A DNA stretch of 44,597 nucleotides. It comes from Victivallales bacterium (lineage in GTDB: Bacteria > Verrucomicrobiota > Lentisphaeria > Victivallales > UBA1829). A program made the translations under genes and the position numbers. Below the pieces are notes generated by a model. The model worked only from the letters and a program-made list of their open reading frames with translations, did not search any database and had not been told where the DNA came from. Within the stretch, counting starts at the first letter, position 1. Each line of letters starts with the position of its first letter. Location of the stretch: NCBI GenBank assembly GCA_045639225.1, contig JAZUCR010000697.1:1-44597 (forward strand). The letters run 5' to 3'. Shown one piece after another: positions 1-44,597 of this stretch.

Positions 1-2437
1 CTTCCTCGGCCATCAGGGAACGTGCGGCATCCGTCACTTCCAGCGTCACTTTCTGTTCCGCCAGCCGGCGGGCCAGATCTTTCAGCTGGATATCCAGAAT
101 CCAGATAATCTGTTCCTTCTGCAGAGAATGGAACACCAGGATCCCGTCCACACGGTTCAGAAACTCCGGTTTGAAATGTTCCCGCAAACGCCCCATCAGA
201 TCGTCGCGCAGACGTTCCGGATCGGCTTTGGACCGGATCTCCTCCAGGAGCATGTCGCTGCCGATATTTGACGTCATGATGATGATCGTGTTTTTGAAAT
301 TGACGGTCCGTCCATGGGAATCCGTCAATTGTCCGTCATCCAGAATCTGGAGGAAGATATTGAACACGTCATGGTGGGCTTTTTCAATTTCGTCAAACAG
401 AATGACGGAATAGGGACGGCGTCTGACGGCTTCTGTCAGCTGGCCGCCTTCGTCAAATCCGACGTATCCTGGAGGGGCGCCGATCAGTCGCGACACGCTG
501 TGCTTTTCCATATATTCCCTCATTTCGCTCCGAATGATGGCGTTTTCATCGTCAAACAGTTCATCGGCAAGGGCTTTTGCCAGTTCGGTCTTGCCGACAC
601 CGGTCGGTCCGAGGAAGATAAAGGAAGCAGTCGGACGGCGCTGGTCCTTCAGTCCGGCCCGGGCGCGGAGCACGGCATCCGACACCGCCTCCACAGCTTC
701 GTCCTGACCGATGACCCGCTGATGAAGTTTTTCCGCCAGATGGAGCAGTTTTTCCCTTTCGGTCCGGACCAGTTTGCTGACGGGAATCCGGGTCCAGCGG
801 CTGACGATCTGTGCAATGTCTTCTTCATCAACATCTTCTTTCAGCAGCCGGGTACCGCTGGAACTGTGCTCTTTGATCTTCTTTTCCGCCGCGGCGATCT
901 GTTTTTCGATACCGGGAATCGTGCCGTGACGGAGTTCCGCGGCTTTTTCCAGATCATATTCGCGTTCGGCTTTGGCCAGATTGGCCTTGGCGATCTCCAG
1001 ACTTTCCCGCAAGGTCCGCAACTGGCCGATGCTCTGTTTTTCGGCTTCCCATTGGGCGCGCAGAGTTTTCGCTTTTTCCTTGTATTCAGCGAGTTCTGAC
1101 GCGATGACCTCCATCCGTTCCTTGCTGGCGGCATCCTTTTCCTTTTTCAAGGCGGCCAGTTCGATCTCCAGACGCATGGCATGACGTTCCAGTTCGTCAA
1201 TTTCGACGGGGCAGGAGTCGATTTCGGTCCGCAGCTTGGCAGCGGCTTCATCCACCAGGTCGATCGCCTTGTCCGGCAGGAAACGTTCCGTAATATATTT
1301 AGTGGAAAGAGTCGCCGCGGCCACCAGCGCCCCGTCACGGATCTTCACGCCGTGATGGAGTTCATAGCGTTCCTTGAGTCCGCGCAGAATGGAAATGGTA
1401 TCTTCCAGACTGGGTTCCGCAACCATGACGGACTGAAAACGGCGTTCCAGCGCAGCGTCTTTTTCGATATATTTGCGATATTCGTCCAGCGTAGTGGCCC
1501 CGATGCAGTGCAGTTCGCCGCGGGCCAGCATGGGCTTGAGCAGATTGCCGGCATCCATGGAGCCTTCCGAAGCGCCCGCGCCGACTACGGTGTGCAGTTC
1601 ATCGATGAACAGGATGATGCTGCCGTTGGCGCTGGAAACTTCTTTCAGGACGGCTTTCAGCCGTTCCTCGAATTCGCCGCGGTATTTGGCACCGGCGATC
1701 AAAGCCCCCATGTCCAGGGCAATGATCCGCTTGTTCTTCAGATTTTCGGGCACATCCCCGCGCACGATCCGAACGGCAAGTCCTTCGACAATAGCGGTTT
1801 TCCCCACACCGGGTTCGCCGATCAGCACCGGATTGTTTTTGGTGCGGCGGGCAAGGATCTGGGTCGTCCGCCGAATCTCATCGTCGCGCCCGATCACCGG
1901 ATCGAGTTTCTCTTTCCGGGCAGCTTCCGTCAGGTCGCGTCCATACTTTTCCAGCGCCTCAAAAGAGGATTCGGGGTCTTCGCTGGTAACCCGCTGATTT
2001 CCACGGACTTCCTTCAGGGCCATCAGCGTTTTTTCTTTGGTGCAGCCGCAGTCTGCCAGCACTTTGCCGCAGGGACCGCCTTCTTCCAGCATCGCCAGAA
2101 AAAGATGTTCCACGCTGATGTATTCATCCTTCATCTCTTCGGCTTTGTTCTTGGCGGTGACCAGCAGTTTGCTGAAGTCGCGCGCAGGGTAAGCCTGGCC
2201 CGCTCCGGGACCGGAAACCGCAGGGATCGAACGCAAAGCCTGCCCGGTCTTTTCCAGAGTCAGGTTCAGATCGACATTCATTTTTTTCAGCAGGGATGGA
2301 ATGAGCCCCTGCTCCTGATTCAGCAGCGCATAAAGCAAGTGCTCCGGCCGGATTTCCTGATGACCGAATTCCAATGCCGTTTCCTGGGCTTTCAGCATTG
2401 CCTCACGGGACTTGTTGGTGAGTTTTTCCATGTCCAT
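1..2437 (-). CDS. clpB: ATP-dependent chaperone/disaggregase ClpB (C-terminus runs off the window start)
   Basis: Absent from the ORF track because the frame is still open at position 1. Reverse-complement translation reads [35 protein letters not shown]... It has two AAA+ modules (Walker A GEPGVGKT and GPTGVGKT), a long coiled-coil middle domain, and [31 protein letters not shown] lies about 8 nt upstream of the ATG at 2437; alternative in-frame ATGs are at 2443 and 2431. Confidence 0.93.
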
Positions 2438-2639
2438 AGTCATTTCTCCTTTTTTTATTTTTGACACTTTCAACTTTCATTGAGCAATTTTTATGCCATG
2501 ATGGAATTTCAAGGAGAAAGAGCATTTCAAGTGTGTCAATTTGTCACACATAAAAGACACAATCAGGCATCACGAAGATGATCTCGCGGGAAACGGATTG
2601 CATCAGATTCGGACAGGTCAACCGGTAAAAGAGACCGGC

Positions 2640-5507
2640 TTAGTCGTAAATGGATCTCTCATACTTGGCGGTATAAGCCAGGGCAGGCATGGCGGAAATG
2701 CCGACCGTAACAGAAACGTAGGGATTCCATTCCTTGCGCCAGCGCTTCTTCGAACTGGAATATTCCCGGTCATTGGAAATACCTGTCGCCAGAATCAGAT
2801 ACCAGCAGTGGAAATCCCGGCGGAATATGACACCCAGACCGTCGATCAGGTCTTCATCGATGTCGTAAGAAGCGTAAATCCGGCCCTTAAGCCGTTTGTC
2901 GAAGGTGGGGAAAGCCAGGCTGGCGCTTACAGTCTGTTCCCTGGAGACAAAACTTTTGAAAGCAGTTGTGGCATTGATCATAGCCAGAGTGCTGCCCATG
3001 GAATACACCGTCCGCTGAGCATACGCATCGGAATAGTTATACCGGATAGTAAGATTCCAGTCCGTGGCGAACTTGTAATTGAAACCGGCATTGAACTTGT
3101 TGATCAAATTCCAGCTCAAACCAGGCCGGCCCACATTCTTTTTACCCCGGTAGACCTCATAATCATGATCATTATTGTTGCCCACATCCAGAAGCAGTTC
3201 GGTAAAAAAGGACAGTTTGTCAGTCGGCGTGAAACTCAGAATCGTCCCCAAATCTCCGATATGATTGAAATTGTCGGTCTTTTCGAAATGGAAATCCCAG
3301 TAATTTTCCATGGAAATCCATTGATAAAGCCGTTCATTCCGGCGGGTTTGCAGACGATTTTGAATACCAAGCCGGACAAATGCCGTTTTTTCAATCTGGT
3401 CGACTTCATCGAAATAATAAAGGTGCTGATAATCTTCAGTGGGTTTCGGAATATAAACCAGATTGAAATAAGGCACAGCCACATGGCGGAGTCCGTCGAT
3501 CTGCCAGAAGGCGTTCCGCGGGGTCTGCCAGGCACGGGAAAATTTAACATTTCCTTCCAATCCCAATTCCACAGCAAACCGGTAGCGGGCACCGCCTTTG
3601 TCATCATAGTTTTCCACTTTCAGCAGATAATCGGGCCAGCGGTATTTTTCATCCACAGCATACATCGTATAGAGATCCTCTACGGACATAGCTTTTTTCG
3701 AGGATTTCGAATAAGCGGTGAACCGTCCCACTGCACGCGGGATCAAGTTCAGAAAACCGAAGAGCTGAAACGGATAATACAAGGCATGAAGGGTATCAAA
3801 ACGATAGGATTCATAATCTTTCGGGTCGTTGAAATAGCCGGAAAAAGCGTCCGGATCGACTTCCTTCAGATATTTGGAAGCCCCGTATTTGTTCGTAGGT
3901 CCGCAGCGCTGGACGATTTCATTCCACCGATAGGTCTGATTTTCTTTTGCCAGGATGCTGTAAATATTCAGGTTGGGATTCATGCCGCGCGGGAAATCAT
4001 ATTCCCGCCACCGCGTCCGGTAGTATCCGGCCGAAGTTTCACCCTGATAATAGATATTTTTGAAGAGCTCCTGGCGGAAAAAATCAAACCGCAGTTCAGG
4101 CAGCCGTTCCACTGTGGTGTAGAAATCATTGACCCGGAACGTTGTCTGCAGCGTGGCGGAAAAACGTTCGCCCTGATATTCCACCGCGGCATAAGACGGC
4201 GGCTGCACATTCTCATTGTAACGGTGTTCGAAGAAATCTTCGAGGAAATTGAAATCGCTGATCACGTCCACCACACCGCGAAAATCAAGGTGCGGCGTCA
4301 GATGAGTCAAATTCGCCAGCCGGAATTCATACCGGTCATTCGGCAATTCATATCGTCCGTATTGCGAATACCATTCCTTGCGGGTCCAGCCCGCCTCCAC
4401 CTTATTCCAGTCATCATTCCAGTAATTGTAGGGGTTGCGGTCCCGCAAGTAATAGGCAAAAAATTCCGTTTTCGAATTGGCGGTCAGAATATCGACCGAG
4501 GCGCCCAGCCCCAGTCCGCGGTCAGAATAATAATCCACCATCAGGCCCGCCCGGATCACCGCCGGTTCTTCGATAATGTCGAATTCTTTGAGGGTCCTCA
4601 GATAATATCCCCAATCCGAATCTTTACCGAATTCGAACCGAATACCGAAAGAGTTGGAATCTGCCGGTTTATAGAGGGCCGGCAGCCAGAAAACCGGAAC
4701 ATTCCACACGTTGATGAAATCGCTCAGCATCAGCAGACTGTGTTCGCCCTGGTCCGGATTGTAATTATGAAGGCTTCGGTTCGCTTCCCGCGGTTTCAAT
4801 GTCATAACCGAAGATTTGATCCCGTAATGGGCATTCGAATCCATCTCATATTCGCAGGTCGTCATCCGCGCGTCGAACATTTTGACGGTTCCATTAGGAT
4901 AACGTTCCGCCAGAAAACCGCGGAAATACATATACCCGGCTTTGATAAAGAAATTCCGGAACTGGAATGCTCCGGTTTCCAGGCTGCCCGAAGCCCGCTC
5001 TGCCGACAAATACGCACAGTTCGATATCACGGTCGCACGAATCGTCTGATTTCCGTCCGGACTGGTATTGATCCCCTCCGCTATAACTTTGTATACCGGC
5101 TGTTCCAGCAGTTTTTCGTATTCTTCCGGGGTCAGATTCCGTTGTTCAGATACCTGCGTCGCAAAGGCAACATTCCCGGCCGCCTCCAGGTCTTTGGAAA
5201 GCAGATTGACCGTGATGGCATCCGCGGTGACCTGAAGGTTTTTCACTTTGATCACGGCATGACCCCGGGCAATCAGATTCGAACCGACGTATTCATACGT
5301 GTCCGCACTCATATCGATATCTTCCCGGGTCAGCGAACCGATTTGAGGCATCTGGAAAGTATCTTTCAGGTTGTTTACACCGCCCAGACCGGTTATGCCG
5401 CCGGTTCCTCCGATCGCCGCGCCCTGCAGAGACAGCAATCCCCCCGACGCTGTCACCAGAAGCATCAGTATCAATTTGCTTTTTTTCGTCAGTTCAGAAA
5501 AAAACAC
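2640..5507 (-). CDS. Large outer-membrane beta-barrel protein, LptD/OstA-like (LPS assembly)
   Basis: 955-aa ORF with a hydrophobic N-terminal signal (KLILMLLVTASGGLL). An OstA-like N-terminal pattern follows (ADTYEYVGSNLIARGHAVIKVKNLQVTADAITVNLLSKDLEAAGNVAF). The remainder is very long and rich in Tyr/Asn/Asp/aromatic residues, typical of a beta-barrel, and ends in aromatic-rich strands. This is a family-level call by eye. Confidence 0.55.
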   Translation of the reverse strand: MFFSELTKKSKLILMLLVTASGGLLSLQGAAIGGTGGITGLGGVNNLKDTFQMPQIGSLTREDIDMSADTYEYVGSNLIARGHAVIKVKNLQVTADAITVNLLSKDLEAAGNVAFATQVSEQRNLTPEEYEKLLEQPVYKVIAEGINTSPDGNQTIRATVISNCAYLSAERASGSLETGAFQFRNFFIKAGYMYFRGFLAERYPNGTVKMFDARMTTCEYEMDSNAHYGIKSSVMTLKPREANRSLHNYNPDQGEHSLLMLSDFINVWNVPVFWLPALYKPADSNSFGIRFEFGKDSDWGYYLRTLKEFDIIEEPAVIRAGLMVDYYSDRGLGLGASVDILTANSKTEFFAYYLRDRNPYNYWNDDWNKVEAGWTRKEWYSQYGRYELPNDRYEFRLANLTHLTPHLDFRGVVDVISDFNFLEDFFEHRYNENVQPPSYAAVEYQGERFSATLQTTFRVNDFYTTVERLPELRFDFFRQELFKNIYYQGETSAGYYRTRWREYDFPRGMNPNLNIYSILAKENQTYRWNEIVQRCGPTNKYGASKYLKEVDPDAFSGYFNDPKDYESYRFDTLHALYYPFQLFGFLNLIPRAVGRFTAYSKSSKKAMSVEDLYTMYAVDEKYRWPDYLLKVENYDDKGGARYRFAVELGLEGNVKFSRAWQTPRNAFWQIDGLRHVAVPYFNLVYIPKPTEDYQHLYYFDEVDQIEKTAFVRLGIQNRLQTRRNERLYQWISMENYWDFHFEKTDNFNHIGDLGTILSFTPTDKLSFFTELLLDVGNNNDHDYEVYRGKKNVGRPGLSWNLINKFNAGFNYKFATDWNLTIRYNYSDAYAQRTVYSMGSTLAMINATTAFKSFVSREQTVSASLAFPTFDKRLKGRIYASYDIDEDLIDGLGVIFRRDFHCWYLILATGISNDREYSSSKKRWRKEWNPYVSVTVGISAMPALAYTAKYERSIYD

Positions 5508-5773
5508 ACCACACCTGAATATCGGATATAATTTCGAAACACTCTTTTATATCCGATAATTTATCACAACTTTGCTCTGTTTGCAAGGGAAAAAATAAAT
5601 ATTCTAGTACTTTATAGAGAGAATCCCGCCGCTTTTACCGCCAAATCCCGGAAAAAACGACAAATCAGACCGGATAGACATGGTCTCTCTGTTCGAAAGT
5701 GCTTTTTTGATTTCCCTGCTTGCTTTTCTGCCGCTTCCGGAATATATTTCATCCGGCAGCAGGGAGCTTTGAC

Positions 5774-6478
5774 ATGAGACTGGATAAATTCATTTCGGAT
5801 GCCGCGGCCTACAGCCGCAGCGAAATCAGAAAACTGATCCGTTACCGCGCGGTAACCGTCAACGGCACCGTGGCGCCGACGGCAGATTTTCAGGTCCGCG
5901 AATCCGATGAAATCCGCCTCAACGGAAAACTCATCCCTTATCGGAAATTTATCTATCTCATGCTCAATAAACCCGCCGGATACCTGAGCGCCGTCGAGGA
6001 TAAACACGATCCCGTGGTCGTCGATCTGGTCCCGGAAGAATGGAAACATTTCGAAGTGTTTCCCGTCGGACGTCTCGACAAGGATACCGAAGGACTGCTC
6101 CTGCTTACCAACGACGGTCAGTTCGATCATGCCCTGATGTCGCCGAAGAAAAAAATCATGAAACGCTATTATGCCGAGCTGGACCGTCCGGCGGTTCCCG
6201 AAGATATCGAATCTTTCCGCGCGGGCATGGAGTTTCAGGATTTTACCGCGCGGCCGGCGGTGCTGGAAATCACCGCCGATCCGTCTAAGGTGTTTATCGA
6301 AATCGCCGAAGGAAAATTTCATCAGGTCAAAAGAATGTGCCAGAAAGTCGGCAAAGAGGTGGTTTACCTCAAGCGGGTAAAAATCGGAGCCCTGGCTCTG
6401 GACGACTCGCTCAAGCCCGGCGAAATGCGCGAACTCACCCCGGCCGAGATTCAGCTGCTGACCGTGCCTGAAGCTTAA
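5774..6478 (+). CDS. rsuA: Pseudouridine synthase, RsuA/RluB family (S4 domain plus catalytic domain)
   Basis: MRLDKFISDAAAYSRSEIRKLI (S4-like), catalytic motif GRLDKDTEGLLLLTNDG, and GKFHQVKRM. The size (about 234 aa) fits RsuA. I moved the start to the internal ATG at 5774, where the S4 domain begins. Confidence 0.78.
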   Translation: MRLDKFISDAAAYSRSEIRKLIRYRAVTVNGTVAPTADFQVRESDEIRLNGKLIPYRKFIYLMLNKPAGYLSAVEDKHDPVVVDLVPEEWKHFEVFPVGRLDKDTEGLLLLTNDGQFDHALMSPKKKIMKRYYAELDRPAVPEDIESFRAGMEFQDFTARPAVLEITADPSKVFIEIAEGKFHQVKRMCQKVGKEVVYLKRVKIGALALDDSLKPGEMRELTPAEIQLLTVPEA

Positions 6479-6513
6479 AAAGCCGGAAACAGATGTCGTT
6501 CCGCTTCCGGCTT
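6479..6513. terminator. Hairpin between convergent rsuA and AIM24 genes (candidate bidirectional terminator)
   Basis: AAGCCGGAA ... TTCCGGCTT forms a stem of about 9 bp immediately after the rsuA stop. It is flanked by A-run/T-containing sequence in a 56-nt convergent gap. Confidence 0.5.
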
Positions 6514-6534
6514 GAATAACAGGTATGGTTCCGG

Positions 6535-7371
6535 TTATTTCTTACACTTTTCGAGCACGCTTTCGAACCCTTTGCAGATCTTCGTTTCGAGGTATTTCAG
6601 CTTGGTCGAGGCCGGACACAGATAAACGGTTCCGGTTCCCGTATAAGTGTTGACCAGTCCTTCGCCGGAAAGCACCGAAGCAAAGAGTCCCCGGGTCGCT
6701 TTCTCCACCTTGAAATCCAGCGAGGCCGACCAGATGATCGCGAAATTCCCGTCCACGACCAGTTTTTCGTTGTTCAGTTCGATCTTTTCGAGCGGCCCGT
6801 CGGATTCCAGAATTACGCGTCCCTTCCCCGAAACCGTAGTCTGATAAAGTCCGTGTCCGGAGAGCAGACCCGTTCCCAGACTGTTCTTCCGGATTCCCAG
6901 CACCACACTGAGTTCGGAGGCATAATATCTGCCGTGATTGATGAGCCAGTCCTGGTTGTCGACGTCGAAAACCGTATATTGTCCGTAGGTCGGTTCCAGC
7001 ACGAGTTCCCCGGTGCCGGAATAGATCGGACGCCGGACCGATTCCCCGGTCAGCAGCGCTGCTCCGATCCCCGGGCCCGATGAGGAATCCATGGAGATGT
7101 TCCCCTTGTAATAATACATCGCTCCGGCTTCCGTCTGCAATGCGGTGTCATCCATTTTCACATGGACAAACTGCATGTCTTCTTTTTTGATGATTTCGAA
7201 CGTCAAAGCGTTGCGGGCGGCATCGGCGAGCGCCTTTTCGATGACCTGCTGTTTCTGCTGCTGGTCGGCTTCCTTCTTTTCAGCGCGTTTTTCGCTGATG
7301 TTCTGTGCGGTCTGTTTGGCCGCTTCGGCAGCCTGGGCGGCTTTCTCCTTCAGATTGTCTAAAAATGCCAT
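6535..7371 (-). CDS. AIM24-family (DUF124/TIGR00266-like) protein with a coiled-coil N-terminal extension
   Basis: The body matches the AIM24 pattern: TEAGAMYYYKGNISMD, LLTGESV, GTGELVLEP, LLSGHGLYQTTVSGKGRVILES, VVDGNFAIIWSASLDF, LSGEGLVNTYTGTGTVYLCP. About 55 N-terminal residues are Ala/Lys/Gln/Glu-rich and helical. The start is set at the ATG at 7371, preceded by GGAGGG at about 5 nt; the track ORF starts at 7383. Confidence 0.82.
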   Translation of the reverse strand: MAFLDNLKEKAAQAAEAAKQTAQNISEKRAEKKEADQQQKQQVIEKALADAARNALTFEIIKKEDMQFVHVKMDDTALQTEAGAMYYYKGNISMDSSSGPGIGAALLTGESVRRPIYSGTGELVLEPTYGQYTVFDVDNQDWLINHGRYYASELSVVLGIRKNSLGTGLLSGHGLYQTTVSGKGRVILESDGPLEKIELNNEKLVVDGNFAIIWSASLDFKVEKATRGLFASVLSGEGLVNTYTGTGTVYLCPASTKLKYLETKICKGFESVLEKCKK

Positions 7372-7427
7372 TTTTCCCTCCATTGGGTTTTGATCTTCGT
7401 TCGCGTCTTTGCGAACGGAGGGAAAAT

Positions 7428-7473
7428 TAACGGCAGGGGTCTGTCATTTTGTGTCAGACCCGGTTGATCTCCG
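7428..7473. repeat. Intergenic repeat copy 1 with hairpin (GGGGTCTG..CAGACCCC region) between LRAT-like gene 1 and the AIM24 gene
   Basis: TAACGGCAGGGGTCTGTCATTTTGTGTCAGACCCGGTTGATCTCCG is nearly identical (2 mismatches by eye) to 8253-8298. It contains a 7-bp stem GGGTCTG/CAGACCC and TGTCA-N5-TGTCA. Confidence 0.85.
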
Positions 7474-7510
7474 ACGGATTATCTTGTTTTTTCGGATTGG
7501 AAAATGAAAT

Positions 7511-8194
7511 TCAGTAATCCCATTTTACCCAGGTCAGAGATCCGAGTTTATACTTGATCATGGTTTCAAGCATTCCGAACAACTTGCAGGGATTATCGAA
7601 CTCTCCGGTGATACATCCGCAGGTAAACTGGTGGCAGTTGTCAAAGAAAACATTATAATTCCTTCTGCTGCCGGCCATGGATCTGGCCCGGTTCGCAATG
7701 CTCTTTCTGCAGAGCGGTGTCCCATCGGATTTTGCCGCGTAAAAAATGGCTTCCGCGGGATTGTCGCCATCCAGCCGTGCAACAAAATCCTGCGGTGATA
7801 CGATCTCAATATTGCCGTCGCCGCTCAGGTGGACGATTTCATCGTCTCCGATATAGATCCCCGTGTGTTCCACCACCACAGCCAGATTGCAATATACCGG
7901 CGTACCGGGTGCGGGTTCGGAACAGGTTCGAAAGACTTTCTGAATCGGATTATCCAGTTCGAGTTTTCTTCTTATTTCATCAAGAGTATCGAGGGGATTC
8001 GGTCCACGCGGACCATCCGGCACGGGAAATCCCGGCCCCCGGAAAATACTCCCGAGACTGATCGAATTGCTGTCATCATCGGAAGCATCGTCATCGTCTT
8101 CCGATGTGTTATTGTCCCACAGTTCATCCCAGGCTTTTCCAACCTCTTTGCGGAATTGTTCGTTTGCCTCATCGAAAAAATCAAAAAGTCCCAT
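7511..8194 (-). CDS. LRAT-type NlpC/P60 (NC-domain) papain-like protein, paralog 1, with an acidic/Pro-rich N-terminal region
   Basis: MGLFDFFDEANEQF... followed by the catalytic signature EHTGIYIG, IVHL and NCHQFTCGC (the His / His / Cys layout of the LRAT/PLAAT family). The start is set at the ATG at 8194, preceded by AAAGGAGGATTCGAA. About 60% identical to the adjacent paralog across the catalytic domain, by eye. Confidence 0.8.
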   Translation of the reverse strand: MGLFDFFDEANEQFRKEVGKAWDELWDNNTSEDDDDASDDDSNSISLGSIFRGPGFPVPDGPRGPNPLDTLDEIRRKLELDNPIQKVFRTCSEPAPGTPVYCNLAVVVEHTGIYIGDDEIVHLSGDGNIEIVSPQDFVARLDGDNPAEAIFYAAKSDGTPLCRKSIANRARSMAGSRRNYNVFFDNCHQFTCGCITGEFDNPCKLFGMLETMIKYKLGSLTWVKWDY

Positions 8195-8252
8195 TTCGAA
8201 TCCTCCTTTTTTCGGATAATAAGATGCAGAGCTTTGCAATTTCCGGGAAAAA

Positions 8253-8308
8253 TAACGGCAGGGGTCTGTCATTTTATGTCAGACCCGGTTGATCTCCGCG
8301 GTTTTTTG
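8253..8308. repeat. Intergenic repeat copy 2 (hairpin plus a non-coding relic of the WYL gene 3' end)
   Basis: 8253-8298 matches 7428-7473. 8279-8308 (TCAGACCCGGTTGATCTCCGCGGTTTTTTG) matches 8926-8955 with 1 mismatch; the latter encodes the last codons and stop of the WYL regulator. Confidence 0.85.
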
Positions 8309-8326
8309 TGTCATACAGAAGGTTTT

Positions 8327-8842
8327 TCAGTAATCCCATTTCAGCCAGGTGAATTTGCCCAGTCTGTCCTGAATCTCCATGTTGACCATCCAGAAGAAAT
8401 TACAGGAATTTTCGAAGTCGCCGGAAATGCAGCCGCAGGTAAACTGATGACAGTTGTCAATGACCCAGTGATAATTGCGTCTCCTTCCGACCATGGATCT
8501 TGCCCGGTTTGCAATGTTCTTTTTCCCCAAAGCTTTTCCCGCTCTGCCGGCACAATAAATGGAAACTGCGGGGTTTAAACCATCCAGACGGGCTACAAAA
8601 TTCCGCGGCGAGACGGTTTCTATATCGCCATCGCCGTTCAGGTGCACGATCTCACCGTTTCCGATATATATTCCGGTATGTTCCGCCACTACTGCCAGTT
8701 TGCAGTAGACCGGGGTCCCCGGCGCGGGTTCGCCTTCCAGCCATGGAATTCTGCGGGGTTCTCTTACCAAAACGGGCGTTCGGGGCATCATACCGGGAGT
8801 CGGTACGCCGATAATCGGACCACAGATATCAAAAAGTCCCAT
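8327..8842 (-). CDS. LRAT-type NlpC/P60 (NC-domain) papain-like protein, paralog 2
   Basis: MGLFDICGP... then EHTGIYIG, IVHL and NCHQFTCGC. The C-terminus LGKFTWLKWDY compares with LGSLTWVKWDY in paralog 1. The 5' UTR and RBS are near-identical to those of paralog 1 (AAAGGAGGATTCGAAATGGGACTTTTTGAT). Confidence 0.8.
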   Translation of the reverse strand: MGLFDICGPIIGVPTPGMMPRTPVLVREPRRIPWLEGEPAPGTPVYCKLAVVAEHTGIYIGNGEIVHLNGDGDIETVSPRNFVARLDGLNPAVSIYCAGRAGKALGKKNIANRARSMVGRRRNYHWVIDNCHQFTCGCISGDFENSCNFFWMVNMEIQDRLGKFTWLKWDY

Positions 8843-8925
8843 TTCGAATCCTCCTTTTTCCGGATAATAAGCTCCAGCGCTTTGCTTTTTCCGGAAAAAT
8901 TTATCTGAATGGGACTTTTTTTATC

Positions 8926-9918
8926 TCAGACCCGGTTGATTTCCGCGGTTTTTTGCGCCAGATTACAGATTTTTTCCCGCAGCCATTGGGGCTCCAGCAC
9001 CTCGACATTGCCGCCCTCCCCGAGGATCCAGCGGAGCGCTTCCGCTTCCGTCGACGGCGGCAAAACCACGATCAGCGATCCATCCTCCTGCGGCGCGATA
9101 ACGAGCTTTTTCGCCTTGCGCTGCTCGTAAAGATAATAGGCGATTTCAGGCGCGCATTTCACGCGGATGTTTTCGATTTTCGGATAATTGAACAGACCTT
9201 CTTTCTCCGTCTGCTTCAGAATATCTTTGCGGATCTTGAACTCGAAACGGGTAATTTCCGCCTTCTGGATGCGGAAGATCGCCAGCACGATCACTTTATC
9301 ATCGGCGAGATTCACTCCTTTGAGATACCAATTGCCCTTGTGATATGCCACGATATGCGGTTCGAAGTCCCGTTCGGATACCTCGCCGGTGGAGCCTTTC
9401 TGGTAGACGAGATGCAGCACATGCCGTTCCCGCCACGCTTGAAAAACCGTGCCGAAGATCTCCGGCGGAATGGTGGTCTTGCCGCAGGAGGCGATCAGTA
9501 AGGTTTCGATATACGTCTGGTCCAGCAGTTCGGAATTGTTGTCCGCAATGGAATTGTCCACCGCGTCCCGGATCTGTTCCTTGATTGGCGACGGCATGAT
9601 TTTTTCCGCGAGTTGAGCTCCCAGCATGGCGGACATCACCATCTCATCGTCCATGAACGGGACTTTCAGTTCCCAGCAAGTATTGGTCAGAAAATATCCG
9701 TTGTTTTCCTGCGAAAATTCGATGGGTGCGCCGAAATCCTTCCGGAGCGTATCCAGATCGCGCATGATGGTGCGTTCCGAACAGGAGATATTGAGGTTTT
9801 CATCCAGCTCCATCTCCCGGAGTTTGCGTGTGAACGTGGAGGCGTTGGGATAGTTGTTTTTCCGCATTTCCGCCACAAACCGGATCATGCGCAGCAGCTG
9901 TTTTTTGTTGATCGGCAT
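8926..9918 (-). CDS. WYL-domain transcriptional regulator (N-terminal wHTH, WYL, C-terminal extension; BrxR/CapW-like architecture)
   Basis: 330 aa. N-terminus: QLLRMIRFVAEMRKNNYPNASTFTRKL...SERTIMRDLDTLRK (HTH). Central region: ERHVLHLVYQKG...ERDFEPHIVAYHKGNWYLKGV (WYL-type motif). The C-terminal region IRVKCAPEIAYYLYE...ALRWILGEGGNVEVLEPQWLRE is typical of the WCX-like tail. Confidence 0.85.
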   Translation of the reverse strand: MPINKKQLLRMIRFVAEMRKNNYPNASTFTRKLREMELDENLNISCSERTIMRDLDTLRKDFGAPIEFSQENNGYFLTNTCWELKVPFMDDEMVMSAMLGAQLAEKIMPSPIKEQIRDAVDNSIADNNSELLDQTYIETLLIASCGKTTIPPEIFGTVFQAWRERHVLHLVYQKGSTGEVSERDFEPHIVAYHKGNWYLKGVNLADDKVIVLAIFRIQKAEITRFEFKIRKDILKQTEKEGLFNYPKIENIRVKCAPEIAYYLYEQRKAKKLVIAPQEDGSLIVVLPPSTEAEALRWILGEGGNVEVLEPQWLREKICNLAQKTAEINRV

Positions 9919-9965
9919 GGTCCTCCCCTTTCGTTTTTGATAATATACCTCTAATCTTTTACAAT

Positions 9966-9993
9966 GTCAAACGCGGATGACAAAAAATGTCAT
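9966..9993. promoter_or_regulatory. Candidate operator in the divergent WYL / plus-strand operon promoter region
   Basis: TGTCA-AACGCGGA-TGACA-AAAAA-TGTCA: three alternating half-sites. They include the perfect palindrome ATGACAAAAAATGTCAT (9977-9993), in the 120-bp gap between divergent starts at 9918 and 10039. Confidence 0.4.
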
Positions 9994-10038
9994 ACCGTGC
10001 GGGTTATACTATGCACAGAACAACCCGAGAGGAGAAAA

Positions 10039-10479
10039 ATGGAAATCAATTACAAGCATCCCGAGTTCGCCGTCTGGCATTTGGCCGATACGCCGATCCA
10101 AACCATCCCGTATGGGGCGCTGATCAAATGGTTCGACCAGGTGATCCAGTTCGGATTCCACCTCGGCGGCGGCATTATTGCCTGGCGGGATGGTCTGATC
10201 TCGGCGGATAATCTTGATACCGATCCCGGTCTGCCGTGGAAACGGAAGACCTGTGTTTTGGCTCAACAGGGAAAGGCGGTTGTTTTCAGGGAACCGGCCA
10301 TGCGTTCGAATTCCTGTTCCGGACTTTATCACAGCCGGCAGGATTTCATTTCCGGATGTCTCGGCGAGGATCTGGCGGACTGGGGAAACTTTCCCGTCTG
10401 GATTTTCGAACGTTACGGCAAATGTTTTCTGCATCCCGTCACCCATGATGCCGAATATGAAAAATCATGCCATGAGTAA
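10039..10479 (+). CDS. Hypothetical protein (146 aa), first gene of the plus-strand arm
   Basis: ORF with GAGAGGAGAAAA immediately before the ATG at 10039 (MEINYKHPEF...). I recognise no domain. It contains several Cys/His (CSGLYH, CFLHPVTH, SCHE). Confidence 0.6.
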   Translation: MEINYKHPEFAVWHLADTPIQTIPYGALIKWFDQVIQFGFHLGGGIIAWRDGLISADNLDTDPGLPWKRKTCVLAQQGKAVVFREPAMRSNSCSGLYHSRQDFISGCLGEDLADWGNFPVWIFERYGKCFLHPVTHDAEYEKSCHE

Positions 10480-10584
10480 GAATTTATGCAAAAATTCGGA
10501 CGAAAACCTTTTGCTATGACGGAAAATGTCGCACTGCTTCCCTTATATTACCCTGACACCATCAACCCCGCAGGAGGAGAAGCT

Positions 10585-11187
10585 ATGGAAACACTTGACA
10601 CCCGGTTCCGCCATTTTCAACAACACAACAAAGGCGACGGCTCGCTGCAGTCGGTCACTTTCTGGGGCGACAAAACCAAGATTCAGGCCCTCACCAGTTT
10701 CCGGTACGGCCGGCATGAAATTTATAATGAGTATATGCGGATCAACTGCGAGGAAAAGTCTTACCGGGAGAGAGTGGTCGACCGTCCCGAATACAATGCC
10801 TCGGAATACGACCCGACTCAGTGGCGGATCATCTGCAGCTATGAAGAAATCGTCAAGCGGGTCCGGCAGCTGCATCTGGCCGTCGAAGTTTTTGCATCGA
10901 CCGATGCCGATCTCAAGCAGCTGGTAAAGCCCGTTCCGGAATTTTCCATTACCGGATCGATGTGGCAGGAAAAAATGGTCGAGTTCCGGGAAAAGGAACA
11001 GTCCGGGACTGAGGACACCCAAATGGTTTTCTTCAATTCGATCACCTGCTGTAAATCCCTTCTGCCGCTCTATAAATATATTCGGGAAAACGGCGAATTC
11101 GACCGTGAGATCGAAGCTCTCATCTTCGGATTCTACCGGCACGACATGGCACAGTATCAGAAAGACACCGGAAAGGACGGTTTTTGA
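10585..11187 (+). CDS. Hypothetical protein (about 200 aa)
   Basis: The track ORF runs 10486-11187, but only the ATG at 10585 (METLDTRF...) has a strong RBS (CAGGAGGAGAAGCT). No recognisable domain. Confidence 0.6.
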   Translation: METLDTRFRHFQQHNKGDGSLQSVTFWGDKTKIQALTSFRYGRHEIYNEYMRINCEEKSYRERVVDRPEYNASEYDPTQWRIICSYEEIVKRVRQLHLAVEVFASTDADLKQLVKPVPEFSITGSMWQEKMVEFREKEQSGTEDTQMVFFNSITCCKSLLPLYKYIRENGEFDREIEALIFGFYRHDMAQYQKDTGKDGF

Positions 11188-11338
11188 GGTCTATGGAATA
11201 TCCCCTGACGCAAAATGACAGAGGCATGAAATTATATTCCCTTAAAAAAATATGAAAATTTTTTCGTTCCGCACGATAAACAACCAGTCCATGCAGCGTA
11301 TAATAGATGCAGGGCGCAATCGAAAGGAGAAAGGTCAC

Positions 11339-11743
11339 ATGACGGAAAAAGAAAAAAACATCCTCACCCAGGAACTGTGGGCGCTGGTCTCGCTGGGATT
11401 CGACGCCACGAAACATGACTTCGAGATCATGGAAAAAATCATCAAATGCGTCGCGAAGGAAGATTCCGGCGAAATGACCCCTTACAAACGCAAGGTCATC
11501 GAGGAACTTCAGCTGGAGTGGCGTTTCCTGAGATCCCTCCACGAAGATCTCGCCGCAATCGCCGCCCGGCTCGAAAAGAGTGAAATCGTCCCCGCCGTTC
11601 CCGACCTGTCCATCAATGATGAGCTCTGGAAAGTCTGCAAATCCGGTGCCTCGGATGCGCTTTACGAAACCAGCGACAAAATCAGCGATTTTCAGTCCGC
11701 GCTTCAGGACTGCGCTTTTCAGCTTCAGGAGGTGTGCGCATGA
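11339..11743 (+). CDS. Hypothetical helical protein (134 aa)
   Basis: ATG at 11339 preceded by AAAGGAGAAAGGTCAC (MTEKEKNILTQELW...). The stop overlaps the next start (ATGA). No recognisable domain. Confidence 0.6.
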   Translation: MTEKEKNILTQELWALVSLGFDATKHDFEIMEKIIKCVAKEDSGEMTPYKRKVIEELQLEWRFLRSLHEDLAAIAARLEKSEIVPAVPDLSINDELWKVCKSGASDALYETSDKISDFQSALQDCAFQLQEVCA

Positions 11744-11934
11744 GTTCATTTGTTCCTATGCCGACCAGGATCCATCACTGGAAATGTCCGAAATGCGGGA
11801 AGGAAACTACCACCACGGAAAGACCGAATCCTCTGATCCATACGTGTCTGCCGCTGTTTTTCGGGTCCGCCCGGCCGCCGGTCTGTCCCAAATGCAAGGT
11901 CAAAATGGTCAAAATGTCGGTCTGGAGTGTGTGA
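11740..11934 (+). CDS. Small zinc-ribbon protein (64 aa, two CPKC pairs)
   Basis: MSSFVPMPTRIHHWKCPKCGKE...RPPVCPKCKVKM gives a CxxC...CxxC pattern. AGGAGG lies about 8 nt upstream, and there is an ATGA overlap with the preceding gene. Confidence 0.6.
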   Translation: MSSFVPMPTRIHHWKCPKCGKETTTTERPNPLIHTCLPLFFGSARPPVCPKCKVKMVKMSVWSV

Positions 11935-12022
11935 AATGCATATCCTGCTCGGAATTATAGCACTTATACTCGTGAAGTGGTACTTCAGAGATTATTGAGC
12001 AAAAAACTTGAAAGGAAGAAAA

Positions 12023-12547
12023 ATGAGTGATTTTGAAGAATTTGTGGATTGTCTTTCGGATGCGACCAAACAGCTGTTCAGCGACATCGAAGACGCATGG
12101 AATGAACTCAAAGAGGATCTGCGCGAAACCGTAACGGTCAAATATCTGCGCCCCGGCGGCGTGGCATACTGCCGTAAGGACGGGAAAAAGTTTTACGGCA
12201 TCCTCACCGGCACGGAGATCATTTCTCTCAACGGCGAGAATGAACCCGAATATATGGAATTGAAAGATTTCCTGCAGATGCACGATGCGGATACGCTCAA
12301 AGTCGCCGGGAAAAACCGTATCGCCGTCGGTTCCCATGAGGTGGATTTTGCCGCCCGGAACGCCGTCGAAGAGGAACGTTTTCCCTCCACGAAAACTTTC
12401 GTCCTGAAATGCCTCGGCGTGGAAGATACTGCGAAAGTCGATGATGCGCTCGAAAAGAAATTCGGTTCGTTCGAGTGGCTGACTTACGATCTGCCTGAAG
12501 AAACTGCCGAAGACTCGGAAGAAGAACAGGAAGAAGCTGCCGAATGA
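12023..12547 (+). CDS. Degenerate LRAT-like NlpC/P60 paralog lacking both catalytic histidines, with an acidic C-terminal tail
   Basis: PGGVAYCRKDGKKFYGILTGTEIISLNGENEPEYMELKDFL aligns by eye with PGTPVYCNLAVVVEHTGIYIGDDEIVHLSGDGNIEIVSPQDFV of paralog 1 (His to Phe, His to Ser). FGSFEWLTYDL aligns with LGSLTWVKWDY. The tail is PEETAEDSEEEQEEAAE. RBS GAAAGGAAG. ATGA overlap with the kinase gene. Confidence 0.7.
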   Translation: MSDFEEFVDCLSDATKQLFSDIEDAWNELKEDLRETVTVKYLRPGGVAYCRKDGKKFYGILTGTEIISLNGENEPEYMELKDFLQMHDADTLKVAGKNRIAVGSHEVDFAARNAVEEERFPSTKTFVLKCLGVEDTAKVDDALEKKFGSFEWLTYDLPEETAEDSEEEQEEAAE

Positions 12548-13665
12548 ATTTGTTCTGGTCACATCTGTTTTCCTCTTCACCGAAGCGGACAGTCCGGCCG
12601 GCCCCGCGCAGGAAGCCTAAGGCACCGCCCGTCGGCGCCGACTGGCTGGCTCTGGCGAAGGCTCCGCCGGACCGTTCCCGCACGGTATATGATCCGACCG
12701 GTGCGGCTCTGGCGCTGCGGAAATCGGATGTCCTGGCACACGGCGGCGAAGGCGTGGTATATAATTTTGCAAAAAATCCCGCCTTCCTGATCAAAGTCTG
12801 CAAGGACGACACGCTGCGCGACAGCCGCAAACTGGCCGCTTTCCGCGACCGTCTCGATGCGATGCTGGCGCTGGTGGAATGCCGCAACGCCCCATTCCTC
12901 GCCTGGCCGCTGATGCCCGTTTTCGATCAGAATAAAAACGTTATCGGATTTGTGATGCGCAAAACCTCCGGACGAACCCTTCGGGCGCTTTACGCGCCGT
13001 GTCAGGTCAGACGCTTCTTTCCCGGCTGGGACCGGCTGAGCGTGACCCGGGTCGCTTTGAATCTGGTCAACGCCGTCCAGATGCTGGCGCGCCACCGCGT
13101 GCTGGTCAACGATTTCAACCCGGACAACTTCCTCATCGATCCCTTCGGAAATGTCCGCCTGATCGACTGCGACAGTTTTCAGATCCCCGGCGCGGGCGAC
13201 AACCAGAACACGTTCCTCACCCGCACCTTCACCCCGGAATATACCGCTCCCGAACTGCTGTTCCATCCGGAGCTCTTCAACCGGGAACGCACCCCTGAGC
13301 AGGTCCGGTTCAGCCTCGCCGTCGTGGTCTACATGATCCTGATGAGCGGACTCCATCCCTATGCCCAGTGCGGCGGGACCGATCCGGTCGACAACGTCAA
13401 ATCGGGCAAATGCCCGCTGACCCGCCGCGGCGGCGTCCGCCTTCCGGTCGGATGGTTCAAATCCGTCAGCTGGCTCACGCCCGGGTTGAAACACCTTTTC
13501 ATCCGGATGTTTGTCGACGGCCACAGCGATCCGCTGAAACGGCCCATGCTCGGCGAACTCAAATCCGAACTCGAAAATTTTATCATCGTAATGCGTTCAA
13601 GTAAAAACCCCAACCAAAGGGCAATCCTGCCCGACAAAGCAAAAAGAAAGGACAAAACCGCATGA
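12544..13665 (+). CDS. Hanks-type (eukaryote-like) protein kinase, TerY-P triad / YegI-like
   Basis: G-loop HGGEGVVY, Lys in FLIKVCK, catalytic loop VNDFNPDNFLI, metal-binding LIDCDSF (DFG equivalent), and TPEYTAPE (APE). The N-terminus is a basic, Pro-rich region. Confidence 0.85.
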   Translation: MNLFWSHLFSSSPKRTVRPAPRRKPKAPPVGADWLALAKAPPDRSRTVYDPTGAALALRKSDVLAHGGEGVVYNFAKNPAFLIKVCKDDTLRDSRKLAAFRDRLDAMLALVECRNAPFLAWPLMPVFDQNKNVIGFVMRKTSGRTLRALYAPCQVRRFFPGWDRLSVTRVALNLVNAVQMLARHRVLVNDFNPDNFLIDPFGNVRLIDCDSFQIPGAGDNQNTFLTRTFTPEYTAPELLFHPELFNRERTPEQVRFSLAVVVYMILMSGLHPYAQCGGTDPVDNVKSGKCPLTRRGGVRLPVGWFKSVSWLTPGLKHLFIRMFVDGHSDPLKRPMLGELKSELENFIIVMRSSKNPNQRAILPDKAKRKDKTA

Positions 13666-14372
13666 ACGACTACACCGAAGAAACCGCCCTCGACGTCACC
13701 AACCCCGCTCCCCGCTGCCCCGTCATCCTGATGCTGGACACCTCCGGCAGCATGTCCGGCGCGCCGTTACGCGAACTCCAGGAAGGGCTCACCCAGTTCC
13801 TGCGCGAGACCAGCGACGACGAAACCGCCAGCATGAGCGTGGAACTCGAAGTCATCACCTTCGGCGGCAATACCGAAATCGCCGCCCCGTTCGCACCCGT
13901 GAACGTGGTTAACGACAATCCGCCGATTCTCGACGCCAACGGCTCCACTCCGCTGGGCGAAGCCCTCAGACTCGCCGATTCCGAGCTCAAAGCACGCCGC
14001 CGTCTCTACAAGCAGAAAGGCATCTCCAGCTACAAACCGTGGATCATCCTGATGACCGATGGATGTCCCAATGACGACTGGAAAAGCGCCGCCGCGTCCA
14101 TGAAGCAGATGGGCGAAGAAAAACGTCTGCAGTACATCGGCATCGGCATCGGCGATGAGGCCGATTTCGACACTCTGCGCCAAATCCTTCCCGAACATCC
14201 GGGCCCGGTCAAACTCAAAGGTCTGTGCTTCCGTGAATTCTTCAAATGGCTGACCGATTCGCTCAAAAGCGTTTCCGCCAGTTCCGTGGCACAGCAGGAC
14301 GCGGTCGTCCTGGGCAATGTCAACTCCTGGGCCGACCTCGCCGGCACCCCGATGCTGGAGGAAGGTAAATGA
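13662..14372 (+). CDS. von Willebrand factor A domain protein, TerY/YegL-like
   Basis: MIDAS motif LMLDTSGSMSG, GSTPLGEAL, and IILMTDGCPND. About 236 aa, typical of TerY-like vWA proteins. ATGA overlaps on both sides. Confidence 0.9.
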   Translation: MNDYTEETALDVTNPAPRCPVILMLDTSGSMSGAPLRELQEGLTQFLRETSDDETASMSVELEVITFGGNTEIAAPFAPVNVVNDNPPILDANGSTPLGEALRLADSELKARRRLYKQKGISSYKPWIILMTDGCPNDDWKSAAASMKQMGEEKRLQYIGIGIGDEADFDTLRQILPEHPGPVKLKGLCFREFFKWLTDSLKSVSASSVAQQDAVVLGNVNSWADLAGTPMLEEGK

Positions 14373-15139
14373 GCGAGTTCCGGGGATTCGCTGTATCGGT
14401 TCCCGGCAACGGACACATCCGCAGGGAGATCCCCTGTCAGGATGCGTCCGGCGTGTGGCTTGCGCCGCGTCCGTGCCTGATCGTGTGCGACGGACGCGGC
14501 AGCGCCCGCTATTCCCATTTCGGCGCACGGGCGGCGGTGAAAGCCTTCCGCAGCCAATGTGCCGTGATGGATGGTCTGCTTTATTCCATCCTGGACTGCG
14601 AGCGCTGGAACGACCGCCGCTGGCTCCGTTTCTGCAATCTGATGATCCGGACCGTCTGTCAGCAGAAAAAGGAACTCGCCGAACAGTATCAGTGCCCGGA
14701 ATCCGAGTTCGATTTCACGATCGCGTTTGCTGTCTGGGGCAAAGCACGCTGCGGCTTCTTCCAGGTCGGCGACGGCGCCATCGTCATCCGCGAGGGTGAA
14801 GAGAATTGTTATTCGCTCTTTCCGCCGGACAAAGGGGAATACGACAATGAAACACGTTTTCTCCGGCCCGAGGCTGAGATCCGCCGCGATTACCATGCCC
14901 GGCTGATTGCCTCGGACGACATCGACGGCATTGCGATCACGAGTGACGGTCCGGAATTCCTGATGTTCGATCTTGCGGAAATGACACCCGGTCCGATTTT
15001 CAACAAAATGTTCGATGATTGTTCTGCCGGGAATCTGACGAGACAGGACCTGCTGGATTATCTGACCCGGGGCTGCTGGGCGAAAGATCCCCGCGGCAAT
15101 GACGACCGCAGTATCGCCATACTGTCTATGACAGAATAA
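14369..15139 (+). CDS. PP2C-family protein phosphatase (PP2C_2 type, YegK/PphC-like)
   Basis: NGHIRREIPCQDASGV, LIVCDGRGSA, FQVGDGAIVI, and GIAITSDGPEFL: the conserved Asp-containing motifs of bacterial PP2C_2 phosphatases found in TerY-P triads. Confidence 0.85.
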   Translation: MSEFRGFAVSVPGNGHIRREIPCQDASGVWLAPRPCLIVCDGRGSARYSHFGARAAVKAFRSQCAVMDGLLYSILDCERWNDRRWLRFCNLMIRTVCQQKKELAEQYQCPESEFDFTIAFAVWGKARCGFFQVGDGAIVIREGEENCYSLFPPDKGEYDNETRFLRPEAEIRRDYHARLIASDDIDGIAITSDGPEFLMFDLAEMTPGPIFNKMFDDCSAGNLTRQDLLDYLTRGCWAKDPRGNDDRSIAILSMTE

Positions 15140-15232
15140 AATTCCGGATATTTTTGACTATAAAATATTACATACGTTATTTTTATACCTCGCTAACGGC
15201 GGGTAAAACGATCGTCAAGGTCATGAAAAGGC

Positions 15233-15261
15233 TCCGTCATCATTCCGTCAATGATCCGTCA
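15233..15261. repeat. Three direct TCCGTCA heptamers spaced exactly 11 bp apart
   Basis: TCCGTCATCAT TCCGTCAATGA TCCGTCA starts at 15233, 15244 and 15255. A related CGTCA lies 22 bp upstream (15213). The repeats sit in the AT-rich convergent gap between the PP2C gene and dsbD. Confidence 0.5.
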
Positions 15262-15268
15262 CTGGAGA

Positions 15269-16810
15269 TTATTTCCCTTGAACGATCAGATAGGCCGGAA
15301 GGCCGGAAACCTGGAATTTTTTCAGGACGGAACTGATTGCCGGATCGGAGATATCGGTTGCGTCAAATTTGACGAAAATGAAGTTTTTAAGTTCGTCAAT
15401 GACTGACGGATCCTTGAAAGTGGTCTGTTCCATGGCTTTGCAGTTCTTACACCATTCGGCCCGGAAATCCAGCAGGACGGGCTTCTTTTCCCGTGCCGAC
15501 CGGGCCAGAGATTCTTTCAGCAGCGCGATGCTTTCTGCCGGATCTCCCGCTTTCGAACTGCCGATGTCATACGCCAGATAGCCATAATATAAACCAAGAC
15601 CAATAATTATTACACCAAATATATATTTGACATATTTCATCCAGCCTCCGGGCTTCGGCATGACGGAGAAACCTCCAGCCAAAACGGGCCAGGGGAGCGC
15701 CATTCCCAATCCCAGGACAAACGGCAGAAACAATCCGGCCGGTTCGCCGGAATTATACATCTTTCCCGCCTGCAGCAGAGCAGCCACGACCACCGGCGCA
15801 ACACAGGCTCCCGCCAACAATGCGGCAATCACGCCCAACAGAAAGAGACCTGCATATCTGGCACCGGACACGACTGGCAATTTTGCACGGAAACGGGAAA
15901 AATCCAGCATGAAAAGATCGAACATGGACAGTCCCAATCCGACGAAAAGCAGTGCTACCAGCGCATTGAACCACCAGGCGGAATCGATCACACCGAAACT
16001 GCTGCCCGTCATCACAACCACGAGGCCGAGGATGCCGTAAGCCAGCGCAATGCCGGCGCCGTAAATCAGACCGCGCAGCATACAGCTCCAGCGTGAACCG
16101 TCCCTGGCACTGATGACCGCCAGATTGACCGGGATCATCGGCAATACACACGGCGTCAGATTCAAAGCGATGCCGCCGAGGAAAGTCAGCAGCAGGATCA
16201 GCCAGAAACTTTTTCCCGTAAAACTCAGGAAAAATTCCTTCTTATCCCCCTTGAGAAACTGGACAAACTGCGGTACGCCGAGATAACCGGATTCGGTCCG
16301 CAGTATTTCGAAGGCGGGAAAATCTTTCCCTGAATTCCCCGAAGAAGGAGCGGAAACCGGTTCTGCTTCCGGTTCGAAAACCATTGCCGCCGGGGAGGGG
16401 ACTTCCCTGAATTCCCGGATGACCATCTCGCCGGAACCGGGCATGAAACAAACACCGGGTTCCTCTTTCGTCCCTTTGGAGCAGCCCTGCCACTGAACTT
16501 TCAGCACCAGCGGGAATTTCCATCCATCGGAACGGAAAACCCAGGTCAGGATCTTGCCGCCAGGGTAAATTTCCGTTTTGCCGGAAAATTCGTCCTCATT
16601 CGTCACAGTTGACGGAAAAGTGACGGGCTTGACAGAAGCCCCATCAGCCGTCAGTTTGGCGTCAGTTTCTTTCCGGTAGAGATACTCATTTCCCGGCACC
16701 GATGCGGTGATTCGGATCTCGTTTTTACCGAGCGTGTATTTCCATTCCGGAACGGATGCGGAAAGCATTCCCGTCAAACAGAACAGAACCAGCAGGACGT
16801 TTTTTTTCAT
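15269..16810 (-). CDS. dsbD: Thiol:disulfide interchange protein DsbD-like (CcdA-type membrane domain plus C-terminal thioredoxin)
   Basis: Signal peptide. Multi-pass core with LNLTPCVLPMIP and a second Cys helix (LLAGACVAP). C-terminal thioredoxin fold with WCKNCK. Confidence 0.8.
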   Translation of the reverse strand: MKKNVLLVLFCLTGMLSASVPEWKYTLGKNEIRITASVPGNEYLYRKETDAKLTADGASVKPVTFPSTVTNEDEFSGKTEIYPGGKILTWVFRSDGWKFPLVLKVQWQGCSKGTKEEPGVCFMPGSGEMVIREFREVPSPAAMVFEPEAEPVSAPSSGNSGKDFPAFEILRTESGYLGVPQFVQFLKGDKKEFFLSFTGKSFWLILLLTFLGGIALNLTPCVLPMIPVNLAVISARDGSRWSCMLRGLIYGAGIALAYGILGLVVVMTGSSFGVIDSAWWFNALVALLFVGLGLSMFDLFMLDFSRFRAKLPVVSGARYAGLFLLGVIAALLAGACVAPVVVAALLQAGKMYNSGEPAGLFLPFVLGLGMALPWPVLAGGFSVMPKPGGWMKYVKYIFGVIIIGLGLYYGYLAYDIGSSKAGDPAESIALLKESLARSAREKKPVLLDFRAEWCKNCKAMEQTTFKDPSVIDELKNFIFVKFDATDISDPAISSVLKKFQVSGLPAYLIVQGK

Positions 16811-16848
16811 AAATTACCCCCTTTTTTATGAATGAAATCCGTCAGATT

Positions 16849-18042
16849 TCAAGTTTTCGGCAATTCTTTGATGAATTCGCCGATTTTCTGCAGAGCTTCC
16901 TTGATGCCTTCCATGGATGTGGCATATGAACAGCGGACAAAACCTTCGCCGCAGGGTCCGAATGCGGAACCCGGAACCACCGCCACTTTCTTGCTCATCA
17001 GGAGCTGTCTGGCAAACTCCATCGAACTCAGACCGGTGGAAGTGATGTTCGGGAATACATAAAATGCACCTTCCGGCTTGAAACAATGCAGTCCCATGGA
17101 ATTGAAACCTTCCACGATCACATTGCGGCGGTCGCGGTATTCCATGCGCATGGCTTCCATATCAGGCCGTCCGGAACGCAGGGCTTCGAGAGCTGCTTCC
17201 TGGGCGGTGATCGGAGCACAGAGCATCGAATACTGATGGATCTTCATCATGGCATCGATGATTTCGGCGGGACCGCAGGCATAACCGATCCGGAAACCGG
17301 TCATGGCAAAGGCTTTGGAAAAACCGTGCAGGAAAACGGTGCGTTCCTTCATGCCGGGCAGGGAGGCGATCGGCGGAGTCATGGGTCCGTAAGTAAGTTC
17401 GGAATAGATATGGTCTGCGAGGACGATCAAATCATGTTTGATCGCGATATCAGCCAGCCTGCGGGTTTGTTCCATGGTGAGCGTAGCGCCGGTGGGATTG
17501 CAGGGAAAATTCAGCAGGATCGCCCGGGTTTTCGGGGTAATGGCCTTTTCCAGATCGTCGGGATCGAGCGAAAAATCGTTTTCTTCACGGGTCTCCACCG
17601 CCACCGGCACACCGTGCGCCATTTTCACCTCGGCATTGTAGGAAACATAGCAGGGTTCATGATAAATGATCTCATCGCCGGGGCTGGTAATGGCGCGGAT
17701 GACCAGATCCAGCGCCTCGCTGACTCCGACCGTGACGATACATTCGCTGGCTGGGTCATAACGAACGTCGAAATCAGACTCCACATACTTGCAGATCTCC
17801 TTGCGCAGCGGCAGCATTCCGAGGTTGGAAGTATAATGAGTATGACCTCGTTCGATGGAATAAAGTGCATTTTCGCGGATGTTCCACGGCGTAACGAAAT
17901 CCGGTTCACCGATCCCGAGCGAAACCACATCCTTCATGGTGCTGACCAGGTCGAAGAAATCGCGGATGCCGCTCTTGGGAAGCGAAGCGATATGAGGCGC
18001 CACCAGCGGGCGTTTTTCAGGGTGTGACTTGGAGCCGTTCAT
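16849..18042 (-). CDS. Class I/II pyridoxal-phosphate aminotransferase (aspartate/alanine aminotransferase-like)
   Basis: GEPDF, NPTGA, and the PLP-lysine motif SKAFAMTGFRIGY. 397 aa. GGAGGAGGAGG RBS inside the 3' end of the upstream Lrp gene (26-nt overlap). Confidence 0.9.
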   Translation of the reverse strand: MNGSKSHPEKRPLVAPHIASLPKSGIRDFFDLVSTMKDVVSLGIGEPDFVTPWNIRENALYSIERGHTHYTSNLGMLPLRKEICKYVESDFDVRYDPASECIVTVGVSEALDLVIRAITSPGDEIIYHEPCYVSYNAEVKMAHGVPVAVETREENDFSLDPDDLEKAITPKTRAILLNFPCNPTGATLTMEQTRRLADIAIKHDLIVLADHIYSELTYGPMTPPIASLPGMKERTVFLHGFSKAFAMTGFRIGYACGPAEIIDAMMKIHQYSMLCAPITAQEAALEALRSGRPDMEAMRMEYRDRRNVIVEGFNSMGLHCFKPEGAFYVFPNITSTGLSSMEFARQLLMSKKVAVVPGSAFGPCGEGFVRCSYATSMEGIKEALQKIGEFIKELPKT

Positions 18043-18514
18043 GATCGTCCTCCTCCTCCATCAGTTTACCCGCTTCCTTGTATTTTTTCAGGAGAAAATG
18101 GGTGGATGTCGACAACACGCCGTCGATTGTGGACAACTTGCTGGAGACAAAATAAGCCACTTCATTGAGGGTCCGACCCTTGATTTCGAGCTGAAGATCG
18201 TAGGAACCGGACATGAGATAAAGGGATGAAACCTGCGGAAAACGGCTGAGACGGCGGGCAATTTTATCAAAACCGCCTTCCCGTTCCGGCTTGACTTTGA
18301 CCTCGATAATGGCTTTCACGGCATTTTCAGGCAGTTCGGTTTCATTGAAAATGGCCTGATAACCGATAATGACGTTTTCCTCTTCCAGAATTCGAATTTC
18401 CTTTTCGACTTCCGCGGCGGCTGCGTCGATTCTTTCGGCGATCTCTTCTGCCGTCAGACGTCCGTTTTCGCCGAGAAGACGCAAAATGTTTCTTCTCAAT
18501 TCTGTTTTTTCCAT
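18017..18514 (-). CDS. Lrp/AsnC-family transcriptional regulator
   Basis: N-terminal HTH (ILRLLGENGRLTAEEIAERI) followed by an AsnC-type ligand-binding domain (AIIEVKV...VSSLYLMSGSYDLQLEI). Confidence 0.85.
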   Translation of the reverse strand: MEKTELRRNILRLLGENGRLTAEEIAERIDAAAAEVEKEIRILEEENVIIGYQAIFNETELPENAVKAIIEVKVKPEREGGFDKIARRLSRFPQVSSLYLMSGSYDLQLEIKGRTLNEVAYFVSSKLSTIDGVLSTSTHFLLKKYKEAGKLMEEEDDHERLQVTP

Positions 18515-18581
18515 ATCAATAACTCCCTTTGAATGATGGAGTCATCAATATACAGCGTTTTTATGAAAAAACAATGATCTC

Positions 18582-19499
18582 TCAACGGAAAAAGATGAGA
18601 AAAAGATAAATCAGAGCGGCGAGGGGAGCAGTTACGAACAAGCTGTCCACCAGATCGAAAACACCGCCGATGCCCGGGATGGTGGTGCCGGAATCCTTTA
18701 CTTTGGCTGCCCGTTTGAGCACGGATTCCATCAAATCACCGGCCATGCTGCCGAAAAACATCAGGATGCCGGTAATCACGGCAACCGGGATGGATCTTAC
18801 GACCACAGCCTTCGGCAGCAGACAGTGAAAAATCAAAGCCAGCCCGACAGTGATGATCAGACCGGCCGCGGCTCCTTCCCAGGATTTCCCCGGACTGATG
18901 GAAGGAACCATCTTGTGATTGCCGCCTTTCATCAGCTTGTTGCTGACCGTTCCGACCACATAAGCTCCGATATCGCCGATCTTGGTCAGCAGAACAAAAA
19001 TCAGAAAATAATAATTGAACCTATAAATGGAAGAATTCCGTTCCGCAGACGCATCCCCTATCAGATAAATTCCCATAATAAACAGAACAGGAAGGAGGAC
19101 GAAAAAAGAAATTCCCATCGAATTGAACAGTTTTTTGATTTTTTCACCGGAATTTTTGGAAAAAAGGATAAACAGCGGGCCGCCAAGTGCAATACTGAAC
19201 AGAAGGGCATAACCTATTGCGGATAAAATTCCTGAAATACTTGGACGGTAATTCGAGAAAATGAGGCAAAAATTGAAGTTGATCAGAAAAATGATCAGCA
19301 TGCAAAGGGAAGCTGATATATTTTTGAAAGTTTCCATACCGAGATTGTTGACGATATCGCAGATTTCCCGCACCAGGGCAAACGTGAGCAATGTGCTCAG
19401 CAGCAGAAATACGATTTTATTCACAGGAGACGGTGCAAAAATGGCCGCACCGAACAGAGCGAGCAGTATGATAGTGCTGAATAAACGTCTTATAAACAT
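18582..19499 (-). CDS. cdsA: Phosphatidate cytidylyltransferase
   Basis: Polytopic membrane protein with SPGKSWEGAAAG and GDLMESVLKRAAKVKDSGTTIPGIGGVFD. The start is set at the ATG at 19499, preceded by GGAGG, directly after the uppS stop. Confidence 0.85.
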   Translation of the reverse strand: MFIRRLFSTIILLALFGAAIFAPSPVNKIVFLLLSTLLTFALVREICDIVNNLGMETFKNISASLCMLIIFLINFNFCLIFSNYRPSISGILSAIGYALLFSIALGGPLFILFSKNSGEKIKKLFNSMGISFFVLLPVLFIMGIYLIGDASAERNSSIYRFNYYFLIFVLLTKIGDIGAYVVGTVSNKLMKGGNHKMVPSISPGKSWEGAAAGLIITVGLALIFHCLLPKAVVVRSIPVAVITGILMFFGSMAGDLMESVLKRAAKVKDSGTTIPGIGGVFDLVDSLFVTAPLAALIYLFLIFFR

Positions 19500-19500
19500 G

Positions 19501-20211
19501 TTATCGTCCTCCGAATCTGCGGTTTCTGGTTTGAAAGGCATCGATTGCCTTATTCAACTCGGCCAGATCGAAATCCGGCCAGTATGTATCTGTCACATAA
19601 ATTTCCGAATAGGAAAGTTCCCAGAGCAGGAAATTGCTCAAACGGAGTTCGCCGCTGGTACGGATCAGCAGATCAGGATCCGGAACTTCCGGCAGATAAA
19701 GGTTTTGCGCAAACAGCTTTTCATCGATCTGATCCGGATCGATTTCGCCTTTCAACACTTTGTGAGCAATTTTTTTTGCGGCGTCGGCAATTTCGGCCCG
19801 GCCGCCGTAATTCAAGGCAAAAATTACGGTTCCGCTGGAATTCCCCGCACTTTTCCGGATGGCTTCCTTCAATTTTTCACGTGCTTTTTCCGGCAGACCT
19901 TCGATCCGGCCGGTAACCAGAAGGCGGACATCATTTTCCATCAGAAGCTGAAGATTGGCATCTATGAATTCGACCAGAAGTGACATCAGGGCATCGACTT
20001 CTTCTTTGGAACGTTTCCAATTTTCCGTGCTGAAAGCATATAGTGTAAGATATCGAATACCAGTCTGTTTCAGTGATTCAACCAGATTTTTGACCGCCAC
20101 GGCTCCGGCCCGGTGTCCTTCGACCCGTTCCAGACCGCGCTGTTTGGCCCAACGGCCGTTTCCATCCATGATGATGGCTACGTGATGGGGAATGATCCGC
20201 TTATTTTCCAT
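19501..20211 (-). CDS. uppS: Isoprenyl transferase (undecaprenyl-diphosphate synthase)
   Basis: HVAIIMDGNGRWAKQRG, LTLYAFSTENWKR, IRTSGELRLSNFLLWELSYSE. The start is set at the ATG at 20211, preceded by GGAGGAAAATTTCT. Confidence 0.9.
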   Translation of the reverse strand: MENKRIIPHHVAIIMDGNGRWAKQRGLERVEGHRAGAVAVKNLVESLKQTGIRYLTLYAFSTENWKRSKEEVDALMSLLVEFIDANLQLLMENDVRLLVTGRIEGLPEKAREKLKEAIRKSAGNSSGTVIFALNYGGRAEIADAAKKIAHKVLKGEIDPDQIDEKLFAQNLYLPEVPDPDLLIRTSGELRLSNFLLWELSYSEIYVTDTYWPDFDLAELNKAIDAFQTRNRRFGGR

Positions 20212-20848
20212 AGAAATTTTCCTCCAGCATGGAGCAAAGACAATGATAGAGAGGCAGATGCAGTTCCTGGACCTTGTAGGTTTCAGATTCCGGGACATGG
20301 ATCACCAGATCTGCAAAGGGTTCGCAGCGGCCCGGACGGCTGCCGGTCAGCAGGATCGTTGTGATGCTCCGCGCACGCGCTACTTTAAATAGATTACAGA
20401 TATTCTCCGCATTGCCCGAAGTGGTTATTCCTATCACTGCATCGCCCGATCTCCCCAGAACAAACAGCTGCTGGGCAAAGATCATCGAAGGATCGACATC
20501 ATTCATAAATGCCGTATTCAACGCAGGATGCGATATAAGAGAAATACACCGGAGACCCATCTGGAGCTTGTCGGCAAGTGCATCGTCACCCGTCCGGCGG
20601 CGGAAGGTGTTTTTCATAACATCATTCAAAGGACGCGGCAGAAGAAATCCCTTCATCATTTCGCCCACGATATGCTCCGCATCAGCCGCACTGCCGCCAT
20701 TTCCGGCACAAAATAACGTTTTGTCATTGACAAAACAGATTTTCAGTGCTAAATATACCTTGTCCAGACTTTCGGCAACGGGTTCCAGAACCGGATACCT
20801 GGACACCAGCTCTTTGATATATCGTTCGGATGTGATGTCAGTAAACAT
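20201..20848 (-). CDS. gmhA: SIS-domain phosphoheptose isomerase (GmhA/DiaA family)
   Basis: CGNGGSAADAEHIVGE, GITTSGNAENI, and ILLTGS. The start is set at the ATG at 20848 (MFTDITS...), which gives the usual GmhA length. The track ORF begins at a TTG at 20932. Confidence 0.75.
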   Translation of the reverse strand: MFTDITSERYIKELVSRYPVLEPVAESLDKVYLALKICFVNDKTLFCAGNGGSAADAEHIVGEMMKGFLLPRPLNDVMKNTFRRRTGDDALADKLQMGLRCISLISHPALNTAFMNDVDPSMIFAQQLFVLGRSGDAVIGITTSGNAENICNLFKVARARSITTILLTGSRPGRCEPFADLVIHVPESETYKVQELHLPLYHCLCSMLEENFYGK

Positions 20849-20983
20849 GTTGATAACCTTGTTAAATGCTGTTCGGATCTTGTTCTCAATTGATTTGTCT
20901 ATCAATAGAGCATGGTTTATCGAAAATTGCAAAACAAAAAGTCAACAAAATCAAAAAAAATGAACTGAACTTGAAAAAAGAGT

Positions 20984-21023
20984 TTATTCACAATATTGAC
21001 ATCCATAATAATGATGATATATT
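20984..21023 (+). promoter_or_regulatory. Possible dnaN promoter with one DnaA-box-like 9-mer
   Basis: TTATTCACA (20984-20992) fits TTATNCACA. TTGACA (20996-21001) is followed by 16 nt and then TATATT (21018-21023), about 55 nt upstream of the dnaN start. Confidence 0.3.
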
Positions 21024-21077
21024 ACCTTAGGAAAAGATAAATAAATAACCAGTATGGTATTGGGGAAAGAGGTCAAC

Positions 21078-22178
21078 ATGAAAGTCAATTTGAAGAAAGA
21101 TGCGCTGCTGAAAGCGCTGGTGAAGGTAAGCAACATCATTCCGAACCGGACAACTCTTCCGGTTCTTGCCAATGTGCTGCTTGAAGCTGAAAACGGAAAA
21201 CTTACTCTTACGACCACCGATCTGGAACTGCGGATCACCACGACAATAGAAGCGGAAGTGGAGGCTCCCGGAGTGACGACTTTGCCGGCAAAACGTCTGC
21301 TTGGCCTGGTTTCCAAGTTCAAAGGTGAAAATCTGATGATGGAATCCAATGAAAAACATCATACGAAAATCTGTTGCGGCACGGCGAATTTCATGATCCT
21401 GGGTCTGACTCCGGAAGATTTCCCCGTTCCGGTGGATTTCCAGCCGCTGCGCAGCATCAAGCTCAAACAGCCTGATTTTGCCCGCGTTCTCGACCGGATC
21501 TCCTATGCTGTAAGCATCGATGATTCCAGAAAAGTCCTTCAGGGTATTCTGCTTTCGATCAAAGAAGGCAATATGACTGCGGTTGCCACCGACGGAAAAC
21601 GCCTGGCGCTGGTCGAAAAGCTTCTGGAAGGCACCGCCGAAGGTGCCGACGGCGATGTGATCATCACCATCAAGGTTGCCAATGAAGTCAAACGCATTCT
21701 GGAAAAAGAAGGCGAAGTTCAGATGGAGATCGGTGAAAAACAGGTTGTGTTCCGTCTGAATGAGACCGTGATCTTCTCGAAGCTGATCGAAGGCAACTAT
21801 CCGAATTACCGTCAGGTCATTCCGGCCGGCTTCAACAAGAAGATCTCGGTTCCGACCGGTGATTTTGTGGATGCTCTGGAAATCGTCAGCATTCCGCTCA
21901 GCGATGCTTCTTCTTCCTTCGTCAAGATTACTTTCACGGACAATAAACTGGTGTTCGAAGCGAACAGCAATATCGGTGAAGGTAAGGAATATATCAATAT
22001 CGAGTATGCGGATCAGGAAGATATTTCCCTGTCTTTCAATCCGCAGCTGCTGGCCGATCCGTTCAAACATATCGGTGTCGATAATGTGATCGTCAAGATC
22101 AATGATGCATTCAGCCCGATTGCCCTGGAAAGCGGCGACGGTTTCCTGTATGTCATCATGCCGATGAGAAACAAATAA
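21078..22178 (+). CDS. dnaN: DNA polymerase III beta sliding clamp
   Basis: MKVNLKKDALLKALVKVSNIIPNRTTLPVLANVLLEAENGKLTLTTTDLELRI..., about 366 aa, ending in YVIMPMR. Confidence 0.93.
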   Translation: MKVNLKKDALLKALVKVSNIIPNRTTLPVLANVLLEAENGKLTLTTTDLELRITTTIEAEVEAPGVTTLPAKRLLGLVSKFKGENLMMESNEKHHTKICCGTANFMILGLTPEDFPVPVDFQPLRSIKLKQPDFARVLDRISYAVSIDDSRKVLQGILLSIKEGNMTAVATDGKRLALVEKLLEGTAEGADGDVIITIKVANEVKRILEKEGEVQMEIGEKQVVFRLNETVIFSKLIEGNYPNYRQVIPAGFNKKISVPTGDFVDALEIVSIPLSDASSSFVKITFTDNKLVFEANSNIGEGKEYINIEYADQEDISLSFNPQLLADPFKHIGVDNVIVKINDAFSPIALESGDGFLYVIMPMRNK

Positions 22179-22204
22179 GTTCTCCGGACTGTTCGAAAAC
22201 GATC

Positions 22205-22243
22205 TTCTGCCGGGTTTTCGGATCCGGCAGAAATATTTTTTTC
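22205..22243 (+). terminator. Rho-independent terminator after dnaN
   Basis: TTCTGCCGG (22205-22213) pairs with CCGGCAGAA (22224-22232) as a 9-bp stem with a 10-nt loop, followed by ATATTTTTTT. Confidence 0.65.
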
Positions 22244-22257
22244 AAGGACGGCTGATT

Positions 22258-23343
22258 ATGATAATAGAGTCTCTCAAGCTCGAAAATTTCAGAAATATCA
22301 GCCGCGCCGAACTGCAGTTCGATTCCGATGCTGTTTTTTTCGAAGGGGGCAACGGTCAGGGAAAAACTTCTCTGCTGGAAGCAGTTTTTTACGTGGCCAA
22401 TCTGCGTTCGTTCCGAACCTTGAAAATAAATGAGCTGAAAAAACTGGGCTGTCCCTCTTTTCATTTATCGCTTTCATTTCTGAAAAAGCAAGGCTGGAAA
22501 TCGCAGCTTGAGGTCGATTGCGGTTTGGTGCGCACCTTGCAGGCCGACCGGGTCCCGGTCAGTAAAGCCAGTGATTTTACCGGCAAGATCAAAACCATCG
22601 CTTTTCTGCCGGACGATCCTTTGATCATCAGCGGTCCGTCTCTGCTGCGCCGCCGTTTTTTCGATATGTTCATTTCCCTGCTGGACCGAAGCTATTTCAT
22701 GGATCTGCAGAATTATCTCCAGTCATTAAGGTCACGGAATATTCTGCTGAAAAATCATAACTGCAACTTGGATATTCTGCGTTCCTACTCGACCGTGCTG
22801 GCTTCTTCCGGATCTGAGATTGTCCGGAAAAGGGCCAAATATGTCGAGCTCATCTGTGGTTTGATGAAAAAGCTTTTTGAAGAATTGTATCCCTCCTTAT
22901 CCAATTTTGAAATCAGAATGGATTACACAAAGGAAACGTTCGAACCGGAGTCTTACCTGAAAAAAGCAGAAAACGACCTGAAACGCGACCTGCAGCGCGG
23001 ATTTACCACGTTCGGGCCGCATCTGGATGATTTCGAGTTTCTTTTTGACGGAAAATCAATGCGTGCTTTCGGTTCACGCGGACAATGCCGGATGACCTCG
23101 CTGATTTTGAAATTGGCGGAACTCGATGCTGTCCGCGAGGTCAGCGGTGCCTTGAATGATACGGTGGTGCTGGTCGATGATGCGACTGCCGATCTCGATC
23201 TGCATGCCCGGCAGGCTTTTTCGGAAAAAATCCGCACTGCCGGACAGGTTTTCTTTGCTTTCACTGAAATTCCGCCGGAATTCGAACTGGAAAAAGCCAA
23301 TCATTTCAAGGTCAAATCCGGGGAAATTGAAAAATCAAATTAA
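22258..23343 (+). CDS. recF: DNA replication and repair protein RecF
   Basis: LKLENFRNI, Walker A GGNGQGKTSLLEA, signature-like region, and Walker B VVLVDDATADLD. 361 aa, directly downstream of dnaN. Confidence 0.9.
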   Translation: MIIESLKLENFRNISRAELQFDSDAVFFEGGNGQGKTSLLEAVFYVANLRSFRTLKINELKKLGCPSFHLSLSFLKKQGWKSQLEVDCGLVRTLQADRVPVSKASDFTGKIKTIAFLPDDPLIISGPSLLRRRFFDMFISLLDRSYFMDLQNYLQSLRSRNILLKNHNCNLDILRSYSTVLASSGSEIVRKRAKYVELICGLMKKLFEELYPSLSNFEIRMDYTKETFEPESYLKKAENDLKRDLQRGFTTFGPHLDDFEFLFDGKSMRAFGSRGQCRMTSLILKLAELDAVREVSGALNDTVVLVDDATADLDLHARQAFSEKIRTAGQVFFAFTEIPPEFELEKANHFKVKSGEIEKSN

Positions 23344-24714
23344 CTGTTTTCCGATCAATTCCGCAGTCTGTTTGGCGTTGGCCATGGAACGCACCACAAG
23401 GGAGGCTCCCGTTACGCAGTCTCCGGCCGCATAAATTAGTTTTTCAGGGTTTGCAATGATGCCGTTTCGAGCTGAAAGTTCCAGATCCAATTCTTCGACA
23501 ATGCCGTTTTTCGGAACTCCGGTGAATCCCATTGCCAGCAGAATCAAATCGGCTTCGATGAGCTTGGAACTGTTCGGCACCGTCTCCGGTTTGAGCGGTT
23601 TTCCTTCAGGTGAAAAAGTCCATTTCACTTCGTGCACTTCCACTCCGGAAACTTTTCCTTTTTCTCCGATGAAACGGTCGCTGGCTATATTCCATTCCCG
23701 CATACAGCCTTCCTTGTGGCTGGAACTGGTCCGCAGCATCCACGGCCAGTTCGGCCACGGAGTCGACTCGGAACGTTTTTCCGGCGGCTGTGGCATGATC
23801 TCGATCTGTCTCACACTTTTCGCTCCCTGCCGGATGGCAGTTCCTGCGCAGTCGCTTCCCGTGTCGCCGCCACCGATGATCAACACGTCTTTTCCGGCTG
23901 CAGTGACCGGAAGCGAGCTCGATTCACCTGAATTTACGCGGTTCTGTCCCTGCAGGAATTCCAATGCAAAATGAATGCCGTTCAGCTCGCGGCCGGGAAT
24001 GACCAGATCCCTCGCCTGCGGCGTGCCGATCGCCAGGACGACTGCATCGTAAGTGCGCAGCAGATAAGCGGCGGAAATATCTTTGCCGATCCGCGTATCC
24101 GTTACGAATCTGATCCCGGACGCTTCCATGACGGCGATCCGGCGGTCGATCACGGATTTGTTCAATTTGAAATCCGGTATGCCGAAACGAAGCAGGCCGC
24201 CGGGACGATGATTAGCCTCGAAAACCGTTACGGAAAAACCTTTCCGGTTGAGTGCTTCCGCCGAAACCAGACCGGACGGACCGCTGCCGACAACTGCTAT
24301 TTTTTTCCCGTTTCTTGAGCTTGGAATCACAGGTTTGACCAATCCGGATTCGAAGGCCTTTTCAATAATCATTTTCTCGCATTGACGGATCATGACAGCC
24401 TCGTCGCTGACTCCGTTGCAGCAGGATCCTTCGCAGAGTGCCGGACACACCCGGCAGGTGAACTCGGGAAAGAAACTGGTCTGGGAGAGAATTTCATACG
24501 CGGTTTTCCAGTTGCCTTCCGCCGCTGCGGAATTGAAGTCGGGAATCTGGTTGAAAAGCGGGCATCCTGCGCCGTGGCAGAACGGAATGCCGCAGTTATG
24601 GCAGCGGTTCATCTGCTGCCGGATCTCAGCCTCGGAAAAAATCCGTTCCACTTCCTGAAAATCGAGCTTGCGCTGTTCGATCGGACGGTAAATATCGTGA
24701 ATTCTGGTTTGCAT
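23335..24714 (-). CDS. gltD: Glutamate synthase small (beta) subunit, NAD(P)H-dependent
   Basis: MQTRIHDIYRP..., Cys clusters CHNCGIPFCH and CPALCEGSC, and dinucleotide folds VAVVGSGPSGL and VLIIGGGDTGSDC. The start at 24714 lies immediately after the gltB stop (24716). Confidence 0.9.
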   Translation of the reverse strand: MQTRIHDIYRPIEQRKLDFQEVERIFSEAEIRQQMNRCHNCGIPFCHGAGCPLFNQIPDFNSAAAEGNWKTAYEILSQTSFFPEFTCRVCPALCEGSCCNGVSDEAVMIRQCEKMIIEKAFESGLVKPVIPSSRNGKKIAVVGSGPSGLVSAEALNRKGFSVTVFEANHRPGGLLRFGIPDFKLNKSVIDRRIAVMEASGIRFVTDTRIGKDISAAYLLRTYDAVVLAIGTPQARDLVIPGRELNGIHFALEFLQGQNRVNSGESSSLPVTAAGKDVLIIGGGDTGSDCAGTAIRQGAKSVRQIEIMPQPPEKRSESTPWPNWPWMLRTSSSHKEGCMREWNIASDRFIGEKGKVSGVEVHEVKWTFSPEGKPLKPETVPNSSKLIEADLILLAMGFTGVPKNGIVEELDLELSARNGIIANPEKLIYAAGDCVTGASLVVRSMANAKQTAELIGKQLI

Positions 24715-24715
24715 G

Positions 24716-27700
24716 TCAGCAGTTTCCTTTGTTTTTGAGTGCGTTGCGGTATTCGACCGGGAAGACACGGACGAATTTTTCCCGATATTGTTCCCAATCT
24801 GCAAGCATGTCCGCGGCTTTCCTGCTGCCGGTCGCATCGTAATGTTCCTGGATCAGATTTTTGAGCTCGCTTTCACCCTCGCTTCCCGGTTCGATGCTTT
24901 CCAGGTCGATCCCGTCCGAATTGCACGAAAGATCGAAATGACCGTTTTCATCATAAACATAAGCCAGACCGCCGGTCATACCTGCTGCAAAATTGACCCC
25001 GACGCGGCCCAGGATCACCACCCGTCCGCCGGTCATGTATTCGCAGCCGTGGTCGCCGATGCCTTCGGCGACCAGTGTCATGCCGCTGTTGCGGATGGCG
25101 AAACGTTCGCCTGCGATGCCGTTGATGAAGATTTTTCCCGACGTGCCGCCGTAACCGATAACGTTTCCGGCGATCACGTTGTTCTCTGCCGGATAATCTG
25201 CTTTCGGCGGTTTCCGGATCACGATTTTTCCGCCTGAAAGTCCTTTTCCGACAAAATCGTTAGCCTCGCCGGCGAGGGTGAGCGTGATGCCCGGCGCAAG
25301 GAAAGCGCCGAAGCTTTGACCCGCCGTTCCGGTCAGATTGATTTTTACCGTATCTTCCGGCAGTCCCGCCGATCCGTAACGGTCCGCCACCTCGCCGGAA
25401 AGTTCCGTTCCGACGGTGCGGTCGGCATTGCAGACAGTGACCTCCAACGTTTCTTTCGAACCGTCGAGTTTCAGTCTGTTCAGCAGATTTCTGCGGTCGA
25501 AATTCTCCAGCGGAATCTGAGGTCGTGCAGCGTTGAAATGTCTGGCTCCCTGCGGAGCGGGTTTCAGCAGATCGGTGAAATCCAGATTTTCCGTTTTGAA
25601 GAAATCGATCGCATGATTGGTTTCGAGCAGATCGCTTCGGCCGCAGGCTTCCTCCAGCGAGCGCAGACCGAGCTGAGCGAGATATTCCCGCACCTCGGCT
25701 GCAATGAACTTGAGGAAGTTGACGATATATTCCGGTTTTCCGGCGAAATTTTTCCGCAGCTCGGGATCCTGCGTGGCAACGCCCATCGGACAGGTGTTGC
25801 TGTGGCACTGCCGCATCATCACACAGCCGAGGCAGACCAGGATCGTGGTGGCAAACCCGAATTCCTCTGCGCCGAGCAGGGCGCCGATCACCACATCACG
25901 CCCGGTTTTGAGCTGGCCGTCCACCTGGATTTTGATGTTTTCACGCAGACCGTTCAGCACCAGAGTCTGCTGCGCTTCGGCAATGCCGAGTTCCCAGGGC
26001 AGACCGGCGTATTTGATGCTGGTGAGCGGTGAGGCACCGGTGCCGCCGTCGTGACCGGAGATCAGGACCACATCGGCTTTTGCTTTGGCGACTCCGGCGG
26101 CGACCGTGCCGACTCCGGGCTCGGAAACGAGCTTCACCGAGATGCGCGCCCGCGGATTGGCATTGTGCAGATCGTAGATCAGCTGCGCCAGATCTTCGAT
26201 CGAATAAATATCGTGATGCGGCGGCGGCGAGATCAGCGTAACGCCGGGCATCGAATGACGGATCTTAGCCACGAAATCATTGACCTTGTAACCGGGCAGC
26301 TGGCCGCCTTCGCCGGGCTTGGCTCCCTGCGCCATTTTGATTTGAATGTCTTTTGCATTGCGCAGATAATTGATCGTAACGCCGAAACGTCCGCTTGCGA
26401 CCTGTTTGATAGCGCTGTTGAACTCGGTTCCGAACCTTTCTCTGTTTTCGCCGCCTTCGCCGCAGTTGCTCATGGCGCCGCATTGATTCATGGCTTTGGC
26501 GATGGTCATATGCGCCTCGGGACTGAGGCTGCCCAGGCTCATCGCTCCGGAAACGAAATGTTTCAGGATGCTTTCCACCGGTTCGACTTCTTCGATTGGG
26601 ATCGGTTCCGTCTTTTTGAACTGGAAAAGACCGCGCAAGGTGCAGAGATGATGCGCCTGATCGTCGATCAGCTTCGAATATTCCTTGAACCTGGCATAAT
26701 CGCCTTTCTGAACAGCCTGCCGGAACGTGGCCAGCGACTGCGGATTCCAGAGATGGTCTTCACCGTCTTTTCGGTAACGGTATTGTCCGCCGGCAGGAAG
26801 CAGGGATGAAGCATAGTCTACATTCCCCGCCCGGGCAGCGGCATCCCGCGCGATTTCGGCCAGCCCGATCCCGCCGATGCGCGAAACCGTGCCGGGCAGA
26901 AATTCATCCAGGAACGCCCGGCTCAGACCGACCGCCTCGAATGCCTGCGCAGAACGGTAGCTGCGCAGCGTGGAAATGCCGAGCTTGGACATGATTTTCA
27001 AAAGCCCTTTGCCCACCGCATTGATATAATTGCCGGCCGCGGTGACCGGATCGACCGCGATTGCGCCCGAACGGGAAAGGGCGGTGACGGTTTCCAGCGC
27101 CAGATGCGGATTGATCGCCGTGGCGCCGTAGCCGAGCAGCAGAGCGAAATGCATGATTTCCCGTACTTCGCCGGACCGGATAATGATCCCGGTTTCAGGA
27201 CGCAGATCAGCCTCGATCAGGGCACGATTGACGGCGGAACAGGCCAGCAGACTGGGGATCGCCGCCATGCCCGGCGGCAGATCCTGATCGGAAAGGATCA
27301 GGATGCGTTCATCGGCGCGGGCCGCGGCCACCGCATTTTCGGCGAGCGTGCGCAAGGCCTGCCGCAAAGCCGTTTCACCGCCTCGGGCATCGAATCCGCA
27401 GGGGAGAACTCTCGAATGGAATCCGTGTGCACCGAAATTCTGCAGATGATTCAGTTCGTCGTCGGTGAGGATCGGACGGCGGAGTTTGATGAGCCGGGCG
27501 TGTTCCGGCGTTTCTTCCAGAATGTTGCCGTGGTTGCCGATGTAGGTCATCAGGCTCATGACCAGTTCTTCCCGGATCGGATCGATCGGCGGATTGGTTA
27601 CCTGCGCGAAAAGCTGCTTGAAATAGGCAAACAGCAGCTGCGGTTTGGCCGAAAGGACCGCCAGCGCGGCATCGTTGCCCATGGATCCGACCGGTTCCTT

Positions 27701-29125
27701 GCCCTGCGCCGCCATCGGCTTCAGAATGATTTCGATATCCTCGCGGGTATAACCGAAGAACTGCTGCCGGGCGGGCAGATTTTTTTCCGGTTCCGAGGCG
27801 GTGATATCGGTGAAAAGACCATGGACCGGCAGACGGTTTTCCTCGACCCAGCGGCGGTAGGGCTTGCTGCGGGCGAGGCGCGTCTTGATTTCCGAATCGA
27901 GGATGAGACGGTGCTGATTGAGGTCCAGAAACAGAATTTCTCCGGGTTTCAGCCGTCCTTTGGTCTTGACCTCTTCCGCGGGGATGTCCAGCACGCCGGC
28001 TTCGCTCGCCAGAATGAACAGACCGTTTTTACATAAAGTGTAACGTGCCGGACGCAGACCGTTGCGGTCGAGAATGGCGCCCAGATTGATGCCGTCGGTG
28101 AACGCCAGCGCGGCAGGACCGTCCCATGGTTCCATCAGGGCGGAATGATATTCGAAAAAGCCGCGGACATCGCGTCCCATGTAATAGTTGACACCCCACG
28201 CCTGCGGGACCAGCATCAGCATCGCGTGTTCGATGGGACGTCCGGCGGCGACCAGCAGTTCCAGCATGTTGTCCAGACACGCCGAATCGCTTTGTCCGGG
28301 TTCGATCAGCGGCAGGATCTTTTTCAGGTCGTCTCCGAGGACCGGCGATGAAAGCAGCCGTTCCCGTGCCTTCAGCGCGTTCAGATTGCCGCGCAGCGTG
28401 TTGATTTCGCCGTTATGTGCCAGATAACGGTAAGGATGCGCCAGCTGCCAGGTCGGGAAGGTGTTGGTGCTGTAACGCTGGTGCACCAGCGCGAAACGCG
28501 AGCGGAAGAGTTCATCGGAAAGGTCCGGATAAAAATCCTTGATCTGGGAGGCGAGCAGCAGTCCTTTGTAAACCACCGTGCGGGAGGACATGCTGCAGAT
28601 ATAGAGGTCGAGATGCTGTTTTTCGATCAGTCTCCGCATGACAAAAAGTTTGCGTTCGAAAGCCGCGTTGTCGGAGAATCCGCTGCCGTCGATGAACAGC
28701 TGGCGGATGGCGGGCCGGTTGCCCTGGGCTTTGCGTCCGATCGCGGACGGCACCACCGGAACTTCCCGCCAGCCGAGAATGGAACCGCCTTCCGATTCGA
28801 TGATCTTTTCCATTTGTTTTTCGCAGCCGAGCCCGCCGAACACCATGGCCACGGCATATAAACCGGCTTTCGGCAGTTCGACCCCGGACCGTTTCCGGAA
28901 GAATTCATCGGGCAGACTGAGCAGCAGACCGGCGCCGTCGCCGGTTTCCGGATCGCTGCCCGCCGCGCCGCGGTGCATCAGTCGTGTCAGAATGGCGATC
29001 CCTTTTTCCACGATGTCGTGGCTCGGTTCGCCGTTGAGGTTTACCGCCATGCCGACTCCGCAGGCATCGTGTTCCTGATCCGGCCGGTAGAGGGCGTAAG
29101 GCTGCTGTCGAAATATCTGTTCCAT
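24716..29125 (-). CDS. gltB: Glutamate synthase large (alpha) subunit
   Basis: 1469 aa. N-terminal Ntn amidotransferase (HDACGVGM), FMN/Fe-S central domain (GAMSLGSLSPEAH, CGEGGE, GAKPGEGGQLPG, ISGHDGGTGASP), and C-terminal GXGXG beta-helix. Confidence 0.95.
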   Translation of the reverse strand: MEQIFRQQPYALYRPDQEHDACGVGMAVNLNGEPSHDIVEKGIAILTRLMHRGAAGSDPETGDGAGLLLSLPDEFFRKRSGVELPKAGLYAVAMVFGGLGCEKQMEKIIESEGGSILGWREVPVVPSAIGRKAQGNRPAIRQLFIDGSGFSDNAAFERKLFVMRRLIEKQHLDLYICSMSSRTVVYKGLLLASQIKDFYPDLSDELFRSRFALVHQRYSTNTFPTWQLAHPYRYLAHNGEINTLRGNLNALKARERLLSSPVLGDDLKKILPLIEPGQSDSACLDNMLELLVAAGRPIEHAMLMLVPQAWGVNYYMGRDVRGFFEYHSALMEPWDGPAALAFTDGINLGAILDRNGLRPARYTLCKNGLFILASEAGVLDIPAEEVKTKGRLKPGEILFLDLNQHRLILDSEIKTRLARSKPYRRWVEENRLPVHGLFTDITASEPEKNLPARQQFFGYTREDIEIILKPMAAQGKEPVGSMGNDAALAVLSAKPQLLFAYFKQLFAQVTNPPIDPIREELVMSLMTYIGNHGNILEETPEHARLIKLRRPILTDDELNHLQNFGAHGFHSRVLPCGFDARGGETALRQALRTLAENAVAAARADERILILSDQDLPPGMAAIPSLLACSAVNRALIEADLRPETGIIIRSGEVREIMHFALLLGYGATAINPHLALETVTALSRSGAIAVDPVTAAGNYINAVGKGLLKIMSKLGISTLRSYRSAQAFEAVGLSRAFLDEFLPGTVSRIGGIGLAEIARDAAARAGNVDYASSLLPAGGQYRYRKDGEDHLWNPQSLATFRQAVQKGDYARFKEYSKLIDDQAHHLCTLRGLFQFKKTEPIPIEEVEPVESILKHFVSGAMSLGSLSPEAHMTIAKAMNQCGAMSNCGEGGENRERFGTEFNSAIKQVASGRFGVTINYLRNAKDIQIKMAQGAKPGEGGQLPGYKVNDFVAKIRHSMPGVTLISPPPHHDIYSIEDLAQLIYDLHNANPRARISVKLVSEPGVGTVAAGVAKAKADVVLISGHDGGTGASPLTSIKYAGLPWELGIAEAQQTLVLNGLRENIKIQVDGQLKTGRDVVIGALLGAEEFGFATTILVCLGCVMMRQCHSNTCPMGVATQDPELRKNFAGKPEYIVNFLKFIAAEVREYLAQLGLRSLEEACGRSDLLETNHAIDFFKTENLDFTDLLKPAPQGARHFNAARPQIPLENFDRRNLLNRLKLDGSKETLEVTVCNADRTVGTELSGEVADRYGSAGLPEDTVKINLTGTAGQSFGAFLAPGITLTLAGEANDFVGKGLSGGKIVIRKPPKADYPAENNVIAGNVIGYGGTSGKIFINGIAGERFAIRNSGMTLVAEGIGDHGCEYMTGGRVVILGRVGVNFAAGMTGGLAYVYDENGHFDLSCNSDGIDLESIEPGSEGESELKNLIQEHYDATGSRKAADMLADWEQYREKFVRVFPVEYRNALKNKGNC

Positions 29126-29224
29126 AGTGCTGACCTTTCCTGTTTTTGCACTCTTTTTCCTAAATCTACAGGCTTACAGCAAAATCCATGCCAACTCGGT
29201 TTTCGCGAAAGCAGTTTTATTTTG

Positions 29225-29272
29225 TTTTACAAAAAATGTAAACAACAAGATGAAAATTACAAAAAATGTAAA
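29225..29272. promoter_or_regulatory. Two copies of the palindrome TTACAAAAAATGTAA spaced 30 bp apart, upstream of gltB
   Basis: TTTTACAAAAAATGTAAA (29225-29242) and ATTACAAAAAATGTAAAG (29256-29273 region). Each is TTACA-N5-TGTAA. They lie 100-150 bp upstream of the gltB start codon (29125, minus strand). Confidence 0.4.
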
Positions 29273-29355
29273 GAAATAATCGGAAAAGACTCTGCTTCCC
29301 GGCGGCCGGTTAAGTTCTTTACAATTTGCACGAAATCATCGGGCTCGGTTTTTTT

Positions 29356-29500
29356 TGCTGTTTTTCATGCTGTTTTCGTGCTGTTTTTCATGCTGTTTTT
29401 GTGCTGGGTTCATGCTGTTTTCGTGCTGTTTTCTGTTTTTCATGCTGTCTTCATGCTGGGTTCGTGGTGTTTTTTACTGCTTTTTGTGCCGCTTTTTCGT
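29356..29500. repeat. Tandem array of about 11-12-bp units, [CA/CG]TGCTGTTTT(T), about 12-13 units, degenerating at the right end
   Basis: GCTG recurs at 29357, 29369, 29380, 29392, 29403, 29414, 29425, 29444 and 29455, then as degenerate units. Every unit carries a T4-5 tract, so the T-tracts are phased with the DNA helical repeat. Confidence 0.85.
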
Positions 29501-29538
29501 ATTCCTTCTTGCATTTCATCTTTTTCGTATTATATTAC

Positions 29539-29590
29539 CATGATGCCGGTAATTGAAATGGGAATTACCGGCATCATGAATTTTATTTCC
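29539..29590 (+). terminator. Perfect 16-bp inverted repeat followed by a T-run (orphan intrinsic-terminator-like element)
   Basis: CATGATGCCGGTAATT (29539-29554), an 8-nt loop, then AATTACCGGCATCATG (29563-29578), followed by AATTTTATTT. No annotated plus-strand gene ends here. Confidence 0.55.
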
Positions 29591-29776
29591 AAATCCGTTT
29601 CAGAGCAGAGTGTTTTTCCGATGGCGATGCCGGAAAAGCGAAGACAGGCCGAGGACTCGGTTCTTCGGCCGATGCCGTCGGCAGAGCAAATAAAAGACCG
29701 CCAGCGACAAAATTGGCATGGATAATGCTAATAACCTGATAATAAAGTGGGGAATACTTTATGGAAAGGGAATAAA

Positions 29777-31495
29777 ATGTCGGATTCAGTCAAACATGAA
29801 TGCGCGGTGGCGCTGCTGCGTCTGCGTAAGAAACCCGAGTATTACATCCGGAAATACGGCAATGCCAATTACGGATTCGGGAAAATGGCGCTGCTGCTGG
29901 AAAAACAGCACAACCGGGGACAGGACGGTGCGGGGATCGCTTCTCTGGGACTGAACCCTGAACCGGGACTGCCGGCGTATCACATCCAGAAATCGGCTGC
30001 GGCGGAAGATCCGCTGGCTGACCTGTTGGGACGGTGTGCGGGCAGCAGTGAATTCAACGGCGAGGTCCTGCTGGGACATTTGCGCTATGCCACTTACGGC
30101 CGTCATGCGGTTTCCGCCTGTCATCCGTTCGTGCATGAATCCAGCTGTCTGCGGCGGACTCTGCTGCTGGCCGGCAATTTCAATCTGACCAATACCGGCG
30201 AGCTGTTCGAGCGGTTCCGCCAGACCGGACATCATCCGGCGAGCCGGGCGGACGGATATCTGATCACGCAGATGATCGGCCATTATCTGGAACAGGATGC
30301 CGATCTGCATGCGGGTTCGCCGGCCTGGCAGGAGATCCTGCGTCAGGCGCTGAGTGAGCTGGACGGTGCTTTTACGCTCTGCGGGGTGAACGGGGAAGGG
30401 GAGGCGTTCGTGATCCGGGATCCGCACGCGATCCGGCCGGGATATTTTTATTTCGACGATGAAGTGTTCGTGGCGGCCAGCGAACGTCCGGCGATCCAGG
30501 CGGCATTCAACTGTTCCACGGCGGAAGTCATGGAGATACCCGCGGGCAAGGCGCTGGTGATCCCGAAAAGCGGCGAGCTCCAGATGCTGGATTGTCTGGA
30601 GGAAGCCCCGCGGCGCAGCTGCGTCTTCGAGCGGATCTATTTTTCGCGTCCGAATGATGCGGATATCCACCGGGAACGGAAGCATCTGGGAAAATCGCTG
30701 GTGCCCGAACTGCTCGAAGCGGTGAATTATGATTTCGAGAACACCTTTTTCAGCTACATTCCGAACTCGGCGCAGGTAAGTTTTCACGGGATGCTGGAAG
30801 AACTGATGAAAATCGCTGTTGCGTCCGGGAAAACCGTACGGTTCGGCCAGATCGCGATCAAGGATGCCAAATTCCGCACGTTCATCGCGGACGCGGCGAT
30901 CCGGAATGAACTCGGCATGCACGTTTACGACATCACTTACGGGCTGGTCCATCCGGGAACCGATACGCTGGTGGTGCTGGATGATTCCATCGTGCGGGGC
31001 AATACGATGCGGAACGCCATTCTGCCGATGCTCAACCGGCTGAATCCGAAAAAGATCATTGTGGCGAGTTCCGCGCCGATCATCCGGTATCCCGACTGCT
31101 ACGGGATCGACATGGCCTGCGCCGGCGATCTGTGCGCGTTTCAGGCGGCGGCGGACATTTTGCGCAAACAGGGCCGTGCCGATGTGCTGGTCCGCAGTTT
31201 CGAACGGGCGAAAGAGGATCTTGCCAAAGGCGAAAACCGGAACCGCATGAAGGAGATTTACGATGCGGTCGGTGAAGAAGAACTGCTGAAGGATATCGCC
31301 GCACTGCTGACTCCGCCGGGACTCCAGGCCGAGCTGCAGATCGTCTACCAGTCGATGAAGGCCCTGCGTGACTGCTGTCCGGATTATCCCGGCGACTGGT
31401 ATTTTACCGGCGATTATCCGACGCCCGGCGGGTTCCGCATGGTCAACCGGGCACTGGTGAACTACATGGAAGACAAGAACGAACGGGCATATTGA
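29777..31495 (+). CDS. purF: Amidophosphoribosyltransferase-like class II (Ntn) glutamine amidotransferase, long Bacteroidota-type form
   Basis: MSDSVKHECAVALLRLRKKPEYYIRKYGN...LLEKQHNRGQDGAGIA, and the PRTase motif LVVLDDSIVRGNT. The start is set at the ATG at 29777, preceded by GGAAAGGGAATAAA. Confidence 0.8.
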   Translation: MSDSVKHECAVALLRLRKKPEYYIRKYGNANYGFGKMALLLEKQHNRGQDGAGIASLGLNPEPGLPAYHIQKSAAAEDPLADLLGRCAGSSEFNGEVLLGHLRYATYGRHAVSACHPFVHESSCLRRTLLLAGNFNLTNTGELFERFRQTGHHPASRADGYLITQMIGHYLEQDADLHAGSPAWQEILRQALSELDGAFTLCGVNGEGEAFVIRDPHAIRPGYFYFDDEVFVAASERPAIQAAFNCSTAEVMEIPAGKALVIPKSGELQMLDCLEEAPRRSCVFERIYFSRPNDADIHRERKHLGKSLVPELLEAVNYDFENTFFSYIPNSAQVSFHGMLEELMKIAVASGKTVRFGQIAIKDAKFRTFIADAAIRNELGMHVYDITYGLVHPGTDTLVVLDDSIVRGNTMRNAILPMLNRLNPKKIIVASSAPIIRYPDCYGIDMACAGDLCAFQAAADILRKQGRADVLVRSFERAKEDLAKGENRNRMKEIYDAVGEEELLKDIAALLTPPGLQAELQIVYQSMKALRDCCPDYPGDWYFTGDYPTPGGFRMVNRALVNYMEDKNERAY

Positions 31496-31516
31496 AAGAA
31501 CAGGGAGAAAGCGACA

Positions 31517-33118
31517 ATGAAAACGAAACACATCTTCATTACCGGCGGAGTGGTATCGAGTCTGGGCAAAGGGATCACCGGCGCGGCGCTGGCGTTTCTG
31601 CTGGAAAAACGCGGATTCCGCGTGGCCATGCAGAAACTGGACCCCTATCTGAACGTGGACCCCGGCACGATGAGTCCTTACCAGCACGGCGAGGTGTTCG
31701 TGACCGACGACGGTGCGGAAACGGATCTGGACCTGGGACATTATGAACGGATCGCCGGCGTGGCCTGTTCCAAGGCCAGCAATTATACTTCCGGGAAAAT
31801 CTACAGCAACGTGATCGCGCGGGAACGCGCCGGCGGCTATCTCGGCGGCACGGTTCAGGTCATTCCCCATATCACCGATGAGATAAAAAATGCGATGCGT
31901 TCTCTGCATGCGGACGGGGTCGATATCGCCATTTCGGAGATCGGCGGCACTACGGGCGATATCGAAAGTCTGCCGTTCCTCGAGGCGGCGCGTCAGTTCA
32001 AGCTGGAATCCGATCCGGGCGACGCCATCTTCCTGCATCTGACACTGGTTCCGTATATCCGTGCTGCCAAAGAACTCAAGACCAAGCCCAGCCAGCATTC
32101 GGTGGCGGCTTTGCGGGGGATCGGCGTCACGCCGGATATCCTGGTCTGCCGCAGTGAGATCCCGATGGAGGACGAACATCTGAAAAAACTGTCGCTGTTC
32201 TGCAACGTGCCGCGTTCCTGCGTGATCGAAGAACTCGATGTGCAGAATTCCATCTACGAAGTCCCGCTGGAACTGGAACGCCAGGGGCTGGATCTGCGCG
32301 TGCTGGAACTGTTGCGCCTGGATCCGCGTGAGATCCAGCTGGAAGATTACCGGAAATGGCTCGAAGGCGTGCTGAATCCCACCCGGCATTGCCGGATCGC
32401 GGTCGTCGGCAAATACATCCGCCATCAGGACGCTTACAAGAGCATCTACGAGGCACTCAGTCACGCAGGGATCAAACATTCCTGCAAGGTGGAAGTCAAA
32501 AAAATCGAATCCGAAGAACTGGAAACCGGTAATCCGGCGGATCTGCTCGAAGATGTGGACGGCATCCTGGTTCCCGGCGGTTTCGGCGCCCGCGGGATCG
32601 AGGGCAAGATCAAGGCGGTCGAATACGCCAGAACCAACGGCGTCCCGTTCCTCGGGATCTGTCTCGGCATGCAGTGTGCGGTCATCGAATACGCCCGGCA
32701 TGTGCTGGGGTGGGCCGATGCGGAGAGTTCCGAGTTCGATCAGAAGACTTCACATCCGGTGATCGACCTGATGGATGAACAGCGCACGATCTCCGATAAG
32801 GGCGGAACTATGCGTCTCGGCGCTTATGACTGCGCCATCGTTCCCGGTTCCCTGGCGGAAAAATGCTACGGTACCGCCGCCATCCGGGAACGTCACCGTC
32901 ATCGTTACGAATACAATTCCCGTTACCGCAAGGATTTGGAAAATGGAGGCCTGAAGGTGAGCGGGACCAATCCGCAGCGCGGACTGGTCGAGATCGTGGA
33001 ACTGGCGGACCATCCGTATTTCATCGCCTGCCAGTTCCATCCCGAATTCAAATCCCGGCCGCAGAATGCGCATCCGCTGTTCGACGGTCTGATCGCCGCA
33101 GCCTTGCGGTCAAAATGA
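31517..33118 (+). CDS. pyrG: CTP synthase
   Basis: MKTKHIFITGGVVSSLGKGI, LDPYLNVDPGTMSPYQHGEVFVTDDG, GATase domain GICLGMQ, and HRHRYE. 533 aa. Confidence 0.95.
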   Translation: MKTKHIFITGGVVSSLGKGITGAALAFLLEKRGFRVAMQKLDPYLNVDPGTMSPYQHGEVFVTDDGAETDLDLGHYERIAGVACSKASNYTSGKIYSNVIARERAGGYLGGTVQVIPHITDEIKNAMRSLHADGVDIAISEIGGTTGDIESLPFLEAARQFKLESDPGDAIFLHLTLVPYIRAAKELKTKPSQHSVAALRGIGVTPDILVCRSEIPMEDEHLKKLSLFCNVPRSCVIEELDVQNSIYEVPLELERQGLDLRVLELLRLDPREIQLEDYRKWLEGVLNPTRHCRIAVVGKYIRHQDAYKSIYEALSHAGIKHSCKVEVKKIESEELETGNPADLLEDVDGILVPGGFGARGIEGKIKAVEYARTNGVPFLGICLGMQCAVIEYARHVLGWADAESSEFDQKTSHPVIDLMDEQRTISDKGGTMRLGAYDCAIVPGSLAEKCYGTAAIRERHRHRYEYNSRYRKDLENGGLKVSGTNPQRGLVEIVELADHPYFIACQFHPEFKSRPQNAHPLFDGLIAAALRSK

Positions 33119-34075
33119 GGCTGGATCTTCCGGACTGCGGACGCTTTCACGCTCGATCAGGGTGAACGGGATCCGGCATCCTTTCATCGGGATCCCGGCG
33201 GTGATTTTTCCGGCGATATTTTCCGCGGCAGCAGCGGCGATCTGTTCGAAATTCTGGCGGATCGCGGTGATCGGCGGCGTGAAACACTCATTGCCGTACA
33301 GATCCTCCAATCCCATCAGGGATATATCTTGCGGAATGCGCAGTCCCGCCTTTTTGAGCAGATGACCGAGCTTGACCGCGAAGGTTTCACAGGCGCAGAA
33401 ACAGGCATCCGGTCCGGCTTTCAGGATGTACGGCAGCTCGGCTTCCAGTTCCGGATTGCGGTGTTCCAGATGGAGCGGCTCGAAATCCTGTCCGGTTTTC
33501 AGGCAGAACTGCCGGAATTCCTCCAGCCGCTCGGCGGCATCCGGCGAATTCTTCGTATGCGTCCCGAAATAGAAGATTTTCCGGCAGCCCCGGTCATAAA
33601 GATAGTCCAGCGCCATCCGTATCCCCTTCGGATCGGATATGATGCGCGGGATGTTTTCAAGCGTATTGGAAGCCGCATTGATCGTCAGGATCGGGATCGC
33701 AAAATTCTGAGGCAGCATTTTTTCCAGTCCTTCATCCCATTCCAGAGACACGATGCCGTCGAACATGTGGTCGCCCAGCAGGGAAATATCGGGCGTCGGA
33801 ATCAATTCCAGATGAAAACCGCGGCTGTGAAATTCGTTCTCCAGACAAAGCAGCAGACATTCCAGATAACCGGAGAACGCAAAAGACGGTATGATGATGG
33901 CGATATTGCGTTTCTCATGCACAGGCAGCAGATATCCTTTCCGGTGCGCCGCCTTGAGCACGGCACGTCTCGTTTCCTGGCGCATGTTCGGGAAACCGGA
34001 GAGCGCCCGGTACACAGTGGCCGGCGACATTTTCAGTTCCGCCGCCAGTTTCCGGATCGTTATTTTATCTGCCAT
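33110..34075 (-). CDS. LacI-family transcriptional regulator
   Basis: N-terminal HTH ITIRKLAAELKMSPATVYRALSG followed by a periplasmic-binding-protein-like sugar-binding core. Divergent from the glycoside-hydrolase operon. Confidence 0.85.
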   Translation of the reverse strand: MADKITIRKLAAELKMSPATVYRALSGFPNMRQETRRAVLKAAHRKGYLLPVHEKRNIAIIIPSFAFSGYLECLLLCLENEFHSRGFHLELIPTPDISLLGDHMFDGIVSLEWDEGLEKMLPQNFAIPILTINAASNTLENIPRIISDPKGIRMALDYLYDRGCRKIFYFGTHTKNSPDAAERLEEFRQFCLKTGQDFEPLHLEHRNPELEAELPYILKAGPDACFCACETFAVKLGHLLKKAGLRIPQDISLMGLEDLYGNECFTPPITAIRQNFEQIAAAAAENIAGKITAGIPMKGCRIPFTLIERESVRSPEDPASF

Positions 34076-34226
34076 GTCATGCCTCCTCTCCCGGACAATC
34101 TATCACCCCGGAGCCCGTTTTTCAAATTTTGTTTCAAATGTTTCATGAAGAAACCTCCCGAAAAGCATTGAAATTCCTTTTTGCGCATGTAAATTTCGGA
34201 TAAAATCTGAAGAACAGGAGTTTCTG

Positions 34227-36065
34227 ATGCAGTATTTACCTGGCGCCGCCGATTTTCTGCTCGGTTGCAATTACTGGTCGAGCGAGGCGGGGATCCGCAT
34301 GTGGCGCGACTGGTCGGAAGAGGCGCTCGAAAAAGATTTTGCCGCCCTCAAGGCCTCCGGCATGAATACCGTGCGGCTGTTTCCGCTCTGGAGCGATTTC
34401 CAGCCCGTCAGCTGGGCGTGCGGCTGCGCCGGCGCTCATGCCGAACTGGTCATGCCGGACGGTTCGCCGCTTCCGGAACACGGGCTTGCCCATTGGGGAT
34501 TGAGCGAAGTCATGATGAAACGCTTCCGCAAAACCGCCGATCTGGCTCAGAAATATGACCTGAAACTGGTCGTCGGACTGCTGACCGGCTGGATGAGCGG
34601 CGCCCTCTTTGTGCCACCCGCCCTGGCCGACAAAAATCTTTTCACCCATCCCGATGCACTCTATCTCGAAACCTTGTTCCTGCGCGGATTCGTCTCCGAA
34701 ATGAAAGATCATCCGTCCATCATGGCGTGGGAACCGGGCAACGAATGCAACTGTCTTTCGCAGTGCTCCGATCCCATGGTCAGCTGGAACTGGCTCAATC
34801 TGATCGCCTCGACCATCCGGCTGGCCGATCCGTCGCGCCCGGTTTATTCCGGCATGCACGGGTCCTCGACCGATCCGAAAGCCTGCTGGAACCAGCGGAT
34901 CCTGGGCGAACTCACCGATGCATTGACTACCCATCCGTATCCTGCCTTTACGCCGCATTGCGGACAAAGCGCCTTGAATACCATTCCCGCGGTTTATCAC
35001 GCAACTGCGGAAACACTCTATTACCAGGCCTCCGGGAAGCCGGCATTCGTGGAAGAAATCGGTTCATTCGGTCCCGAATATCTTTCCGACGAACGAACAG
35101 AGGCCTATTGCCGCACGGTGCTCTATTCCGCTTATGCGCACGGTCTGGGCGGGATGCTCTGGTGGTGCGCTTTCGCGTTCGACCATTGCGCGGAACAGCT
35201 GCCCTACCGCTGGGTGGCAATGGAACGCAACCTCGGCGCACTGTCTGCCGGCCGGGTCCCGTACGGAGCCGCCCGCGCCATGAAATCTTTCCGTCAGGAG
35301 ATCCGCACTCTGCCTTACGGCAAACTGCCGCCCCGCCGCGTGGACTGCCTCGTGCTGACTTCCGAGATGGAAAAACGCGCCTTGTGGCAGGCTGCATACG
35401 GCAGTTTCATTCTGAGCACACAGGCGGGATTCGAAATCGAATTCTGCGATATCCTTTCGCGCGACACTCTGCCGGATTCGAAATTCTATCTCGTTCCCGG
35501 CATTTCCGGTTACAGTGCGGTGCCGCTGGACAAATACCGGCTGCTGCTCAAGGCCGCGTCCGAGGGGACGGCGGTCTGTTTCACGGCAGGCAGCGGCATG
35601 CTCCAGCCGTTCGGTTCCGAATTCGGCTGCCGCGTGGACTATTGCGCCGAACTGCCGGAAAAAATCCAATTCACGATCGACGGCTGCGAAGAAAAATTCG
35701 AAGCCGATTCTCCGGTCACCAGACGTCTGATCGCGGACGGCTGCGCGGTCCATTCCAAAGATGCGGCGGGCAATCCGGTCCTGATCCGGCAGCGTTACGG
35801 CAAAGGTCAGCTGATCTATCTGAATGTTCCGCTCGAACAGGCGGCGGTCACTCCGGAATGCAAACTGTATCGAGTCTACCGGAAGATCGCGGAACTGGCG
35901 GGTTTGGACTTGCCGGAAAAAGCCCCGGAGATCGGGATCACGCATCACGAACTCCCGGACGGATCGGAGATACTGATCAAGATCAACTATGCCGATCATG
36001 AAGCCGATGGCATGGATCCCAATGAAGTAAAAATAGATATCAAGGAAAACAAGGAGGTTTTATGA
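34227..36065 (+). CDS. Glycoside hydrolase, clan GH-A TIM barrel (GH5/GH42-like), no obvious signal peptide
   Basis: NYWSSEAG...[15 protein letters not shown], acid/base-type motif WEPGNECN, and nucleophile-type motif FVEEIGSFG. The exact family is not assignable by eye. Confidence 0.65.
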
Positions 36066-36802
36066 TGAAGAAAAAGTTTGTTTCGGTGGTTGCCAGATTC
36101 ACATTGATTGAGCTCCTGGTGGTGATTGCGATCATCGCGATTCTGGCGGCAATGCTGCTGCCGGCGCTGAACAAGGCCAGGGAACAAAGCCGCAGCACGG
36201 CCTGCATGAACAATCTCAAGACCATAGGCAGCTCAAGTGCCATGTATTCCAACGATTATTATGAGCATATGGTGCCGGGGAAATTCAAAGCATTCTGCTT
36301 TTACAATTATCTGGCAGATTATGGCTGCGACTGGAAAGACACCTACCGGCAGACAGACAAATTCCTGCGTGCCAGAGGGACCTTCGCCTGTCCGTCGGAA
36401 CCTTTGGGGTTTGACTGGTCTTACAGCAAATCACCATTTGCTTATGCCCATACCCATTACGAGACCAATGCCTATCTTTGCGGCGGCCGTGACGAAAACG
36501 ACAAGGTGAAACAGTCCAGAAAACTGAAGGATATTCTGCAGCCGACGATTGCAATGGCTTTCATGGATTCCGGTGACGGATCCGCCACCAGCGTCATGTA
36601 CCGAACGAGGACGGGAGCCCGCCATAAGGGGGGCAAGCTGATTCCCACCAGTTCTCAATCCCGTTATAATAATCTGGCCGGAAGGACCGGCACAATCAAT
36701 ATATCGTATGCCGACGGACACTGCGGCCCCATGAAACGCACTCAAGCGGATGCCGCAGCGGCCAGTGATGAAGCCTTCTTCAAGCAGGGGATCCGGCTCT
36801 GA
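36062..36802 (+). CDS. Prepilin-type N-terminal cleavage/methylation domain protein (DUF1559-like)
   Basis: [43 protein letters not shown] is the canonical type IV pilin-like leader and helix. This family is hugely expanded in Planctomycetota, Lentisphaerota and Verrucomicrobiota. ATGA overlap with the preceding GH gene. Confidence 0.85.
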
Positions 36803-36820
36803 ACCCATCAGGGGCGATTT

Positions 36821-39805
36821 ATGAAAAAGTCAATTCTGATTTTGCTGTCATTCTTTCTGGCAAACTGGCTGCCGGCAGACAATCTCATTCCCGGAGACAG
36901 CAGTTTCGAAACCGGATACGGGATCTGGAACAAGACCGGGAAAATCGTGAAGACGAATACCGTGAACGGATCCTATGCCGTGCGGATCGAGACGGTGATG
37001 AGGAGCGCGATGCTGTTTGACCTGAAACCGAAGGCGCCCCATGTCCTTTCTGTCTGGCTGAAGGCGGAAAAGCCGAATTCTCCGGTCATGATCCAGGCAT
37101 ACCGCAGGAACTGGGACGGGCGCAATATCACGAGGCATGTCAAAGTCGGGACGGAATGGACCCGTTACGAATTGCCGATCCGGCCGCAGGCCTTTGGCGA
37201 CTACAATAAGTTCCAGCTGGTTATTGCGCCGCAGAAGAAGGGAACGGCGGTTTTTGCCGATGCCGTTCAACTGGAAACGGCGGAAAAGGCCTCTGCTTAT
37301 GAGTCCGCCGAACCGCTCCCCTTTGCGTGCGAGGTCCAATGCCCGGTGCCGGGAAACCTGTTTCTGGAAGGGGAAAATCCGGAATTCTCTTTCCGCGTTT
37401 TCAATGCCCGGAAAGAGAAAACCGAAGCGGCTGCCGAACTTTCCGTTACCGACTATTACGGAAAAACCGTTTTGAAGCGGAAAGAAATTCTGACATTGGA
37501 ACCGGGTCAGATATTGGAGCGGAAATTCAAACTGTCCGCACCGGAGAAGAAGGGATTCTACCGGATGGAATACGCGTTGACCGGTCCGGACGGACTGCGC
37601 CGGGTTCGGAAAGGGTCTTTCTGTGTGCTGGCGCATCCGCTGAAACGTCCGGCGGGGACAAGACCACTGTTCGGTCTGTGTTCGGTGAACGCGCGTACCG
37701 CGGCAACAGCAGTACGCATGGGCGTGCAGAGCGCGGCGCTGGCATACCGCTGGTCATACATCAGAAAAAACGGGGAATTGGGAAACACCGAGAGCATGGA
37801 CAGGGCAATCAACACGCTGCATGACAACGGGATCGAAGTGAATCTCTATATGCGGAGAACCCCCTCTTTTGCGGCCATGAAGAAAAGTCCCACCGACAGT
37901 TATCCGCCCAGGGAAGAATATGTGGCGAGCTATGAAGATTTCGCCTTCCGTCTGGCTTCCCGCTACAAGGGGAAAGTGAAGTCCTATCAGATCTGGGGCG
38001 GCGAAGCCGACGGAACGGAGAAGCTGGCGATCCGGCTGGGGAAGGACCGTGCCTGGTTCCTGAATCTGCTGGCGGAGCTCACCAAATACGGGTACAAAGG
38101 CATCAAGCGGGGCGATCCGAATGCGCTGGTGGATACATCCTCCGTCTGCGGATCGGATTGCGAAGGGGCGCGGTTTGCGTTTCAGTCCGCCCTGCTGGCG
38201 AAAATCAAAGGATACTATGACCGGGTGGTGATCCATCCATACTGTTATCCCTGGACGTTCGAGGGCAAAAGATCCGCCCAGTCGCCGGAACAGGCCGATC
38301 TGGTCCGCAAGTATCATACGATTTCCAAAATAGCCGGCGGGAAACGCGTGGTCAACGGGGAATACGGCTTTTTCCTCAGTCCGAAGGAAGAGTATGACAG
38401 TCCGGCTTCGCGTCGTCGGGCGGCCTATCTGGCGCGGAGCATCATTCTGACCGCGCTCTGTCCGGAAGTGGATCACATCATGTATTACACGGTGGCGGAC
38501 AACGACCATTTTACCCTGATCGACTGGCCGAATCCGTATCCCGACGCGGCCGCTTATTCGGCACTGGCGCGGCAGCTCTGCGGGGCGGTTTCGCCCCGGG
38601 AGGTGGTTTTGAGTTCGCTGGCGAAGGCATGTTCCTTCACCGTGCCGGACGGCGGGGTCGCCGCGGTCTGGATCCCCTCCGACAAGGAAATCATGTTCGA
38701 GCCTGCGGCAACAGATTCCGTCCGGGCGTTCGACATCATGGGCAATGAAATATCGGTGGAGAAACCGATCATGCTTTCCGGAGCGCCTGTTTATTTCCGG
38801 AGCACGGAAGGTCAGGAAGCGCTGGACCGCTTCCTCCGGAAAGGGAAACTCATGATCCAGCCTCTTGCATTGGAAATCCGTGCCGCTGATGACAAAACCC
38901 TGACCGTCCTCGCGGTCAATCAGCTGGCCAAAGAACTATCCGGCACGGTCACGCTGCGGGTTCCGGTCATAGGCGGCAAAATGAAAACATTTACGCAGAA
39001 GTTCAGCCGCCTGCGGACGAACGGGATCACGGAAATTCTGCCGGTGGAAATTCCGGACGGGATCGACTTCCATACGTTGAACTCGGAAACGGAAATCACG
39101 GCGGAGGTCAAGACAGCCGAAGGGAATATGAAGCATTCGCAGAAAATCGAAGTTCTTCCGTGCCCGAAGCTCAATTTCACCCCGAAGATCGACGGCGATC
39201 TCTCGAAATGGGAAAAACTTCCCGGCATCGAACTGAAAACCATGGATCATTTGTTTCCGCCGGATGCATTCTCCCATGGGACGTGGACCAGCCCGGCCGA
39301 CCTGAGCATCAAGGCATGGGTCGCCTGGGATGACAGGAATTTTTATTTTGCCGCCCGCGTGACGGACGATGTGTTCGTCAACTCCTTTGATGCGTCCGAG
39401 CTGTGGCGGGGCGACTGCATCCAGATGGCGTTCGATCCCGCCAACGATGCCTGCGGTCCCGGCTACCGGAGCGACGAGGCGGAGATCAATCTGGCGTATT
39501 CGAGCAAGACGAAAACCACGCTGGTGAGCCAGAGCTGGCCGCTGCCGATCCGGTTCCCGAAATCGGTCCGTGCCGTGGTGAAACCGGGTCCGGGATACAT
39601 TGTCTACGAGGCGGCAATTCCGTTTTCCATGCTGGCACCGCTCGAGGCTCGTCCGGGCAAGGTATTCGGGTTCAATTTCGCCGCGCTTGACAACGACCTG
39701 AAGAAAGTGGACTACTGGATGGGACTTACCTACGGGATCTGCGGCGGCAAAAACGCCTCGCTCTTCAAAAAATTCATCCTCACGGAAGGGGAAAAACAAA
39801 AATGA
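36821..39805 (+). CDS. Large secreted carbohydrate-active protein: N-terminal CBM-like domain, central TIM-barrel-like region, C-terminal CBM9-like domain
   Basis: Signal peptide (ILILLSFFLANWLPA). DNLIPGDSSFETG is a CBM4/9-like start. The central region contains YQIWGGEADG and NGEYGF. The C-terminal region PKIDGDLSKWEKLP...AWVAWDDRNFYFAARVTDDVFV...GDCIQMAFDP is typical of CBM9-like domains. Confidence 0.6.
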   Translation: MKKSILILLSFFLANWLPADNLIPGDSSFETGYGIWNKTGKIVKTNTVNGSYAVRIETVMRSAMLFDLKPKAPHVLSVWLKAEKPNSPVMIQAYRRNWDGRNITRHVKVGTEWTRYELPIRPQAFGDYNKFQLVIAPQKKGTAVFADAVQLETAEKASAYESAEPLPFACEVQCPVPGNLFLEGENPEFSFRVFNARKEKTEAAAELSVTDYYGKTVLKRKEILTLEPGQILERKFKLSAPEKKGFYRMEYALTGPDGLRRVRKGSFCVLAHPLKRPAGTRPLFGLCSVNARTAATAVRMGVQSAALAYRWSYIRKNGELGNTESMDRAINTLHDNGIEVNLYMRRTPSFAAMKKSPTDSYPPREEYVASYEDFAFRLASRYKGKVKSYQIWGGEADGTEKLAIRLGKDRAWFLNLLAELTKYGYKGIKRGDPNALVDTSSVCGSDCEGARFAFQSALLAKIKGYYDRVVIHPYCYPWTFEGKRSAQSPEQADLVRKYHTISKIAGGKRVVNGEYGFFLSPKEEYDSPASRRRAAYLARSIILTALCPEVDHIMYYTVADNDHFTLIDWPNPYPDAAAYSALARQLCGAVSPREVVLSSLAKACSFTVPDGGVAAVWIPSDKEIMFEPAATDSVRAFDIMGNEISVEKPIMLSGAPVYFRSTEGQEALDRFLRKGKLMIQPLALEIRAADDKTLTVLAVNQLAKELSGTVTLRVPVIGGKMKTFTQKFSRLRTNGITEILPVEIPDGIDFHTLNSETEITAEVKTAEGNMKHSQKIEVLPCPKLNFTPKIDGDLSKWEKLPGIELKTMDHLFPPDAFSHGTWTSPADLSIKAWVAWDDRNFYFAARVTDDVFVNSFDASELWRGDCIQMAFDPANDACGPGYRSDEAEINLAYSSKTKTTLVSQSWPLPIRFPKSVRAVVKPGPGYIVYEAAIPFSMLAPLEARPGKVFGFNFAALDNDLKKVDYWMGLTYGICGGKNASLFKKFILTEGEKQK

Positions 39806-41064
39806 AAAAGCTGATGTCTCTGTTTTTCGCGGCAGCGGTTTTGCTCCCGCTTCACTCCGCCGAAAATCTGCTGCGGAATGCCGGTTTTGAAAATGCGAAG
39901 CGCACACCCTGGCAATCATGGCCAGGACCATCGAAAATCAGTCCGGAGAATCCCGCCTCGGGCAGGCAATGCATGGCGGTTCCCGCACTTGCCGACCGGA
40001 GCGAATATCTGCTCCAGAAGAATATTTCCGTCAAGCCGGGATATGCCTATACCTGTTCTCTGAAAAGCCGGTCGAACGACTGTAAGAAGGCGCTGAAAGT
40101 CAGCCTGATTTTCCGCGACGGTTCCGGTTCTGTTGCGAACGCTGCTGCGGTCATTACCCGCCGTGCCACAAAAGAATGGGTCAAGTCCCGGGGCGCGGCC
40201 ATTGCCCCGGCGACGGCCGCCTCGGTCGATGTGAGCATCGTCGTTCCGCCCGGAAGCGGAACTTACCATATCGATGACGTGTCGCTGGAACAGGGCAGCC
40301 GGATCCTGGGCGCACACGGAGCCTCCCGGGTGGAGCCGACGAAGGACGGTTTTCGGATCGTCACCCGCTCATATACGCTGGATTTCATTGAAAAACGGAA
40401 TTTCGGACTTGCCTCGGCGTCGTTCAACGGGAAGAAGCTGATCCGGCATTTCTTCCTTTATGTCCCTTTCGAAGATAAAGTCAAAACCTCGTTTTTCCTC
40501 GGCACCAGCATAGTGACCGGCCTGAAGGTGACCGAACGCGACGGCAGTTTCATTTTCACCGTGGAAGAAAGCTTTCCGCACCTGAAAGTGGAACGGTCCG
40601 TGGAGTGCTGGGACAACGAGCCTTACATCAAGTTCACCTGCAAGCTGAAAGCGCTGTCCGATTTCATCAGTCCCCGGGTCAGCATGGATTTCGGCTTCAC
40701 CGGAAGCCTCATTGCCCAAAGCAGAGGATCGCACGTGAAATATACGAAATGGACGAAACCGGGCCGCTGGTTCAATCTGGACCGTCCGGACGATCCAAGA
40801 GTTATCTCCTATCTGGACAATGATGGACAAAACGGCATTGCCCTGATCGGACTGGACCAGACCGGCTGGGAAGAACTGCCGGGCAAGCTGCTTTGCAATT
40901 CTTTGGGGAAAGATGGCGGCAACGGCTTCGGGATCGGCTTGGTCAAGTGGGTCAAGCGGGATGTCCGTAAAGGCGACAAAGTTTCTTATGAGGTATTGGC
41001 CGCCGCAGTGGGAAGCCATGCGGAGGCGGTCCGTCTCGCGGATCAGCTCTCTCCAGGCAATTGA
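39802..41064 (+). CDS. Secreted protein with an N-terminal CBM-like (galactose-binding-like) domain; function unknown
   Basis: Signal peptide (LFFAAAVLLPLHSA). ENLLRNAGFENAKRTPWQSW...YHIDDVSLEQG is a typical CBM4_9-like module. ATGA overlap with the upstream gene. Confidence 0.5.
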   Translation: MKKLMSLFFAAAVLLPLHSAENLLRNAGFENAKRTPWQSWPGPSKISPENPASGRQCMAVPALADRSEYLLQKNISVKPGYAYTCSLKSRSNDCKKALKVSLIFRDGSGSVANAAAVITRRATKEWVKSRGAAIAPATAASVDVSIVVPPGSGTYHIDDVSLEQGSRILGAHGASRVEPTKDGFRIVTRSYTLDFIEKRNFGLASASFNGKKLIRHFFLYVPFEDKVKTSFFLGTSIVTGLKVTERDGSFIFTVEESFPHLKVERSVECWDNEPYIKFTCKLKALSDFISPRVSMDFGFTGSLIAQSRGSHVKYTKWTKPGRWFNLDRPDDPRVISYLDNDGQNGIALIGLDQTGWEELPGKLLCNSLGKDGGNGFGIGLVKWVKRDVRKGDKVSYEVLAAAVGSHAEAVRLADQLSPGN

Positions 41065-41079
41065 TCGGAGAAGGAACTT

Positions 41080-42843
41080 ATGAAAAGAATCAAAACTTGC
41101 GCAATGAGCGGGATTCCCAGGCCGGAATATCCGCGAATGCAGTTCCGCCGGGAGCAGTCCTGGCTCAACCTCAACGGAGAATGGGAATTCCAGCCGGATC
41201 CCGCAAAAACAGGGATGCAGCGCGGATTCTTCCAGTCCGAACAGGAGTTTTCTCAAAAGATTGCTGTCCCGTTCTGTATGGAAAGCAGGCTTTCCGGGCT
41301 GAACATCCGGGAACCGTATGCGGCAGTCTGGTATCGCCGCACGGTCGAACTGCCCGAGGCATGGAACGGAAAGAAAATCCTGCTGCATGTCGGCGGTGCG
41401 GATTATCTGACCACGGTGTGGGTGGACGGCTGTCCGGCAGGCAGGCATATCGGCGGAGCCTGCAGCTGGACGATCGATGTGACCGGTCTGCTTCAGCCGG
41501 GAACAGCACATCAGCTGACGTTCTGCTGTGAAGACGACCTGACCACCGGACTCCAGGCTGCCGGCAAGCAGAGCGACCGCTATGATTCCTATGGATGTCT
41601 TTTCTCCCGTGTAACCGGAATTTACGGAACGGTCTGGCTTGAGGCGGTTGCCCCGGAAGGTCTCGCCTCCGTTCAGATCGTCACGGACATTGCAGCCGGC
41701 ACCGCAACCGTCAGGCCGGATTTTTACAATTTCTCGGCGGATTGCCGTCTTACGGTGAAACTCCTCAAATCCGGCCGGGAGGCGGATGTTTCAGAATGTG
41801 CGTGCCGTCCCGGCGCAGGTGTGCTTCTGCGCGATCCTGAGGTCCGGCTGTGGTCGCCGCAGGATCCGTTCCTCTATGACCTGCTTTTACAGGTATGGTC
41901 CGGAGACAAATTGCTGGATGAGGTGGAATCCTATCTCGGATTCCGCGAGATCCGGATCAGCGGAAACCGGATCCTGTTGAATGACAAATCGATTTTCCTG
42001 CGGTTCGTGCTGGACCAGGGGTATTATCCCGAGGGCGTGTGGACCGCGCCGGACGATGCGGCTTTGCAGCGGGATATTCGTCTGGGGCTGGACAGCGGTT
42101 TCAACGGCGCCCGCCTTCATCAGCGGGTTTTCGAGGAACGTTTCCTCTACTGGGCGGACCGCATGGGATATCTGGTCGTCAGCGAATGTCCGGACTGGCG
42201 GATGGATTTCCTGAATCCGGAAGCCTGCCGCCGTTTCAATTGCGAATTCCGCGAAATCCTGCTGCGGGACCGGAACCATCCATCCATTATCGCGTGGACT
42301 CCGCTGAACGAGACTTATCACAATTCCGTCCTTAAACAAGAGGCGACCCTTCCTTTCAGGCAGTTCGGACAATACGATCCCATGCCGAATACAACTTTCT
42401 ACCGCGATTTCGTGTCCTCCCTGCATGGGCAGGCCCGTGTGCTGGATTCTACGCGTCCTTTCCATGACGCCAGCGGCGGACTTCACGCCGACACCGAAAT
42501 CTGGAGTGTGCATTACTATGCCAAAGATGCGGACGAATTCAAAAAACAGCTGCGTCCCGGCGAACCGCCTGAACTCCATCCGCTTTCCGTGCCTTATGCA
42601 GGACAGCCGCTCCTAGTGGATGAATTCGGCATGGTCAATGCAAAAGCGGACAATCTGTCCGATCTGGCTGCACAGATCCGGCTGATGAACGGAGATCCGC
42701 GATGCGGCGGCTGGTGCTTCACCCAGCTTTACGATGTGGAACAGGAACAGAACGGACTTTTCCGTTATGACCGTTCCGCCAAGTTCGAAATGGATGATCT
42801 GCGGTCTGTTTTTTCAGAAAAACCGCAATGGAGCTTTTTTTGA
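41080..42843 (+). CDS. Glycoside hydrolase family 2-like enzyme (beta-galactosidase / beta-glucuronidase / beta-mannosidase class)
   Basis: LNGEWEFQPD, WYRRTVELPEAWNGKKILLHVGGADYLTTVWVDG (GH2 sugar-binding domain), GFNGARLHQ, and NHPSIIAWTPLNE (acid/base region). Confidence 0.8.
   Translation: MKRIKTCAMSGIPRPEYPRMQFRREQSWLNLNGEWEFQPDPAKTGMQRGFFQSEQEFSQKIAVPFCMESRLSGLNIREPYAAVWYRRTVELPEAWNGKKILLHVGGADYLTTVWVDGCPAGRHIGGACSWTIDVTGLLQPGTAHQLTFCCEDDLTTGLQAAGKQSDRYDSYGCLFSRVTGIYGTVWLEAVAPEGLASVQIVTDIAAGTATVRPDFYNFSADCRLTVKLLKSGREADVSECACRPGAGVLLRDPEVRLWSPQDPFLYDLLLQVWSGDKLLDEVESYLGFREIRISGNRILLNDKSIFLRFVLDQGYYPEGVWTAPDDAALQRDIRLGLDSGFNGARLHQRVFEERFLYWADRMGYLVVSECPDWRMDFLNPEACRRFNCEFREILLRDRNHPSIIAWTPLNETYHNSVLKQEATLPFRQFGQYDPMPNTTFYRDFVSSLHGQARVLDSTRPFHDASGGLHADTEIWSVHYYAKDADEFKKQLRPGEPPELHPLSVPYAGQPLLVDEFGMVNAKADNLSDLAAQIRLMNGDPRCGGWCFTQLYDVEQEQNGLFRYDRSAKFEMDDLRSVFSEKPQWSFF
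42433..42715. repeat. Copy A of a 283-bp segmental duplication (inside the intact GH2 gene)
   Basis: Read by eye against 44314-44597: collinear, with roughly 15-20 substitutions and a single 1-nt indel in an A-run. Confidence 0.9.
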
Positions 42844-42962
42844 AAGGTTCTGTTCCCGATAACTTTCGTTTCACGACGAACGTGAACTGCCGGGCCGCGA
42901 ACTGGACCGTCTGCAGCTCCGGCGAATTGTCATTTCCGCGAGGGGATCGACAGTAGAAGAAC

Positions 42963-43769
42963 TTATTTTACTTCCGTCACCTTGATATTCCGCATCCGGG
43001 TCACAGAATCCTTGTCACCGTCCAGGGACATGACCAGAAGTTTGACTTTGACCGTGCCTTTCCAGAATTTAGAAGCGTCAGTACCGACGGCAAAACCGGA
43101 AGTGACGCCGGCATGGGACTTCCAGCTGTCATCCGGTTTGAATCCGCCGGCAGTATAGATGAAAGAAGCTCCGGCAAACTGCTGACGGACGGCAGTACCC
43201 GCCGGGATATCAGCCTTCAGCGGCTCCTTCAAGACAAGTTCCCAGACTTCCCCTTTCTGCTCGGCATTGGGTTTCACGCTGCGGAGCAAATTCCGGTTGG
43301 GCATGTCTGAATAATCTTCCGCCGCCCCGACCGCGACAAAAGAATGGGGCGATTTGACATTCCATTTCGAAGCATCTTTCACCTTGATGACCTTGTCGCC
43401 TTTTTTGGCGTCTGCGGCAACCGTGGTCAAAGTTTTGTTATTGCCGTTCACCTGGGAAGGCAAAATCGGACGGCCTTTTTCATCATAGGGGGCGAAGCCG
43501 AGATAAAGCCAGGGCTTTTTGCCGCTTTTCAGACAGAATTCGCCGCTGACCCGGTATTTCTTCGCAGGATCCACGGTAATATCCGTTTTCGAAAGCAGCT
43601 GGGTGAATCTGCCCTTGATGACAAAACCATCGTCTGAAGCGGATATGGATTTGAACTGAATGAAATTTTCGGGTTTTTCAATTTTCAGGATGACTTCTTC
43701 CTCCGCGGAGACCATGCCGACGCAGGCTGCCGCCAGAAGACCGGCTGCAAGTTTGGATGTGATGCTCAT
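42963..43769 (-). CDS. Secreted beta-rich hypothetical protein
   Basis: MSITSKLAAGLLAAACVGMVSAEEE is a signal peptide. The ATG at 43769 is preceded by GGGAAAGGAAAAAA. No recognisable catalytic motif. Confidence 0.6.
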   Translation of the reverse strand: MSITSKLAAGLLAAACVGMVSAEEEVILKIEKPENFIQFKSISASDDGFVIKGRFTQLLSKTDITVDPAKKYRVSGEFCLKSGKKPWLYLGFAPYDEKGRPILPSQVNGNNKTLTTVAADAKKGDKVIKVKDASKWNVKSPHSFVAVGAAEDYSDMPNRNLLRSVKPNAEQKGEVWELVLKEPLKADIPAGTAVRQQFAGASFIYTAGGFKPDDSWKSHAGVTSGFAVGTDASKFWKGTVKVKLLVMSLDGDKDSVTRMRNIKVTEVK

Positions 43770-44040
43770 TTTTTTCCTTTCCCTGTTGTTTTTTCCAGGT
43801 ATATGATGCATTACATTTTATTATAAGCGAATAACCGGAAAAATCAAGACCGATTCGGCAAAATAATCCGAATTTTTGTGAAAGGCTCTGTTCGGCGCGG
43901 CTGCCAGAAGTCCTGAATGGCGCCGAATCAAAAAAACTGGTGTTTTCCCCTTGTCAAATTTGTGCAGAGAGTGTAATGTATGACAGACAATATGGTTTTG
44001 AACTTGAAGTTATGATTGTAAACGGGACATCGGGGAATAA

Positions 44041-44445
44041 ATGGGACGATTGAAGATACAGCGGACGCCGACCATCCGCAGAATGCCGACTTACCTTCAT
44101 AAACTCTACCGGATGCGGCAGGATGGCAAGACTTATGTATCCTGCACCGAACTGGCGCAGTATATGAATATCGAACTGATCGTGGCGCGCAAGGATGTTG
44201 CGATGACGGGACTGGCGGGACATCGGCGCTACGGTTACCGGATCGATGATCTGATCAAGGCGATCCGGGAATACGTCGGCTGGGACCACGGCATCCACGG
44301 CGTGCTGATCGGCGCCCGTGTGCTGGATTCTACGCGTCCTTTCCATGACGCCAGCGGCGGACTTCACGCCGATACCGACATCTGGAGTGTGCATTACTAC
44401 GCCGGAAATGCGGACGAATTCAAAAAAACAGCTGCGTCCCCGTGA
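44041..44445 (+). pseudogene. rex: Truncated redox-sensing repressor Rex (wHTH domain only) fused in frame to a GH2-derived fragment
   Basis: TIRRMPTYLHKLYRMRQDGKTYVSCTELAQYMNIELIVARKDVAMTGLAGHRRYGYRIDDLIKAIREYVGWDHGIHGVLIGA matches the Rex N-terminal domain up to the first strand of the Rossmann fold. The GxGxxG and the whole NADH domain are replaced at 44314 by RVLDSTRPFHDASGGLHADT..., which is GH2 sequence. Confidence 0.7.
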
Positions 44446-44597
44446 GCTGCCGGAATTCCATCCGCTTTCCGTGCCTTATGCAGGACAGCCGTTCTTGGTG
44501 GATGAATTCGGCATGGTCAATGCAAAAGCGGACAATCTGTCCGATCTGGCTGCACAGATCCGGCTGATGAACGGAGATCCGCGATGCGGCGGCTGGT
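44314..44597 (+). pseudogene. Copy B: diverged, frameshifted duplicate of the GH2 gene 3' region, continuing to the window end
   Basis: Same sequence as 42433-42715. An extra A in the A-run near 44425 shifts the frame and creates the stop at 44443-44445. The homology then continues in another frame (ELPEFHPLSVPYAGQPFLVDEFGMVNAKADNL...). Confidence 0.85.

Follow-up and report, generated by a model that had tools for sequence, protein, structure and literature searches.

A WYL-associated gene cluster of Lentisphaeria resembles an undescribed bacterial conflict system

Gene content of the block

The window analyzed here, a 44,597-nucleotide stretch of DNA from a Victivallales bacterium (contig JAZUCR010000697.1), carries an 8.6-kb block at 6535–15139 that a sequence-only reading had described as 12 accessory genes in two divergent arms, separated by a 120-bp gap and flanked by rsuA and dsbD. 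Our analysis agrees with this description for the genes, their strands and their families (12/12), for the gap (9919–10038, 120 bp), and for the flanks, which are an RsuA-type pseudouridine synthase and DsbD, with dnaN, recF, and gltB further out. The ATGA translational coupling proposed for the plus arm corresponds to four overlaps, at 11740, 12544, 13662, and 14369. Likely starts were corrected for AIM24, LRAT_B, orf1, orf3, the zinc-ribbon protein, and the dead LRAT paralog. In PADLOC, no known defense model matched the block apart from WYL. The genes are as follows:

6535–7383, minus strand: AIM24-family protein (PF01987, 3e-44, 151 bits); likely start ATG at 7371 (MAFLDNLKEK...)
7511–8272, minus strand: LRAT_B, LRAT/PLAAT-type NlpC/P60 protein (PF04970, 2.1e-10), catalytic residues intact; likely start ATG at 8194 (MGLFDFFDE...)
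8327–8842, minus strand: LRAT_A, LRAT/PLAAT-type NlpC/P60 protein (PF04970, 2.2e-9), 171 aa (MGLFDI...), catalytic residues intact
8926–9918, minus strand: WYL-type transcription regulator, wHTH + WYL + WCX (PF25583, 2e-17; PF13280, 1e-13; HTH_11, 6e-4; PADLOC WYL, 5e-29)
10039–10479, plus strand: orf1, optional small protein, 146 aa, likely start 10039; homologs in 7 related loci
10486–11187, plus strand: orf2, optional small protein; likely start 10585 (METLDTRF)
11339–11743, plus strand: orf3, three-helix bundle (AF2 pLDDT 92.9), 134 aa, likely start 11339; invariant core protein
11740–11934, plus strand: four-Cys zinc-ribbon protein (CPKC...CPKC; Zn_ribbon_TFIIB, 1.8e-5), likely start 11740; ATGA overlap with orf3
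12023–12547, plus strand: dead LRAT paralog, C-terminal tail acidic (BLASTP, hhalign, and AF2 fold matches), likely start 12023; invariant core protein
12544–13665, plus strand: Ser/Thr protein kinase (Pkinase, 8e-10); ATGA overlap
13662–14372, plus strand: stand-alone vWA protein, MIDAS motif DTSGS intact (VWA, 1.8e-10; phrog_28389, 2.7e-50)
14369–15139, plus strand: PP2C-family protein phosphatase (PP2C_2, 4.5e-34)

Live LRAT-type enzymes and a degenerate paralog

The domains of LRAT_A and LRAT_B are 65% identical, and both proteins exceed the gathering score of PF04970. In the family comparison, H55, C131, and H132 of LRAT_A are invariant, and in LRAT_B the motifs EHTGIY, VHL, and DNCHQF retain their H, H, and C. 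The family profile matches human HRASLS2/PLAAT3 at 1e-6 to 1e-4. With mammalian PLAAT/HRASLS and LRAT enzymes (PDB 4dpz, 4dot, and 7c3z), the two proteins have in common the permuted NlpC/P60 fold and the His...His...Cys order, DNCHQF being NCxHF-like as in those enzymes; they differ in being bacterial and small (a domain of about 135 residues), in the absence of a C-terminal membrane anchor, and in two features specific to the family, WxxWDY near the C-terminus and a peptide of the MGLFD type at the N-terminus. The family had been called rare, which does not hold, with 210 species-level genome matches over many phyla.

The histidine-less LRAT paralog reported on the plus arm is real. BLASTP aligns it with LRAT_A (E 2e-8), hhalign pairs it with the LRAT profile at 95% probability (E 3.6e-8), and a PDB fold search with its AF2 model (pLDDT 81) ranks YiiX, H-REV107, AdPLA, and HRASLS3 highest. 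Both histidines and the cysteine are lost, the triad being replaced in every homolog (H to Y, H to S, and C to T). Its 249 homologs are 69–98% identical, with a dN/dS of 0.15. A family-specific C-terminal GxFxW..YD motif and an N-terminal AWxEL helix are common to the dead copy and the live LRATs and mark them, at the sequence level, as specific paralogs. Orf1 is possibly another degenerate paralog with an LRAT fold, its profile–profile comparison with LRAT (E 4.9e-4, probability 32%, both motifs in register) being suggestive only; searches of Pfam, PADLOC, PHROG, and NCBIfam gave no match for it.

A recurrent core with variable cargo

A core made of the WYL regulator facing orf3, the zinc-ribbon protein, the dead LRAT, the Ser/Thr kinase, the vWA protein, and PP2C recurs in Lentisphaeria in no fewer than 12 distinct flanking contexts (about 35 contigs), which are not fully independent, as all core loci belong to one lineage. 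The genomic position of the core differs in every context, and all its genes, the dead enzyme included, are under purifying selection (dN/dS 0.06–0.2). All 129 orf3 homologs are 134 aa long and 59–98% identical (dN/dS 0.2), and a PDB fold search with orf3 returned nothing better than E 0.35. The zinc-ribbon protein was found in 29 related loci. Orf2, which had no match in family-profile searches, has homologs only in the related loci L088, L101, L104, and L113. We conclude that the block is a genuine gene cluster, confined to Lentisphaeria.

The suggested tie between the live LRATs and the plus-arm core is supported by their position inside or beside the core, at most 10 kb away, in 7 of the 12 contexts. 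They come in seven different arrangements, in one of which (L001) the LRAT gene is co-operonic with the triad, and the order in L121 is LRAT–WYL–LRAT. The other five contexts (L088, L097, L105, L107, and L119) have the core without an LRAT, its place being occupied by RtcB-PrfH or other genes. In three contexts WYL is followed directly by RtcB-PrfH, and FGE-sulfatase or an IetA-like AAA protein takes the same cargo position elsewhere. Genes near the core include RtcB-PrfH, RtcR, GajB-like, DRT-like, and dynamin/Leo-like genes (conflict or RNA repair).

AIM24, which has a Lys/Glu/Ala-rich N-terminal extension of 60 residues and 1pg6 and 1yox as PDB relatives, was expected to co-occur with the triad or LRAT genes in other genomes; all 122 other related loci examined lack it, which leaves it a tentative member of the system, seen in this window only.

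Outside Lentisphaeria, LRAT genes are solitary, paired with WYL (9/80), or beside an IetA-like ATPase. When 80 LRAT loci at the species level, drawn from many phyla, were compared, the triad was present in only one close relative, and it was absent from 74 of the 80 outside Lentisphaeria. The predicted co-occurrence of LRAT, kinase, vWA, and PP2C genes thus recurs within Lentisphaeria and does not extend to unrelated genomes, and the LRAT–core link is facultative, since each is found without the other (5/12 contexts and 74/80 loci, respectively). Independent WYL+LRAT operons occur in Cloacimonadota, Ignavibacteriales, Vibrio, and Alphaproteobacteria, and eight loci of other phyla have WYL+LRAT pairs without the triad. 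Many of the LRAT loci outside Lentisphaeria lie in mobile or defense islands, with integrase, ResIII, AbiO, Nhi, and AriAB as neighbors, and one LRAT relative is a prophage moron.

An operator-like motif in the gap and at duplicated junctions

An operator-like site common to both arms had been proposed and was retrieved by comparison. In every related locus that extends far enough, WYL is present as the divergent partner of the plus-arm operon, and the gap holds a conserved TGWCA-repeat operator common to both, overlapping the −35 of the WYL promoter. In a promoter scan, the top-scoring candidate for WYL (11/12) has TTGACA as its −35, and this hexamer is also the first half-site of the operator. 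The 19-nt motif TGACAWAAAATGWCAKACC occurs three times in the 44.6-kb window, against 0 expected, and all three copies are inside the block, one in the divergent gap and one each ahead of LRAT_B and AIM24. A looser version has about 20 matches in the core loci and 4 in 1.42 Mb of other loci. The elements are:

7420–7473, minus strand: junction element upstream of AIM24, a WYL 3′-end remnant with the 19-mer at 7438–7456 (1 mismatch)
8195–8330, minus strand: junction element upstream of LRAT_B, with a repeat of the final ~50 nt of WYL, an exact 19-mer at 8263–8281, and a 5′ UTR like that of LRAT_A
9965–9996, plus strand: gap operator TGTCAAAC-N4-ATGACA-N5-TGTCATACC, conserved in 10 loci, with an exact match to the 19-mer

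The LRAT_B element (repeats D2–D4) is 83% identical to the natural WYL/LRAT_A junction (8843–8955), and the AIM24 element is 96% identical to the copy at 8245–8298. Because the 19-mers before LRAT_B and AIM24 sit in duplicated WYL-3′-end junctions, the cargo of the block, two live LRAT/PLAAT-type Cys-His enzymes and AIM24, has been stacked where the WYL gene ends. At these cargo junctions, the 19-mer might also serve as an RNA hairpin or a terminator rather than as an operator.

Comparison with known systems

WYL proteins regulate defense loci, such as BrxR with BREX and CapW with CBASS, and include the damage sensors PafBC and DriD. As in the BrxR and CapW loci, a wHTH-WYL-WCX regulator adjoins its presumed target genes, and an inverted-repeat operator overlaps the regulator's own promoter. 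The block differs in its targets, a kinase/vWA/PP2C operon and LRAT, AIM24, or RtcB-PrfH cargo, and in repeating the operator-like motif at cargo junctions inside WYL 3′-end remnants, for which we know of no parallel in reports on BrxR or CapW.

The triad had been called TerY-P, a module said to go back to Anantharaman, Iyer, and Aravind in 2012. This assignment was not upheld: PADLOC calls no TerY-P, the vWA protein matches TerY at E 0.045 only, PP2C not at all, and the kinase has no TerY-P match, giving in PADLOC weak PD-T4-6/mad6 matches (3e-6) and nothing else. What the two have in common is a trio of neighboring genes, coupled in translation, that encode a MIDAS-bearing vWA protein without fused domains, a PP2C, and a Ser/Thr kinase; conflict-type genes lie next to them, and neither has an obvious effector of its own. 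However, the order in the block is kinase–vWA–PP2C, no fused Zn-ribbon or OB domain was recognized in the kinase (a separate zinc-ribbon protein is encoded upstream), and the triad is always preceded by the helical-bundle protein and the dead LRAT and always paired with a divergent WYL regulator. The anti-phage activity of TerY-P-like modules was correctly attributed to Gao et al. 2020, according to the summary in PMC11090510. AIM24 and the vWA/PP2C/kinase triad both belong to the Ter gene-neighborhood network (Anantharaman 2012, as cited in PMC5822837), but the block has no TerB, TerC, or TerD genes and its AIM24 is attached via a WYL junction element.

An IetA-like AAA+ ATPase (PADLOC, 1.8e-25) directly adjoins the LRAT gene in L090, L026, and L066. 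In IetAS, said to stem from work by Gao in 2020, IetA is reportedly paired with a hydrolase, the subtilase IetS. The three loci mirror this pairing with an LRAT-type Cys-His enzyme in place of IetS; the window itself has no IetA-like ATPase.

Proposed function and alternatives

The earlier interpretation is supported in part, and a triad that would sense an insult and direct LRATs against the membrane stays a proposal. The reading we favor, though tentatively and at slightly less than even chances, is that the block would be one Lentisphaeria-specific, WYL-controlled regulon that acts in the manner of a conflict or stress system and whose cargo can be exchanged. It is rather unlikely, in our estimate, that the block instead consists of separate modules in a variable hotspot, namely a toxin-like WYL+LRAT module, a TerY-P-like triad with accessories, and a passenger AIM24, whose adjacency would reflect defense-island clustering and not joint function. 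The WYL+LRAT pairs that lack the triad, the LRAT-free cores, the alternative cargo at the same position, and the uniqueness of AIM24 to this window are consistent with such an assembly, whereas in Lentisphaeria the triad operon without exception faces a divergent WYL gene across a conserved operator, even where no LRAT is present, the core itself contains an LRAT paralog, the LRAT of L001 is co-operonic with the triad, and the cargo genes bear the same motif as the gap.

Less probable still is a damage-response regulon in place of an immune system, in which WYL would sense nucleic-acid damage like PafBC or DriD and switch on repair or remodeling, the triad tuning the response; its outputs would be RtcB-PrfH ribosome repair in some genomes and, here, LRAT phospholipid acyl remodeling together with AIM24. 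The strong sequence conservation of the core proteins and the RtcB-PrfH genes next to WYL would suit this explanation, as RtcB2-PrfH repairs colicin E3-damaged ribosomes (PMC9223846, PMC9304027). So would the recurrence of AIM24 beside TerD in stress-response loci of the Ter type (PMC5822837, which cites Anantharaman 2012) and the effect of yeast Aim24 on tafazzin-linked cardiolipin remodeling (PMC3975624). Against it, the changing genomic position, the swapped cargo, the defense-type neighbors, and the LRAT relatives in prophages and integrase islands are all typical of conflict genes. A peptidase or amidase role for the LRAT-like proteins, with protein or the cell wall as the target as in classical NlpC/P60 enzymes, is very unlikely, as the sub-threshold NLPC_P60 Pfam match and the weak PDB matches to LytE/MepS (E 0.03–0.15) stand against better matches to LRAT (Pfam, above the gathering score) and human PLAAT, the permuted His-then-Cys order, and live LRAT sequences with no signal peptide or cell-wall-binding domain.

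Under the single-regulon reading, WYL would repress both arms and each cargo cassette until a damage- or infection-derived ligand binds its WYL domain, and the kinase, PP2C, and vWA trio would then act as a phospho-switch. The dead LRAT might be a non-catalytic partner of this switch, whether as substrate, adaptor, or inhibitory partner, and couple it to the live LRAT enzymes. The latter, predicted to be cytoplasmic, lack a signal peptide and begin with a conserved, hydrophobic peptide of the MGLFD type; their action would be to attack or remodel phospholipid of the inner membrane, leading to growth arrest or death, with AIM24, orf1, and orf2 as optional add-ons. A lipid as substrate of the live LRATs and the part assigned to the dead paralog are both pure inference. 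Judged by its genes and their neighborhoods, the block looks like a bacterial conflict system that has not been described before.

A divergent twelve-gene block inserted among housekeeping genes

The ORF map and profile scans confirmed all 12 genes of the accessory block that the sequence-only reading had placed in two divergent arms, and the gap between the arms measures 120 bp, as claimed.

Genes of the block, with strand and domain match
6535-7383, minus, AIM24 (PF01987, 3e-44)
7511-8272, minus, LRAT_B (PF04970, 2e-10)
8327-8842, minus, LRAT_A (PF04970, 2e-9)
8926-9918, minus, wHTH-WYL-WCX regulator (profile scan)
10039-10479, plus, orf1
10486-11187, plus, orf2
11339-11743, plus, orf3
11740-11934, plus, four-Cys Zn-ribbon protein (profile scan)
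12023-12547, plus, dead LRAT paralog
12544-13665, plus, Ser/Thr kinase (Pkinase, 8e-10)
13662-14372, plus, vWA protein with MIDAS motif DTSGS (VWA, 1.8e-10)
14369-15139, plus, PP2C phosphatase (PP2C_2, 4.5e-34)

The ATGA coupling described for the plus arm was found at the start/stop overlaps of orf3/Zn-ribbon, paralog/kinase, kinase/vWA, and vWA/PP2C, so that the kinase/vWA/PP2C triad is joined by successive 4-nt overlaps. An RsuA-type pseudouridine synthase and DsbD do lie at the block edges, followed by aminotransferase, AsnC, CdsA, dnaN, recF, and glutamate synthase genes; with housekeeping genes on both sides, the block is therefore an insertion among them. Composition within the block is uneven, as the kinase-vWA-PP2C stretch (12500-15000) has a G+C content of 59-61% and the rest of the block and the flanks 48-53%. 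The window, a complete NCBI contig of 44,597 bp, may be near a replication origin, since 6 kb separate the block from dnaN and recF (21054-23343); its cumulative GC skew dips to a shallow minimum at ~25-26 kb. Three long ORFs of the window, 2640-5507 (minus, 955 aa), 29786-32701 (minus, 971 aa), and 34227-36065 (plus, 612 aa), had no Pfam match (E ≤ 0.1 or 0.001).

An invariant core with variable cargo in Lentisphaeria

Homologs of the dead paralog (n = 249, 69-98% identity) and of orf3 (n = 129, all of 134 aa) were found only in Lentisphaeria-type MAGs and in gut or rumen metagenomes. The order of the core was constant in every sufficiently long contig: WYL, gap, orf1 and/or orf2 where present, then orf3 through PP2C. 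The flanking genes change from context to context across at least 12 contexts, with glycoside hydrolases, Trk transport genes, and others among them, so the core has no fixed place on the chromosome; a housekeeping-pathway reading was rejected on the same grounds. Of the 12 contexts, 7 have catalytically intact (live) LRAT genes no more than 10 kb from the core, and these genes come in seven distinct arrangements.

Cargo beside the core in the window and in related loci (L-numbers)
Window: AIM24-LRAT-LRAT downstream of WYL
L001: triad operon opens with LRAT
L121: LRAT-WYL-LRAT
L090: six-gene arm ending IetA-like AAA-LRAT-WYL
L104: LRAT after WYL, two more LRATs beyond PP2C
L009: WYL-LRAT, two LRATs 3.4 kb off
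L092: FGE-sulfatase-RtcB-PrfH after WYL, two LRATs 3 kb beyond PP2C
L088, L119: RtcB-PrfH after WYL, without LRAT
L097, L105, L107: no LRAT within the stretch examined

RtcB and a PrfH-type RF-1 homolog are encoded directly downstream of WYL in L088 (5435-8230), L092 (5450-9455), and L119 (5271-9287), which puts a ribosome-repair pair at the position held by LRAT/AIM24 in the window; an FGE-sulfatase-like gene precedes the pair in two of these three loci. RtcB2-PrfH repairs ribosomes cut by colicin E3 (PMC9223846, PMC9304027), and this alternative cargo thus fits a conflict or damage theme. The proposal that the two arms are linked and co-occur in other genomes stood insofar as the arms were found together with LRAT as a preferred cargo, but the co-occurrence is confined to one lineage.

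Both orf1 (in seven other loci) and orf2 (in five) are optional. The orf1 profile aligned with the LRAT profile (E 4.9e-4, probability 32%) with both motifs in register, a lead that orf1 may be a further degenerate LRAT member. No relation to the LRAT profile was found for orf2, and its candidacy as an LRAT relative was rejected. In one metagenome contig (L097, 3298-3873), a frameshift interrupts the orf1 homolog, which is a pseudogene or else reflects an assembly error. The orf3 model consists of three long helices (pLDDT 92.9) and matched only generic helical bundles in the PDB (E > 0.3), and the Zn-ribbon protein is a plain CPKC...CPKC ribbon. Several relatives carry, after PP2C, a small lipoprotein gene (lipobox LTATGC) that is absent from the window: L001 6023-6427, L092 13094-13501, L009 14494-14901, and L105 331-756.

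Live LRAT enzymes and a conserved catalytically dead paralog

LRAT_B and LRAT_A scored 41.4 and 38.1 bits against PF04970 (gathering cut-off 24.3), while the dead paralog and orf1 had no match to this family. The catalytic domains of the two live proteins are 65% identical and retain EHTGIY, VHL, and DNCHQF, the His, His, and Cys of the permuted NlpC/P60 triad, which are invariant or nearly so in 22 diverse homologs (H55 and C131 invariant). The best solved relatives of the family profile are human HRASLS2/PLAAT3 (1e-6 to 1e-4). Scores above the gathering threshold and a permuted triad within an NCxHF-like motif make both proteins putative members of the LRAT/PLAAT clade. About 45% of the LRAT-like homologs (P0001-P0104) start with MG, hydrophobic residues, and Asp (MGLFD...); the N-terminal peptides in the window are encoded at 8840-8828, 8192-8180, and 7371-7357, and the likely start of AIM24 gives MAFLD. 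Such an N-terminus presumably resembles the membrane-targeting peptides of MinE, PspA, and Vipp1.

The histidine-less LRAT paralog proposed for the plus arm was borne out by a BLASTP match to LRAT_A (E 2e-8) and by profile-profile alignment with the LRAT family (hhalign probability 95%, E 3.6e-8). Its AF2 model (pLDDT 81, one good model of five) found YiiX, H-REV107, AdPLA, and HRASLS3 as top PDB matches, with probabilities of 0.92-0.99 and E-values of only 0.01-0.07. In 17 of 17 homologs, Y, S, and T stand at the three catalytic positions, which places the protein among the non-catalytic members of the fold. Because it is under purifying selection (dN/dS ~0.15), the gene is a conserved putative pseudo-enzyme and not a decaying copy. 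A family-specific C-terminal GxFxW..YD motif is common to the dead paralog and the live enzymes, and an N-terminal AWxEL helix to the dead paralog and LRAT_B.

A candidate operator repeated at the WYL 3′ junction

The regulator has the architecture wHTH + WYL + WCX (HTH_11 6e-4, WYL 1.1e-13, WCX 2e-17; PADLOC WYL 5e-29) seen in BrxR/CapW-type WYL regulators. It further resembles these in a repeat/palindromic candidate operator at its own promoter, beside its presumed target genes. The inter-arm gap contains an array of TGTCA/TGACA repeats, TGTCAAAC-N4-ATGACA-N5-TGTCATACC, that is kept in 10 loci, among them loci with WYL proteins of just ~65% identity, and its first half-site is the -35 hexamer of the best WYL promoter-like site (score 11/12). 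Three copies of the 19-mer TGACAWAAAATGWCAKACC are present in the 44.6-kb window, versus zero expected.

Copies of the 19-mer
9978-9996, in the inter-arm gap
8263-8281, upstream of LRAT_B
7438-7456, upstream of AIM24

Conservation of the array and the three copies agree with the claim of an operator-like site common to both arms. A looser form of the motif had ~20 matches in core loci versus 4 in 1.42 Mb of unrelated loci, located at WYL 3′ junctions and between cargo genes. A degenerate motif with four mismatches, TGACGCAAAATGACAGAGG, lies in the orf2-orf3 spacer (11203-11221), the expected operator place in loci without orf1 and orf2; it was left out of the copy count.

The 19-mers upstream of LRAT_B and AIM24 both fall within duplicated segments. 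Positions 8272-8327 are a copy of the final ~50 nt of WYL (82% identity), 7407-7473 a copy of 8232-8298 (88% identity), and the 5′UTRs of LRAT_A and LRAT_B are 90% identical; the same junction was found at its natural position after WYL in two related loci (L104 and L121). We read these duplicated, 19-mer-bearing segments as the probable outcome of stacking of cargo cassettes by recombination at the WYL 3′ junction, each cassette retaining a candidate regulator site. The 19-mer at the junctions may instead act at the RNA level, as the copies can fold into a 7-bp GC-rich hairpin followed by a U-rich stretch.

The AIM24 protein matched PF01987 over the whole domain (positions 1-204 of 205, 151.5 bits) but TIGR00266 at 72.8 bits, under the 96.6 cut-off, making it a family member and not the equivalog. 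It was absent from the other 122 loci examined, and the view of AIM24 as a conserved part of the system had to be given up: its presence is a one-off, and its presumed tie to the system comes solely from the junction duplications, which are local evidence and not conservation. PMC5822837, citing the 2012 Ter study, names AIM24 as a frequent neighbour of TerD; with the triad treated in that 2012 study, AIM24 and a vWA/PP2C/kinase triad have a published, if loose, connection.

The triad is TerY-P-like but falls outside catalogued TerY-P

PMC11090510 defines TerY-P as the set of a TerY-like vWA protein, a PP2C, and a kinase that carries a fused Zn-ribbon; in the anti-phage version of Gao 2020, according to the same paper, an OB fold replaces the Zn-ribbon. 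The window locus likewise has an adjacent stand-alone vWA protein, PP2C phosphatase, and Ser/Thr kinase. However, its gene order is not that of TerY-P, and its kinase lacks a recognised fused domain, a separate Zn-ribbon gene being located upstream instead. Nothing besides Pkinase was recognised in the 373-aa kinase by the domain profile scan, and its 90-residue tail has two Cys only and no CxxC pairs. Against the PADLOC TerY-P profiles, the vWA protein reached E 0.045 with TerY and PP2C had no match; the kinase matched only PD-T4-6/mad6, weakly (~3e-6). Given the missing fusion, the different order, and the PADLOC mismatch, the triad is TerY-P-like and not a TerY-P member; of the triad originally claimed, the three adjacent domains stand and the assignment to catalogued TerY-P does not. 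Members of the 90% cluster of the kinase carry no annotation beyond hypothetical protein and come from Lentisphaerae/Lentisphaeria MAGs.

No complete catalogued defence system was found in the block with PADLOC 2.0, whose matches were limited to the generic WYL model and weak ones for the kinase. Searches of the PADLOC, PHROGs, and NCBIfam profiles gave no match for the LRAT, AIM24, orf1-3, Zn-ribbon, and PP2C proteins. The sole exception to this null set was the vWA protein (13662-14372), whose entire length matches the uncharacterised phage protein family phrog_28389 (2.7e-50). Three contigs of uncultured human-gut phages also match this vWA protein, at 30-37% identity.

The LRAT family beyond Lentisphaeria

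A scan of one genome per species returned 210 LRAT relatives, and the best 80 of the 210 were examined as loci, spanning Pseudomonadota, Cloacimonadota, Bacillota, Cyanobacteria, Campylobacterota, Lentisphaerota, and others. Among these 80, the triad was present in one (L009, a Victivallaceae MAG) and a WYL regulator lay within a 5-kb cluster of LRAT in nine; in seven of the nine, WYL and LRAT are same-strand direct neighbours (Cloacimonadota, Ignavibacteriales, Vibrio, a gammaproteobacterial MAG, and Insolitispirillum). In Cloacimonadota (3e-97) and Cetobacterium, LRAT adjoins a homolog of the L090 AAA+ ATPase, and this ATPase matches PADLOC IetA (1.8e-25).

IetA-like ATPases beside LRAT
L090, 6081-7664 (Lentisphaeria)
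L026, 8196-9740
L066, 3147-7855

In L026 and L090, a WYL regulator and a small protein rich in glycine are encoded with the pair. IetA-like ATPase and LRAT may form a separate, undescribed system.

Immediate neighbours of LRAT in 78 loci included YagK/YfjJ (5), ResIII (4), integrase (4), and AAA_21 (3), as well as AbiO, Nhi, type I REase, AriAB, and ordinary metabolic genes. In Aeromonas veronii CP121832 (L005, 10001-10543), a lone LRAT-like gene on the opposite strand occupies a prophage moron position between the holin/endolysin and late-region genes. No relatives were found in INPHARED phages and only four contigs in IMG/VR, and a phage lysis gene reading of LRAT was dropped on these counts. 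From this neighbourhood survey, the family has the distribution of a mobile candidate effector, often solitary, and it is tied to the triad only in Lentisphaeria. A full-text literature search found no link of bacterial LRAT-type proteins to WYL regulators, anti-phage defence, or the triad.

Discussion

We observed a conserved core under selection, a candidate operator with its copies, a pseudo-enzyme, and a variable but enriched LRAT adjacency. The best-supported reading is a single WYL-controlled regulon composed of an invariant signalling core and exchangeable cargo. In such a regulon, WYL derepression would depend on a ligand, the triad would work as a phospho-switch, and the dead paralog would couple to the live LRAT enzymes, which would attack lipid. 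From its gene content, the locus is a putative WYL-regulated conflict locus with a TerY-P-like triad, unusual for its dedicated pseudo-LRAT and its operator-bearing junction repeats.

The main rival to this regulon is that independent modules have gathered in a hotspot, which is favoured by the facultative LRAT link and by the stand-alone WYL + LRAT pairs elsewhere. The regulon may also serve as a damage-response rather than an immune system. A more elaborate version, which we consider improbable as a whole, combines a guard/decoy immune module with cassette capture at the WYL 3′ junction. The dead effector paralog, tied to the kinase/vWA/PP2C switch, would then be bait for an agent that targets or activates LRAT, with live LRATs, RtcB-PrfH, an IetA-like ATPase, or AIM24 as downstream plug-ins. 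The WYL 3′ end and operator would form a recombination-prone junction at which a captured gene arrives pre-wired to the regulator, allowing an integron-like stacking of conflict genes.

If the single-regulon reading is true, an effector-less TerY-P-type triad would gain a concrete output, LRAT-type lipid enzymes, together with a dedicated pseudo-enzyme partner, and a WYL regulator would take over new cargo via duplication of its own 3′ junction. The widespread LRAT-like family (210 species-level matches), often found beside WYL regulators, IetA-like ATPases, prophages, and integrase islands, would then be a candidate conflict effector that is in no defence catalogue.

Follow-up and report, generated by a model that had tools for sequence, protein, structure and literature searches.

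To our knowledge, kinase/PP2C/vWA triads of the TerY-P type are widespread in bacterial conflict islands, and both their substrates and their outputs are unknown. As PMC11090510 and PMC4978471 summarize Anantharaman et al. 2012, a TerY-P triad consists of a TerY-like vWA protein together with a Ser/Thr kinase and a PP2C phosphatase. Links of such triads to conflict and stress islands have been described, and TerY-P-like defense modules are those of Gao et al. 2020. The kinase is fused at its C terminus to a zinc ribbon in CoCoNuT-type systems or to an OB fold in Gao-type systems. Kinase, PP2C, and standalone vWA genes have also been linked to GTPase-centric conflict systems (Kaur et al. 2020, PMC7159879).

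The LRAT/PLAAT proteins (PF04970) form a permuted branch of the NlpC/P60 superfamily and carry a His-His-Cys catalytic triad within an H-box and an NCxxF motif. They act as phospholipases A1/2 or acyltransferases by way of a thioester intermediate. Mycobacterial RipD, vertebrate LRATD1/2 (FAM84A/B), and the 2A (H-box/NC) proteins of parechovirus and Ljungan virus are non-catalytic relatives in which catalysis has been given up while binding or regulation is kept. A literature search for LRAT proteins associated with vWA, PP2C, and kinase genes, or with anti-phage effectors, found nothing relevant.

Here we describe a locus in which a catalytically inactive LRAT-like protein, called pseudo-LRAT in this report, is encoded immediately before the kinase of a kinase-vWA-PP2C triad. 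The locus lies on a contig of 44,597 nucleotides from a Victivallales bacterium (GenBank GCA_045639225.1, JAZUCR010000697.1), and this whole stretch is called the window. The concept of a protein that has abandoned catalysis is shared with RipD, LRATD1/2, and the 2A proteins, but these come from other clades and contexts, RipD being a secreted peptidoglycan binder, the LRATD proteins eukaryotic, and the 2A proteins viral. None of them is known to share an operon with kinase, PP2C, and vWA genes or to accompany a live paralog under a WYL regulator.

Organization of the Locus

Related loci were collected by a genome scan run with alignment A1. The cassette has a conserved gene order, consisting of a divergent WYL gene, a gene for a 134-aa helical protein, in some loci a zinc-ribbon gene, and then pseudo-LRAT, kinase, vWA, and PP2C (Table 1).

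Table 1. Features of the pseudo-LRAT locus in the window
Feature	Coordinates	Strand	Basis or remark
AIM24-family protein, end of minus-strand gene string	6535..7383	-	Pfam AIM24 E=3e-44
Active LRAT paralog 1	7511..8194	-	Pfam LRAT E=2.1e-10
Active LRAT paralog 2, 171 aa	8327..8842	-	Pfam LRAT E=2.2e-9; His-His-Cys triad intact
WYL/WCX transcription regulator, 330 aa, divergent	8926..9918	-	Pfam WYL, WCX, HTH_11
171-aa accessory ORF, start uncertain	9964..10479	+	Variable among cassettes
200-aa accessory protein	10585..11187	+	Start fixed by 76% identical L001 ortholog
134-aa helical protein (MTEKEK...)	11339..11743	+	Start fixed by orthologs
Small zinc-ribbon protein, ~64 aa, CPKCG...CPKC	11740..11934	+	Weak zinc-ribbon family matches
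Pseudo-LRAT gene, 174 aa	12023..12547	+	ORF, homology, predicted structure
Phe57 codon TTT, place of catalytic His1 (EHTGIY)	12191..12193	+	BLAST, MAFFT, hhalign alignments
Ser68 codon TCT, place of catalytic His2 (IVHL)	12224..12226	+	BLAST, MAFFT, hhalign alignments
Thr123 codon ACG, place of catalytic Cys of NCHQF	12389..12391	+	BLASTP and hhalign
Acidic C-terminal tail of pseudo-LRAT, PEETAEDSEEEQEEAAE	12494..12544	+	Sequence; kept in most members
Ser/Thr protein kinase, 373 aa	12544..13665	+	Pfam Pkinase E=8e-10
Standalone vWA protein, 236 aa	13662..14372	+	Pfam VWA E=1.8e-10; MIDAS intact (DTSGS...T...D)
PP2C-family phosphatase, 256 aa	14369..15139	+	Pfam PP2C_2 E=4.5e-34

As in TerY-P systems, the window holds an adjacent, active-looking kinase, a standalone vWA protein bearing a MIDAS, and a PP2C phosphatase, with the vWA gene overlapping both of its neighbors by 4 nt. 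The catalytic motifs of the kinase (GGEGVVY, K84, DFNPDN, DCD, and APE) are intact, and they are invariant in alignment A5. However, the window kinase carries neither of the C-terminal fusions known from TerY-P kinases, as it has no CxxC pairs and no extra domain after the kinase core. A separate zinc-ribbon gene is instead found two genes upstream of the kinase, between the 134-aa gene and pseudo-LRAT. The order kinase-vWA-PP2C, preceded by pseudo-LRAT and the 134-aa protein and with WYL divergent, also sets the locus apart from TerY-P systems, and LRATs stand in place of nucleases or McrBC among the associated genes. PADLOC leaves the vWA and PP2C proteins unmatched and matches the kinase only weakly, to PD-T4-6 and mad6, although its library may not include TerY-P models.

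The GTPase-centric systems offer a second comparison. Sister locus L040, whose kinase is 58% identical to that of the window, consists of WYL followed by genes for a 153-aa protein, an 841-aa tandem-GTPase, kinase, vWA, and PP2C, and it matches the association of kinase, PP2C, and vWA with GTPase proteins published for these systems. Given the tandem-GTPase of L040, the slot upstream of the kinase need not hold a regulator of LRATs. In the window, by contrast, no NTPase is encoded in this slot, which is filled by the helical protein, the zinc ribbon, and the dead LRAT.

The 134-aa protein is the most constant upstream partner of pseudo-LRAT and has an equally narrow distribution. Its gene precedes pseudo-LRAT in L001, L004, L011, and L047/L055, with a probable match in L013 and a weak one in L010. 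The zinc-ribbon ORF is kept in L001, L011, L014-L018, and L027-L032 and is missing in L004-type loci. The WYL gene (PADLOC WYL, E=5e-29) adjoins the cassette in nearly all loci, distant ones included, down to 44-54% identity. These three genes, the most constant partners, were absent from the initial annotation of this DNA. The remaining upstream genes are more sporadic: the 200-aa accessory gene is found in L001, L015, L032, and L033 and is missing from other cassettes, while the 171-aa ORF has orthologs in L017 and L027 and leaves only remnants in L001 and L029. Overlapping divergent promoter-like sites are located at 9937-9970, and a promoter-like site overlaps the annotated start of the 171-aa ORF.

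The presence of a divergent, conserved WYL factor suggests that the cassette belongs to a WYL-adjoined island of the defense or stress type. Its flanks in the window are housekeeping genes syntenic with L014, and the only candidate effectors within it are the two LRATs and the AIM24 protein. The latter may be part of the island, given that an ortholog lies directly beside the WYL gene in L022, though none is present at the syntenic site in L014. Conflict-type genes found in the neighborhoods include UvrD/PIF1 helicases, a YoeB/YefM toxin-antitoxin pair, a glycine-zipper protein, and a MORC-like ATPase. The carriers of the cassette are gut Lentisphaeria.

Fold and Lost Catalytic Residues of Pseudo-LRAT

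Pseudo-LRAT is an LRAT/PLAAT-fold homolog of the two active LRATs encoded in the window, as the initial annotation had proposed. BLASTP aligns it with paralog 2 at E=2e-8 (24% identity over 145 aa) and with paralog 1 at E=2e-4, and a profile-profile comparison of its family with the local active LRAT clade by hhalign gives a probability of 99.2% (E=3.1e-19). The C-terminal ends also align, with FGSFEWLTYDL of pseudo-LRAT matching LGKFTWLKWDY. In the AlphaFold model, the core has a pLDDT of ~95 and shows the permuted papain-like alpha+beta fold, in which the His-bearing strands come before the nucleophile helix. The top eight PDB matches of this model in Foldseek are to YiiX and PLAAT2/3/4, with probabilities of 0.77-1.0 for all eight and 0.97-1.0 for the top seven. 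The best-matching entries are those of YiiX (2if6), PLAAT2 (4dpz), PLAAT3 (7c3z, 4dot, 4fa0, and 7zom), and PLAAT4 (7zot). Target-normalized TM scores are 0.56-0.63 for PLAAT2/3, 0.47 for PLAAT4, and ~0.37-0.39 for YiiX. The 2A proteins of parechovirus and Ljungan virus are among the weaker matches.

The predicted layout comprises an N-terminal helix (residues ~5-36), an LRAT-type core (~41-157), and a strongly acidic tail (158-174). Relative to LRAT/PLAAT proteins, the tail and the long helix are additions, the helix also occurring in some bacterial active members; a helix motif, EAN.QF...AWDEL, is common to the pseudo-LRAT family and active LRAT paralog 1. Despite the shared fold and topology, the protein falls below every Pfam threshold, that of PF04970 included, with no Pfam family at E<=1. 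It matches no family in NCBIfam, PHROGs, or PADLOC, and a PDB sequence search returned only chance matches to MurA (E=0.03).

None of the three catalytic residues is kept. Whereas the H...H...NC motifs of the active paralogs align to the PLAAT2/3 structures, pseudo-LRAT has Phe57 at the first His position and Ser68 at the second, substitutions that had already been read from the letters and that recur in all three alignments. Across the family, the first position is F, Y, or another residue other than His, and the second is S, T, or A, with His retained only in P0138, the most LRAT-like outlier. The initial annotation was mistaken about the nucleophile, as it had equated NCHQF with LKCLG. BLAST, MAFFT, and hhalign alike pair NCHQF with S122-T123-K124-T125-F126, which places Thr123 at the catalytic Cys. 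Cys130 of LKCLG is non-catalytic. Its counterpart, invariant in active and inactive members, is the second Cys in the "CGC" after NCHQF. The loss of the Cys in addition to both His residues strengthens the assignment as a pseudoenzyme, and phospholipase A1/2 or acyltransferase activity is very unlikely.

One might still imagine that pseudo-LRAT is an enzyme with a non-canonical site, for example with Thr123 or Ser122 as the nucleophile, or with Cys130 or Cys50 acting together with His87 or His105. Nearly all members have Ser or Thr where the catalytic Cys once stood (T, S, A, or P over the whole family), and the close clade shows no variation at C50, C130, H87, or H105. However, the nucleophile position of P0138 is occupied by Pro, and the two general-base His residues have been lost without any conserved His to take their place in distant members. 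His87 and His105 are themselves lost there, so that a catalytic His at a shifted position is rejected. Furthermore, C50 and C130 look structural because they are equally conserved in the active paralogs. Enzymatic activity of this type is therefore highly improbable.

Conservation and Coupling to the Kinase

Pseudo-LRAT is under purifying selection, with dN/dS values of 0.05-0.19 that lie in the same range as those of the three triad genes. Its intact homologs number 250, and many of their residues are invariant. The family is tiny, as a set of 1.84 billion proteins yields only 24 representatives at 50% identity, and all members from taxonomically named records are Lentisphaeria/Victivallales. 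The protein thus combines homology to an enzyme family with loss of key residues and with purifying selection, and the earlier proposal of a catalytically dead paralog that retains its fold holds. It is scarcely credible that the gene is merely what remains of an LRAT duplication, decaying and without function. Loss of the catalytic triad and deletion of the gene in one metagenomic cassette variant (L033) might be read in this way, but the selection values, the conservation, the confidently predicted fold, and an operon position kept with its stop/start overlap down to 37% identity all contradict decay.

A phage origin of the cassette was also considered and rejected. IMG/VR contains no relative of pseudo-LRAT, and the vWA protein has only three weak matches to unannotated phage records.

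The pseudo-LRAT and kinase genes are packed together and probably co-translated. The pseudo-LRAT ATG at 12023 is preceded by a Shine-Dalgarno-like stretch, AAAGGAAG, and its stop codon (TGA, 12545-12547) overlaps the kinase start codon (ATG, 12544-12546) in an exact ATGA, as had been noted previously. This ATG is the farthest-upstream in-frame start possible for the kinase, and the last codons of the acidic tail provide a purine-rich stretch, GGAAGAAG, 8-14 nt before it. In nearly all relatives the two codons overlap or abut; the junctions read ATGA, ATG...TAA (an 11-nt overlap), or TAATG, amounting to ~20 distinct junction sequences. The kinase follows every close family member with readable context, its start codon overlapping or abutting the pseudo-LRAT stop codon, and this packing persists in L011, a relative of 37% identity.

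The deep family alignment contains no invariant Ser/Thr, and thus a universal phospho-site is not evident. The Ser/Thr at the old Cys position is frequent without being universal, and it was rejected as a universal phospho-acceptor.

Linkage with Active LRATs

Active LRATs are encoded within 8-10 kb in 10 of the 16 triad cassettes, at positions that vary from after WYL to right after PP2C or convergent downstream. In the window, they lie on the strand opposite to pseudo-LRAT, 3.2 kb away. Paralogs 1 and 2 are 65% identical and share a duplicated upstream peptide; the likely start of paralog 1 is the Met of MGLFD, yielding a protein of 227 aa. Two divergent lineages lack the triad. L055/L056 have the order WYL, p135, pseudo-LRAT, p125, and active LRAT, and in L057/L058 an active-type LRAT begins ~110 nt after pseudo-LRAT. 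Comparative genomics supports a functional link between pseudo-LRAT and active LRATs. The remaining six triad cassettes (L001, L011, L014, L016, L027, and L029) have no LRAT within 8-10 kb, and L014, the closest syntenic relative, lacks LRATs at the syntenic site. Thus, either the partner is encoded elsewhere in these genomes or pseudo-LRAT works without one.

In an alternative reading, pseudo-LRAT belongs to the triad alone, serving as a scaffold, a sensor, or the main substrate of the kinase, PP2C, and vWA proteins, with no action on LRATs. For example, it could hold a lipid, acyl, or peptide ligand in its vestigial groove, or present its acidic tail to the MIDAS of the vWA protein. Proximity to LRATs would then reflect common descent, with pseudo-LRAT as an exapted effector, and the gathering of conflict genes into shared islands. 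The constant kinase junction, the intact motifs of the kinase, vWA, and PP2C proteins, the six LRAT-less cassettes, the other conflict-type genes nearby, and the unrelated proteins filling the same slot in sister triads are all in keeping with this alternative. Nevertheless, we consider it unlikely, because L055/L056 and L057/L058 have an active LRAT in the same operon as pseudo-LRAT and no triad, P0136 has no kinase downstream, and the LRAT linkage survives many rearrangements.

A small acidic dead paralog located just upstream of a live enzyme, as in L055 and L057, resembles a type II toxin-antitoxin arrangement or a paralog-derived inhibitor. The active LRAT clade likewise has the look of conflict effectors: an Aeromonas veronii prophage carries one member as an accessory gene, and IMG/VR viral contigs carry five. 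In the window and the majority of relatives, however, the live LRATs lie on the opposite strand or kilobases away, or they are absent. Pseudo-LRAT also has no DNA-binding domain, regulation apparently being left to the WYL protein. Three subtypes with a mutual identity of only 34-42% can be told apart among the neighboring active LRATs, while pseudo-LRAT remains at least 65% identical, and this argues against a tight, specific heterodimer. Charge complementarity was rejected as support for an antitoxin-like complex: with net charges of -23 for pseudo-LRAT, +3 for paralog 2, and -17 for paralog 1, one candidate partner is basic and the other acidic. The LRAT-less cassettes, the three subtypes, and the inconsistent charges weigh against a strict antitoxin role.

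Another possibility is that pseudo-LRAT is a prozyme-like subunit that pairs with an active LRAT to activate or target it, with the triad controlling the timing. In some eukaryotic enzymes, a dead paralog activates or targets its live partner. The co-localization and operon evidence would be the same as for an inhibitory partner, and pseudo-LRAT keeps both its fold and its N-terminal helix. A precedent for pairing exists in the LRAT/PLAAT3 chimera 4q95, a domain-swapped dimer that is among the Foldseek matches. We nonetheless find activation distinctly improbable. Active-clade LRATs also occur alone, without pseudo-LRAT, in prophages and other genomes, so pseudo-LRAT is not needed for their existence. 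Moreover, the dead-copy-first gene order and the acidic character suit an inhibitor at least equally well.

Possible Role of Pseudo-LRAT

A dead but conserved copy that travels with a phosphorylation switch and with live LRATs most likely regulates those enzymes rather than being an enzyme itself. The initial annotation offered three candidate roles, a regulatory mimic, an inhibitor, or a phosphorylation target, and any of these may apply. We tentatively propose, with a rough probability of 0.45, that pseudo-LRAT, itself non-catalytic, serves active LRAT effectors as a partner and gate and that in this lineage it is placed under phospho-control. Its LRAT fold and the shared N-terminal helix would let it bind active LRATs or occupy their site of action, and this binding or occupancy would keep them off. 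A Ser/Thr kinase, a PP2C phosphatase, and a MIDAS-bearing vWA protein would have been joined to pseudo-LRAT in this lineage, with the overlapping stop and start codons ensuring that the kinase is produced in step with it. Phosphorylation, or binding of the vWA protein to the acidic tail, could then release or reset the gate, and the divergent promoter region beside the WYL regulator would drive the whole island. Binding to LRATs, its inhibitory direction, phosphorylation of pseudo-LRAT, contact between tail and MIDAS, and a role of the island in defense or stress are all steps that we infer.

We further speculate that the island is an undescribed defense or suicide system of gut Victivallales, in which the dead LRAT serves as a phospho-controlled safety catch on LRATs that attack membrane lipids. 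On sensing an insult, the switch would phosphorylate pseudo-LRAT or capture its tail on the MIDAS, whereupon the live LRATs would be freed and the membrane damaged, with the level of expression set by the WYL regulator. This more elaborate scheme is doubtful as a whole. If true, it would represent the first bacterial conflict system whose effector and gate are an enzyme and its pseudoenzyme paralog, and the first defined output of a TerY-P-like triad.

Because the pseudo-LRAT family is unannotated in the libraries searched, its description alone fills a gap for Lentisphaeria genomes. The cassette is a compact case in which a single conserved non-enzymatic protein is packed together with a kinase and is evolutionarily tied to LRAT/PLAAT-like lipid acyl hydrolases and transferases. 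If the dead paralog is both the target of the kinase and a gate, then it would provide a testable mechanism for a triad and a further bacterial example of an enzyme controlled by a pseudoenzyme paralog. It would also establish the first role for bacterial cytoplasmic LRAT-family proteins, which are found as prophage accessory genes as well.

Homology and Loss of the Catalytic Residues

The pseudo-LRAT gene opens with an ATG preceded by an AAAGGAAG stretch, encodes 174 aa, and ends in a TGA (12545-12547) that forms an exact ATGA with the kinase start at 12544, in agreement with the reading frame and overlap initially annotated. Pfam assigns both neighboring paralogs, LRAT1 and LRAT2, to the LRAT family (PF04970, E about 1e-10) and recognizes no family in the pseudo-LRAT ORF. 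The proposed homology among the three proteins is firmly established. In BLASTP, pseudo-LRAT matches paralog 2 at E=2e-8, with 24% of residues identical across 145 aa, and paralog 1 at E=2e-4; in hhalign, its family profile matches one built from nine active LRATs of related loci (probability 99.2%, E=3.1e-19).

All alignments place Phe57 at the EHTGIY histidine and Ser68 at the IVHL histidine, and the loss of both histidines therefore stands. The initial annotation was wrong, however, in equating the NCHQF motif with LKCLG. This motif pairs with S122-T123-K124-T125-F126, and thus Thr123 occupies the place of the catalytic Cys. Cys130 in LKCLG pairs with another Cys further downstream, which is non-catalytic and never varies, whether the member is active or dead. 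The H, H, and NC of the active-clade profile pair with those of PLAAT2/3/4 structures (E about 1e-7 for the match), and the reference residues are thus the canonical triad. In pseudo-LRAT, adding distant family members to the alignment leaves no conserved His that could serve as a replacement, and residual non-canonical catalysis is a very improbable role for the protein.

Fold, Selection, and Distribution

An AlphaFold model built from a 46-sequence alignment has a mean pLDDT of 82, with about 95 in core residues 41-160 and low confidence in the N-terminal helix and acidic tail. The top eight Foldseek matches in the PDB are YiiX and PLAAT2/3/4 (probability 0.77-1.0; top seven 0.97-1.0), with target-normalized TM scores of 0.56-0.63 for PLAAT2/3, 0.47 for PLAAT4, and ~0.37-0.39 for YiiX, at modest E-values (~1e-2). 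An earlier, weaker model returned the same list.

Comparison with eight orthologs gives dN/dS values of 0.05-0.19, a range equal to that of the kinase, vWA, PP2C, and WYL genes. Given the lost catalytic triad, the kept fold, and these ratios, pseudo-LRAT is, as had been proposed, a pseudoenzyme, and one maintained by selection. The same ratios rule out a decaying gene, and a functionless relic is the least probable reading of all.

Members of this small family lack annotation and are confined to one lineage. Among 5.8 billion proteins, a word-indexed search returned 250 relatives, all unnamed or “hypothetical,” and every one that carries a taxon is from Lentisphaeria. When 1.84 billion cluster representatives were searched exhaustively with a profile, only 24 reached E<=1e-3, and the named distant members are also Victivallaceae. 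All 13 genome loci belong to Lentisphaeria/Victivallales MAGs from gut or rumen. Many residues are invariant in the close clade, including YLRPG, YGI.TGT, VEEE.FPS, LKCL, and FG..WL. In distant members (25-55% identity) the core is preserved and the catalytic triad is never complete; the most LRAT-like of them, P0138, retains His2 alone, with Pro in place of the Cys.

Two unusual proteins were also found. P0128 (584 aa; L045 143..1897) combines LRR_5 and Sel1 repeats with a pseudo-LRAT domain at its C-terminus that shares 57% identity with the window protein. No kinase follows it, and since it is known from one short contig, it could be an assembly chimera. Type-B active LRATs (L004 16546..17391) carry fused Sel1 repeats as well, a hint of a shared interaction module. 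P0143 (418 aa, repetitive) matches pseudo-LRAT profile residues 32-60 five times through SLRPAGT...KFYGLRS repeats, and appears to be the translation of a DNA repeat, not a genuine relative.

The Conserved Cassette

Mapping of the window proteins onto 58 related loci defines a cassette that extends from a divergent WYL/WCX regulator to a PP2C phosphatase gene.

Features of the cassette and its surroundings in the window
Feature	Position	Strand	Remark
WYL cargo	6535..8842		two LRATs and AIM24
LRAT1 (paralog 1)	7511..8272	-	LRAT, PF04970
LRAT2 (paralog 2)	8327..8842	-	LRAT, PF04970
WYL/WCX regulator	8926..9918	-	divergent; conserved
Promoter-like pair	9937..9970	both	TTGACA-17-TATATT (minus), TTGATA-17-TACAAT (plus); in 46-nt gap between WYL and ORF 9964..10479
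Accessory ORF	9964..10479		in some loci only
Accessory ORF	10585..11187		in some loci only
Promoter-like site	11277..11304		directly before 134-aa gene
134-aa helical protein	11339..11743	+	conserved; start position fixed
Zinc-ribbon protein, ~64 aa	11740..11934	+	CPKCG...CPKCK; unannotated; overlaps 134-aa gene stop
Pseudo-LRAT	12023..12547	+	between zinc-ribbon gene and kinase
Ser/Thr kinase	12544..13665	+	motifs invariant
Standalone vWA protein	13662..14372	+	MIDAS motif intact
PP2C phosphatase	14369..15139	+	last cassette gene

Across loci, L011 and L047/L055 encode clear homologs of the 134-aa protein, L013 a probable one, and L010 a weak match. The zinc-ribbon gene is kept in most cassettes (L001, L011, L014-L018, L027-L032) and is missing from L004-type loci. 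In one decayed cassette (L033 2689..2851), a 52-aa ORF joins the 134-aa N-terminus to the zinc-ribbon C-terminus, pseudo-LRAT is deleted, and the kinase starts 4 nt after the fusion ORF. Almost all of the vWA protein (13662..14369) matches phrog_28389 (E=3e-50), and the kinase (12544..13662) matches phrog_37888 (E=7e-22); both PHROG families are of unassigned function. The only phage relatives of the vWA protein are three unannotated human-gut phage records (30-37% identity).

The close packing against the kinase gene, whose start overlaps or abuts the pseudo-LRAT stop, recurs in about 20 distinct junctions (ATGA, ATGCTGAATAA, or TAATG), including L011, where pseudo-LRAT is 37% identical. The final acidic-tail codons (GAA/GAG runs, 12500..12546) form a GGAAGA-type purine run conserved at Shine-Dalgarno distance, 8-14 nt upstream of the kinase start. 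Thus, the tail sequence may be constrained partly as the kinase ribosome-binding site, in addition to the protein level. The sigma-70-like promoter matches between the WYL gene and ORF 9964..10479 are strong, back to back, and overlapping. Because the plus-strand -10 box ends at 9965, this ORF may start further downstream than annotated.

Genes downstream of WYL occupy a variable cargo slot whose contents differ by genome: RtcB-PrfH, an RNA-repair and ribosome-rescue pair (L001 5435..7178, L023); FGE-sulfatase-RtcB-PrfH (L004 5450..8401, L019); AIM24-FGE-RtcB-PrfH (L022); LRAT-FGE-RtcB (L020); a radical-SAM protein (L011); YefM-YoeB (L013); or a glycine-zipper protein (L055). The closest relative, L014 (91% identity), has flanking housekeeping genes syntenic with the window, and AIM24 and both LRATs are absent between rsuA and WYL at this site.

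Association with Active LRATs and Proposed Role

Active LRATs of three subtypes, in varying positions and strands, lie within 8-10 kb in 10 of 16 distinct triad cassettes (the window, L004, L018, L019, L020, L022, L023, L024, L032, and L037). Most informative are divergent pseudo-LRAT lineages without the triad, in which dead and live copies occur together. The gene order in L055/L056 (43% identity) is WYL | p135 - pseudo-LRAT - a 125-aa signal-peptide protein - an active 170-aa LRAT, with an insertion sequence after it. In L057/L058, where identity is about 40%, about 110 nt separate pseudo-LRAT from a following LRAT of active type that is frameshifted in the assembly. Neither pair of loci has a detectable kinase, vWA, or PP2C gene. 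Therefore, the dead/live pairing, with the 134-aa protein and WYL, extends beyond triad-bearing lineages. The initial annotation is supported in part: pseudoenzyme status and the links to the kinase and to active LRATs hold, and its three roles stand as candidates.

LRAT1 and LRAT2 arose by a tandem duplication (7511..8920, minus strand) that includes the 5′ leader. Since ...YYP(K/E)KGGFE precedes MGLFD in both extended frames, LRAT1 probably starts at the Met at 8194 (227 aa) rather than at 8272. A similar M-G/S-x-F-x-x-F segment opens every local active LRAT, and LRAT1 shares an N-terminal helix motif with pseudo-LRAT. The active clade reaches beyond Lentisphaeria. An Aeromonas veronii prophage (CP121832.1; L048 8001..8543) carries a 54% identical, lone LRAT in opposite orientation between holin/endolysin genes and late-region/late-regulatory genes, a typical accessory (“moron”) position, and five more members occur on IMG/VR viral contigs (L050-L054). 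These locations fit a conflict-type effector. No pseudo-LRAT relatives were found in the IMG/VR collection.

We propose, at a probability of about 0.45 and entirely from comparative genomics, that pseudo-LRAT is a non-catalytic partner that gates active LRATs. Most simply, the fold and N-terminal helix that they have in common would let it bind these proteins or the site at which they act. In the window lineage, the kinase/PP2C/vWA switch would control this gate, possibly by phosphorylation of pseudo-LRAT and/or MIDAS binding to its acidic tail. That it instead activates LRATs in a prozyme-like manner is distinctly improbable. Action as a tight, specific antitoxin is disfavored because LRAT subtypes vary while pseudo-LRAT is conserved, net charges lack consistent complementarity, and no Ser/Thr is universally conserved in the family.

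The main alternative, though less likely, is that pseudo-LRAT belongs to the triad alone, as its scaffold, sensor, or substrate, and that its LRAT neighbors reflect ancestry and island clustering. Six of the 16 triad cassettes (L001, L011, L014, L016, L027, and L029) have no LRAT within 8-10 kb, which favors this reading, as do sister triads in which other genes fill the slot upstream of the kinase. In L040 (4903..7957; kinase 58% identical, WYL 44%), which lacks the 134-aa/zinc-ribbon/pseudo-LRAT set, this slot is filled by two proteins, one of 153 aa and one of 841 aa; the latter has two P-loop GTPase domains as well as a glycine-rich C-terminus. In L044 it holds a possible NYN-like nuclease fragment, assigned by eye.

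Comparison with Known Systems

Pseudo-LRAT shares fold and descent with the LRAT/PLAAT branch of NlpC/P60, but lacks the branch's defining catalytic triad and does not reach the Pfam cutoff; LRAT-like pseudoenzyme is the most fitting name for it. Non-catalytic NlpC/P60 relatives include RipD, LRATD1/2, and parechovirus 2A; structures of 2A are weak Foldseek matches of our model. None of these proteins is known to lie in a comparable operon.

As summarized in PMC11090510 and PMC4978471, TerY-P triads have a core of adjacent vWA, kinase, and PP2C genes, with kinases elsewhere carrying a fused zinc ribbon or OB domain. The window genes have this core, but their kinase has neither fusion. By analogy, the separate zinc-ribbon gene may be the same module. 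A PADLOC search gave no match for the window vWA or PP2C. The sister triads L040 and L044 recall the GTPase-kinase-PP2C-vWA systems described in PMC7159879. Our literature search returned nothing on LRATs with vWA/PP2C/kinase genes or as anti-phage effectors.

We read the cassette as a TerY-P-like triad with a putative pseudoenzyme paralog as regulator, both of which have known counterparts. It offers a candidate, compact and open to testing, for the substrate or output that such a kinase/PP2C/vWA triad is missing, as well as a first way to approach LRAT proteins of the bacterial cytoplasm.
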